From Mobula hypostoma (Eukaryota): DNA of 64,000 bases. The stretch spans positions 145,144,001-145,208,000 of the forward strand of contig NC_086097.1 in NCBI RefSeq assembly GCF_963921235.1, in the 5' to 3' direction. This document shows positions 1 to 64,000 of this stretch, one piece after another. The notes below the pieces were generated by a model. It saw only the letters and a list, made by a program, of their open reading frames with translations. It had not been told where the DNA came from and did not search any database. The translations under genes and the position numbers were made by a program. The stretch's first letter is position 1. Every line of letters starts with the position of its first letter.

Positions 1-568
1 TCCACATAGTCAGGACTCTTTCCAGGCTGAAACTCAGATTGAAAATAAGCTGGAGAACTCCACACAGCTGCTTAGCACACTCCTTCAGGACCTTGGGGTT
101 CACACCTTCCGGTCCCAATGCTTTGCAATGTCTATGTTCCCCCAGAGCCCTTCTCACATCTCAGTAGAGAAGGTGAGTCCATGATGACTGGGAAGTTGGT
201 GAAAGGTGGGGGCTGGGGGAGGTGAAGATCGGAACAATAGCAGTTGGTATGTGGTAGGTGCAGGGGAAGGAAGGGGTGTGGACATTTGTAGCCTGTGTTC
301 TTCATCCACATGTTGAACTAAGGGGGGAGGAGGGAAGGGGCAGGCGTTGGTGCTGAGGGAGCATTGGGTGTCTTGACACCTGTGTTGATGTGCTGAGGGG
401 AGTATGAACAGGAGGGTGATTGTCAAACCTACTGAAGAATTGGTTTAACTTATTAGCCCATTCACGACTACAGTACAAGGCTCTACAGCTAGTCTGATTG
501 AAGCCAGTGATGTGCTTTATGCCTCTCCACACCTCCGGTGTACTACTCCACCCAAGTTTGTTCTCCAA
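1..568 (-). mobile_element. Rex1/Babar-like LINE ORF2 fragment (degraded, runs off window start)
   Basis: Minus-strand translation gives EVWRGIKHITGF...WANKLNQFFSRFD and KALGPEGVNPKVLKECAKQLCGVLQLIFNLS, the pre-RT region of non-LTR ORF2. Confidence 0.75.
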
Positions 569-1258
569 AGTCAGTTACTACAAATGAATTCGAAATACTA
601 CACATTGGAGGTAGGAAAGCTAAAAGTATTATAGGTTTTATCACAATATATCACATTTAAAAAGCCAAGAGGTAGCAACAATGTTGTACTGTCTCGTGTT
701 TTATGAAGATACAGTAGTGGTATATTACATAAGTCAATGAGGTCCGTCCAGAAAGAAAAAAGTAAATGAAGTTCAAGAGCAATGAGAGAAATTACTTCAC
801 ACTTCAGGTTTCTGATATACACATATTATATCACTATGTTTAAAAAGCTCTTAGCCACTATAGACAAGGGACATCCCCCAGTCCAAAGAATTTGGGCATG
901 GTTTGACAGAGTTAAGGCTTGGTGCCATTCTGTGCCTTCCCTCCTACTACCCACACAGTGAATAATTGTGCCAAGTTTTGCCAATGCCAACTGTCAAAAA
1001 TGCCAAAGTTCTTCCTTGCTAATCCTCCAGCTAATGTCCACTCTAATTTTCAGTGCAGGAGCAGAGTGTTATTTGAATCTGAACCAATTAACATGCAAGT
1101 CCAAGTCGACAAAAACAGGCCAAGCTCATCTTAATGCACTGTAGAAACAAGTAACCCAGGCATTGGAATAGAAAACCTACTGTAGACAGGTTCTAAGAAT
1201 GCAATAACAACCACATTTGCCTGGAAATCACACTGATTTCCAAACAGTATATATCAAA

Positions 1259-1870
1259 GGGAGGAGAAGATGGCGGCACGACGCAGCTTGCAGCGGCCTC
1301 TCCAGTGAATGATATCGGTTATTTGTCAAGTAGAATGCCGTGCACAATTGTGATTTGATGTAGCCAGACCTGAGAGTACGGAGGAACATCTGGTGAAACT
1401 TCTGAAATGCCTGTTTCGCTGTCATTGCTACAGTGTGATCTAGAATCTCCGGAGGGGAAGGCCCTGGGTCCTCGGCTTTGCTTGTTGCTCGGCGGCTGAG
1501 GCAGGGTCGAAGCGCTCGGCAGAGATGGTGCTCGGTGCTCGGTGTCGGAGGCTCAAAGTTTTCAGACGGACTCAGAGTCGGCTGCGGTCGAGCGCTCCAA
1601 TGCATCGGCAAGTTTGCGGCACTTCCGTCTGCGTGAGATGATGGGGCTATCGGGACTTGAGACTTTTTTACCATGTCCATGGTCTGCTCTTTATCAAATT
1701 ACAGTATTGCTTTGCACTGTTGTAACCATATGTTATAATTATGTGGTTTTGTCAGTTAGTCTTGGTTTGTCCTGTGTTTCTGTGATATCTTTCTGAAGGA
1801 ACATTGTATCATTTCTTAATGCATGCATTTCTAAATGACAATAAATGAGGACTGAGTGTCCTCATAATCT
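1259..1870 (+). mobile_element. ~610-bp non-coding interspersed repeat (family X), copy 1
   Basis: Colinear with the reverse complement of 43434-44022; CpG-rich 5' end with AAGATGGCGGC (1267-1277); 3' end ...gacaataaatgaggactgagtgtcctcataatct. Confidence 0.85.
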
Positions 1871-2643
1871 GAAAAAAATGAAGAAATAAAACAGAAAATG
1901 ATATGTAAAGAGACTGATGATTTAAAAAGAAGAAACTTGCTCTGTTAAGTTAAAAGGATTAAAATAAACAAATCACAATTCATATTATACACCCCAGATT
2001 CAAGTTATGGCAAAAGGCAGTTTATAATTGTGAGGAATTCTTTTGTTAAGAAGGACCACTGATGTCACACAAATTGAAAGAGTCTGGAAACTGGTTGGAA
2101 ATTCCAATTGACTGCAGCTGTCTTTATAGACTCTAGAGAAATGCAAAAAACCCTTTACAGTGAAAGTATTTGGAAGAAAGGTTTTCCACAGTGACATCAG
2201 GCACAGTGAGGTAATATTGGCACCGTGGAGAGGGAATAGACATTTTATCTAATGACTTAGACTGCATTATTCCTATCACAATATGTTCAGCAGGCACTGC
2301 AGCAAAATATTCTTAAAATATTTTATCGGACCAAAGGGGAAATTTGGATTTTCTTTGTACTTCCTTCTGACATGCCGTTACACATGTTACAACTAACTAA
2401 AGTAATCTTATTTTCTCTTGTGAAAAACTGTTGCCTCCAGTGTCTTTGTAAGCTAGAAATATAGTCCATTCCTTAACATTGGAATATGCCAAATTGAATT
2501 AGAGTCAAATATGTAATCCTGAAGTGCAGTAATTGCTATATTATAAAAAACACTGTCAACAACTTGTACACAGTAAAGTTCCACAGCTTCAGTCTTCTTG
2601 CTTGATGGCTAAGCATTGGTCAGGGCATTAGTGGGCAGCTCCA

Positions 2644-2940
2644 TAGATCATAGAACATAGAACACAGAACTGTACAGCACCTTATCAGCCCTATGGCCCA
2701 TGATATTTGGCCCAATCAGTATAAACATATTCCATAATCAATGTAACTCTTTCCTTGTTAACAGCCCATAACCATCCATTTCCTTACACTCATGCGCCTA
2801 TCTGAGACTCTTAAATGTCCCTATTGTATCTGCCTCCACCACCATCCTTATCAGTACATTCTAAGCACCCACAACTCTGTGCAAAAAAACCTACCTCTGA
2901 CATCTCCACCAGACTTTCCTCCACTCAAATTAAATGGACC
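2644..2940 (-). mobile_element. CR1 LINE 3' end remnant
   Basis: catagaa-type tail and 3' region resembling the other CR1 3' ends in the window. Confidence 0.7.
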
Positions 2941-3434
2941 CTGAATAGTCTCCTGTAGTTCTTTGCTTCCACCTAAGAGCAAAGACAAGGTTGTGGTTTG
3001 ACAACTCTTCTACAAAATGCCACTTTTGGCAGGATAAGTTTCGATGGTGTAGTCAAATTCCTTGCGTGATACTTGAACCATCATTCTCAGACAGAGTGTG
3101 ACTTCTAAGCCAGGATTGAAACTTTGAATCATCCTGTCTCTTCTAGATTCCCTTTCTCTGGTGTACTAACCACCTCTGTAAAGCAACAAGGCATACCTGT
3201 AATTCATTACATGAACCAGTATTAGAAATCACACAGCTAATTAAAATCATATCTGTGAGGTCAACAGGTGACAAATACTGCCCTCATTTCCTCAGTCTTT
3301 CACTTGTCCCATAAAGATGTTGGCTATCAGTAGGCCACTAATAATGATTGTAGCTTTGCATTCTTGGTACTGGACAATGCCCCTTCCCTCAGCCATCTAA
3401 GTGTCAACCTTGGCATTCTCTTCCCTCTGTGTAA

Positions 3435-4390
3435 GATTATGGGCTCAAGTCACTGCCCAGAGGCACAAGAATATAATTTATGCTACCATTACACTACAAT
3501 ACTAAGTGAGTGCTGCATTCTTGGGCAGTGATGATTTTCATGTAGAGTAGTAGAGTAAGATGCATATGAGCTCTCAAGTGGGCATAAAAAAATCCAATGC
3601 CACTATGCAAAACGTATGTGTGTTTTCCCCATTGTTCTGACTGGTGTTTACTACTTAAGCAACAGACCAAAAAAAAATGAACTCATTACCTCACTGCTGT
3701 TAAAGTTTTCATGCCGTGCATAAATCTGCTTGTACACATTTCTATAAACATAACTATGGTGATGTTTCCTTAAGGTTATTATAGCTGGGGTTGGTTGTGG
3801 GGTCAAGCTCCCGTTACCTATTAACGGCTCCCAATGGCTTGCATCTCAAATAACCTCTGGCACCCAAGTCCAGCTCCTGGCCTTCACATGTGGCTTAGCT
3901 ACTACGCCCAGCGGAACCGTTTCTACTGACAGGAGATGGGACAAATGCAGATTACTGGCTCCTTAAGACCAGTTTGGGCAGATGGGGCTTGTCAGCAATG
4001 ATTGGAAGCTCATCCAGGAGAAGGAAAACTCTGATCTCAAGCCTCCACTGCCTTATAGCTATACCCACTTACAGGAAAGGCTTCATGAGTAAATCCTGAG
4101 GAAAAATCTGGAGCTGGAATCCCTACAGCAGTCCTACATTGAACACAAACTGAATCGGTGCCAAACTGAATGGGTCTCTGCCATTCCTTTGGATTCATCA
4201 GCTGCGTGGAGAAGGTGAGCCTGCAACATGGGCAACAGCTTACTCGCCATATCATCCTGCCCTGGTTTGCACATCATGTAGACAGCTGGGGTGCAACATC
4301 CATGCAACCGAGGGCCTCATACCTATGGTGACTACATTTCAACATATTGGAATATTTTGACATTGAGAGCAAGAAATAATGCAAGCTCTT
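3435..4390 (+). mobile_element. Degraded Deu-domain SINE (SacSINE1/AmnSINE-like), split by the insert at 3763-4322
   Basis: Segments gggctcaagtc..., tactaagtgagtgctgcat..., ctctcaagtgggcataaaa...ccaatgccactat, resuming after the insert with gtgactacatttcaa...aatgcaag; matches remembered Deu-SINE architecture. Confidence 0.55.
3763..4322 (+). mobile_element. 560-bp non-coding RTE-related element with 9-bp TSD
   Basis: Direct repeat ctatggtga at 3754-3762 and 4323-4331; contains ctcatccaggagaaggaaaactctgatctcaagcctc, resembling RTE 5' UTRs; no ORF. Confidence 0.65.
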
Positions 4391-5610
4391 AGATTACTTC
4401 CAAATAATCCTCTACTTCCACTACCATTGCCACTCAAAAGAAACATGAACATTTATGATTCAGTCCTACATATATGACGGAATTACATAGAGAGACCATT
4501 CAACCCACCAGACTATGTCAGCACTTGTACACAACTCTAGTTTCCTCCCACCTTTTGTCATTTAAATCTATTGGTAAAGCCCTCTATCTAACCCTCATAT
4601 GGTTGTGCTGCCTCCCCTTAACTACAGCTGCACTACTGTTTTAAACATTTCGGTCTCGTAACAAATTCCACATTCTCACCACTTTCCAAAGACCTTTCTT
4701 CTGAATTCCCAGCTGAATTTCGTGATGACAATGTCAAAGTGGAGTTTCATTCACAAGTACATGTATGCACAAGTGCAATTATAAAAAAGTTATTTGCAGC
4801 AGCAACTTGACTGATATTGTTGGCTTGTTTTCATGCTCTTCCCCACAAATCAAAACATCTCTTTGCATCCTTTCAATCAAAACTTCAGATTTTTAAAGAC
4901 ATCAGTCAGGTGGGCCCACAAATTTTATTTTCAAGAAGAATAAAATAATAGGTATTAGTAACTTCCAAGAGAAAACTTACTCAACTAATGATAGCCTGCC
5001 CACCATACAGTGGAGAAGGAATGCAGGATTATTCCTAGGACTGTGACTTCAGTCAGAATGGTATTAGCATCTTTGGGCTCAAGTAGGAAAACTACATACC
5101 AGATTCTATAGAGATTATTATCAGTTGCCTCGTAAAGAAGGCAAGTAAATGCAGATTCCAGACTAGAGCACACTCAACTTTATCCCACCAAACACTCGTG
5201 CACATTGTTGAGACTCCATGTCTTGGCAAGGCCTTTAAAAAAAACCATTTGAATAAATTGTCAGCACAAAGCAAATTGTAGAACAGCAAGTCTCAGAAAA
5301 CGTCTCCAGAGAAGAGAGGAGAATTTAAATGTAAAGGGAAAAACAATTACCTAAAGGAAAAGGGAGAGCTGATGCTATCCAGATATATGTTTGATTGCAC
5401 GTTCACATTTATTCAATTAAATACTTCCAGGTTCTCTACCACTGAGATTAAGATGGCCAAGAATATCAATATTGGCTGCAGTAATGGAACTCATCCATTT
5501 AATCCTGGCAATTAGGTTACTTGAGTGACAGACTCCATTCTTTTGGTCTTCATTTCAATTTCCATAGAGCTTGGGCAGATTCCACATGCGTGCATATAGG
5601 TTCACACCCA

Positions 5611-5900
5611 TCATCTATCAGATTTAGCTCTGCTTTTTCCATTTTCACATGCAATGACCCAGAAGTCTTTATCAAACATCACAACTTGTGAGGCAGTCTT
5701 GGTGGAGCTAAGTAAATGTACATTGATGCCTCCCATTAATAGAACCTCAGAACTGGAATTAAAACCAGAAGCAAGGTTATAACCTAATGCGTGAAGATTG
5801 GAACCATCTGGAGAGTGGTAATAAACTACAACCAGAGGAGAGTTACTTCCAAGACTTACCACAGTCAGTGAGTTCCTCGATCCTACAGGAATAAATCTGG
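5611..5900 (-). mobile_element. Ancient LINE APE-endonuclease remnant (CR1/L2-like)
   Basis: LVVVYYHSP...VLLMGGINV resembles degenerate VGVxYRPP...xxMGDFN. Confidence 0.4.
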
Positions 5901-6529
5901 CCTGTGGATTGGCATATAATCAGCGTCAAGCCTTTATGGTTGACGTATGGTAGATATAAAACAGAGCAGGAATCTAAATATTAGTTAAACAGAGTGCAAC
6001 ATTAAAGAACTGTTTGAAAAAGAATATAAGAGAATTGACATGTTTAGCAGGTTTCCATAGTTTCCATTATATTTCACTGGAGGAAGTCAAATGCCTAAAG
6101 CTCATTCTCATTAAACTGCAATGAAATCTTGAGTTGTGGATTTCTCTTATTTTTTCCTAAGGAAAAGTGGATCCTAACAGTCTAAAAGGACTACCAAAGT
6201 ATAGTTTCAGTTTGTACAGCTCGATAAGGTTTCTGAAGATTCAGCAAAGCACTGTAATCAAATAATAGAAGTAAAATAACAGAAGGAGATTAAAGAAATG
6301 AATAAATTTAGCCACTGATGAAGAGGTTAACTGCCACTATACATAAATCCTATTTTTTTCTCTTTTCAGAATCCTACAACATATTGTCCAATTGAATTTT
6401 GTGTCTATTTGAATCAAAACCTTTGATATTTTTCTGAAATCATTGGAAAGATTCACTCTGTTATCATTAGTTCTATAAAAATATCTGAGAGGTCAGGAAG
6501 CATGTGTGATAAAGAAGTAAACAGATCAG

Positions 6530-9320
6530 GTTGATGTCAAGGCCAAAAAGGTCCACAAAATTACTTTGGGGAACGGGATCAAGGAGAATCTCAAGGAATT
6601 TTATACTTACTTTAAGAAAAGGAGGGTAAATAAGGAGAGGGCATATGCACATAAGGATAAAGGGTGGAACTCGAGCTTGAAGTCAGAGCAAGTGGCTGAG
6701 GTCCTAAATGAAGACTTTGCATTGGCATTTACCAAGGAGAAAAATTTAGAAGTTAATGAATGTAGAGTGGGGCGTATAATGTACGAGGACAATTTGAGAT
6801 TAAGGAGTAGGTAGTGCTGGGTCTTTAGAAATTCATTAAGGTGGATAAGTCCTCAGGACCTGAGGGCATATATCACAGAATATTGAAAGAAGGAAATTGC
6901 TGGGACTTTGACAAAGATTCTTGTGTCCTCATTAACATAGAAACATAGAAACATAGAAACATAGAAAATAGGTGCAGGAGTAGGCCATTCGGCCCTTCGA
7001 GCCTGCACCGCCATTTATTATGATCATGGCTGATCATCCAACTCAGAACCCAGCCTTCCCTCCATACCCCCTGACCCCCGTAGCCACAAGGGCCATATCT
7101 AACTTCCTTTTAAACATAGCTAATGAACTGGCCTCAACAGTTTGCTGTGGCAGAGAATTCCACAGATTCACCACTCTCTGTGTGAAGAAGTTTTTCCTAA
7201 CCTCGGTCTTAAAAGGCTTCCCCTCTATCCTCAAACTGTGACCCCTCGTTCTAGACCTCCCCAACATCGGGAACAATCTTCCCGCATCTAGCCTGTCCAA
7301 TCCCTTTAGGATCTTATACGTTTCAATCAGATCCCCCCTCAATCTTCTAAATTCCAACGAGTACAAGCCCAGTTCATCCAGTCTTTCTTCATATGAAAGA
7401 CCTGCCATCCCAGGAATCAATCTGGTGAACCTTCTTTGTACTCCCTCTATGGCAAAGATGTCTTTCCTCAGATTAGGGGACCAAAACTGCACACAATACT
7501 CCAGGTGTGGTCTCACCAAGGCCTTGTACAACTGCAGTAGTACCTCCCTGCTCCTGTACTCGAATCCTCTCGCTATAAATGCCAGCATACCGTTCGCCTT
7601 TTTCACCGCCTGCTGTACCTGCATGCCCACTTTCAATGACTGGTGTATAATGACACCCAGGTCTCGTTGCACCTCCCCTTTTCCTAATCGGCCACCATTC
7701 AGATAATAATCTGTTTTCCTATTTTTGCCACCAAAGTGGATAACTTCACATTTATCCACATTAAATTGCATCTGCCATGAGTTTGCCCACTCACCCAACC
7801 TATCCAAGTCACCCTGCATCCTCTTAGCATCCTCCTCACTGCTAACACTGCCACCCAGCTTCGTGTCATCCGCAAACTTGGAGATGCTGCATTTAATTCC
7901 CTCATCCAAGTCATTAATATATATTGTAAACAACTGGGGTCCCAGCACTGAGCCTTGCGGTACCCCACTAGTCACCGCCTGCCATTCTGAAAAGGTCCCG
8001 TTTATTCCCACTCTTTGCTTCCTGTCTGCTAACCAATTCTCCACCCACACCAATACCTTACCCCCAATACCGTGTGCTTTAAGTTTGCACACTAATCTCC
8101 TGTGTGGGACCTTGTCAAAAGCCTTTTGAAAATCCAACTGGTGAGGTTCCAGAGGACTGGAGTGAAGCAAATGCTCTGTCTTTGTTCAAGAAAGGCATTT
8201 CTAGTCCTGTGAGCCTTACGTCAGTGGTAGCGAAGATACTGGAGAGGATTCTAAGGGATAGGATTTATGTGTATTTGGAAAGGCAAATGCTTATGGGCAG
8301 TCAGCCTTACAATCACATTTTTGAGGAAGTGACAAAGGAACTTGATAAGGGTAAGGCAGTGGACATTATCTACAGAAAATGGGCTTTAGTAAGATATTTG
8401 TTTGGTCATTCATGGTAGGCTATTTCAGGAAATAAAGATGCAGGGGATCCAGGTTGAATTGCAAGTTGGACTCAGAACTGGCTGCCATAGAAAACAGAAA
8501 ATAAGGGAAGAAGGTCGATATTCTGGCTAGAGGTATATGACCATTGGAGTTCCACAAGGGCCAATGCTGGCATCTCTGCTGCTTGTGAAATATATCAATG
8601 ATTTGGATGAAAATATAGATGGATGGATTCACAAGTCTTCAGATGACACCAAGATTGATGGAGTTGTGGACAGTGTAAAGGATTATCAAGGAATACAGTG
8701 GGCCATTAATCCATTAGACATAGGAAGCGAACTGGCAGATAAATTTTAATCCAGGAAGTTTGAAGTGTTGCACTTGGGAAGGTCATATGAAAAAAGAAAG
8801 TATATAGTTTATGTTAGACCTCTTAATAGCCTTGAGGTACAGAGGGATCTTGGGGTTCAGAGGGTGTGAATGAGGTTTACCAGGATTCTGTCCTGATTAG
8901 AGAGTATAAACTATAAGGAAAGGTTGGACAAACTTAGGTTATTGTCTCTAGAGCATTAGAGGCTGAAAGAGACTTGATAGAGGATTTTAAATTTATAAGA
9001 GGTATAGATAGAGTAGACAGTCAGAATCTTTACCTTAGGGTAGAAATGACAAATACCAGAGGACATGCTTTTAAGGTTAGTGGGAGGAAGTTTAAAAGCA
9101 ATGTGAGGACCATACTGAGAGAGTGGTAGATGTTTGGAAGTAGTCCCAGGGTGGTAGTGGATTCAGGCAGTTTGGTGGAATTGCAGTGGCTTTTAAATAG
9201 ATACATGAATATGAAAGGAATGCAGAGATGGTGCACAGGAGGAGGGGATTTTGCATACATTGGCAATAAAATTGACACAATATTGTGGGCCAAATGACCC
9301 ATTCTGCACTGTAGTGTTCT
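6530..9320 (+). mobile_element. Old CR1 ORF2 copy, interrupted by a younger CR1 at 6934-8137
   Basis: IKENLKEFYTYFK...VAEVLNEDFALAFTKE before the insert; TGEVPEDWSEAN..., GVPQGPML..., SDDTKIDG after it; many stops and frameshifts. Confidence 0.85.
6934..8137 (-). mobile_element. Young 5'-truncated CR1 (subfamily A)
   Basis: Open RT C-terminal half (LDFQKAFD, GVPQGS, FADD); (catagaaa)n tail at 6934-6967; near-identical to 39385-40588. Confidence 0.95.
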
Positions 9321-10844
9321 ATGCCGTATGCCTTGTGTTCAAAGTCCTGTCATTTATCTCTGATTTCCAGCATTCAATGTTCTGTTTTTACTTCCATCTG
9401 TATGTTTCCACCACAGTCCAAGTTTTCTCCTTCCCATTACACCATAGTCATTTGGCATTCTTTCCATAAGCTTCCTACCTTCCCGCTCAGTTTAGATCAA
9501 GTGGTCTATAACTCTGTTATCCAATTAGACCATTAAATCCTCTTCAATCCTTAAATCTTGGTTCTTCTGCAGTAGAAATATTAGAGGTCAATATGACTAC
9601 TGACATTTGGTGGGATTTCTTTGGGTAGGATATTAGAATATTAAAATTTTCAAACCCCAAATCAGAGTGAAACCGCCTGTTTTGGATTTTAATAAAGGAA
9701 AGCTGGAGGAGTAGGTAAATACTTTACTGGTGTGGCTTGCCTTAGCATTATTGCACCCTATTCTTAGTTGTTGTGCTCCTGACTTCTGTGGTAATCAACT
9801 ATAATATATTATGTATAACACTTCTTACTTAGCAAAATGTTTCTTGATGCATTATCACCAGAATTTCACATTTTGAAACATTGACAGTTCCTTTCCTTCA
9901 CGGATGCTGTTTCTTCCAGCAGAATGCTTTTGGTCTAGTTTCCAACATCTGCAGTCTCTTGTATCTCTTCTCAAAAGTGTTATTTTTAATGATTAAGCAA
10001 AAAGTATTAGGAATCAGGTGCATTTGTTACGGTTTGAAATATACACCATTCCTTATGTGCAAAATTAATAAGAAATCAATGTATTTCTGACTGTTTTCAG
10101 AATGTGAAAGATAACTTTTGGTATTGTCTATCCTTAGATATCCCTGACTGTTAAACCATCTGTCAGGGAAGGGATAGAGAACTACTTAAATCATGTGAGA
10201 ATATTAGTGAACTAGTTGGGAGATGGTCATCTAGAACTTCTTGCAAGCATTTTTTTCTGGTGTTAGTCCCTATAAAACTGATTTGTTTCAATTTTAAAAT
10301 TTATCATGGTGGGATTTTGAACTCATGCCCTTTGGGTTCCCAGAACAGTTTGACAAACATTATTTCTCTTTTCTTCTTTCTTTCAGGAAAATGTTTTAAC
10401 ACTACATTGGATTAACAATCTTAATAACCCATGTTTCCTCAGTTTTATGGGCTCTCTAATAAAGAACACACTAATTATCCTAAGATTATGGGTAGGACCA
10501 CTGTTGGACCAGAGTCCATTGGGATATTGGACTGAATGTTTTGAGCACATTTCATGTAAGTTACAGCCTCCCACAGCTGTTGATAAAAAGCAAATGTACC
10601 ATCTGTTTGGGTTTGAATCAAAAGCCAAATCTCAGAAGTGAGAAGGAAAGTTCGAACATATTGCACCATCCGCCTTACTCCTCAGGACCAACATTATTTG
10701 AACTGGCTGAAATTAAAGAATTTCATTCTTGAGTTTAAACCCTTTCAAAAATAAATCATAGATTTATGAATAGAAGCAGAAAAACCCCATTCAGTCTGCT
10801 TAGTTTCTGAATAGATCGTCCTGCCCAATTCCTGAGGTCTTGTA

Positions 10845-13800
10845 TAGGGGCAGCTGAATAACTGGACAATAACCGAGTTAGGGAACTGGAGCTGGAAGGA
10901 CTTCGGATCATTCAGGAGGCAGAGGCATTAATAGATCGGAGTTTCAGGGAGACAGTCACCCCTAAAAGTCAGGAGACAGGTAACTGGGTGACTATCAGGA
11001 GAGGGAAGGGGAATAGACAGAAAGAGCAGAGCACCCCTGTGGCCGTTCCCATCAACAATAAGTATACAGTTTTGGATACTGTTGGTGGGGACGACCAACA
11101 CGAGACACGAGACAGAGAGGGTAGGAACAGGAAGTTATGGCAGATGAATGTGTAGCTGAAGAGTTGGTGCTGGAAGCAGGGGTTCAGATTTCTGGATTGT
11201 TGGGATCTCTTCTGGGGAAGGTCTGACCTGTACAAAAAGGACGGGCTGCACCTGAACTGGAAAGGGACCAATATCCTGGCGGGCAGGTTTGCTAGAGCTG
11301 TTTGGGAGGGTTTAAACTAGTTTGGAAGGAGGGTGGGAATCAGAATGTGAGTGCAGAGATTAGGGTAGAAGGACAAGGGCATGATTCTATGTGTTCTGAG
11401 TTGGTGAGGAAGGACAGGCAGGGGACAAAACATAAATGTAGCCAGTTAGAGGGGATGAAATTTGTCTACTTCAACGCTAGGAGTATTAGGAATAAAGGGG
11501 ATGAACTTAGAGCATGGATCAGTATGTGGAACATCGATGTTGTGGCCATTACTGAAACTTGGCTGGAGGAAGGACAGGATTAGCTGATGCAGGTACCGGG
11601 GTTTAGGTGTTTTAAAAGAAATAGGATGGGAGGTAGAAAAGGGGAGGAGGGGAGGAGGGGAGTAGCATTACTGGTCAGGGATAGTATCACGGCTATAGAA
11701 AGGGTGAACGCTGTAGAGGGAGTGTCCACTGAGTCAGTGTGGGTGGAAGTCAGAAATAGGAAGGGGTTAATCACCATGCTGGGAGTAGTCTACAGGCCCC
11801 CAAATAGCCCTCGGGACACTGAGGTGCAGATAAGCAGGCAGATTTTAGAATGGTGCAGGAAAGACATGGTTGTAGTTATGGGTGATTTCAACTTCCCTCA
11901 TATTGACTGGCACCTCCTGACTGCAAGGGGAACAGATGGGGCTGAATTTGTCAGGTGTGCTCAAAAAGGATTCCTGACACAGTATGTGGACCGGCCGACG
12001 AGAGGAGAGGCCATACTGGATCTAGTTCTGGGTAATGAACCTGGTCAGATGGCAGATGTCTTGGTGAAGGAGCATTTTGGTGAGAGTGAAGAGTTAGCCC
12101 TTCCCCAGTTAAGCACTTTCCCATTTTGTCTGTTTTTATCCTTTTCCATAGCTATGCTGAAGCTAAGGGAGTTGTGGTCACTCTCACCAAAATGCTCCTC
12201 CACCAAGAGGTCTGCCACCTGACCAGGTTCATTACCCAGAACTAGATCCAGTATGGCCTAACTATGAAGGGATGAGGCAGGAACTAGCGAGAGTAAATTG
12301 GAAACAGATGCTCAAGGGTGAAAGCACAGAAGTAATGTGGAGGAAGTTTAGGGGCCACTTGTGCTGGGTTCAGGATAGGTTTGTCCCACTGAGACAAGGA
12401 AAAAATTGTAAGAAAAGGGAACGGTGGCTGATTCGTCAAGAGGAAGTAGGAAGCATATGTTAGGTATAAGAAGCGGGAAGCAGGAGGGGCTCATGAGAAA
12501 TATAGGGTAGCCAGGAAGGAGTTAGGAGAGCTCGAAGGAGGCATGAGAAGGCCTTGGCATGTAGGATTAAGGAGAACCCCAAGACATTCTATGCGTATGT
12601 GAAGAACAAAAGAATGACAAGAATGAAGATGAAGGATAAAGAAGGCAACATGTGCCTGGAGGCAGAGGAGGTTAGGGAGGTCCTAAATGAATACTTTTCT
12701 TCAGCATTCGCAAGTGAAAAGGACCTTGATCAGGGTGAGGTCGAAATAGAACAGGCCTGTGTGCTGGACAATGTGGAGATTAAGGAAGAAGACGTGTTGG
12801 ATCTTCTTAAAAACATCAAGATTGATAAGTCCCCAGGGCCAAAAGTGATATACCCCAGGTTGCTGTGGGAAGTGAGAGAAGAGATCGCTGGAGCAGTAGC
12901 TATGATCTTTGAATCCCCTTTGGCTGCAGGGGAGGTGCTGGAGGATTGGAGAATGGCAAATGTAGTTCCCTTGTTTAAAAAAGGCAATAGGAAGAATCCT
13001 GGAAACTATAGACTGGTGAGTCTTACATCAGTGGTCTGCAAACTATTGGAAAGGATTCTTAAGAATAGGATCTACGAGCACTTGGAGAAGTACTGTCTAC
13101 TCAAGGATAGTCACCATGGCTTTATGAAGGAAAGGTCATGCCTCACGAGCCTTTTTGAAGAGGTAACGAAAGAAATTGATGAGGGTAGGGCTGTAGATGT
13201 GGTCTACATGGATCTTAGCAAGGCATTTGACATGGTCCCCCACGAGAGACTCATCCAGGAAGTCATGAGGCATGGGATCAATGGAACCTTGGCTGTTTGT
13301 ATAAAAAATTGGCTTACAGGAAGAAAGCAGCGGGTAGTAGTGAACGGAAAGTATTCTGCCTGGAGGTCGGTGACTAGTGGAGTGCCGCAAGAATCTGTCC
13401 TGGGACGCCTGTTCTTTGTGATTTTTATAAATGACCTGGATGAAGAGGCGGAAGGATGGGTGAGTAAGTTTGCGGATGACACGAAGATTGGAGGAGTTGT
13501 GAATGGAGCAGTAGGTTGTCGAAGGTTACAAGAGGATATAGACAGGATGCAGAGTTGGGCAGGAAAGTGGCAGACGGAGTTCAATCTGGATAAGTGTGAG
13601 GTGATGCATTTTGGAATGACAAACCAGAAGGCTGAGTACAGTGTTAATTGTTGGCTACTTAAGAGTGTGGATGAACAGAGGGACCTTGGGGTTCAAATCC
13701 ATACATCCCTCAAGGTCGCTGCACAGGTTGATAGGATAGTTAAGAAGGCCTATGGGATGCTAGGCTTCATTAATAGGAGGATTGAGTTCAAGAGTAGAGA

Positions 13801-14392
13801 GGTCATGTTGCAACTCTACAAATCTCTGGTGAGACCACACTTCGAGTATTGTGTTCAATTCTGGTCACCTCATTATAGGAAGGATATCGAAGCTATGGAG
13901 AGGGTGCAGAGGAGACTTACCAGGATGTTGCCTGGATTGGAAAACAAGTTTAATGAGGCAAGGTTAGCAGAGCTGGGACTTTTCTCTTTAGAGCATAGAA
14001 GGATGAGAGGAGACTTGATAGAGGTCTACAAGGTTATGAGAGGCATAGATAGGGTGGATAGCCAGTACCTGTTTCCCAGGACACGAATAGCGAACACCAG
14101 AGGGCATATGTACCATGTTAAGGGAGGGAAGTTTAGGGGAGACATCAGGGGTAAGTTTTTTACACGGAGGGTTGTGGGTGCCTGGAATGACTTGCCAGGG
14201 TTGGTGGTGGAGGCTAAAACATTAGGGGTATTTAAGAGCCTCTTGGATAGGCACATGGATGAAAGAAAAATAGAAGGTTACGGGGTAGTGTGGGTTTAGT
14301 AAGCTTTTTTTTAAGGAATATATGGATCGGCACAACATTGAAGGCTGAAGGGCCTGTACTGTGCTGTAGTGTTCTAGTGTCTAGGGTCTAGT
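10845..14392 (+). mobile_element. Long CR1 LINE: ORF1 esterase remnant plus disrupted ORF2 (APE+RT), with internal inverted duplication
   Basis: ORF1 motif KKDGLHLNWKGTNILAGRF; ORF2 YFNARSIRNK, YRPP, MGDFN, DLSKAFD, FADD; stops and frameshifts; CR1 3' tail. Confidence 0.93.
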
Positions 14393-14536
14393 AGTAACTG
14401 AATAACGTGCATGGAATTGCTATTGTCAGATCATTGAAATCCCCTCAGCAAGTGAATTTTCAACATGAGTTTAGAGAACTCCAGCAAAAATCCAGGTACA
14501 GGGTACCTTTACAAAGTGCCTGCTCCTGCACACTAT

Positions 14537-15617
14537 CATAGAAACACAGAAAACCTACAGCACAATACAGGACCTTCGGCCCACAAAGTTGTGCCGAACA
14601 TGTCCTTACCTTAGAAATTACTAGGCTTACCCATGGCCCTCTATTTTTCTAAGCTTCATGTACCTATCCAAAAGTCTCTTAAAAGACCCTATTGTATCCG
14701 CCTCCACCACTGTTTCCGGTAACCCATTCCACGCACTCACCACTCTCTGAGTAAAAAACTTACCCCTGACATCTCCTCTGTAGGTACTCCCAAAGCACAT
14801 TAAACCTGTGACCTCTTGTGGCAAACATTTCAGCTCTGGGAAAAAGCCTCTGACTATCTACATGATCAATGCCTGTCATCATCTTATACACCTCTATCAG
14901 GTCACCACTCATCATCCGTCGCTCCAAGGAGAAAAAGCCAAGTTCACTCAACCTGTTTTCATAAGGCATGCTCCCCAATCCAGGCAATATCCTTGTAAAT
15001 CTCCTCTGCACCTTTTCTATAGTTTTTACATCCTTCCTGTAATGAGGTGACCAGAACTGAGCGCAGTACTCTAAGTCTCTATCAGGGTCCTATATAGCTG
15101 CAACATTTCCTCTCGGCTCCTAAATTTAATCTCACGATTGATGAAGGTCAATGCACCATATGCTTTCTTAACCATTGAGTCAACTTGCGCAGTAGCTTTG
15201 ATTGCCCTATGGACTCGGATCCCAAGATCCCTCTGATCCTCCACACTGTCAAGAGTCTTACCATGAATACTAGATTCTGCCATCATATTTGACCTACCAA
15301 AATGAACCACTTCACACTTATCTGAGTTGAACACCATCTGCCACTTCTCAGCCCAGTTTTGCATCCTATCAATGTCCCGCTGTAACCTCTGATAGCCTTC
15401 CACACTATCCACAACACCTCCAACCTTTGTGTCATCAGCAAGCTTACTAACCCATCCCTCCACTTCCTCATCCAGGTCATTTATAAAAATCACAATGAGA
15501 AGGGGTCCCAGAACAGATCCCTGAGGCACACCACTGGTCACCGACCTCCATGCAGAATATGACCCATATACAGCAACTCTTTGCCTTCTGTGGGCAAACC
15601 GGTTCTGATCCACAAAG
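14537..15617 (-). mobile_element. 5'-truncated CR1 (subfamily B) with an internal deletion
   Basis: GVPQGSVLGP, LADDTKVGG, QRRFTRILPGL; same 3' UTR as 57793-58102. Confidence 0.9.
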
Positions 15618-15689
15618 ACTTTTGACTTTGATGGGATAGCAAAGTGGCTGAGGTGCAGAGGACAGAAGTAGAGCTACTAGGACTTGATG

Positions 15690-16688
15690 TTTCAATCCCT
15701 ATGGTAAGTCGGCAGTCTCAACGTTGGCAGTGGGCTTGGAGTGGTGACAAGGAGGGAGGGTAGGTACGTTATCACGATCATCAGGCGGGCACCCTCTTTC
15801 TTTGACATTTTGTTTATAAGCCCACGACGTCTCCAGAGGGCTCAACGGTGCTAGCTGGCATCCCAGATACACCCCCCTCAGTTCCATATCTTCCTGTCTT
15901 CATCTTGCAGCCCAGTTGTTGTCTTTCCTTTTAATTCAAATCAAATTGCTGCTTTATTCTGCTGCATTTGTAAAAGGACTTGATTGCTTGTTGGAGGGAG
16001 TGACCCCTCACCCCCATCTTCTTCAATAGACTGGTCATAGATGTAGCAACGAATCCCCTGCATCCCACTTCTACAAGGAAAATCTTGGTCTTCCAGCCAT
16101 TCTAGGAAGCTTCAGTTGCCATTTCAGAGTACTTGGTCTTTTTCCTCTCATAAGCTTCTTCGACACCATCTTCCCATGGTACTGTCAATTCCACAGCATA
16201 TGCCAGCTTGGCTGTTGTGGACCATAGGAGCATGTCTGACCGGAGTGTTGTAGCCACAATGTCTGGGGGAAACACAAGCATTTTTTCCGAGTCCACATCC
16301 ATTTTCCAATCCCGAGCAATCTGCAGAATGCTTACATCTTTTGATGTTATCTGCTGCTCTGGAGGTTGGCCTGCTGGTACAAATCGTGCGATGTGGACAT
16401 TTCCTGCCCATGTTTGTGGGAGAGCATTTGTGGTGATTTGCCTCTGTTCCAAGATTGATGCCAGCTGTCTGAGAACTTGGTTATGCCAAGTGTACCACCC
16501 TTGGGTGAGGCCCGTGGTGCATCCTGTTAAAATGTGCCTTAGTGATCCAGGTGCTTGACAAAGAAAGCAAGTGGGGTCTTCTCCCCATCACTGGTTCAAG
16601 TTCTGGGGTCTGGGTAGGAGGTCATAAGTGGCTCTGATGACAAAACTTAGCCGAGATCCCTCCATCTCCCAGATGTCACGCCAGCTAA
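15690..16688 (-). mobile_element. HERO-like non-LTR retrotransposon 3' fragment (CCHC plus restriction-like endonuclease)
   Basis: CFLCQAPGSLRHILTGC zinc motif, then TTLRSDMLLWS...AVELTVPWED...AYERKKTKY...VEVGCRGF (RLE motifs); left boundary approximate. Confidence 0.8.
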
Positions 16689-17253
16689 CAGATTCAGATG
16701 GGATGCACTTATTTATAAACACTTGTATTTGCATAAAACCCCTGTATCTTTTAAAGATAAGTATTATGTTAATGAAGTAAGGAGTTCTGTTAAAATAGCA
16801 AGGTTATTTACTAACTTAGAGCTACATTTGCATAGCTTGTTTACAGTTTACAATTACTGTTCTATGGGTGTGCTAAGTATGCTCGCGGAAAAAGAATCAC
16901 AGGGTTGTGTGTGGTGATATGTATGTACTCTGATAATAAATCTTACTTTAAACTTTGAACTATATATCAGAAATCTATTGTGCATCTTCTATCAAAATGT
17001 TTCAACCACTTAAATAGTCCAAAAGGATAGACAGCATGGAGTTGAATCTATGAACTGTAACACAAAACAATTGTTTCTTACTTTTCAGTGGTATGATTCA
17101 TACAGTGTCACTGCGAGGATCCTATCCATAGTTTCTATACTAAAATGTATTTCACAGTATGTGGCACCTAGGGACAGTGCATTCTAATAAGAAGCCATTT
17201 AAGAATTATATCCCTTCTAATCATCACTCTGTTTTACTATGTATTTAATCACA

Positions 17254-17861
17254 TACTTAATCATAAAACAAGTACAGAACTTTTGCTACTTAGGAAGCTG
17301 GGTGACATCAGATGGCAGGTGCGACATGGACATCAAAAAAAGAATAGGGATGGCAAAAGACACCTTTATGAGAATGAAGAGTATACTGACCAATACTAAA
17401 CTAGTCATGACAACCCGCCTCAGAGTACTGAAATGTTACGTTTATCCAGTTACGTTATATAGCTCAGAATGTTGGACAATATCTAGTAACATGAGGAAAT
17501 GAATTGTAGCAGCAGAGATGTGGTTTTTGAGGAGGATGCAAAGAATATCATGGACGAAACGGATATCTAAAGAGGATATCATGAACAGAGCAAACACAAA
17601 AAGAGAAATAATGTATGAGATCATGAAAAGGCAACGTAACTTCATTGGACATGTGATTAGGAAAGAGGCGTTAGAATGCACGGTAATTATGGGAAAGATT
17701 GAAGGGAAGAAAGCAGGAGGAAGACAACGACAAATGATAATGGAGACAGCAGCCAGAGAACTGGAAATGAATACCAATGAATTGATCCACTTGACCCGAA
17801 ACAGGAGTGTGTGGGCCATGGCAGTCAAAGCTCAAACTGGGCATGGCACCTGATGATGATG
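17254..17861 (+). mobile_element. 5'-truncated RTE LINE with 11-bp TSD
   Basis: FCYLGSWVTSDGRCDMDIKKRIGMAK...EMWFLRRMQRISW; (tga)n tail; TSD atttaatcaca at 17243-17253 and 17862-17872. Confidence 0.9.
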
Positions 17862-19141
17862 ATTTAATCACAAAAAACAAGAAGAACACCACAGGAGTAA
17901 GTTATCATAAGATTTATTTTTCATAGGTTAAGAATTTATCTGTTTTGATGAACTGTGGATCCAGCCATGTGGTTAAAAAATCAACATGTATTAGGAGTCC
18001 TGTCAAGCATCCAAAGATTACATTATCCATGGAATGGTTAATCAGTTTATTCATAGAGGAAAGTACCGTATTGCCCACAAATCATGTTATAATTTATCCA
18101 CAGACGAATAAACAGTTTCAATCTAATAAACAGATTATTGAAAGGTTAAAGCAAAAAAAAAGGTTTCTATGCTAACCTGTCTATGCTGAGCTGAACAGAA
18201 TGAGATGATGTGTGAACATACAGTAGTTGCACATAGTAATTACTATTGTATAGAATTTATTGGATTGGTGCCCTGATTCCCTGTGAAATCAGGCAGGATC
18301 ATATAGAGAATGAGGAAATGTAACTGCCCTACTAAAGCTATACTTTGTACTGTCCCTGTTCATCGTATGTTATGATCTACAAGTTTTGATACCCACTCCT
18401 TTGAAGCCTATTTTAAAAGTCTAAATTCATAGTGGGATGAAGTAACTTCAGAAATGAACCTAGAGACAACACTACCTACTTTCAACCCATGCCTCACATT
18501 CTCAATTTCCCACTTCCAATCAAATTTTTAAATCAACTTTGCTGATTTCCCCCATATGCCAAGCACTTAGTCTTTTCTCAGGTATCACATTGTCAATGAC
18601 TTTTCTAAAGCTTACTTTGATTACACCTATCGCATCCCCATGCCATCATCACTAAAGGCCATGTAGAATATTGTATTACCTCCTCAATGAAGCAAATAAA
18701 ACTTCAGAATTCTCCTCTTCAAACCAACTGGATTTTTTTTCCCCTGTGACATTCTAGCATCACTCACATTTAACAAGGGTAGTTATCCAGAATGTGCCCA
18801 AATCCCTCCAGGTCTACTTGAGTACTAGAAATCTGGTTTTCTGAAAATGCCAAGCCCAAAAATAAAACTTGTGTCAGGAAAAGAATTATCAGATCAATGT
18901 GAAAATTCTTCAGATTCATTAATGTCCTTTAGGTAAGTAAATCTATCATTTTATACCGGTCTGGTTAATATGAAACTTTACTCTCACAAAACTGGCTTGA
19001 CATCACATCAATTCTTTCAACAACATCATGGTTTTGAGGGTGCAGGGGGACAGAGAAACTGTCATGTGTATGTGCATAAATCATTGAAAATGGTTGGGTG
19101 TGAGAGACCAGTTAACAGAAATATTTAAAAAATGGAAAAAA

Positions 19142-19870
19142 GGTTCAAAGATCAAAGTAAATTTATTATCAAAGTACATATACGTCATGATATACTACCT
19201 TGAATTTAATTTTCTTGCAAACATTCACAGTAGAAAAGAGAAATACAATAGAATCAATGAGAAACTGCACACAAAGACTGACAACGAAAGGGCAAAAGAC
19301 GACAAACTGTAAATTCAAATAAATAAATAGATAGATAGATAAATAAATAAATAATCATGGAGAACATGAATTGTAGAGTCCTTGAAAGAGAGACTATAGG
19401 TTGTGGAATCAGTTCAGAGTTGAGGTGAGTGACATTAACCATGTTGCTTCAGGAACCTGAATTTGAAGGATAATAACTGTTCCTGAAGCTGGTGGTGTGG
19501 CTCCTGTACCTCTTTCCCAATAGCAGCAGCAAGAAGAGAGCTTGGCCTAGACGATAGGTTTCCTCGATGATGGATGCTGCTTTCTTGTAGCAATGCTCTT
19601 TGTAGATCTGATCAAAGGCTTTGCATGTGATGAACTAGGCCGTGTCCACTACTTTTTGTAGACATTTTTTAAATTTTTGGGCATTGGTGTTCCCATACCA
19701 GGCCATGCTGTAACCAGTCAGGATACTCTCAACTGTGCACCTACAGAAGTTGTCAAAGTTTTAGATGACATGCTGAATTGGTGTAAACTCCTAATGGCTG
19801 TATATAGAAGCATTACCATGTCTTCTTTGAGACAGCACTTACATGCAGTCCCAGGACAAATCCTCGGATA
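19142..19870 (-). mobile_element. Rex1/Babar-like LINE 3' fragment
   Basis: Same 3' end (caaagtaaatttattatcaaagta) as the copy at 44294; degenerate ORF2 C-terminus. Confidence 0.7.
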
Positions 19871-20434
19871 TGATAATATATAATCGGTGTAAGAATAGAA
19901 ACGTTTGGTCCTTTGGTCCTGCTTCGCTTTCCAATATGATCACGGCTGATCATCTAAATTCAACAACTGGTTCCTATTTTCTCCCTTTAGTTAAAAGAAC
20001 TGCAATTCCTTCTTGAATACATTAAAGATTTATTCAAGTTCCTTCTTTGATAGAGACTCCACAGGTCTGCAATTCATAAGGGATCCTGGGCTTCATAAAT
20101 AGATACATAGAATACAAATGTAGGGAAGTTATAAACATTTATAAAAACAGCATTGGTGCCCAGGTATCCAGTTTGGTCACATTACTTTAGAAAGGAATTG
20201 AAGACCCGTGAGTGGGTGCAAAAACAAGTCACTAAAATGTCATTTTAGCCAGGCTTTTGAAAAGGTCCCACATGGCCGTATGCTCAAAATATCTCATGGC
20301 ATTAAGTGGGGTGAAAATGCAAGTTGGATTCAAACTCAGAAAACGTTAACAGTTGACTGATATCTTTGTGACAGTGAGGTTCCACAGTATCAGTAAACAT
20401 TCCCTCATATATAATAATTTAGATCTAAATGTAA

Positions 20435-20883
20435 TGTGGGCCTTATGCCTGGTATGGGAATTGTACCTCCCTCAATCGCAAGACTCTTCAGAGAGTGGTG
20501 CTGATAGCCTGGCGCATCTGTAAATGTGAACTTCCCATGATTCAGGACATTTACAAAGACAGCTGTGCATAAAGGGCCCATAGGATCATTGGGGACCTGA
20601 GTCATCCCAACCACAATCTATTCCAGCTGCTACCACCTGGGAAACGGTACCACAGCATAAAAGCCAGGACCAACAGGCTGCGGGACAGCTTCTTCCACCA
20701 GGCCATCAGACCGATTAACTCATGCTGATCTGAGTATATTTTGTGTTACATTGACTGTTCTATTTATTATAAGTTATTATAAATTACTATGATTGCACAT
20801 TGCACATTTAGACAGAGACGTATCATAAAGATTTTTACTCCTCGTGTATGTGAAGGATGGAAGAAATAAAGTCAATTCAATTC
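20435..20883 (+). mobile_element. Rex1/Babar-like LINE 3' fragment
   Basis: AWYGNC...HPNHNLFQLLPPGKRYHSIKARTNRLRDSFFHQAI; tail aataaagtcaattcaattc. Confidence 0.8.
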
Positions 20884-22037
20884 CAAAGAATGATGTTATG
20901 GATGAAATGGGAGGTAAGGACCTCGATAAAATCACTGTCACTACGGAGATAGTGATGAGCAAACTAGAAAGCCTGAAGGTAGATAAGTCCCCTGGTCCTG
21001 ATGGGATGCATCCCAGGGTGCTGAGGGAATTGGCGGAGGTTACAGAGAACGCATTGGTAATCATTTACCAAAACTCTCTAGACTCTGGGCAGGTCCCGGC
21101 AGAATGGAAGACAGCAAACGTCACTCCACTTTTAAAAAAGGATGTAGGCAGAAGACGGACAACTATAGGCCAGATAGCTTAACATCTGTAGTCGGAAAAA
21201 TCATTGAAGCTGTCATTAAGGAAGAAATAGCAAAACACTTAGAAAGGAGTGGTTCCATTAGACAGATGCAGCATAGATTCAGAAAGGGCAGGCCCTGTTT
21301 GACAAACTTACTGGAGTTCTTCGAGGACATAATGAGCGCTGTGGATAGAAGGGAGCAGTGGATGTCGTATACTTGGATTTCCAGAAGGCGTTCGATAAGG
21401 AGCCACACAAGAGACTTACAAATAAGATGCGGATGCATGGAGTCGGAGGAAGTGTATTAGCATGGACAGTGGATTGGTTAACCAATAGAAGGCAGAGAGT
21501 TTGTATAAATGGGTGTTTCTCCGGTTGGCAGTCGGTGGTGAGTGGGTGCTGTAGGGGTCAGTGCTGGGCCCACAGCTGTTTACCATTTACATTGATGACG
21601 TGGAAGCGGGGACTGAGTGTAGCATAGCAAAATTTGCTGATGACACTAAACTGAGTGGAAAAGCAAATTGTACAGAGGATGTGGAGAGTCTGCAGAGGGA
21701 TATAGATAGGTTAAGTGAGTGGGCCAAGGTCTGGCAGATGGAATACAGCGTTGGTAAATGCAAGATCATCCACTTTGGAAGGAATAATAGAAGAGCAGAT
21801 TATTATTTAAATGGTGAAAGATTGCAGCAGGCTGTTGTGCAGAGGGACTTGGGAGTGCTTGTTCATGAATAGCAAAAAGTTGGCTTGCAGGTACAACAGG
21901 TTATTAAGAATGTTGGCCTTCATTGCTAGAGGGACTGAATTCAAGAGCAGGGAGGTCATGCTGCAACTATACAGGGTACTGGTGGGGCTGCACCTGGAGT
22001 ATCCTGTGCAGTTCTGGTCTCCATATTTGAGGAAGGA

Positions 22038-22139
22038 CGAAGTCCTGACGAAGGGTCTCGGCCTGAAACGTCAACTGTGCTTCTTCCTATGAATGCTGCC
22101 TGGCCTGCTGTGTTGCACCAGCATTTTGTGTGTGTTGTG
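22038..22139 (+). mobile_element. 102-bp Penelope-terminus mini-element with 10-bp TSD
   Basis: TSD tgaggaagga at 22028-22037 and 22140-22149; similar to the 3' end of the Penelope-like element at 43394-43433. Confidence 0.85.
22041..22076 (+). ncRNA. Candidate minimal type I hammerhead ribozyme
   Basis: agtc CTGACGA agg gtctcgg cct GAAA cgtc aact: both core boxes, stem II agg/cct, palindromic ACGT in place of stem III, stem I with one mismatch. Confidence 0.6.
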
Positions 22140-22308
22140 TGAGGAAGGATATACTGGCTTTGGAGGCGGTGCAGAGGAGGTTCACCAGGTTGATTCCGGA
22201 GATGAAGGGGTTAACATATGAGGATATGAGGAGAGATTGAGTTGCCTGGGACTATACTCCCTGGAATTCAGAAGAATGAGAGGGGATCTTATAGAAACAT
22301 ACAAAATT

Positions 22309-24273
22309 CCATTGGAAGAATTTATAATTTACTATTACAATGGGATAAGCATCCTTTATTTAAAATTAAACAAGATTGGGAAAATGAACTTAGAACCATA
22401 GAACCATAGAAACTACAGCACAGAAACAGGCCTTTTGGCCCTTCTTGGCTGTGCTGAACCATTTTCTGCCTAGTCCCACTGACCTGCACACGGACCATAT
22501 CCCTCCATACACCTCCCATCCATGTATCTGTCCAATTTATTCTTAAATGTTAAAAAAGAACCTGCATTTACCACCTCGTCTGGCAGCTCATTCCATACTC
22601 CCACCACTCTCTGTGTGAAGAAGCCCCCCCAATGTTCCCTTTAAACTTCCCCCCCCCTCACCCTTAACCCATGTCCTCTGATTTTTTTCTCCCCTTGTCT
22701 CAGTGGAAAGGAAGCGGATAGAAGTCAGAATAAGGAACTGCTGTAAGAACACACCAGCATAAGTGCCTCTCCTGACTGGAGTTCCTCCAGCACTTCGTGT
22801 CTATTCCAGCATCTTGTGTGTATAACAAGTTCAAGCATGGAAAATCTGTAAAGAGGGTCTAAACTCAATGTGCAGTAAATGGATGGGAGATTGACTTGGG
22901 AATGATGAAGAATTTGAATTACTTCAAACTTGGGCAACTAGAATATTAAACATTCAGGAAGAGAACAGTTTGTGGATCAGCTGCTGGCTGAATTTGTGGG
23001 AATTGATAGGATGGAAGATGTGCTGTTGAGACTTTTACAGGCACCCGGGAAAACAATCCAGTGATCCTACTGAAGAAAGTTTCTTGAGTTTCAACCAGGC
23101 AGTTGTAAATCAGCTCAGCAACTAACCCTTTCAGTGTAATGGTTGAGAACTCATTCAGAATGATTACGTCCTGTTGCAGTGTTCAAGATAAGTAACACTT
23201 CTCATTTCTGAACATGTGGTAAATTGAAGCAGTGACTGATAACTCATTGTTGCTTTGCATTTAAAATTTTCAGTCTGAACAAAAATAATTAGGGGCAATG
23301 GATTTTATCTTGTATGACATTATGAGTTTGAATTCCAGTCCTTTTGTTTCTGTTGGAAAGTGTGAGTATTGTAGCTTTAAACAATGTGTATATATTTTGT
23401 ACATGAACACCCTACTTTGGAGGAATGTTTCTTTCCTGAACTTAATTTGACTTTTATGACGGAAGACTGAACGCGGATTCTGAAGTTGGTTAACTCTTCT
23501 TCAATCTGTGCTAGTCATTCACTGATTCAATTTTAAATTGTACATTGTTACTATTTGACAAAGGAGAAATTGTCTAAAATGTTTCCTAATGTTGATCGTT
23601 ATTGTGATAGATGTAAAACTGAGACAGCTACACTGACACACATGTTTTGGTCATGTTCTATACTGGAACAGCTCTGGAAGTCAGTTTTTTCTACAATTTC
23701 TAAAGCACCTAAAATTAATTTACAACCTAGCAAATTAACTGTGCTGTTTGGAATAATTCTTCAAAATATCTGTGGTATCTCTTTGTCGGACCAACATGTT
23801 ATTGCATTTGTTACATTGATAACTAGGAGGGCCATTTTGTTGAAGTGGAAGGATACATCAGCTCCCACTTTGTCACAATGGTTCTCTCAAGTGATGCTAT
23901 GTCTTAGTTTGGAGAAAATTAGAAGTCAGACCTTTGAACCTATGTTTGATTTTGAGAAAAGATCGGGTTCATTTGCTCATTATTATCATTTCCTCCACCA
24001 TCTAATTGTAAATTTGTGGTACTTTTTTTTTCTTGCTGGCGGTTTGATGTTTATCTTTAGAAGCTTTTTGTATGACGCATGGCTCCGGGGTTGAGCACCT
24101 AATCTGGTTTTTTCCCCACTTTTTCTTGCGTAGTAGGGTTTTTTCCTTTTTTTTATCACCAAAATTTTTTCAATCCCTAAAACAATGTTTTTTTCCTTGA
24201 GACATTGTAAGTGTTGCTTACTTCGATGTACTCTTGTTAATTTTGGATAATAATAATAAAGATTTGAAAAGAA
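22309..24273 (+). mobile_element. L1/Tx1-like LINE 3' fragment with 16-bp TSD, itself split by 22393-23436
   Basis: TSD agaaacatacaaaatt at 22293-22308 and 24274-24289; IGRIYNLLLQWD...KQDWENEL continues after the insert to CDRCKTETATLTHMFWSC (ORF2 CCHC); aataaagatttgaaaagaa tail. Confidence 0.88.
22393..22710 (-). mobile_element. CR1 3' end forming one part of a chimeric 1044-bp insert (22393-23436)
   Basis: gaaccata tail repeats, CR1 3' UTR and ORF2 end; tgaactta at 22385-22392 and 23437-23444 flanks the whole insert. Confidence 0.8.
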
Positions 24274-24669
24274 AGAAACATACAAAATTTTGAAAGGGAT
24301 AGATAAGATGGAAGTAGGAAAGTTGTTTCCATTGGTAGGTGAGACTAGAATTAGGAGATATTGCCTCAAGATTCAGGGGAGAAGATTTAGGACGGAGATG
24401 AGGAGAAACTGTTTTTCCCAGAGAGTGATGAATCTGTGGAATTCTCTGCCTAGGGAAGCAGTTGAGGCTTCTTCACTAAATAGATTTAAGATACAGTTAA
24501 ATAGATTTTTACATAGTAGAGGAATTAAGGGTTTTGGGGAAAAGGCAGGTAGATGGAGCTGAGTTTAAGGACAGATCAGCCAAGATCTTATTGAATGGCA
24601 GGGCAGGCTGCATGGGCCGGATGGCCTTCTCCTGCTACGATTTCTTATGTTCTTATGTTCTTATGTAAA

Positions 24670-25480
24670 TATAATAGAAATTGGCCCAGTGAATGACGCA
24701 AGGAGGAAAGCTACGAATTGCAGAAAGATATAGATGACTTGGTCAACTTGGTACAAAAGAGGCAGATGGAATTTAATTCCACGAGGTATGAGATTCATTT
24801 TGGGAGGTGCATAAAAGGAAGAAATTACACAATAAGAGAAAGGTTGTTAAGTGATGTAGAGGAACTAAGTTATTGCAATTTATATCCATAGATCCTTAAA
24901 AGCAACAAGGATGATCAATAAGGTAACTAAAATGCAAGCGGGAAGATTTTCTTACTTAAATGAGCATGTAATAAAGAAGCACGGAGTTTATGCCATAATT
25001 GAACATAATGTTAGTTGGACTTCGTCAAGAGTACTGAGTAAGTTCTCATCAGCCCGCTGCAGGATAAATGTGATTCAACTGGAAATTGGCAGAGAAGGTT
25101 TTCAAGAATGCTGCCGGGAGAGGATAATGTTAGCTCTAAGAAAAGACTAGATAAGCTGGGCTTACTTTCTTTAGAAGAGGAGAAGTTTAAGAAAGACTAA
25201 TTTGAGATATGACAAATTATGACCGAATAGAGTAAGCAGGAAGGAGCTATTTCCACTGAGCAAAGGAGTCAAAAATCTGGAGAATCTGAGAAGGGATTAA
25301 GAATAATGCTTCCATACAGAATCAAATTAACTGCCTGGGTGGGGGCGGGGGGTGGGGAGTAGAGACAGAAACCTCACAACCTTTAATCAGTTATTCATTT
25401 TGACTGTAGGGTAAGGGTCAAAGTAATGGATGTTGCGATTAATCTGAGGAGATTTTTGACTGATACAGAAGTCATGGGCA
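24670..25480 (+). mobile_element. Highly degraded CR1 RT remnant
   Basis: LQKDIDDLVNL...QMEFN...IHFG-like segments with many stops. Confidence 0.6.
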
Positions 25481-26814
25481 CAGTGTGTTGCAAATTTTCA
25501 ATGACTCAAGATCCTAAGATTCTATACGTTAAGGTGTTTCAGCTGCAAGATTACACCAAATAAGCTGAACTTGTTCTCTTTGGGACAAAGAAGGCTGAAC
25601 AGGGATTTGATCAGTTGCATGTAATAATGATGAGTGTAGATAGGATAAGCAGAGAAAAGTTACTCCCATTGGAGGATGCCTCCAGGACCCAGATATAGTT
25701 TTAACTTGATGGGCCAAGGACATGGGAGCTTCAGAGAGTTTTTTCATGTGAAGCTTTTAATCATCAGTAACTCGCTGCCTGTAGCTCAACCAGAGTTTTT
25801 AAAAGGAAGAAAAAAAACCTGAGGAAGATCATTTGCTGTGATAAGGGGAAGGAGCAGGGACTGACGGGATTTCCGAACAAATAGCTACGATAGACCTAAT
25901 GGACTGAATAACAAGAATGATTGCAGTACTGAGAAAGTGCAGTTACAAGTTCTGTACCATAACAATTTAATGGCTCAATATTGCACAGGCTATCAGCAAT
26001 AAATGTAAAAGTGCCAAGCAGAGAGTGCCATAAATACTCAGCAAGTCAGGCAGCATATGTAAAGAGAGAAAGACAGATAACAGCTCAGCTCACCAACATT
26101 TCAAGCTGGCATTGCCAAGAATGGATACATCTCAAGGATGTGGTTAGACAAAATGCAGTAAACAAGCAGGACCAATTGGCACAGTGAAATCTGATTTCCA
26201 CAATCGTTAAGAACAGGGTGATCAGAAAACAAACTGAATGGAGTAATTTGCTGCATCCATCATGAAGTCCGTCATAGTTCTTCAAAAGGAAAACACTTAA
26301 ACCAATATGCTTGAAACTAATCAAAATCAGTCACAGTTTGATTTTGATTTTTTCTGAATGTTTCTTTTCTGTGAATAAAGAACACATTTCACATCTCAAG
26401 CATGAAAGTATTCAGACTAAACAAATTTCTGCAAATTGAGAAACATGGCTTCTATTTTCACCAATCCATTGAAACAGATGCTTCTCAAAAATATCTCATT
26501 ATTATCCAGTCATATAAAAAGAAGCTAAATTGTTATCTAATTAAAATGGGTGTGAAAATTACGAGTAATGTATTTCTGCTTACACAATTTTAACATAACA
26601 TGTTCTGTGAGGTAACGTATCATCTTAATTCATCAATACATACCAAATCAAAGGAGAAGACTTCAATATAAGTGACCTTAATCTTTGTCTTTGGAGATCA
26701 AATTTGTTGGAAGTAGAGGTGGGAGTAGTGTTCATGTGTTCCAAACAGTGTAATATAGTTAAAAGAGATCCTCATGTATCTGGTTTTTTTGCCTTAGCTT
26801 GATACTGCATTTAT

Positions 26815-27275
26815 AAATATCTTGGGCCATGTGCTCTTTATACTGCTACCACCAGGAGGTACAGAAGGCTGAAGTCCCACATCACCATGTTCAAAAACAC
26901 CTTCTTTCTCTGACTATCAAGTCCAGGAACTGTCCTGCGCAGAGTTACAAAATACACGTGGACTAAGATGTTAACTGTCCTGTGCTATCACCAGTGGGAT
27001 CATCAGATCCTGACTATCAAGTCCAGGAACTGTCCTCCACAACACTAATTCTACCTCATCAATGGAACAATGCAGGCCACCTCTTGTGCGATCATGGACC
27101 TATGGGTTATGTTGTACTAATGCCTTACCTTCTGCAGACTTTTTAAAAAAAAATCATTGTCCTGTATAAATAATGCATAATTTGTGTATAATTTATGTTT
27201 TATGTGTTGTCTGAATCTACGTGCCTGTGATGCTGCCTCACCCCAATGTGCACCTGATAATACACTGGACTTGAA
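26815..27275 (+). mobile_element. Rex1-like 3' remnant containing a 27-bp direct repeat
   Basis: ggccatgtgctcttt...ggaggtacagaaggctgaagtcccac matches the Rex1 3' ends in this window; repeat at 26910-26936 and 27010-27036. Confidence 0.6.
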
Positions 27276-28258
27276 TGCCCATGCTAAGTTCGGTGTCACT
27301 GTGGGTGCAATCAGGAAGTTGCAAAGGCACCTGAGTATATTAAGTGTCTGAAAAAAAAATGAGGATAATAGAGTTCAACGTATGGAAAGGGGATTTTAAA
27401 CCAAAGGAAGATATATTAGAGTATTTTCTAAATCTGAAAGGCTGAAAACTTTGAAAGAAAAGTGGTTTTACCAACATTTACTCAAGTAACATGAAATCAA
27501 CAGAAAAGTACAAAAATAATTTAAAATGAAATAATTCCATATATGATGGACGTTAACCTTTATTTCAGAAGGAGTGTAATGCAACAGGTAGAAAAACTCA
27601 GCACATTTGAGAGGCACATTGTCAAGCACGTAAAGTTCAGAAACCAACAAGGCTACCAACTATGGTCCAGTCATCGCATGAACACTTACATTTCTGATTG
27701 GCAGACACACAAATGTGACAAAAAGCCTGATTCCTACATTAAAATTTCTATAATTCATTGACAATTTATTTTGTACAATCCATTGGGACAGGAATGCACC
27801 TCTGGACCTCACAGGAAAAACGTTTGTTGTGTCAATTGGACCTTCCTCAACTTGTAGAAGGGCCTCCTGAAACCCCTGCATTACCTCCAGCCAGCATCCC
27901 ACCCCCTTTCTGGCCTACCACACTCCAACCCGCAATCGCTCACCTGAGTACTGCAGTCAGATCTCTCTGGTCCTTGCTTGTGGCCTTCTAGAAAACGTCC
28001 TGAGGAAGACTTATGGTCTGACCTTTTCTGTTCCCAATGACATCCTGTGAAAATTGGGGTTTGAAATCCACACTACACTCTTAGGCTCCCTGACTCCAAA
28101 TTCATCTATTAAATCTACTGTCTACTGTCTTGCCAATCTCATCATTCTCCGGCCTTCTGTGGTCAGAAACTTCTTTTGTCTTCTTCTCTACCTTTCCTTT
28201 CACTGTGCTCTTGATTCAATTTCCCACTTTAAACCCTTTCCGAGTCTGCTCTTGATTC

Positions 28259-29095
28259 TGTTACGTACCCCGTAACTGGGTTGCCAAACCAGCAGAAATG
28301 GATCACTCAGTTGGAGTCTGGAGTACTAGAACTAAGAAAGTTTTATTAAAGAAACAAGCAACACAGTAATCGAAAGGATAATAAATGCAACAGTTCAGTG
28401 ATGATAAACACACATGTGCACAGCATTAAGATAACAGCATCAATCAAGCTCTATCGTTGTCTAGGGGTAAATGACCAATTTCAAAATGACTCAAAGTTCA
28501 GTTCGCAGTAATCGTTGCCATGGCGATGGACAAGGTGGGGGAAGAGAGACAGAGAGAACAACTCATCATTCAGCACAGCTTCACTCACAGACCAGCGAGA
28601 TTGCTCACGAGCAACTTTTGGGCGGGTCCTTGGTGATGTCACCTGAGGTCACCGACTGTGACCCCTCCTCCAGATGCGGTCGATCCTCTGCAGTGAACCC
28701 GGCACCCAGGCAAGGGCGGACACACACCGGGTTCCCGCTGATCGTACCTTTCCACCCTGTGCGTTGTCCGGTACTTCTCACCACTCGTGAGAGGCGCACC
28801 GCTTCCAGGGTCTCGTTACCTCGGGTGGCGTGTGTGCCTGTCTTAGCGAACCTGTCCCTTTTTATCCCCCTGCTGGGGTATCGCCTGTCCATCACTTCAA
28901 ACAGTTCAGGATTCAAAGGGGGGAGCCGCTCCAGACAGCTCTCCCTCCCACATCCCTTCATTACACATCTCCAGACGCTGCTCCATTGTTCCTTATCTCT
29001 CCTTCCCCTGAGGGCAGGTGGCAGACCAACTGCTGATGCCACTGATGCTAGCCCAGGCCAGCAAACATCTTAATTTTATGTGTATTCTCGTAACA
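28259..29095 (-). repeat. 3' LTR (837 bp)
   Basis: Direct repeat of 32246-33080; by eye 3 substitutions and one 2-bp indel. Confidence 0.97.
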
Positions 29096-29110
29096 CTTCC
29101 CCCCTTTAAG
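29096..29110 (-). promoter_or_regulatory. Polypurine tract
   Basis: Minus strand aaaggggggaag immediately precedes the TG of the 3' LTR. Confidence 0.85.
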
Positions 29111-29267
29111 GATTTTTACCGGGAGGTAAAAATTACAAACATGACTACATTATCTGATACATACACAATATACATCTTTAACAGTTCTTTAGCCAATACA
29201 GAGAATTTGAAGCTGTCAACACCTTGACAGACAGTCATCACATTTTCTGTTCCTTTTACACGTGTTA

Positions 29268-32147
29268 TTAATAATCCCTTAGACCAGGCTCCAACTCAGC
29301 AAACTTCATAGTGGCCAAAAACACTGATGAATTGCGACCAATGTAACCTCTCATTTGGTTTTGTCCCGGACCACAACAACAAGGGTCGTCCCATTCCGAC
29401 TCAATTTTCTCTCGCAAGGGCTTAGTAGGAGGGGGACGGGTATTGACCGCAGAGTTATTGCAAAACTTCCTGCAGTACCCCACCATCTCCAAAAGCCTTC
29501 TGAGGGCCCTCTTGTCTGTCGGGGTTGGGAGGTCAGCGATAGCCTGCACTGTAGCTTGCATCACTGCCAGCTGCCCCTGTGTCACCACAATTCCCAGATA
29601 AGTGACTCTCGTGTGGCCGAATTCATTTTTTTCAAGGTTCACTATCAAACTGGCTTCAGACAGCCGTGTTAAATTGCCAATACACACCTCTGTGTTCATC
29701 AGCCCTTTAGTCACTGAATTACTCGAAAAATATGGGTGTTGTTTACTTGGCTGCCCTATTGTAACCACAATCACCCAACGTCCCAGTTCTTTGCATTTCC
29801 TCGGGACAATCAAACACATGGGTGCGAGTCGTTTAATTACTCCTTCGGGGATTAAGGGAGAGACCTTATCAGTAGACCTGGCCAAAACAATAGCCTTCTC
29901 CCATCTGACCGATCCCATCCTAATCTTTTCAAAATGGTTTTTTTCTCTTAGCAGGGGGCCCCTAGCTTCATTGATTTCCACGCTAACACCGACTAGGTTT
30001 GTTAGCATATCAAAAGCCGGTGACCGTCTCAGTTCGCGTCGGTCATGATCAATAACATTTTTCCCCCTGGGCAGCCGGTAACTCTCTTTCATGATTCCAC
30101 CAACTGTTTCCTCCAGCACCGCAAAATGTCCACCGGGGGGTACCTCGTGGGCCATGTTAAAAACCTCATCCCCATAACTCTTTTGCACCACCCCCCACTC
30201 CTCATCTGCGGATGCTGTACTTGATTTCCCTTTCTTCCTTAGCACTTCCTCATCCGCACAATAGCTTGTCAAGGCTGTGTCAGAGAGAGCGGTCTCGGCA
30301 AAAACCATCAGCCCCTCGTCTCGCTCCTGCGTCTGCACAAATTCTTTCCTGGCTACTGCTACGTCCGTCCCAGCTCCCTCACTACCTCTTATCTCACTAC
30401 ACCCTGTCTCATACAAGGTTGGCAGAAATGTTTCAGCCAAATTCACCATCGCGGGCGGGGCCTCCATGCTGGCAGGCTGACCCGTCAATCTCACGACTGG
30501 GAACACGATCCCTCCGGCGATGTCATTACCGAGCAAGACTTCCACGTCTTTCATCGGTAATTCGGACCTCACCCCGATCGTGACTAGTCCAGAGACCAGG
30601 TTGCTCTGTAAATGTATCTGGTGCAAAGGGACTGACTCTGTCCCTTCCCCAACACCTTTGACCTCTACCTCCCCAGTCTGGGTCTCTGAGCTAAACTCTA
30701 ATACACTCTTCAGTATTAGTGACTGACACGCTCCCGTGTCTCTCCAGATCCGCACTGGAACTGGTTTTAACCTCTTTTTCACTGACACCAGTCCGGCCGA
30801 GATAAACCTCTCGCGCCCTTCCTGGACTTTTTCAGACCTGTCCTTCCCTAGCGGTTCGCTGAACAGCTCAATACAGCCATTCAAAATTTCCGCTTTTCCT
30901 TTCCCCGTCTCCTTCCTTGGGGCAAAGCACCTGGACGCAAAGTGTCCGACTTTCCCACAATTATAACAGACGACCCCAGGAGACTTCCTACCAGACTGCT
31001 CCCGGTCTACCTTATCCTTTTCACTAGTCCCCGGCTTACTTTCTGACTTTTCCGGTGGACTCTCCCCGCCGTCCTGACTACCCTTCTGGTAGCCTTTACT
31101 CGGGGCAACCTTCATTTTATGCGTCAACGCATACTCATCCGCTAACTTAGCAGTTGCGGCTAACGTGGCTGCCTCTTTCTCATCGAGGTAGGGTCTCATA
31201 CCCTCAGGGACACAACCTTTAAACTGCTCAATCAGAATCAGCTGCAGCAGTCTGTCATAATCCCCCTCTACCCCTTTCGAGGCGCACCAACGCTCACAAT
31301 ATGTTTGCATCTCGCGAGCAAACTCCAAATACGTGCGGTCCCACCGCTTCCTCGCATTCCGGAACCTCTGCCGGTATGCCTCCGGGACCAACTCATAAAT
31401 CCTGAGGATGGCCTCCTTCATCACCTCATACTTCTGGGCATCTTCCGCGGAGTAAGCTTGTTGGGCTTTCCCTTTCAGTACACTCTGAAGTAAAACAACC
31501 CACTTATCCCTTGGCCAGTCCTGACTTATGGCCACTTTTTCGAAATGGAGAAAGTACCGATCCACATCGGTATCGTCAAATGGGGGAACCAGCCTAACCT
31601 CCTGGGTCGCCCGGAACCCTCCACCTTGGTTCGGCACGAGCCCCTGCTCGGCCCTTATCTTTAACTTCTCCAGCTCAAATTCCCTTTCCCTCTGTTTCTC
31701 CTCTCTCTCCAACTGTCTTTCTCTCTCTTGCCTTTCTACCTCTTTCTCTCTCTCTTGCCTTTCTACCTCTTTCTCTCTCTCCCGCCTTTCTAACTCTCTC
31801 TCTTTCTCCCGCCTTTCTAACTCTCTCTCTTTCTCCTGCCTTTCTAACTGCTTCTCTTCGTGTTCTAACTGCCGTACCCGGAACTCGTGCTCGAGTCTCA
31901 GTTTTTCAAGCTGTACCTGTACCGCGTCTCCAGCAGGTTTTTCAATAGACACCACCCCCAGCTCACCTTGGGGAAACACACCTTTAGATACATAGTGCTC
32001 TACAATAGCTCTGTGTATCTCCTCTCTCCTCATTGTCGACTTCACCTTAGCAAGATTCACCCGTTTGGCCACAGCTATCAATTCCGATTTCCTGGCATCC
32101 TCTAATGCCTCCAAGGTCGGCGCCTTTATAAATTCCTCAACCTCCAT
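29268..32147 (-). CDS. 959-aa Gag (coiled coil, SCAN-like capsid, CCHC knuckle) - aspartic protease - in-frame integrase and RT remnants
   Basis: YELVPEAYRQRFR...LILIEQFK (SCAN-like); CYNCGKVGHFASRC; WRDTGACQS; MAHEVPPGGH (start of integrase Zn domain); KQHPY and VTYLG...LRRLLEMVGYCRKFC (RT pieces). Confidence 0.9.
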   Translation of the reverse strand: MEVEEFIKAPTLEALEDARKSELIAVAKRVNLAKVKSTMRREEIHRAIVEHYVSKGVFPQGELGVVSIEKPAGDAVQVQLEKLRLEHEFRVRQLEHEEKQLERQEKERELERREKERELERREREKEVERQEREKEVERQERERQLEREEKQREREFELEKLKIRAEQGLVPNQGGGFRATQEVRLVPPFDDTDVDRYFLHFEKVAISQDWPRDKWVVLLQSVLKGKAQQAYSAEDAQKYEVMKEAILRIYELVPEAYRQRFRNARKRWDRTYLEFAREMQTYCERWCASKGVEGDYDRLLQLILIEQFKGCVPEGMRPYLDEKEAATLAATAKLADEYALTHKMKVAPSKGYQKGSQDGGESPPEKSESKPGTSEKDKVDREQSGRKSPGVVCYNCGKVGHFASRCFAPRKETGKGKAEILNGCIELFSEPLGKDRSEKVQEGRERFISAGLVSVKKRLKPVPVRIWRDTGACQSLILKSVLEFSSETQTGEVEVKGVGEGTESVPLHQIHLQSNLVSGLVTIGVRSELPMKDVEVLLGNDIAGGIVFPVVRLTGQPASMEAPPAMVNLAETFLPTLYETGCSEIRGSEGAGTDVAVARKEFVQTQERDEGLMVFAETALSDTALTSYCADEEVLRKKGKSSTASADEEWGVVQKSYGDEVFNMAHEVPPGGHFAVLEETVGGIMKESYRLPRGKNVIDHDRRELRRSPAFDMLTNLVGVSVEINEARGPLLREKNHFEKIRMGSVRWEKAIVLARSTDKVSPLIPEGVIKRLAPMCLIVPRKCKELGRWVIVVTIGQPSKQHPYFSSNSVTKGLMNTEVCIGNLTRLSEASLIVNLEKNEFGHTRVTYLGIVVTQGQLAVMQATVQAIADLPTPTDKRALRRLLEMVGYCRKFCNNSAVNTRPPPTKPLREKIESEWDDPCCCGPGQNQMRGYIGRNSSVFLATMKFAELEPGLRDY

Positions 32148-32223
32148 TTCTGCTGTTTGTCTTTTCTTTCTTTCGGGAATTTTAACCCAATCAATTTACT
32201 CCGTCCCAAATTTAGCGTTCAAA

Positions 32224-32241
32224 ATCCCGGACGAGCCCCCA
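32224..32241 (-). promoter_or_regulatory. Primer-binding site, tRNA-Pro
   Basis: Minus strand TGGGGGCTCGTCCGGGAT, the canonical 18-nt tRNA-Pro PBS, 4 nt after the 5' LTR. Confidence 0.93.
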
Positions 32242-32245
32242 CTTA

Positions 32246-33080
32246 TGTTACGTACCCCGTAACTGGGTTGCCAAACCAGCAGAAATGGATCACTCAGTTG
32301 GAGTCTGGAGTACTAGACCTAAGAAAGTTTTATTAAAGAAACAAGCAACACAGTAATCGAAAGGATAATAAATGCAACAGTTCAGTGATGATAAACACAC
32401 ATGTGCACAGCATTAAGATAACAGCATCAATCAAGCTCTATCGTTGTCTAGGGGTAAATGACCAATTTCAAAATGACTCAAAGTTCAGTTCGCAGTAATC
32501 GTTGCCATGGCGATGGACAAGGTGGGGGAAGAGAGACAGAGAGAACAACTCATCATTCAGCACAGCTTCACTCACAGACCAGCGAGATTGCTCACGAGCA
32601 ACTTTTGGGCGGGTCCTTGGTGATGTCACCTGAGGTCACCGACTGTGACCCCTCCTCCAGATGCGGTCGATCCTCTGCAGTGAACCCGGCACCCAGGCAA
32701 GGGCGGACACACACCGGGTTCCCGCTGATCGTACCTTTCCACCCTGTGCGTTGTCCGGTACTTCTCACCACTCGTGAGAGGCGCACCGCTTCCAGGGTCT
32801 CGTTACCTCGGGTGGCGTGTGTCTGTCTTAGCGAACCTGTCCCTTTTTATCCCCCTGCTGGGGTATCGCCTGTCCATCACTTCAAACAGTTCAGGGTTCA
32901 AAGGGGGGAGCCGCTCCAGACAGCTCTCCCTCCCACATCCCTTCATTACACATCTCCAGACGCTGCTCCATTGTTCCTTATCTCTCCTTCCCCTGAGGGT
33001 AGGTGGCAGACCAACTGCTGATGCCACTGATGCTAGCCCAGGCCAGCAAACATCTTAATTTTATGTGTATTCTCGTAACA
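32246..33080 (-). repeat. 5' LTR (835 bp)
   Basis: Direct repeat of 28259-29095, adjacent to the PBS. Confidence 0.97.
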
Positions 33081-35056
33081 ATTCTCTTAAACTCAAGTTC
33101 ATTTCTTCCCTACTTTTTACTCTCTTCTCTCCTCTCTCTGTGCTTAAGTCTTGGTTTCCTTTTCAATAAGGCCTCCTTTTTCTTTGATGCCCACTTGCCT
33201 CCCAGACTTCCAAGATCCTCTTGCAGCTTTCTTTCTCTCTTCTTTGCTACTTTCTAGTTCTAGTTCTCTTAGACTCCACAGATCTATCATAACCTTCTCC
33301 CACACATTTACATTCTCTTGTCTCTTCCTTCCTCACTTATCATCCACCTCTCCTCTCCACTCAGATGTCTCTGCTTTGGTCTTAGTTTGAGTGAAATGTG
33401 GTGATAAACCAGTATGAACAATAATTTCTTTTTCCAAGGGCAGCTTTTATTTAAACTTGTCAGCGTGAGAAGCTTTTGTACAGTTGAGTCCCCTGTTGGG
33501 AAGATATATGAGATACCAAGTGGCTGTGATTGATGAGAATTTGCAAGAGCCAAGTTACAAAAGGAGAACATCTGCCTTTCTCAACTTAATCAACCTACAA
33601 AATGTGTCAGCAAAAGGAGCTAAAATAAGAAAATAACACTAGAGTCACAATGATTCAGGGTTTCCTCACCCTGGCTACTCCTTAATCATATGCTATATAA
33701 AAAAGAAAAGTAAATTCAGACCACAACTGAGATCAGAGGCATTAAATCAAACAAATTCTATAAGATCATCACTTCTAAACTGTCTGGGCGTTTTTGTTCC
33801 CAGACTCGAGTTTTGTAAGGTAGGAAACACCAGGAGTGGAGGATAGGAAGCTAGGCCCAAGGGTTGAGTTTGGCTTGGCACTGGCTGTGCACCTCCCACG
33901 TTCTACAGATCAAAGATTTCATCTGGAAAAATTGAAAAGCATTTGGAATCACAGTGAGTGTCATCAGGAAATGATGTTCAGGCAGATTTCAAGGTTTCCT
34001 GTTTCACAGCCTTAAGAGCCGACCTTTTGGACACAGACTCACTGGGGAGAAACTTATCTTTGCATGCTGAAGTGTTGAGAAATTTGACCTTCAACACCTT
34101 TTTTTCTCACTGTTTGCACTAGCACAGAAACGGCACGATTTCTTTTCCTTATCAAAGTATTCGCTAACTATTACATCATTTACAAGGCAATTAGATAGTT
34201 GTAAGTGAAAATATAAAGGAATCTGAAGAAATTACATTATGAGTTCGTAAAATATTAAATGTTTTAAAGAGATTGGGATGGGTGAGATCAAATAATGTGG
34301 AACTTTGGTGTGTGTTGAATGCAAAAGAGATTGGCTCAGACTGGGTAAAGTATTAAAGGCTATGGAAGGGGAGATGCCAAGATGTGATTTGCTCAAATGG
34401 GATACTAAAGAAGAGGCTGGAAGGTGATGACAAAAGAGCATGGGTCTTCACCTGGAAGGCAGATGTTCATGTGCTGTTTGAGTGTTCCTTAAGGAGACAG
34501 ACCATACCTGGGTGATTGATGAGGCGTCTACTACAAAAAGTTAAAGCAGGAGGGGAACACGTTCCAATTTCCCATTTCATTGCCAATATTTCCAACTGAG
34601 TTTTTATTAAGTGGAGTGCCCCCACATTCTCTCTTTCTCAGCTGAATCATCCCACAGCTTCCAGTAATGGCTCCACTTGAGATTCATTGCTTCTAGAGCT
34701 ATGGATACACATGCAGGTTGCAACTTGATTTCTGAATTTGTGTATAATAAATGTAGGTAAACTTGCTGAAGCTTTGTGAATCATATCAGTCATGCCGAGT
34801 TCAATTTTAGAGACTATTTCGTGCTCAGTGCAATGCTGAAGCCCACGTGTCTAAGTTGGTACAAGATTGACGTCTATTTAAGCAGAGAGGTTGGAAACAT
34901 CAATGTACACTAAATTTCTAAGTGATAAGAAGAAGTCAAAATAAACTTAATGACTATTTAAATGTTGTAGAGAGGTAAAGAAAATAATGACACGAGTGGA
35001 GTGCTGGCCCTTATATGTATCTGGAGGACTAGAAAACAAGGGAGTAGAAATTCTTG

Positions 35057-36010
35057 AAATGAAATGAAATATCTTTATTGTCATTGCATAATACATTTTG
35101 TCATGCACCAATACAGCGAAAATGAGTTTGCAACTCTCGTACTTAATGCTATAAAACAACAAATAAATAAATGAATAAAATCAAGTAACCAGCCAGTACA
35201 AGTAATGTCCAGCAGTACAAAAGCACAACTCAGATGCATGACAGCCATAAAACCAGTATTAAAGTAGCAATATAACAATTTATGGATGATGCTTGATCGA
35301 GTAGTTCAGAGCAATTATAGCTCTGGGAAAAAAGCTATTTTTCAGTCTGGAAGTGCGGGCATAGAAAATCTTATAACGTCTGCCAGATGGAAGAGAAACA
35401 GATGATTGCATGGTGTGTATTGTCTTTACAGATGCTTGTAGTTTTCCTTAGGCAGAGTGAGCTGTAGGTGTCCTCCAGGGCTGGGAGCTGCGTCCCAATG
35501 ATCTGTGCGCTAGAGACGACCCGTTGGTGTATATGCCATGAAATTATTACCACTGGTGTACAAGCCATGAAATTTTGCAACAGCATATCGTACAAAGACA
35601 AAAAAAACATCGTAAATTACAAAACTGTATAAATAGTGCAAAAAAAGAAACATCAAGGTAGTGTTCATGCATTCATAGACTACCCTGAAAATGATGGTGG
35701 AGGAGGAGAAGCTGTTTTTGAATTGTTGAGTATGGGTCTTCAGGCTCCTGTAGCTCCTCCCTGATGGCAGAAATGAAGTGTCTCTCAAATCGCAGTGTCC
35801 TAAGTGAGGATGCCACGTTCTTAAGGCCCTGCCTCTTGAATGTGACCTTGACAGTGGAGGGGTTGTGCCTGCGATGGAACTGGTTGATTCCACAACATTC
35901 TGCAGCCTTTTCTGATCTGTACGTTGGAGCCTCCACACCTGATTGTAATGCAACCAGTCAGAATACTTTCCACTATATATCTGCAGAAATTCGTACGTCT
36001 TTGGTGACAT
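35057..36010 (-). mobile_element. Two adjacent Rex1/Babar-like 3' fragments
   Basis: (aaatg)n tail at 35057; AQIIGTQLPALEDTY; NFCRYIVESILTGCIT; PSGRSYRSLKTHTQQFKNSF. Confidence 0.75.
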
Positions 36011-36059
36011 GAAATTATACTACTGCCACTGAAAGCACTACATGTCCAATGTTGGAGCA

Positions 36060-36470
36060 CTGTTAGCATTTCTAGGCATCATATCTCAGAGAGGATACAC
36101 TGGCCTGAGAAGGCATGAGAGTGTTTAGATTTACCATAAAGTCACCAGGACACCCAGGATTAAATTATGTTCTAGTTAGACAAACAATTTATTGGAATAT
36201 TAAGTTGTGATTTAGTAAAGATAATGGGACAAAGTGATGGTCTAAAGTTTAAAATTGTGAGTTAGAAAATAATTCTACTCATCGGGGTGGTACTGTAGGT
36301 GTTGAATACTCTTTTTCATTCAGGATTTGCTGAAAGTCAATTGTTGAAGCTAAATTTTTGATTGATAGATTTTCATTAACCAGAGGTATCAGGGGGTATA
36401 TTGCAGGGCAAAGGGAAATGCATATGTAGAGATGATCACAGATCTGCCATGATCTTTAAGGGATGGTAAA
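36060..36470 (+). mobile_element. Degraded CR1 3' remnant
   Basis: Weak similarity to CR1 ORF2 end and 3' UTR. Confidence 0.45.
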
Positions 36471-37249
36471 AAGGCACAGAACTAGTGTGTCTAGACTAAA
36501 TGGTACATTGAAAAATACTGGTAATGGTCCAGGTCAGGAGGACTGAGCAGAAAAGTGGGGTTAGCCTAAATGTCAAATGAAAGAATAGTATCTCTAGATT
36601 ATAAAATTGTTAGGTAGACTCGGTGATATATTAAGAGATACTGGAATTGAGCAAGCCAATGGGATTAGTGTTGGTGCTTTAAGTGTAGAAAGGCACCGAA
36701 ACAACTTGCTTGGGACAGTTTTAAATAATTTATAGCTAGGAGATGGCAGAAGAGGTGCCTAGGTAGATGTATTTGCAATAACTGACGCAGCAATCATTGA
36801 ATGTGAAGTGGAAGTGGAAGGACAAAGATGAGCCTTGTGTTAGAGAAACAGAGACAGATCTGGGCGTAATTACATATGAAAGCTTGGATGAGCAAAGACC
36901 ATTTGGCCATTTAAGTTTGCTTCTAGCATCATCACTGGACTTTCCCTTAAAGTTTTCCCACTCACTAAACTGAGTGTAGGGATTATGTTCTATTATTTCC
37001 TGTATCGTCTATTTATTATTAAAACAAGATTCCTTGTTTGATTCACTCTTTTCACCTGGACTCACTTATTCATATATTATAAGTAGGAGAACATCACTTC
37101 TGCTCTCGTTTAGACACAATATTTCAACACTCCATGCCAAAATCAGTTTCCCACATCCTTCAGTCATACAATTTGTCAAAACAAGTTCAGTCTCTGTGTT
37201 CAACTTGCCAAGATCATCTGCCTCTGACTGAGAATATTCAAGCTTTATG

Positions 37250-37930
37250 AAATAAAAACAAAAAATGCTGGAAATATTTACCCAATCAGGCAGCACTTGT
37301 AGATAGGGAAACATTAAATTCAGGTTGCTGGACCTTCATCCGAACGGAGAAGTATGAAGTCAAACATATTTTAAGATGCAGAGAAGGGGAAGGGGGGGAG
37401 TGTGTTATGGGAATATCTGTGATCGGACGCAGACAAGTAGAGATTGAATGACACGAGCCTTAATGGTGCTGGCTGGTTGAAGATAGTGAAGGGTTGTTAG
37501 CAAAGTTGATCTGTCTCAAAGATACATAACAGGATGCAGATGAAAACAGAGATAGAATGAGAACAAAAAAAAAAGATGTGAAGTACTAAACACAGGCAGA
37601 AAATGCAAAAACTACTCAGCAGATCAGGTAGCATTTGTGGAGAGGTGATAAGATTGTTATTGTTACAGGTTAATGATCACCAGAGCTTTCAAGTTTTCAT
37701 ACAGACCTGAAAGGTTGGTTATCTTAAATTGTTAAAACGTTAAATCCTGATAGCAGATACAAGCCTAACCAGAAAATGAGGTGTTTATTTGTAACCATAT
37801 GTTGGGTTTCATTAGGACAATGTAAGTGGCCAAAGGCAGAAAGGTCTGTGCTTGTTAAGGATTAAACTGACAGATAACTAAAAACTCCGGATCACCTTGG
37901 GAACTGAAATAACAAGTGTAGTCACCTAAT
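37250..37930 (-). mobile_element. Degraded Penelope-like termini (two tail copies) and endonuclease end
   Basis: aaatgctggaaatatttacccaatcaggcagc and aaactactcagcagatcaggtagcatttgtgg resemble the reverse complement of the Penelope tail; HLIFWLG-like segment near 37770. Confidence 0.5.
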
Positions 37931-38487
37931 GAACATTGTTTTTTTCAATGAAGAAGCAAGTCTTTCTTGTTTTTTTTTAATTTAAGCTTTATGCCTAACT
38001 CAGCTAGGTAGGGTGTAGCCCATGAAGGCACCAAGTCATAAAAGTGTATAAATCAACTAACTTGCTTTTTCACTGTTTCAGACATTCCTTGTAGGCCCAC
38101 AGATTGCAATGATTTTGTTGCTTAACAACCTTCAATCACATAATGCTTCCGAAAGAGAGAAAAAATACAGGTACCCACAAAGGCAAGAGCAAATTGCACA
38201 CTAAACCATTCCATGTTCCAAGCTTGTCCAGTTAATGATCCCCAACTCTTCCTGCGCCGCAATTGGTGCTGCTTCATACACTCATGCTGAGTTTGTCAAT
38301 TTCATCAACTTTGCCTCCAACTTCCACCCTGGCCTTAAATTCACAACCTATCTCTGACTACTCCTTCCCATTTCTCAATCTCTCTGTCCCCAACTCTGGA
38401 GACAATCTTTCTACGAACATCTTTTATAAACCTACAGATTCCCATAGCTATCTTGACTATACCTCTTCCCACCCTGTCTCCTGTAAA

Positions 38488-39283
38488 AATCAGAATCAGA
38501 ATCAGGTTTATTATCACCGGCACGTGACATGAGATTTGTTAACTTAGCAGCAGCAGTTCAATGCAATACATAATCTAGCAGAGAGAGAGAAAAAATAATA
38601 ATAATAAATAAAATAAAATAAAACATAATAATAATAAATAATCAAGTAAATCAATTACATAAATCGAATCAATTTTTTAAAAAGCATAAAAACAGAAATA
38701 CTGTATATCAAAAAAGAGTGAGGTAGTGTCCAAAGCTTCAATGTCCATTTAGGAATCAGATGGCAGAGGGGAAGAAGCTGTTCCTGAATTGCTGAGTGTG
38801 TGCCTTCAGGCTTCTGTACCCCCTAGCTGATGGTAACAGTGAGAAAAGGGCATGCCCTGGGTGCTGGAGGTCCTTAATAATGGACACTGCCTTTCTGAGA
38901 CACCGCTCCCTAAAGATGTCCTGGGTACTTTGTAGGCTAGTGCCCAAGATGGAGCTGACTAGATTTACAACCTTCTGCAGCTTCTTTCGGTCCTGTGCAG
39001 TAGCACCTCCATACCAGACAGTGATGCAGCCTGTCAGAATGCTCTGTACAGTACAACTATAGAAGTTTTTGAGAGTATCTGTTGACATGCCAAATCTCTT
39101 CAAACACCTAATAAAGTATAGCCCCTGCCTTGCCTTCTTTATAACTACATCGATATGCTGGGACCAGGTTAGATCCTCAGAGATCTTGACACCCAGGAAT
39201 TTGAAACTGCTCACTTCTGATCCCTCTATGAGGATTGGTATGTGTTCCGTCGTCTTACCCTTCTTGAAGTCCACAAACAGCTG
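38488..39283 (-). mobile_element. Rex1/Babar-like LINE 3' fragment inserted in the Penelope-like element
   Basis: FKFLGVKISEDLTWSQH...KKARQGLYFIR...FRNSFFPSAI; (aatcag)n tail. Confidence 0.9.
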
Positions 39284-39384
39284 TATGCTAATCCCTTTCC
39301 TCAATTTCTTCATCTCAGCCACACTTGCTCCCAGGATGAGGCTTTCCTTTTTTCAAAGAACAGGGTTTCCCTCCCTCCACCATT

Positions 39385-42300
39385 AAAACATAGAAACATA
39401 GAAACATAGAAAATAGGTGCAGGAGTAGGCCATTCGGCCCTTCGAGCCTGCACCGCCATTTATTATGATCATGGCTGATCATCCAACTCAGAACCCCGCC
39501 CCAGCCTTCCCTCCATACCCCCTGACCCCCGTAGCCACAAGGGCCATATCTAACTCCCTCTTAAATATAGCCAATGAACTGGCCTCAACAGTTTCCTGTG
39601 GCAGAGAATTCCACAGATTCACCACTCTCTGTGTGAAGAAGTTTTTCCTAATCTCGGTCCTAAAAGGCTTCCCCTCTATCCTCAAACTGTGACCCCTCGT
39701 TCTGGACTTCCCCAACATCGGGAACAATCTTCCTGCATCTAGCCTGTCCAATCCCTTTAGGATCTTATACGTTTCAATCAAATCCCCCCTCAATCTTCTA
39801 AATTCCAACGAGTACAAGCCCAGTTCATCCAGTCTTTCTTCATATGAAAGTCCTGCCATCCCAGGAATCAATCTGGTGAACCTTCTTTGTACTCCCTCTA
39901 TGGCAAAGATGTCTTTCCTCAGATTAGGGGACCAAAACTGCACACAATACTCCAGGTGTGGTCTCACCAAGGCCTTGTACAACTGCAGTAGTACCTCCCT
40001 GCTCCTGTACTCGAATCCTCTCGCTATAAATGCCAGCATACCATTCGCCTTTTTCACCGCCTGCTGTACCTGCATGCCCACTTTCAATGACTGGTGTATA
40101 ATGACACCCAGGTCTCGTTGCACCTCCTCTTTTCCTAATTGGCCACCATTCAGATAATAATCTGTTTTCCTATTTTTGCCACCAAAGTGGATAACTTCAC
40201 ATTTATCCACATTAAATTGCATCTGCCATGAATTTGCCCACTCACCCAACCTATCCAAGTCACCCTGCATCCTCTTAGCATCCTCCTCACTGCTAACACT
40301 GCCACCCAGCTTCGTGTCATCCGCAAACTTGGAGATGCTGCATTTAATTCCCTCATCCAAGTCATTAATATATATTGTAAACAACTGGGGTCCCAGCACT
40401 GAGCCTTGCAGTACCCCACTAGTCACCGCCTGCCATTCTGAAAAGGTCCCGTTTATTCCCACTCTTTGCTTCCTGTCTGCTAACCAATTCTCCACCCACA
40501 CCAATACCTTACCCCCAATACCGTGTGCTTTAAGTTTGCACACTAATCTCCTGTGTGGGACCTTGTCAAAAGCCTTTTGAAAATCCAAATATACCACATC
40601 CACTGGTTCTCCCCTATCCACTCTACTAGTTACATCCTCAAAAAATTCTATGAGATTCGTCAGACATGATTTTCCTTTCACAAATCCATGCTGACTTTGT
40701 CCGATCATTTCATCGCTTTCCAAATGTGCTGTTATCACATCCTTGATAACTGACTCCAGCAGTTTCCCCACCACCGACGTTAGGCTAACCGGTCTATAAT
40801 TCCCCGGTTTCTCTCTCCCTCCTTTTTTAAAAAGTGGGGTTACATTAGCCACCCTCCAATCCTCAGGAACTAGTCCAGAATCTAACAAGTTTTGAAAAAT
40901 TATCACTAATGCATCCACTATTTCTTGGGCTACTTCCTTAAGCACTCTAGGATGCAGACCATCTGGCCCTGGGGATTTATCTGCCTTTAATCCCTTCAAT
41001 TTACCTAACACCACTTCCCTACTAACATGTATTTCGCTCAGTTCCTCCATCTCACTGGACCCTCTGTCCCTTACTATTTCTGGAAGATTATTTATGTCCT
41101 CCTTAGTGAAGACAGAACCAAAGTAATTATTCAATTGGTCTGCCATGTCCTTGCTCCCCATAATCAATTCACCTGTTTCTGTCTGCAGGGGACCTACATT
41201 TGTCTTTACCAGTCTTTTCCTTTTTACATATCTATAAAAGCTTTTACAGTCCGTTTTTATGTTCCCTGCCAGTTTTCTCTCATAATCTTTTTTCCCCTTC
41301 CTAATTAAGCCCTTTGTCCTCCTCTGCTGAACTCTGAATTTCTCCCAGTCCTCAGGTGAGCCACTTTCTCTGTCTAATTTGTATGCTTCTTCTTTGGAAT
41401 TGATACTATCCCTAATTTCTCTTGTCAGCCACGGGTGCACTACCTTCCTTGATTTATTCTTTTGCCAAACTGGGATGAACAATTGTTGTAGTTCATCCAT
41501 GCAACCTCTAAATGCTTGCCATTGCATATCCACCGTCAATCCTTTAAGTGTCATTTGCCAGTCTATCTTAGCTAATTCACGTCTCATACCTTCAAAGTTA
41601 CCCCTCTTTAAGTTCAGAACCTTTGTTTCTGAATTAACTATGTCACTCTCCATCTTAATGAAGAATTCCACCATATTATGGTCACTCTTACCCAAGGGGC
41701 CTCTCACGACAAGATTGCTAATTAACCCTTCCTCATTGCTCAAAACCCAGTCCAGAATAGCCTGCTCTCTAGTTGGTTCCTCGACATGTTGGTTCAAAAA
41801 ACCATCCCGCATACATTCCAAGAAATCCTCTTCCTCAGCACCTTTACCAATTTGGTTCACCCAGTCTACATGTAGATTGAAGTCACCCATTATAACTGCT
41901 GTTCCTTTATTGCACACATTTCTAATTTCCTGTTTAATACCATCTCCGACCTCACTACTACTGTTAGGTGGCCTGTACACAACTCCCACCAGCATCTTCT
42001 GCCCCTTAGTGTTACGCAGCTCTACCCATATCGATTCCACATCTTCCTGGCTTATGTCTTTCCTTTCTATTGCGTTAATCTCTTCTTTAACCAGCAACGC
42101 CACCCCACCTCCCCTTCCTTCATGTCTATCCCTCCTGAATATTGAATATCCCTGAACGTTGAGCTCCCATCCCTGGTCACCCTGGAGCCATGTCTCTGTG
42201 ATCCCAACTATATCATAATCATTAATAACAATCTGCACTTTCAATTCATCCACCTTATTACGAATGCTCCTTGCATTGACACATAAAGCCTTCAGGCGCT

Positions 42301-42470
42301 CTTTTACAACTCTCATAGCCCTTATACAATTATGTTGAAAAGTGGCCCTTTTTAATGCTTGTCCTGGATTTGTCGGCCTGCCACTTTTACTTTTCTCCTT
42401 TGTACTTTTTGCATCTACCCTCACTTTACACCCCTCTGTCTCTCTGCACTGGTTCCCATCCCTCTGTTGT
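39385..42470 (-). mobile_element. Young CR1 (subfamily A), truncated just upstream of ORF2
   Basis: (catagaaa)n tail; uninterrupted APE+RT frame. Confidence 0.96.
39488..42320 (-). CDS. CR1 ORF2 (APE endonuclease plus reverse transcriptase), open frame; true start uncertain
   Basis: CVNARSIRNK, ITETWL, YRPP, MGDFN, SDH, LDFQKAFD, FADD; no stops; GVPQG is GVLQG in this copy. Confidence 0.88.
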
Positions 42471-43433
42471 GATGCTGCCTTCACCCACATCTCCTCCATT
42501 TCCCAGACATCCATGCTCACACCATCTTCCCAGCATGTTAATAGGGTACGAGTTCCTCCTGTCCTCACCTACAACCCCATATGCATTCAGAAGATCATTC
42601 TTTGCAACCTCTGCCATCTACAATGAGCTCCTACCACCAAACACATCTTTACCTACCCCCCCCCCACACTACTCTCTGCTTTCCACAGGGATGACTCCCT
42701 CTGTGATTCCCTTGTGCATTCATCCCTCCCCACTAATTTCCCTCCTGGCACATATCCCTGTAAGTGACAGAAATCGTACACCTGCACATTTACCCCCCTC
42801 CCTTACTTCCATTCAGAGCCCCAAACAGTCCTTCCAGGTGAGGCAACAATTCACCTGCAAATATGCTGGGGAGGTCCATTATATCCGGTGCTCCTGATGC
42901 AGCTTCCTCTACATTGGTGAGACCCAATGTAAATTGTGGGACTGCTTTGTCCAGCACCTATGCTCCATCTGCCAAAAGCGAAATTTCTCATTTTAATTCC
43001 TATCCCCATTCCCGTTCCAACAGGTTGATCCATGGCCTTCTCTTTTGCCACAATGAAGCCGCTCTCAGAGTAGAGGAGCAGCAACTCATATTTTGTTTAG
43101 GTAGCCTCAAACCTGATGGCATGAACATCGATTTCTCCTTCTGGTATTTCTTCTTCCCTTGTCTTCTTCCCCACTCTGGCGCCACTCTTAACTCTTCACC
43201 TCCTCACATCTCCCCCCTGGTGCCCATCCTTCTTCCCTTTCTCCCATGGTCTACTCTCCTTTCCAGTCAGATTCCTTCTTTTCAACCTTTTATCCTTTCC
43301 AACCCACCTAGATTCAGCTAACCGCCTTCTAGCTAGTCCTCCTTCTCCTCCCCTCCCCACTTTTTTATTCTGGAACCTTCCTCCTTCCTGGCTAATCCTG
43401 AAGGAGGATCTCAGCCCAAAACGTCCACTGTTT

Positions 43434-44022
43434 TTAGATTATGAAGACACGCAGTCCTCTTTTATTGTCATTTAGTAATGCATGCATTAAGAAATGATAT
43501 AATATTTCCTCCGGTGTGATATCACAAAACACAGGACAAACCAAGACTGAAAAAACTGACAAAATCACATAATTATAACAAATATTTACAACAGTGCAAC
43601 AATACCACAACTTGATGAAGAAGTCCATGAGCACAGTAAAGTTCAAAGTCTCTAAAAATGTCCCACATCTCACGCAGACGAGAGAAGGAAGAAAAACTCT
43701 CCCTACCATGCCGACCACAATCCGACTCTGAGTCATCCGAAAACTTCGAGCTCTGATCAGCTCTCCGACACGGAGTACTGTGCGCCATCTCTGTCCGAAC
43801 GATTCGACTTCAATCTCGGTCGCCAACAGCAGGCAAAGCCAGGGATTTTGAGGCCTAGCCTCGGAAAGATTCCTGACCGCGCAGTAACGACAGCAGCAAA
43901 CGAGCGTTTCAGAAATTTCTCCAGATGTTCCTCTGTACTTTCACGTCCCTCTCCATCAAATCAGAATTGTCTACGGCCCCTATTTAACGGATACGATATT
44001 ATTTTTCACCGGAGGGCTGCGC
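43434..44022 (-). mobile_element. Family X, copy 2
   Basis: Reverse-complement homologue of 1259-1870; abuts the Penelope-like terminus. Confidence 0.85.
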
Positions 44023-44293
44023 AAACAATAATTTAGTTATTATTCTCTGTACACTCTCTGAATTTAAATCATTTACAATATTATTCCCAATCAAACAGTT
44101 TCAATGCCTAAACTGATGTGAATTGATGTACACCAATAACTTTCCCAATAAACTGAACAAGACAGAATCCTGTAATTTGGGGAGCCAAGTCTCTGTTGGC
44201 CTGCAGATAAAGTGAAAAAAGCAATCAATTCATGACAAATTACCTTTAAATAATGAGCTATTCACTTTATCTCTGTTGTAGGTGAAAGAATAG

Positions 44294-44496
44294 TGTTCAA
44301 AGTAAATTTATTATCAAAGTATATATATGTCACCATATACCACCCTCAGATTCATTTTCTTGTGGGCATACTCAATAAATCCATAATAGAATAATAACCA
44401 TAATAGAATCAATGAAAGACTGCACCAACTGGGCATTCAACCAATGTACAAAAGACAACAGACTGTGCAAATACAAAAATAAAAAAGTAATAACAA

Positions 44497-44528
<32 letters not shown>

Positions 44529-45090
44529 AAATAAATAAATAAATAAGCAATACATATCAAGAACATGAGATGAAGTGTACTTGAAAGTGAGTCCATAGGT
44601 TGTGGGAACACCTCAGTGATGGGGCAAGAGAAGTTGGAGAAGTTATCCCCTTTGGTTCAAGAGCCTGATGGTTGAGGGGTCATTCCAGTTCTTGAACCTG
44701 GTGGTGTGAATGCTGAGGCTACAGTACCTTCTTCCTGATGGCAGCAGTGAGAAGAAAGTATCGCCTGGATGTTGGGGTTCCCTGATGATTGCTGCTGTTT
44801 TCCTGCAACAACGCCCCGTGTGGATGTGCTCAATGGTGGGGAGGGCTTTACCCATGATGGACTGGGCTGTATGCACTACTTTTTGAAGGATTTTTCATTC
44901 AAGGGCATTACTTTCTACATTCCAGGCTGTGATGCAGCCAGTCAGCATACTGTCCACCACACATCTATATAAGTTTGTCAAAGTTTTAAATGTCATACCA
45001 AACCTTTACAAGCTCCTATAGAAGTAGAAGTAGTGTTGTGCTTTCTTTGCAATTTCACTTACGTGCTGGACACAAGGCAGGTCCTCTGAA
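44294..45090 (-). mobile_element. Rex1/Babar-like LINE 3' fragment
   Basis: TAQSIMGKALPTIEHI...LLPSGRRYCSL; (caat)n(aaat)n microsatellite in the 3' UTR. Confidence 0.8.
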
Positions 45091-48000
45091 ATGAAATGAT
45101 AATCAAAATGCCATTTGATTGCATTGTCAGGGACTTCTTATTTTCCTCTGCTGTTGATTGAGAGTAGATTGATTAGATGGTATTCAGCAAGATAGTACTT
45201 TTCCTTTGAAAGTTCAAAGTTTAAAGTTCAAAGTGAGGGCTAATAACTAGTAAATAGTGATGTGGATTGTGCTAATGTGGTAACAGAAAACCGCAAACAA
45301 AAATAGAGACTTGAAATGCAATGATAACACCCAAGTTTCAGGAACTTCACTAATTATGTTACAGCATACACACATAGTTGTAATAGAAAATTGGATTTAT
45401 TGTTAGACCTGCGAGTAACCATTTTATTCTGTAATCTGAATTTAGTCTGCTACTCAATTAAGTCTTTCTGTAGCCATTATTTTCTTATGAAAATGTAGTT
45501 TTACTGGTAATCTCATCAACTGAGAATGTAAAAGCTGTACCAAATTCATGCTCAGATAGGTCCATTTTGGCTGGTCTGGTGCACACTAGTTTTTTAATAA
45601 ATCGCTCATTATTTCAAGCACCAACTCTGTGTGATCTTTCAGTTTGCTCCTACAATCTCTTATTTTTCTGTAATTATTATGATTGTTTTCTGGAGATTTA
45701 AAGCAAATGCGCTTCCCTTTAAAATGTCCAATGCAAAGTCACTGCAGAAAATGATTGCTTCAAAAGGGTGTCACAGACACCAAGCTGTGGCACTTAAACT
45801 GAGCAATGCAGGGTATAGGATACAGCCATGACACACAGTCCAGGTCACTATCCCACACCCTGCAGAGTAGAAAGAAGGAAAATAGAGAAAGTAAGAAGGA
45901 AGGAGAAAAGATTAATTATTCCTTCTAATCTGATAAATCAGTGCAGAACTCAGTGCCAATACTTTTCGTGATTTTGTGAAGTCAGAGTTAGAACAAAACC
46001 TTAGCTAACTGTTCAAATGAATGTAACAGATCTCTATGCAGTTTCTTTGATAAAAACATCAGAGCTGAACAAATTAATCCCTCATCCAAAACAAACAAAA
46101 ATAGATTAACTGGCCACTCATAGTGTCATAAAGCAATCTGATTCTTTCATATTAGTACTTTTGATTCGTATTACTGTTCCATGGTATGAACAGTATGCTG
46201 GAAAAACAAAAAGCAGGTGCAAGGTATTTTTAAAATCTTTTCTAAATTATCCTGGACAAAATGTACGCCTAGTACAAAATCACTAATAGCAGATTGTCTG
46301 GTTTTGGGAGCTTGCACTGCCGAGATTAAAAGCCAGGTCTCCCAGTATTCTTAAAGCGACCATAAGTTTATTGTAAAGTTAATCAGCATGCCCTGCGGTT
46401 GTGAAAACAAGTAACAGACATGCATGCCCTTCTTTCTAAATTTGGGGGAATTACCTTATTGTTTGGTCTCTACTTGATTTGATGCAACGAAGTGGAAAGA
46501 TAATTGTGAATTTCTTAGTTTCACTCAGTCTACTCTTCCTTTGCTCATTTCCATGTTAATTCTTAATTCTGGTAATTTGAGGCAACTGTGAGAGCACAAC
46601 ATTTTCTGCAAGTGCTTTTTTTTAAGGTGATTTTATTATTGCAGTGGCACACTGGATGGTATAGCCATTAGATCACCCCTTTATAGCATATATATGCCAA
46701 ATCATAGCTAGCTCTGAATGAACCATTCAGTTCAATACTGGGTCAAACATATCCAGATGAGGACTGAATTGAAAACTGGTATATGGTATTCATGTATCTG
46801 AACCAAAAATTTTGAATCCGGATATTAACTAATTTCCCACAAATCAGCCCTCTACAATTTGTGAGATGATAAATACCAGCTGGAATTTCATTAACCCAAT
46901 CCTGTCAACAGATTGGACTATATGTGACATGTCACAGTGGATGCATTATCAGAACCCACATACGATGACACCAATAGAGACACTGATGACACTCTTGAGT
47001 GAGATAATGGGTGAAATTTACTCTTATAAAGCCTTCACCCAGCACATCAGAATCCCCAGGAGAAGAGGACGGAAAACTGAAGGGGGAAAATAATTATGTT
47101 CAAAATGAAATACAGGAAATATGACAGAGCTATGACTGCAGGTTCTATGAAAACATAATAAATTGCTCAATCTGGAGGAATATCATTACTCAACTTGGAA
47201 TTTTTACAGTTCAAATTTGAGTTACTGGTGCAGTTGTGTAGCTAGAAAAACACAGGGTTGTTCATTTGGCAAGAAGTAGAGTTGTGAGGGAACAGGTAAA
47301 TATCTGAGCAAACCGAAGGATGTTAGCTTCCAATATAATATCATCAAGTTCAAGTCACCATGGTGGTCTGATACCTTCAACTCTTAAAATAATGAGTTTA
47401 TCATCATTAACATCGTTTCTCATGTTTCTGATAACTTGATACTGTGTTTAATTCCAACTATGCTACCTAATGATGGTGGGTCTGTCTGGAAACTCTGCAG
47501 CTGTGCTTGGCAAGTCACTGTGAGCCCTAAGGGAAGTCTCAGCGTTGAATGCCTCCTGGTATGCTGTAAAGCCATTCAAATAATAAAGGTCACTTACGAT
47601 GCCTCTGGGCAATTAAAAACCATATCGTGGAATTTAGCTAGGAAAAGCCCATTGCCTTTGCACTGTGCATACCAATGAAGAGTGAGAAAGACAATGCTCA
47701 AATAGGAAAGGAAGATTCACAATCACAGGTGGGATCAAAGGTTCCATCAATTCTTGTTAAGGTGCTCATTCATACTGTCGTTGATTACAAAGCATTGTTG
47801 GCTATACAGGTCTTCATTCATGCCATGGCAGTCTCAAGAATCTAGCAGTGAACAGCCTCTTTCTTGAAATGTCTGTGATACCGATTATCACATTTCCAAA
47901 CAGATTGTCACAGGCTACTGTTGTTGAATTATCAAATTTACTCCAATATAACACTTGTATAGATGTAGAGAATATAATCCATTTGAGGACAATTTTCCTA

Positions 48001-48342
48001 TAACAACTATGGAGGTGACAAAGAGTCCAATATCAGAGCAAGTGTATGACTATACTCTGAGCGGTAAGATTGATCTGAACATGTTTGGGCAGGAGTATAA
48101 AAACTTTCCATCATAAACATCACAAACTATGCGTGAGGTAAAGCATGTGGGATCACGTATAACCACACTAGAGAAAATCTTATATCTAATCTTGGGACTC
48201 ATGGTTTTCTTGAGCAGATTTTATGTGATAGCAGTTCACAGTGTTGGTTATTCCAATGTAAATAGCTTTAAAAATGAAATGAGATCAAACATTGCTTCTA
48301 TCACCTTATTACTCATTATTGAAGCTGACAGTCCTACGTCAG

Positions 48343-48690
48343 AGAGTCATAGAGACATACAGCATGGAAACAGGCACTTTGGTCCACTGAATCCACTTCC
48401 ATCTTCAGTGACCCATTTCCACTAGCCCTGCATTAACCCCATTTTTTTTTATTTTTGTTACATTCTCATTAGCTTTCAGTTAGATTCTACAACTTATGAT
48501 TGCACTAGAAGCAACTCAGAGTGGCCAATTAACCTATCAAACTGCACATCTTTGGGATGTGGGAAGGAACCAAAGGAAATGGCATGATCACAAGGGAAAC
48601 AGGCAAACTTCACACAGACAGGTCAAGATTGAACTACAGCCTCTGTCGCTGTGAGGCATGGGCTCCACTAAGCTGTATCACTGCACTGCT
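48343..48690 (-). mobile_element. HE1-like V-SINE with CR1-type tail
   Basis: tRNA-like head at right, V-domain (cacatctttgggatgtgggaaggaacc...caaacttcacacagac), CR1 tail catagagacatacagcatggaaacagg at left. Confidence 0.65.
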
Positions 48691-49154
48691 CCAATAAGTA
48701 TGTGCGTGGACTTTAGCAACAACTTACTTTGCTTTTATAAATTTGTTCTTGGCTCCTTCTAAAAATCTAAGCCATGCTGGTGGAAACTCCAAACCTGGAG
48801 CCTTAAAACTGCTATTCATTTTTTTCTTGGCCTATACATGTAGTAAAAGAGACGTTGAAGAAACAAGTCATCTAAAGCTTATTAGGTCTTAAAGCAACGA
48901 CTTACTGATTTCCTTAAGATCCGCACTCCATAACAGAATACCATGTTTGGGTATGGAATATTCTCAACATATTTGAGAATTATTTAACTAAATATGAAAG
49001 GATAAGAAGAAGAAGGAGACAATTGTAATAAAGAATGAAGGTTTAGTTAATGAGAAGGTTTGTGTGCTAACACTGCGAGAGGGGAAGATAGCAAACCAGA
49101 GACACTATAATAGAGATATGCAAGATTTATCATATTATCATTATCATCTTCTGT

Positions 49155-49781
49155 AGACAAAGTGTGATGAATCTGTGGATTTCATTGCCACAGATGACTG
49201 TGGAGGCCAAGCCACTGGGTATATTTAAAGTGGAAGTTAACAGGTTCTAGATTAGTAAGAGCATCAAAGATTAAGGGGAAAGGCAGGAGAATAAGATTGA
49301 GGGGGAAAATTAATCAGCTATGATTGTTTGGTGGAACAGACTTTTTTTCTTGTCCTATACGATGTCTCAGAAAGGCAGTGTCCATTATTAAGGACCTCCA
49401 GCACCCAGGACATGTCCTTTTCTCACTGTTACCATAAGGCAGGAGGTACAGAAGCCTGAAGACACATACTCAGCCATTCAGGGACAACCTCTTCCCTTCT
49501 GCCATCTGATTCCTAAATGGACATTGAACTCTTGAGCACTACTTCACTTTTTAAATATATATTATTTCTGTTTTTTGCACGATTTTTTAATCTATTCAAT
49601 ATACATATACTGTAATTGATTTACTTATTTTTTTCTTTTATATTATGTATTGGATTGAACTGCTGCTGCTAAATTAACAAATTTCATGACACATGCTAGT
49701 GATAATAAACCTGATTCTAATTCTGATTCAGACTTGATGGGTTATGTGGGCTAATTCAGTTCCTGTGTCTTATGGTCTTAT
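49155..49781 (+). mobile_element. CR1 3' remnant split by a Rex1-like insert (49344-49728, 7-bp TSD)
   Basis: cagactt at 49337-49343 and 49729-49735; insert is the same family as 38488-39283. Confidence 0.8.
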
Positions 49782-50797
49782 ATACAGATAGGCAAGAGAT
49801 TCAGAAAAATTACATGTAGACAATTTAATTACAGCATAATCTACTCAGGAGGAAGGTAATGAGTCTGAATATACTGCTAAATTGTTGAAGAGAGATGATG
49901 CAGAACATAACTGAAGAAAGTCAAGAAGTTATACACTTAATGAGTCCATAGATGGGTGCTGCATCATCTTCAGTTGAGTCTCTAATGTCCACACAAGCAG
50001 CACAAGTAGACCTTCAAATGTAAAGATAATTTTAAACGTATTTTATAAATTAAATGTAAAATTCTAAATGTTGTTTGATTAATTTCTCAGTTTCTTTATT
50101 AAATGTAGAAAATTGTTCATGTGTGTGCCCTTAAATAAACCAGGCACATTTTCGAGGCTGCCCTATGTTTCATGTGTATTAGTCTGCAAAATCCAAATGT
50201 TACTCTATGAGAAACTAAGAGCCCTCATGGGCTTATATATTACATAATAGATTTTTGTTACGGGGAAGAGTGGTGCCTGATATACCAAACTCCTAATAAA
50301 GATGGGGAAAGTACAGAAATCCTCATAGTTTGTTTAAAAAAAATCCCTCTGTTGATTTAAATAAATCTCGATAGCTCTGAGTATCTACTTGTGGGGTCTA
50401 TCATTTTTGATCGCCCTCACAAATTTTGTAAAGACTTCCAATCCAGTAACTCTCTGAGAGCCCCTTCAATTCTAGTCCAGTGGAACTACAGCCAAAGAAA
50501 TTTAAACTCAGTCAATAAATAAAACTTGTAAAACTCTAAATGTTGTTCAAGCAGTTTCTCTATTTTTTTTAAATGGAGAAAATTTTTCAATGTGTGTGCA
50601 GAAAAGATATCAGCATAAAAGCTCCTGGATGATTATTATAAATACAGTTTCAAGGAAGAGACACAGTCACTCAGCCAAAGTTTAACATCCATTCTCATGT
50701 CAACATGACCTGATCCTGTCAGAGACATTTCCAAACGCGGTCTTCCCCAAATTCTCTGCTAACAGAGGCTAACTTATTTTCTCTCAGCTCTGATGAA

Positions 50798-51928
50798 GAC
50801 TGCTGTTTATTGATTACAGCTTAGCATTCAACACAGTTGCACTTTTAGTTCTAATCGACAAACTCCAAAACCTGGGCCTCTGTACCTCCCCCTGCAACTG
50901 GATAATGATTTCTTCATTAGGGGACCACAGTCAGTGGGAATCAGAAATAACATCTCCTCCTCACTGCACACCTCTAGGATGCATGCTTACCCCACTGTTC
51001 TACTCTCTTCACACCCACAATTGTGTGGCTAGGCACAGCTCAAAAACCACCTATAAATTTGTTGATGACACAACCGTTGTTGGCAGAATTTCAGATGGTG
51101 GCGAGGAGGCGTACAGGAACAAGATGGATCAGCTGGTTGAGTGGTGTCACAGCAACAACCTTGCACTCATTGTCAATAAGACCAAGGAATTCAGGAAGGG
51201 GAAGTTATGAAACTCACACCAGTCCTCATCGAGGGATCAGCAGTGGAAAGGCTGAGCAGTTTCATGTTTCTGGGTGTCAACATCTCTGAAGATCTGTCCT
51301 GGGCCCAACATATTGATGCAATTACAAAGAAGGCACAACAGCATCTATATTTCATCAGGAGTTTGAGGACCCCTGGTACGTCAGCAAATACTCAAACAAG
51401 TTTCTACGGGGTACTGCAGAGAACATCCGAACTGGTTGTGCTACCATCTTGTATGGAGAGGCCACTGCACAGGATCAGAAAGTTGTAAACTCAGCCAGCT
51501 CCATCATGGGCACTAGCCTTCCCAGCATCGAGGACCTCTTCAAAAGCCAATGCCTCTAGAAAGCAGCATCCACCATTAAGGACCCCCATCACCCAGGATA
51601 TGCCCTCTTCTCATTTTTACCACCAAGGAGGTAGGAGGCACAGGAGCCTGAAGACACACACTCGAAGTGTCAGGAACAGCTTCTTCCCCTCTGCCATCTG
51701 ATTTCTGAATGGGCAATGAACACACGAACACTACCTCACTATTTTTACGCTACTTACTTAATTTTATATACTAACGTTTGTGTGTATATATATGTATGTA
51801 TGTGTGTGTGTATTTCTTATTGTAATTTATAGCTTTTTTATTATTATATAATGCAACATAATACTGCTGTTGCAAAACAACTAATTTCACAACATATGCC
51901 AGTGATATTAAACCTGGATTCTGATTCG
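50798..51928 (+). mobile_element. Rex1/Babar-like RT 3' fragment
   Basis: LFIDYSLAFNTV, KFVDDTTVVG, FMFLGVNISEDLSWAQH; ctgattc tail. Confidence 0.85.
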
Positions 51929-52699
51929 AGATCTTGTACATCCTAGCCCACTGAGAGGGCAACCACCAGCAATGGTGACACAGTGAAGTACTTCAGGAAA
52001 GGAGTGGGTTAAGGAGTTTTCCAAAGTGATTCCATTAGTCATTGACTCATGGATCAGATCAAACACAAGAAAAGAAATCCTCTGATAACTACTCACTATG
52101 ACCTGATGAATCAGTACTTTTCTCGTTGCATGACAAAGCACTGAGGTTAGCAAAAGCTCAGAAGATACTCTGTGTTGGGTATGTCAGTATTTATCGCCTG
52201 ATCTAGCTTCATACACCAGCGCTCATCCAACTGGCTAAGGTCAGAGGAACCAGTCAACCAGGAGAATGCAGAATAGAAACAGAATGATTACATTCTACAG
52301 AAAGAAGACCTCCAGCCCCTTATAGTTCTCTCTTTTTTTGTCTCCTCTATTGGAGCAATTCACTGGATCCACATGAACTCTTTCTCCAGTAGCATTGCAA
52401 ATTTTTCTCTACTGTGTGTATTTATGCAATTTCATCTTGAAGTTTGTAATGAATGCTGCTTCGATCACATCGACAGATGGTACATTCCATATTCCAACTA
52501 CACACCCAATAAAATCATTTCCTTAGGTCATCATAATTTTCTTTGCCCTTATTTTGTATTTGTGACTTCTAATCCTTGAGCCCTCCACCATCATTCCACC
52601 ATCCACTCAAAGAACAGAACATACTGCAGTTCAACAGAAGACCCGGCCCTTCTGGTCACCAGGCCTACACCAAACAAGACGCCAATCCAACTAATCAGG

Positions 52700-53300
52700 G
52701 AGAAATAGAGCATAGGAGCAGGCTTTTCGTCCCAAGCCAATTCTGATGCCACCAAACAAGTGTCGTTTGCCTGCGTTTGGCCCATTTCTTTCTAAACCCC
52801 TTTTATCCATGTACTTATCCAGAGTACATTTCCTGTTTCCTACCTACTCGTTTGTATAACTAAATGTCTCTTAAACATTGCTAATTATATCTTCTGCCAC
52901 TTCCTTTGCCAGCATGTGTGCTCTCTGAAGGTGCTTATATACCTAATATCCTGCAATCCTGGCAACGTGCTGGTGAACCTCATCTGAACCCTCTCCAAAG
53001 TCACCACATATTTCTTTGGGTGTGGCAACTGAAACTACACACAGCACATGAAATGTGACCTAGTTAAACTTTGTACAGCTGCAACATGACTTCCTAACTT
53101 TTACAGTCAATGCCCCAACCACTGTGTGTGAGTATGCTGTATGTTTGCCTGTCCACTTATGTTACGACCTTCGGGCAACTACGAACCTGCACCCCAAGTT
53201 ACCTCTGTACTCCAGTACTCCTAAGCATTCTATCATTAATTGAGATCTTCAAATTTTCCCATTGTAACTACCTGCTAGTTTGTGCATTTCTCTGTAATTT
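52700..53300 (-). mobile_element. Degraded CR1 3' fragments
   Basis: CR1 3' UTR-like start and caatcctggcaac...tggtgaacctc segment. Confidence 0.55.
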
Positions 53301-53342
53301 CAGTACATATTTGCTTCCCTAGATCTTTCCCACTCATTAGTG

Positions 53343-53657
53343 ACGGCAGCTTAGCAGTTAGCCCAACGCTTTACAATGCCAGCCTTAAGAATGGGATTCG
53401 ATTCCCTGCCTCTGTCTGTAAGGAGTTTGTACTTGCTCCCTGTGACTACGTGAGTTTACTTTGGGTGCACCAGTTTCTTCCCACATTCCAAAGATGTACG
53501 GTTAGGGTTACTGAGTTGTGGGCATATGATATTGGCGTGAAAGGGTGGCAAAACTAACAGCCTGACCGCAAAATCCTCACTGATTTGATTTGACACATAC
53601 AACGCATTTCACTGTATGTTTCGATGTACTTGTGACAAATAAAGATAATCTTTAATC
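53343..53657 (+). mobile_element. V-SINE with a non-CR1 (Rex1-like) tail
   Basis: B-box-like ggattcgattccc; V-domain tgtctgtaaggagtttgtac...ccagtttcttcccacattccaaagatgtac; tail atgtacttgtgacaaataaagataatctttaatc. Confidence 0.7.
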
Positions 53658-54204
53658 ATTCAGTTTCTGTTTTTGAACACTATCAATGAAGACCGCTACC
53701 CTTCATTTCTTTCCTTCACTTCCTCTGTCCTCTGTCCATCCAGAAGTATTTAATGCTCAGTCCTGTCTGAGCCGTGTTTCTGCTATCACTGTGATATCAT
53801 ATTTCCATGTAATTATTTGTGCCTGCAGTTCACCAACATTATTTACCACATATTCTACATTCATTTACATGTACAGTAAAATAAATTAATTGTCCTTTCA
53901 TTTCTATTTTCATTGATGCTGACCAAATCCAGTGCGAATTGTGAAACCCCTTTTCTTTCCAGGTGTCTCAGGAAATGGCACGTTGGCCCTCACTGGCAGT
54001 CTCCCAACTCAGTGCCAAGGAACACACATTCTCTGGCCTCGTGGGTCTAGGGTATATACACTCCAGTCCCGCCAAGTCCGTGAGATTGGGATGACTCGCC
54101 CAGCCAAGCCCCTGTCTGTGTGAAAGCTGTCTGATTTGCTGCTTGTTACAGCTCATCACAGAAAATAACAGATCACACACTGCATACAATTAAAAGAGGT
54201 ATAA

Positions 54205-57088
54205 ACGGTGTAAAGACAGTAAGGTAGAAGGGCTGAAGTGTGTGTACCTCAATGCAAGAAGCATCAGGAACAAAGGTGATGAACTGAGAGCTTGGATACA
54301 TACATGGAATTATGATGTAGTGGCCATTACAGAGACTTGGCTGGCACCAGGGCAGGAATGGATTCTCAATATTCCTGGATTTCAGTGCTTTAAAAGGGAT
54401 AGAGAGGGCGGAAAAAGGGGAGGAGGGGTGGCATTACTGGTCAGGGATACTATTACAGCTACAGAAAGGGTGGGTAATGTAGCAGGATCCTCTTTTGAGT
54501 CAATATGGGTGGAAGTCAGGAACAGGAAGGGAGCAGTTACTCTACTGGGAGTATTCTATAGGCCCCCTGGTAGCAGCAGAGATACAGAGGAGCAGATTGG
54601 GAGGCAGATTTTGGAAAGGTGCAAAAATAACAGGGTTGTTATCATGGGTGACTTTAACTTCCCTAATATTGATTGGCACCTGATTAGTTCCAAGGGTTTA
54701 GATGGGGCAGAGTTTGTTAAGTGTGTCCAGGATGGATTCCTGTCACAGTATGTGGACAGGCCGACCAGGGGGAATGCCATACTAGATCTAGTACTAGGTA
54801 ATGAACCGGGTCAGGTCACAGATCTCTCAGTGGGTGAGCATCTGGGGGACAGTGACCACCGCTCCCTGGCCTTTATAATTATCATGGAAAAGGATAGAAT
54901 CAAAGAGGATAGGAAAATTTTTAATTGGGGAAAGGCAAATTATGAGGCTATAAGGCTAGAACTTGCAGGTGTGAATTGGGATGATGTTTTTGCAGGGAAA
55001 TGTACTATGGACATGTGGTCGATGTTTAGAGATCTCTTGCAGGATGTAAGGAATAAATTTGTCCCGGTGAGGAAGATGAAGAATGGTAGGGTGAAGGAAC
55101 CATGGGTGACAAGTGAGGTGGAAAATCTAGTCAGGTGGAAGAAGGCAGCACACATGAGGTTTAGGAAGCAAGGATCAGATGGGTCTATTGAGGAATATAG
55201 GGAAGCAAGAAAGGAGCTTAAGAAGGGGCTGAGAAGAGCAAGAAGGGGGCATGAGAAGGCCTTGGCGAGTAGGGTAAAGGAAAATCCCAAGGCATTCTTT
55301 AATTATGTGAAGAAAAAAAGGATGACAGGAGTGAAGGTAGGACAGATTAGAGATAAAGGTGGGAAGATGTGCCTGGAGGCTGTGGAAGTGAGCGAGGTCA
55401 TCAATGAATACTTCTCTTCGGTATTCACCAATGAAAGGGAACTTGATGATGGTGAGGACAATATGAGTGAGGTTGATGTTCTGGAGCATGTTGATATTAA
55501 GGGAGAGGAGGTGTTGGAGTTGTTAAAATACATTAGGACAGATAAGTCCCCGGGGCCTGACGGAATATTCCCCAGGCTGCTCCACGAGGCGAGAGAAGAG
55601 ATTGCTGAGCATCTGGCTAGGATCTTTATATCTTCGTTGTCCATGGGAATGGTACCGGAGGATTGGAGGGAGGCGAATATTGTTCCCTTGTTCAAAAAAG
55701 GTAGTAGGGATAGTCCGGGTAATTATAGACCAGTGAGCCTTACATCTGTGGTGGGAAAGCTGTTGGAAAAGATTCTTAGAGATAGGATCTATAGGCATTT
55801 AGAGAATCATGGTCTGATCAGGAACAGTCAGCATGGCTTTGTGAAGGGCAGATCGTGTCTAACAAGCCTGATAGAGTTCTTTGAGGAGGTGACCAGGCAT
55901 ATAGATGAGGGTAGTGCAGTGGATGTGATTTATATGGATTTTAGTAAGGCATTTGACAAGGTTCCACACGGTAGGCTTATTCAGAAAGTTAGAAGGCATG
56001 GGATCCAGGGAAGTTTGCCAGGTAGATTCAGAATTGGCTTGCCTGCAGAAGGCAGAAGGTGGTGGTGGAGAGAGTACATTCAGATTGGAGGATTGTGACC
56101 AGTGGTGTCCCACAAGGATCTGTTCTGTGACCTCTACTTTTCGTGATTTTTATTAACGATCTGGATGTCGGGGTAGAAGGGTGGGTTGGCAAGTTTGCAG
56201 ACAACACAAAGGTTGGTGGTGTTGTGGATGGTGTAGAGGATTGTCAAAGATTGCAGAGAGACATTGATAGGGTGCAGAAGTGGGCTGAGAAGTGGCAGAT
56301 GGAGTTCAACCCAGAGAAGTGTGAGGTGGTACACTTTGGAAGGACAAACTCCAAGGCAGAGTACAAAGTAAATGGCAGGATACTTGGTAGTGTGGAGGAG
56401 CAGAGGGATCTCGGGGTACATGTCCACAGATCCCTGAAAGTTGCCTCACAGGTGGATAGGGTAGTTAAGAAAGCTTATGGGGTGTTAGCTTTCATAAGTC
56501 AAGGGATAGAGTTTAAGAGTCACGATGTAATGATGCAGCTCTATAAAACTCTGGTTAGGCCACACTTGGAGTACTGTGTCCAGTTCTGGTCACCTCACTA
56601 TAGGAAGGATGTGGAAGCATTGGAAAAGGTACAGAGGAGATTTACCAGGATGCTGCCTGGTTTAGAAAGTATGCATTATGATCAGAGATTAAGGGAGCTA
56701 GGGCTTTACTCTTTGGAGAGAAGAAGGATGAGAGGAGACGTGATAGAGGTATACAAGATAATAAGAGGAATAGATAGAGTGGATAGCCAGCGCCTCTTCC
56801 CCAGGGCACCACTGCTCAATACAAGAGGACATGGCTTTAAGGTAAGGGGTGGGAAGTTCAAGGGAGATATTAGAGGAAGGTTTTTTACTCAGAGAGTGGT
56901 TGGTGCGTGGAATGCACTGCCTGAGTCAGTGGTGGAGGCAGATACACTAGTGAAGTTTAAGAGACTACTAGACAGGTATATGGAGGAATCTAAGGTAAGG
57001 GCTTATATGGGAGGTAGGGTTTAAGGGTCGGCACAACATTGTGGGCTGAAGGGCCTGTACTGTGCTGTACTATTTTATGTTCTATGTA
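54205..57088 (+). mobile_element. CR1 (subfamily D) with near-complete ORF2, one frameshift near 56015 and a stop at about 56128
   Basis: 618-aa and 293-aa ORFs cover APE and RT; FADD appears as FADN; CR1 3' tail. Confidence 0.95.
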
Positions 57089-57792
57089 TACTTATGAATC
57101 TTAACTAAAGAGTTAGTAGACAAAAGAAAGAAAAAAAACAAAAAAAAACCGTTATAATTAAACAGTCAAATGTGCACAGGTTAGAGCTCAAATCTTCCAA
57201 TATTCATATTCACCAATCCCCAGTAGAATTCCGTACATTCACTCCATTGAGTCACGGTCCCCACTGGATCGAATCCTATGACTGGTTCTCTCCAGTGTCT
57301 TATCTCTTCATCTCCTGCCGACCCAAGACAAAGACTCCCACCAGCCTTCCTTGTTCCTTCAGTGTTTTGTGCGTGTTACTCTGGATTTCCAGCATCTGCA
57401 GAATCTTTTGTGTTAGTTTCTTTTCTCTCCTTTCTAATTCTACCCTGAGATTCCCAACCCTACCAAACCCTAAACCCTCTTCATCAGCACAAACAAACTT
57501 CCCTATGTAGATAGTTGTCATATTCATGATAAAAGATGCTTCAATACACGAGTGTAATCGAGAACAGAATGAGTGTTATTCTGGATAAATAAAACACAAT
57601 AAAAATAAAGAACCCAAAAAACAATAAATATAAATATAAAATAAATCTTGTAAAACTCAATGTACAAATAACTGTTATCCGCACTTGGTGTCCACTTTAT
57701 TAGGTACACCTGTGTACCCACTCATTAATGTAAATATCTAATCAGCAAATCATGTGGTGGCAACTCAGTGCAAAAAAAAACATGCAGACATG

Positions 57793-58102
57793 AAACATAG
57801 AAAGAGAAAACATTCAGCACAATACAGGCCCTTCGGCCCACAAAGCTGTGCTAAACATGTCCCTACCTTAGAACTACCTAGGCTTTACCCATAGCCCTCT
57901 ACTTTTCTAAGCTCCATGTAGCCATCCAGGAGTCCCTTAAAAGACCCTATAATTTCCACCTCCACCACCGGCAGCCCATTCCACGCACTCACCACCCTCT
58001 GCGTAAAAAACTTACCCCTGACATCTCCTCTGTACCTACTTTCAAGCACCTTAAAACTATGCCCTCTTGTGCTAGCCAATTCAGCCCTGGGGAAAAGCCT
58101 CT
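57793..58102 (-). mobile_element. CR1 subfamily B 3' end with 6-bp TSD
   Basis: gacatg at 57787-57792 and 58103-58108; matches 14537-14855. Confidence 0.88.
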
Positions 58103-58427
58103 GACATGGTCAAAAGGTTCAGTTGTTGGTCAAATCAAACATCAGGATGAAGAAGAAATGCAATCTATGTGCCTTTGGCTGTGGAACAATTGTTGGTGTC
58201 TGACGGTCTGGTCCAGTGAGCGACAGTTCTGTGGGTGAAAATGTTTTGTTAGTGAGAGAGAAAAGAGGAAAATGACCAGACTTGATCAAACTAACAGAAA
58301 GGTGACAGTAACTCAAATAACCACGCATTACAAGAGTTCACATTGAACATTGAAGTGGATGGGCCATAGCAACAGAAGACAACCAACATCCATTCAGTGC
58401 ATAATTAAGAATAAGGTGCAGGAGGTA

Positions 58428-60420
58428 ATATCATCCTGCCTGCCTTGCCTCATTTGGGATCTTGGAGGACTGATAAGTTGCTAATATTGTTCCATTATTC
58501 AAGAAGGAAGCCAGGGATGACTGTAGAAAATATACAGCAGTGAGTCTCATGTCAGTGGTAGAGAAGTTACTGCAGAAAATTCTTGGGGATAGAATTTTTC
58601 TTTTTAAATCTTTTTATTGAATTAGTACACAAAAGGTAAACCATGTAGAAAATAATACACTGTTGTAATATAAATTTACAAGAGATATTAATACACAAAA
58701 AAAATTAGTACAAACAGTGCAATTTAGATATAAAATAACAAGGTAATATAATAGTATACTAATTTTCCATACATATCAATAAAGAGAAGAAAAAAACCCC
58801 AAAAAAACCCCCAAAAAAAACCCACCGTGCAACTAATCTAAAAAGCAAAGTAAAGCAATGGGCTAACTAGGTATCAAGTAGACTTAAACAACTTAAAACA
58901 ATCACGTCCTCAAACCCGACCTCCATTAAAAACATTTTAAAAAAAGCAAGAAGGTAATGTAAATATGGGCAAAGAGAGAAAAAAAAATTACATTAAATGA
59001 AAATGTTGAATAAAAGATCTCCAGGTCTGTTCAAATTTAACTGAAGTATCATAAAGATTACTTCTGATTTTCTCCAAATTTAAACATAGTATCGTCTGAG
59101 AAAACCAAAAGAACATAGTTGGGGCATTAATCTCCTTCCAATGTTGTAAAATACATCTTTTCACCATTAGAATTTATGAGCATTTCGAAAACCATGGCCG
59201 AATTAGGGAGAACCAGCATGGCTTTGTGCAGGGAAAGTTGTGTATTACTAACTTGTTTGAGTTTTTGACGAGGCAACAAGGTAATTGATGAAAGTACAGC
59301 TGTGGATGTTGTCTACATGGATTTTAGTAAGGTGTTTCACAAAGTCACTCACAAGAGACTCATCCAGAAGATTAAGTTGCCTGCGATCCATGGTGAATTG
59401 GCCGTTTGGAATCAGAACAGGCTTGCCCACAAAAGGTAGTGATTGAAGGGACTTATTCTAGCTAAAGGTCTGTGATTAGTGGTGTTTGGTAGGCATCAGT
59501 GCTGGGACCTCTGATGTTTGTGCTGTACAGTATATAAATGAAATGGATGGAAATGTAGATGGGTGGGTTAGTAATATAGATCAGTTGCAGATATGTGCAG
59601 AGAAATGGCAGATGGAGTTTAACCAGGCAGATAGAGTTTAACCAAGCTAAATGTGAAGTTTTGCAACTTGGCAGATCAAATGTAAAGAGATAGTACATTG
59701 TTAAGGGCAAGATGTTTAACAGTGTTGATGAGCAGAGGGATCTTGGGGTCCAAAGTCAAAGCTCCCCGTAAGTGGTTACACAGGTTGATAGGTTGGTTAA
59801 GAAGGCAAATGGCATGCTTGCCTTTGTTAGCCAAGACACTGAGTTCAAAAGTCAGCAAGTTATGTTGCAACTTTATAAAACTCTAGTTAGGCTGCGTCTA
59901 GAGTATTGGTTACAGTTCCAAACATCCCATTATAGGAAGGATGTCGAAGGTATGGAGAAGGTGCAGAAGAGGTTCACCAGGATGCTGTCTACATTAGAAG
60001 GACTAGACTAGCTTGGGTCCTTTTCTCTGGAGAGGCAGAGGAGAGATCTGATCGAGGTTTTTAAGATTATGAGTAGAATAGATGGAGTAGATAGACAGTA
60101 TCTTTTTCCCAAGGTCGAAATGTCTAATATAAGAGGGCATGCATTTAAGGTAATTTCAAAGGAGATGTGAGGGGCAAGCTCTTAACACGGAGAGTGGCAG
60201 GCCCTGGAATGCACTGCCTGGAGTGTTGGTAGAGGCAGATACACAGGGACTTCTAAGAGATGTCTACATTGGCCCATGAATGTGAGGAAATTGGAAGGGT
60301 ATGGATATTGAGTAGTCAGAAGAGGTTAGTTTAGTTGGCCATTTGATTACTAATTTAATTGGTTCAGCACAACATTATGGGCTGAAGGGACTTGTTCCTG
60401 TGCTGTTCTGTTCCTTGTTC
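58428..60420 (+). mobile_element. Degraded CR1 ORF2 3' part
   Basis: VANIVPLFKKE, VYMDFSKVF, VKKANGMLAFV; CR1 tail gttctgttccttgttc. Confidence 0.85.
58598..59167 (-). mobile_element. L1/Tx1-like 3' end with 8-bp TSD
   Basis: tagaattt at 58590-58597 and 59168-59175; KRCILQHWKEINAPTMFFWFSQTILCLNLEKIRS is homologous to the 23555-24094 ORF; tail aataaaaagatttaaaaagaa. Confidence 0.85.
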
Positions 60421-60479
60421 TAATAAAGTTGCCACTGAGTGTACTTGACATAGGTGATGTGTACATAGTAGTGGTAGGT

Positions 60480-60790
60480 GGTGGGTGAGGTCATGGGTGA
60501 TAGTGTTGATCACCCTGACGGTTTGGGGGAAGTAAATATTTCTGAGTCCAGTGATCCTGGCATGGACGCTGCATGTGCTGATGGGAGTGGAGCAGGCAGG
60601 ATGGGTGGAATCCTTCATCATATTGCTGGCCTTTTCCTGGCACCTTTCTGTATAAAGGCCCTGGACAGCGGGTAGACTGGTGCAGGTGGTGTGTTGGGCA
60701 GTTTCAACTTCCCTGCAGCGCAGTTTCCACACCACACAGTGAGGCAGCATGGTAGAATGCTGACCACTGTGCACCTTGTTGAAGTTCAAA
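60480..60790 (-). mobile_element. Rex1-like 3' remnant
   Basis: TAQHTTCTSLPAVQGLYTERCQEKASNMMKDSTHP...LRNIYFPQTV. Confidence 0.7.
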
Positions 60791-60949
60791 CCATCTGGTT
60801 TATTGATGTTCCATCTCTATCAGAAACAGCCCCATACACCTGAGGATCCAAAGCCTTCCTTCCTACACCCTTGGTGATTTCATTTGCTTTAGCTAGCTAT
60901 TTCACTTTCACTAACTAATGCATAGCTCTGGGAGTATCCTGAAATTGCT

Positions 60950-61400
60950 TCCATTGAAGTCCTGCTTTGAAGCTTCGTAAAATACTACAGGACTCTACCA
61001 CCCTATGATGCTGGTGCTGATCTGAACCATAACTTTGGGCTGTTTACCTTCCCTTTGAAGATGATCTGCATCCATTCAGTGATATTCTTGACTCTGGCAT
61101 TAGGGAAGTAATGCACCATGCTGAAATCACATCTGCAATCATAGGAAAGCTTGTCTGTCCCTCTATTAGACCCCTATATTTATTTTTTCCCTAATTTTTC
61201 CTTAATTTTTTCTAATTTTTCTTCCTTCCCGCATGCACAGCTCTGTCACTCCCTTGACGAATTGATCCCACCATCAAAATTCAAAAAGGAAAATTTGTTT
61301 GTAGGCACGATGTACTGAGAGGACTCCTGTGCAAACAGCTTGTTTACCTGGTGGTCACCCATTCCCTCTTTAGCTGCACAGACCTAAACTGTAACATGAC
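60950..61400 (-). mobile_element. Degraded CR1 ORF1 (esterase) remnant
   Basis: MVHYFPNARVKNITE resembles the CR1 ORF1 VCCLPGARVRDV motif. Confidence 0.5.
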
Positions 61401-61724
61401 CAGTTTGATAAAGCTGCAGCAGACAAAGTTCTCAGCTGTTGGTGACAAAGTCCTGCTTTCACGCTGAGACTACTCTCACATACATTGCATGGCACTAACG
61501 CTGTGCTAATGGGACAGATGCAGAACGGAGAGACCACTGCAAATCTAGGCATCCCTGAGGTAATATGGACCTTCATCACAAAGGGATTCTACGCCTCCAA
61601 AATCCGTAACTTCCTTGTCCAGGAAAGCTCTCACTCGAACATGACCACTGAGTGGATGAGGTGGGTAAAAGGCATGGCAGGAACAGCAGGCACATCTTAA
61701 CATTAGAAGCCAGGACTATAAGCA

Positions 61725-62176
61725 CATCAGAATAAGGTTTTTTATCAATGCCTCATATGACGTGAATCTTGTTGTTTTGCAGCAGTCGTACTGTGCAAAG
61801 ACAGAAAATTACTATAAATCATAAAATAAATGAACAGTGGAGAAAAAAAACAATGAGACAGTGTTGAAGGGTTCCATGACCATTCATAAATCTGATGGCA
61901 GAGGGGAAGAAGCTATTCATGAATCGTTGAGTGTGGATCTTTGGGGGCCTGTACCTCCTCACTGATGATAGTACTGAGAAGAAGGCATGTCCCAGATGGT
62001 GCGTCTTTTTAATAATAGATGCCGACTTCATGAGGCATCGCCTTTTGGAGATGTCTCAATGGCAGGGAGGATTGTGCCGTGACAAAGCTGGCCGAGTTAC
62101 AACTCTGCAGTCTCCTGCTGTCCTGTGCAATGGAGGCTCCATATCTGGTTGTGATACAGCCAGTCAGAATTCTCTC
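61725..62176 (-). mobile_element. Rex1-like 3' fragment, cut off by the Gypsy LTR
   Basis: ERILTGCITTRYG...HTQRFMNSFFPSAI. Confidence 0.8.
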
Positions 62177-64000
62177 TGTGATGTGTGGATCTATTGATCT
62201 GTTGTCTACGCATGCAGATTGTTCTCCCTCTTTCTCGCTGCAATGTGAGTACACCAGTTAAAGCCATCTCCCATGTACGAGCTATTATTTAATATATATG
62301 TAGTTGTGCAGACACCACAAATTGGCGACGAGTATGAACCTGAATGTCAGAGAATATCACCAACTGCACCAACAGTTACAGGACAAAAAAACGAAAGTTA
62401 AAAAGCATGAGGATGCCATCACAGATGCTAACAAACGCACAAGTACAGTGTATAGTAACAGTGAAAGAAGTGCTGAATTTAAAGTGAAAATAATGTGGCG
62501 ATGGCTTCAATCAGGAAAGCTTACAAATTTGATAGTGCTAATGAAGACTGGAAGTTGTATATTTAAAAGTTTGAACTCTTTTGTAATATAAGCAATATGG
62601 AGGAGCAAAAAAAAAGCCCCTCTCCTTCTTAGCCTAATGGGCCCAAGAACACAGTCTCTTATGTAACCTTGTAGCCCCTGAAAAGCCAGCAAGCAAGACG
62701 TTCAACGAAATTGTTACAGTTTTACAAAATCGTTTGAGCCCTAAACCAATAGCTGAGAGATTTTGATTTTACAAAAGGAACCTGTCAAAAGATGAAAGCC
62801 TTTCTAAATACATTGCAGAACTGCGCAAACTTTTCCAGTACTGTGACTTTGGAGATAAACATTCTGATGCATTAAGAGATGAGCTTGTATGTGGCACGCA
62901 TAGCCATACTGGCAGAAAGTGACCTAACCTTAAAACAGGCAATGACCTTTGCAATATCGTTAGAGACTGCAGCAGAGGGTGCAACAGAACTACAGAAGAA
63001 GCGCTTAGTATGTAAAATGCATAAAATCTCCCTGAATGGTGCAAAAACCCATTATCAATGTGGCAAATCCTTCCATGATGCAAATGACCATTGGTTCAAA
63101 GAATAAGTCTGCATAAAGTGTCACAGACAAGGTCACATAGAGAGAGTGGGCAAGGCAAAACCGTGTGAAAAGTCTCAAACACAAAACTAAGCAAATGCAT
63201 AAAGTTAGCAAATGTACAACAGAATCAGACAACACAGAGTCTGACAAAGGTGAACTGTCATGCCTAGAACTGCATAGTATAACTGAAGCAGGTCACAAAA
63301 TCATCTGGATTAAAATAGTTGTGTCTGGTGTAAAACTGAAAATGGAGCTGGATACAATGTCAGCTTTGTCCATAATTCCAGAGGCTGACTACAACAGACT
63401 GTTTTCTAAAATACCATTAGAGAAGACCTCAGTGATGCTAAAACTTACACAGTAGTAAATGTATCTCCTAAAGGCAAATGTGACATATCAAGGTGCAACA
63501 GCTTTATGTATTGAAAAGTGGAGGGCTAACATTTTTCAGACGTGAATGGTTGAGAAAAATCCAACTAGAATGGCACTCAGTCAAAGCTCTCGGTCTAACA
63601 TCAACAGGCAATGGCAGCTCAAATGGCAGAGAAGTGTTTGAGAAGGGGATTGGTAAACTGAAAGGCATGAAGGCCAAAATTGAACTGGATGAAACGGCAA
63701 CACCGAAATTCCATAAAGTGCGCCCAGTGCCCTACGCAAAACGTCCTAAAGTGGATACCGAACTGCGGAGCTTGGAGGCATCTGGAATTCTCTCCAAAAT
63801 TGAGTAGAGTGATTGGGCCACGCCCATTGTCCCAGTGATCAAGGAAGTGAAGGTCAAAGCCATTCACATGCGTGGGGATTTCAAAGAGAGCATCAACCTA
63901 TTGTTACGTACTGTGCAGTATCCCCAGCCGGGAATAGAAGACATTTTTGCATCTTTGACAGGCAGGGAGAGGTTTCCAAAGATTGACTTGTCACAAGCCT
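62177..64000 (+). mobile_element. Degraded Ty3/Gypsy (Mag-like) element: short 5' LTR (~62177-62319), PBS, gag-protease-RT pseudogene; runs off the window
   Basis: TGTGATGT...ACACCACA ends; PBS TGGCGACGAG at 62323-62332 (tRNA-Ser-type); YIAELRKLFQYCDFG, KMELDTMSALSII, WATPIVPVIK, GDFK, KIDLSQA; many stops. Confidence 0.85.

Follow-up and report, generated by a model that had tools for sequence, protein, structure and literature searches.

The locus described here raises the question of why a retrotransposon that has lost most of its pol gene should keep the remains in a single open reading frame. In a stretch of 64,000 nucleotides of Mobula hypostoma DNA (contig NC_086097.1, positions 145,144,001 to 145,208,000; hereafter the window, from whose first letter all positions are counted) an earlier note had drawn attention to an uninterrupted 959-aa ORF, and this was indeed present (32147-29268, minus strand) with zero internal stops. 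It is enclosed by a complete Gmr1-like LTR element of 4,822 bp on the minus strand, whose features are collected in the table below; a pair of LTRs with TG...CA ends, a 4-bp target duplication, a primer binding site (which we take to be of the tRNA-Pro type) and a polypurine tract are all there, as in LTR-retrotransposons generally. The 98-nt stretch from the 5' LTR to the start of the ORF is without an ATG, and the 3' LTR has one AATAAA, at 28347. The two LTRs, previously described as near-identical, are 3 substitutions and one 2-nt indel apart. This divergence of 0.36% compares with 2.6% between organisms A and B in the flank, and the contig of the related organism B departs from the element site at 28263, as expected of an empty site, so the insertion appears to be absent from the same site there. 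Because of the low LTR divergence relative to the flank and this seemingly empty site, the insertion is recent.

Table. Features of the Mobula hypostoma element, in the order in which they are read on the minus strand (positions in the window)
Feature	Positions	Strand	Remarks
Target site duplication, upstream copy	33081..33084		GAAT on minus strand
5' LTR	32246..33080	-	835 bp, TGTTAC...GTAACA
Primer binding site (PBS)	32224..32241	-	18 nt, starts 4 nt past LTR
Single ORF, Gag-protease and dead pol tail	29268..32147	-	959 aa
Gag N-terminus and E/R-rich coiled-coil repeat	31640..32147	-	27-nt unit
Helical domain preceding SCAN	31386..31625	-	presumed capsid N-terminal domain
SCAN domain (capsid C-terminal domain)	31116..31385	-	aa 255-344, Pfam E 1.4e-12
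CCHC zinc knuckle	30927..30968	-	Pfam zf-CCHC, aa 393-407
Aspartic protease, retropepsin fold (predicted)	30468..30815	-	DTG and LLGND motifs
Spacer and integrase zinc-finger remnant	30036..30443	-	3' limit is large deletion 1 (integrase core removed)
Integrase end, spacer, RT N-terminus as far as KQHPY	29721..30035	-	3' limit is large deletion 2
RT palm second half, then thumb	29379..29720	-	3' limit is large deletion 3
RNase H fragment and 11 shifted-frame residues to the family's common stop	29271..29378	-	fragment is aa 924-948
Old RNase H coding end, split over two other frames	29216..29302	-	three-frame translation, by eye against P0274
Polypurine tract (PPT)	29096..29112	-	
3' LTR	28259..29095	-	837 bp
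Target site duplication, downstream copy	28255..28258		

The SCAN-Gag and protease look intact from their sequence, as the earlier note had held. The match to PF02023 passes the curated cut-off, which marks a SCAN-type capsid, the zinc knuckle is recognised by Pfam, and the protease has its RDTGA motif (30743-30729) as well as LLGND. A structure model of aa 170-560 resembles retroviral proteases in a fold search, in which the matches listed were proteases and protease-like domains, with no capsid match among them. The coiled-coil repeat of Gag differs in length from copy to copy, and 3 residues (SAL) that are present in 9/9 aligned relatives are missing from the helical domain before SCAN.

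Beyond the protease the element is reduced to 391 aa, compared to 954 aa in P0274, a full-length Gmr1-like Ty3/gypsy polyprotein from Pristis pectinata. The ORF gave no Pfam match to the rve, RVT_1 or RNase H families at E up to 10, as would be expected from the loss of integrase and RT proposed earlier; all three families match in the full-length relative P0013. P0274 and P0013 have in common with the Mobula element a SCAN-type capsid, CCHC knuckle and protease, but the latter is without the integrase core, RT active site and RNase H core that an autonomous element would keep intact. The loss of about 560 aa of pol was mapped to three large in-frame deletions (about 288, 126 and 87 aa relative to P0274), which take the entire integrase core, the first half of the RT palm and most of RNase H, together with small ones. 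In the integrase zinc-finger remnant both His are retained and both Cys are gone, while in the RT palm remnant, which also has an 18-aa deletion, YxDD has decayed to CIGN, so that the large deletions and catalytic-site decay of the earlier note were recovered. The segment between deletions 1 and 2 was identified via an intermediate relative, P0126 (E 7.6e-12; 61/118 identical). A map of aa 691-800 as many tiny integrase fragments was rejected, since most of its local matches scored no higher than shuffled sequence and P0126 pointed to three large deletions instead. The remnants are collinear with P0274 and P0013 in the order protease, integrase, RT, RNase H, which agrees with the integrase-before-RT order claimed for this element and with the report that integrase precedes RT and RNase H in the one ORF of Gmr1-like elements (bioRxiv 10.1101/2025.03.03.638093). 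By protein matching, the best hits of the RT piece were mostly SCAN-bearing polyproteins; its RT may belong to the Gmr1 clade of Ty3/gypsy.

At the far end of the ORF two earlier statements survived in part. The RNase H end had been placed past the stop, and its closing motifs (LLxWSL, KGxxNV and DCLSRC, as in P0274) do partly lie there, at about 29302-29216 by hand-counted positions and split between the two other frames, but the RNase H piece at aa 924-948 is inside the ORF. Because the closing motifs sit in those other frames, the final 11 residues of the ORF are, as judged by sequence, read in a shifted frame; the statement that pol had decayed with neither stop nor frameshift thus stands for internal stops and not for the frame of these residues.

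A protein search, which detects open frames only and to which a frameshifted sister lineage would be invisible, gave 29 relatives among the RefSeq proteins of M. hypostoma and M. birostris. Since these are gene models, in part chimeras with host genes, DNA breaks were deduced from the proteins rather than read directly. RefSeq lists copies as host genes or isoforms, for example MACC1, PPM1Lb and UBE2G2 isoform X1. The same stop is shared by 11 of the 29 (10 from M. hypostoma, whose contigs have 9 different lengths, and 1 from M. birostris), 13 terminate inside the tail, mostly at differing places, and 5 finish at or ahead of the protease end; for the supposition that sibling copies would be free of frequent stops in the pol remnant the outcome is mixed. 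Fourteen of the relatives start at an internal Met, and 5/29 are open from first residue to last. Trees of the tail (17 rows) and of Gag-protease (28 rows) are ladder-shaped with the least-deleted forms basal, and along this ladder, where identity runs from 52 to 97%, about 12 nested length changes lead toward the present copy, each with in-frame homology on either side; the nine small ones are of 10, 9, 7, 4, 5, +1, 7, 6 and 18 aa. The zinc-finger cysteines and the YxDD motif (YIDD, YIGD, CIGD, CIGN) decay stepwise across the same relatives. Deletion 2 is crossed without gaps by a contig of organism B, the only bridge among the listed contigs under a 31-letter rule, and deletions 1 and 3 are seen in the second species from proteins (P0123, P0125 and P0126 for 1; P0123 for 3). 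By these comparisons the pol deletions belong to a family of copies in two species, as had been predicted, rather than to one decayed copy. The deleted form has been amplified, with recent insertions, as in Gag-retaining non-autonomous elements. Sequence depth over the element is about four orders above that of the flank, depth not being copy number.

We consider it probable that Mobula rays carry a long-lived lineage of non-autonomous Gmr1-like elements, of which this is a recent copy, and that the lineage makes its own Gag-protease, relies on borrowed RT and integrase and is under selection to keep the frame of its tail; shared deletions, young LTRs and conserved Gag-protease all agree with the earlier proposal of a non-autonomous lineage still being copied with its Gag-protease under constraint. 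The LTR transcript would be translated to a Gag-protease-tail protein, and this would assemble and mature a particle enclosing its own RNA, while RT, RNase H and integrase would be supplied in trans by an intact LTR element in the same germ-line cell. These two steps we regard as highly likely. An intact Mobula pol, or autonomous partner, was not found in the protein searches, one of which was judged by three of its 150 listed proteins, and repeat-masked annotation weakens this negative; P0012, a fragment from M. birostris, has a whole integrase zinc finger. The tail would have no enzyme role but would have to be readable nearly to the 3' end, so that only frame-keeping deletions survived in the source lineage. 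That repeated trimming of the tail never broke the frame suggests that translation nearly to the end helps the element to get copied. The likeliest reason would be a cis effect on the RNA, and for a readable tail with such an RNA-level cause we judge the chances to be even. Messages with a long 3' UTR are prone to decay, and a stop near the poly(A) site might escape this (the distance is about 0.9 kb, and would be 2.1 kb were the ORF to end after the protease); alternatively, packaging may be coupled to translation, as reported for the mouse element IAP 1-delta-1.

That the same non-autonomous family has an open tail without selection on it, through in-phase microhomology template switching, fast turnover of source copies and databases that show open survivors only, we think unlikely. 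The junctions of deletions 1 and 2 fall on repeated dipeptides (RR and RM), and because of this the deletion mechanism itself may favour the frame. The relatives that end in the tail would also fit, as two pairs leave the frame at shared places (P0004 and P0005, on different contigs, in the thumb; P0006 and P0127 near aa 737), for which reason shortened-tail forms may also have been copied. The rate of evolution in the tail is, moreover, 2 to 4 times that in Gag-protease, although the tail stays open: P0004 has 8/402 differences in Gag-protease and 22/282 in the tail (p 0.0004) and P0005 has 20/402 and 32/284 (p 0.003), while the contrast is not significant for the five youngest full-length relatives (22/402 vs 34/391 columns, p 0.10) or for P0128 (p 0.06). 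Microhomology, however, cannot explain the absence of stops over 22 to 45% protein divergence, since in a neutral simulation (1,000 runs) 3.7% of tails were stop-free once protein identity had fallen to 78%, and 0.1% once it had fallen to 55%. Across aa 691-827 there are 0 stops, whereas the remaining sense frames have 13 and 14, and base shuffles of this region stayed open in 3/20,000 cases; the open tail exceeds chance. About 12 in-frame events are improbable even if one in two were in frame (for 10 events, 1.7e-5 at one in three and 1e-3 at one in two; for 13 events, 6e-7 and 1.2e-4). Non-triplet indels are, in addition, frequent in the LTR and rare in the ORF: of 34 small indels at the DNA level, the 12 best supported comprise 8 in the LTR (837 bp), none a multiple of 3, and 4 in the ORF (2.4 kb), of which one is a loss of 3 nt, two form a +1/-1 pair with 4 nt between them and the last is a +1 close to the C-terminus.

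Selection might instead act on the tail as a protein, with the RT thumb (or the integrase remnant) docking the partner's Pol polyprotein into particles or poisoning the partner's enzymes. In P0122 the thumb (aa 828-900) has changed less than the remaining tail (9/73 vs 49/198 differences, p 0.03), and the values are similar for P0123 and P0124, neither of them independent of P0122; the thumb is also 44/73 identical to that of a distant full-length element. The contrast has p 0.07 for P0126, however, most of the thumb is lost in P0004 and P0005 at their one shared place, and the stepwise decay of the cysteines and YxDD also counts against a protein role. In stingray proteins (among them P0020, P0023 and P0354), furthermore, Gag-protease is followed by an unrelated open tail of 350-375 aa, which is at the same time a parallel in favour of a frame kept by selection. 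We therefore hold a protein role to be distinctly unlikely.

It is very unlikely that the family is kept by its host, the ray gaining from Gag-protease in development or in restriction of the intact element, and is heading to domestication. Gag-protease is under constraint, RefSeq gene models with several isoforms exist for many copies, a sequencing run (of RNA by guess only, none of those listed being recorded as RNA) covers the element but not the flank, and young Gag-only Bik-1 copies are reported to serve zebrafish development (PMC12067270). Against this, the ladder trees and young insertion indicate selection during transposition and not at fixed loci, no orthologous single locus was seen, with the site in organism B seemingly empty, and 24/29 annotated copies are incomplete. 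A domesticated gene would be immobile at a fixed single locus across species; the many copies, LTRs 0.36% apart, the target duplication and the apparent absence from organism B speak against the earlier suggestion of an intermediate toward SCAN-Gag domestication. Host SCAN zinc-finger genes have a SCAN domain (PF02023) of the same origin as that of the element, but host SCANs are reported to stem from one capture, in an amniote gene clade (bioRxiv 10.1101/2025.03.03.638093), and are described there as mostly fused to zinc-finger arrays, while what Mobula, a ray, carries is a mobile element in many copies. As for one decayed copy or an assembly artefact, no supporting point was found, and both are refuted by the same deletions and stop in many proteins of two species and by contigs of three organisms that span all compared bins of the element.

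Returning to the non-autonomous lineage with a selected frame, its open Gag(-protease) frame without a working RT or integrase places it, by sequence, with the Gag-retaining non-autonomous type represented by Quinta, TR-GAG and Bik. The product of mouse IAP 1-delta-1 is reported to aid retrotransposition in cis, with enzymes supplied in trans (PMC6466679, PMC7411935). As described in those papers it too is non-autonomous, with a big internal deletion (1.9 kb, and about 1.7 kb here) that leaves one open frame, but it is a class II endogenous retrovirus with a single deletion into gag and pol and needs Gag in trans, whereas the Mobula element has a whole Gag and protease, and its tail was shortened in about 12 steps that span a species split. 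By analogy the Mobula element would work like IAP 1-delta-1 without being a member of that group, given its whole SCAN-Gag and Gmr1 domain order. Wheat RLG_Quinta (partner RLG_Cereba), plant TR-GAG and sugar beet GAG/PROT are reported as long-lived non-autonomous Gag-keepers (PMC11302176, PMC13570524). Quinta-type families are proposed there to supply Gag to a partner, and Quinta adds a domain of unknown function after Gag; it differs in being from a plant, in being described as without RT and integrase sequence and in having an identified partner, and the beet pol remnants are patchy and decayed by description, the passages concerned not describing a kept frame. Zebrafish BHIKHARI (Bik-1, Bik-2) is reported to be young, multi-copy and LTR-flanked, with a single long Gag ORF (PMC12067270), and is alike, on that account, in being vertebrate, with an N-terminal coiled coil, no working pol and a partner not identified. 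These are Lokiretrovirus relatives, however, for which the account mentions no protease or pol remnant and reports a host role.

A wider reading, which we offer as fairly doubtful, is that Gag-protease-only Gmr1 lineages arose twice in myliobatiform rays, once in devil rays and once in stingrays, and that both keep about 350-400 codons translated beyond the protease regardless of what these encode, be it trimmed pol (devil rays) or a decayed second copy of SCAN-protease (stingrays). On this reading the Mobula lineage may have outlived its intact ancestor and, with a capsid and protease of its own and possibly the conserved thumb as a docking piece, may take its RT and integrase from an LTR family distant from it. 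If true, a vertebrate genome would here harbour two families in a stable division of labour.

No earlier description of this Mobula family was met among the papers listed in a literature search judged by title or abstract opening. The retrotransposon copies that stand in RefSeq as host genes or isoforms are a practical warning. Whether LTR elements prefer their own RNA in cis is an unsettled question, the evidence being less clear-cut than for LINEs according to a passage of a 2026 model paper (PMC13558583), and IAP 1-delta-1 is the one close experimental precedent found for a cis effect. Because successive subfamilies in at least two species have had their enzymes gone and their tail residues drifting with the frame kept, the Mobula family is a natural long-run test of that question.

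The uninterrupted 959-aa ORF described in the earlier note was confirmed, and lies within a complete LTR element of 4,822 bp whose LTRs are, as claimed there, near-identical (3 substitutions and one 2-nt indel between them). Pfam searches of the ORF matched a SCAN domain at aa 255-344 (E 1.4e-12), bearing out the proposed SCAN-like Gag, and a CCHC knuckle; integrase, RT and RNase H families gave no match at E values up to 10, as expected from the gutted pol. A structural model of aa 170-560 (mean pLDDT 78.6; 56 aligned sequences) has a beta domain in addition to two helical regions; its top structural matches are retroviral proteases, consistent with the protease that had been read from the sequence. 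Closest to the ORF, at 97% identity, are RefSeq protein models from M. hypostoma. An E/R-rich repeat of 27 nt in Gag differs greatly in copy number among family members, the full-length family proteins having 939 to 1,004 aa, and its changes are all in-frame among the proteins compared; some family proteins with this repeat carry the RefSeq name “trichohyalin-like”.

Features of the element, its pol deletions and other repeats in the window (window positions)
Feature	Position	Strand	Remark
959-aa ORF	32147-29268	-	
5' LTR	33080-32246	-	TGTTAC...GTAACA ends
3' LTR	29095-28259	-	TGTTAC...GTAACA ends
Target duplication			GAAT, flanks both ends of element
Primer binding site	32241-32224	-	
Purine tract			precedes 3' LTR
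Gag 27-nt repeat	31658-31880		E/R-rich
Deletion 1			integrase zinc finger to integrase C-terminal end, ~288 aa; whole core gone
Deletion 2			HPYRM to mid RT palm, ~126 aa
Deletion 3			thumb end into RNase H, ~87 aa
LINE-like 1,026-aa open frame	39491-42568	-	endonuclease-RT by eye; with the next row, reads like a young LINE family
3' copy of the 1,026-aa ORF	6941-8185	-	~1.2 kb, 98% identical
Older LINE-like copies	11444-14376, 14544-15673, 20976-22038, 54194-57077, 59168-60413	both	64-74% mutual identity
Direct repeat, 32 nt	26910-26941 and 27010-27041		94% identical, 100 nt apart, in element flank
161-aa open stretch	16105-16587	-	CxxC and WYTWHNQVL by eye; resembles the terminal part of a further non-LTR retroelement ORF

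The pol deletions were mapped through P0126, a less deleted protein of M. birostris, against the full-length sawfish element P0274; this map was cleaner than one from direct alignment to distant full-length elements, whose many small pieces are doubtful. The remnants follow the order integrase, RT, RNase H, reported as a mark of Gmr1-like elements (bioRxiv 10.1101/2025.03.03.638093), and judged by its structure, SCAN capsid and domain order the element is a derivative of that family; SCAN is reported in over half of the Gmr elements of frog (PMC4131045). Across relatives the RT catalytic motif decays stepwise (YIDD, YIGD, CIGD, CIGN), the integrase zinc-finger cysteines are gone, and self-copying is impossible for the window's element. 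The RNase H end had been placed past the stop, but a fragment of this domain, aa 924-948, belongs to the ORF itself. The claim that no frameshift had occurred was wrong: the far end of the ORF is frameshifted, with its final 11 residues out of the former reading frame and the closing RNase H motifs split between both other frames.

That a multi-copy family carries the same deletions was upheld by 29 related RefSeq proteins of M. hypostoma and M. birostris (a count leaving out the more distant P0012 and P0130), 11 of which share their stop with the 959-aa ORF: one M. birostris protein and 10 from M. hypostoma, these last on at least 9 different contigs. A further 13 terminate within the tail, the part of the ORF after the protease, and 5 at or before the protease end; 14 have an internal Met start and 5 an open frame over their whole length. 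Two midpoint-rooted trees, one for the tail (17 rows) and one for the Gag end and protease (28 rows), are ladder-shaped, though several young forks lack support, with the least-deleted forms basal and the window's copy within the youngest cluster. Contigs from three coded organisms span every bin of the element part compared, and deletion 2 is crossed gap-free by one contig from organism B; the deletions therefore predate a species split. Four models named by RefSeq as isoform X1 of host genes (P0002, P0010, P0115 and P0120; MACC1, PISD, UBE2G2 and PPM1Lb) are probably element insertions inside those genes, absorbed into the gene models, and in Hypanus a related Gag is fused into a mucin-like model (P0072). 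Summed contig depth over the LTR (28259-29095) in sequencing run X1 was about 3-5x that of the internal part; such depth is no copy number, but an abundance of solo LTRs could account for it.

An identical contig in run X1 spans the boundary of flank and LTR. The flank contig of run X9, from organism B, differs at 20 of 762 letters and its fit ends at 28263, the place expected for an empty site because 4 of the first 5 letters of the far flank are the same as in the LTR end; this one contig suggests that the site is empty in organism B. The LTR pair has diverged by 0.36% compared to 2.6% for the flank, giving an insertion age of about 0.14 times (Poisson range 0.03-0.40) that of the split between organisms A and B. 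Copying of the deleted form thus continued after the split, as the earlier note proposed for a non-autonomous lineage, and must have used RT and integrase of another element. Its idea of SCAN-Gag domestication finds no support: the element is no domesticated gene, being mobile and multi-copy, and host SCAN is reported as of single origin (bioRxiv 10.1101/2025.03.03.638093).

Signals in cis are intact, Gag and protease look intact, pol is dead and amplification was repeated. It is thus highly probable that the Gag-protease-tail protein is translated and that the element packages its own RNA, while a co-expressed intact element supplies RT and integrase. No intact Mobula pol was found among the matches in four protein searches; of the relatives that keep a complete integrase zinc finger, P0012 is nearest, a fragment of 61% identity.

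The tail changes faster than Gag-protease. Differences from the family protein P0004 number 8/402 residues in Gag-protease versus 22/282 in the tail (p 0.0004), and from P0005 20/402 versus 32/284 (p 0.003); for P0127, for P0128 and for the pool of the five youngest full-length relatives the contrast gave p values of 0.04, 0.06 and 0.10, respectively. The tail has nevertheless stayed open through about 12 nested length changes leading to the window's copy. Of these, 3 are large and 9 small, and the homology bordering each of them on either side is in-frame. The chance of 10-13 in-frame events is 1.7e-5 to 6e-7 if each has a probability of one in three, and 1e-3 to 1.2e-4 if that probability is one in two. 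In 1,000 neutral simulations the tail was stop-free in 3.7% of runs at 78% protein identity, the distance to P0122, and in 0.1% of those at 55%, the distance to P0126. Among the 12 best-supported of 34 small indels, 8, all non-triplet, fall in the LTR (837 bp) and 4 in an ORF stretch of 2.4 kb, namely a loss of 3 nt, a +1/-1 pair and, near the end, a +1.

An even chance is given to our favoured cause, that the open tail is kept because it would act in cis on the RNA. The ORF stop lies about 0.9 kb from the LTR AATAAA, a distance that would be 2.1 kb for a stop following the protease, and messages with long 3' UTRs can be subject to decay. In the mouse precedent IAP 1-delta-1, the product of a deleted ORF is reported to aid retrotransposition in cis (PMC6466679, PMC7411935). 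The main alternative is that the tail is kept for a protein role of the RT thumb (aa 828-900), which is more conserved than the remaining tail in three non-independent comparisons (p 0.02-0.03) but less clearly so in a fourth (p 0.07). Three points speak against selection on an open tail: two large junctions fall on repeated dipeptides, so that the deletion process itself may favour the frame; open frames are all that protein data can reveal; and frame exits are held in common, by P0004 and P0005 at one place in the thumb and by P0006 and P0127 near aa 737.

Stingray proteins of two genera likewise have Gag-protease followed by an open tail of 350-375 aa without a pol domain, seen with SCAN in P0020, P0023, P0354, P0015 and P0022 (Hemitrygon akajei, Hypanus sabinus; that length in the longest). 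The first three are 64-72% identical to each other, three of the stingray proteins form a separate clade, and the tail resembles a decayed second SCAN-knuckle-protease copy. Known from proteins alone, these tails offer a lead towards tail length over tail content. The Gag-protease of P0015 groups with the integrase-bearing P0011, yet it carries the stingray-type tail, which hints at recombination.

Gag-keeping freeloaders are already known as a kind. In its probable way of working the window's element resembles IAP 1-delta-1, RLG_Quinta of wheat (PMC11302176), the TR-GAG families of plants and GAG/PROT families of beet (PMC13570524) and zebrafish BHIKHARI (PMC12067270), but it is a member of none. 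In the titles and abstract starts searched, there was no description of non-autonomous Gmr1 elements in rays or of this family. What is new is the Gmr1 setting and a ladder in which a dead tail was trimmed in-frame across a species split, to which the stingrays may be an independent parallel.
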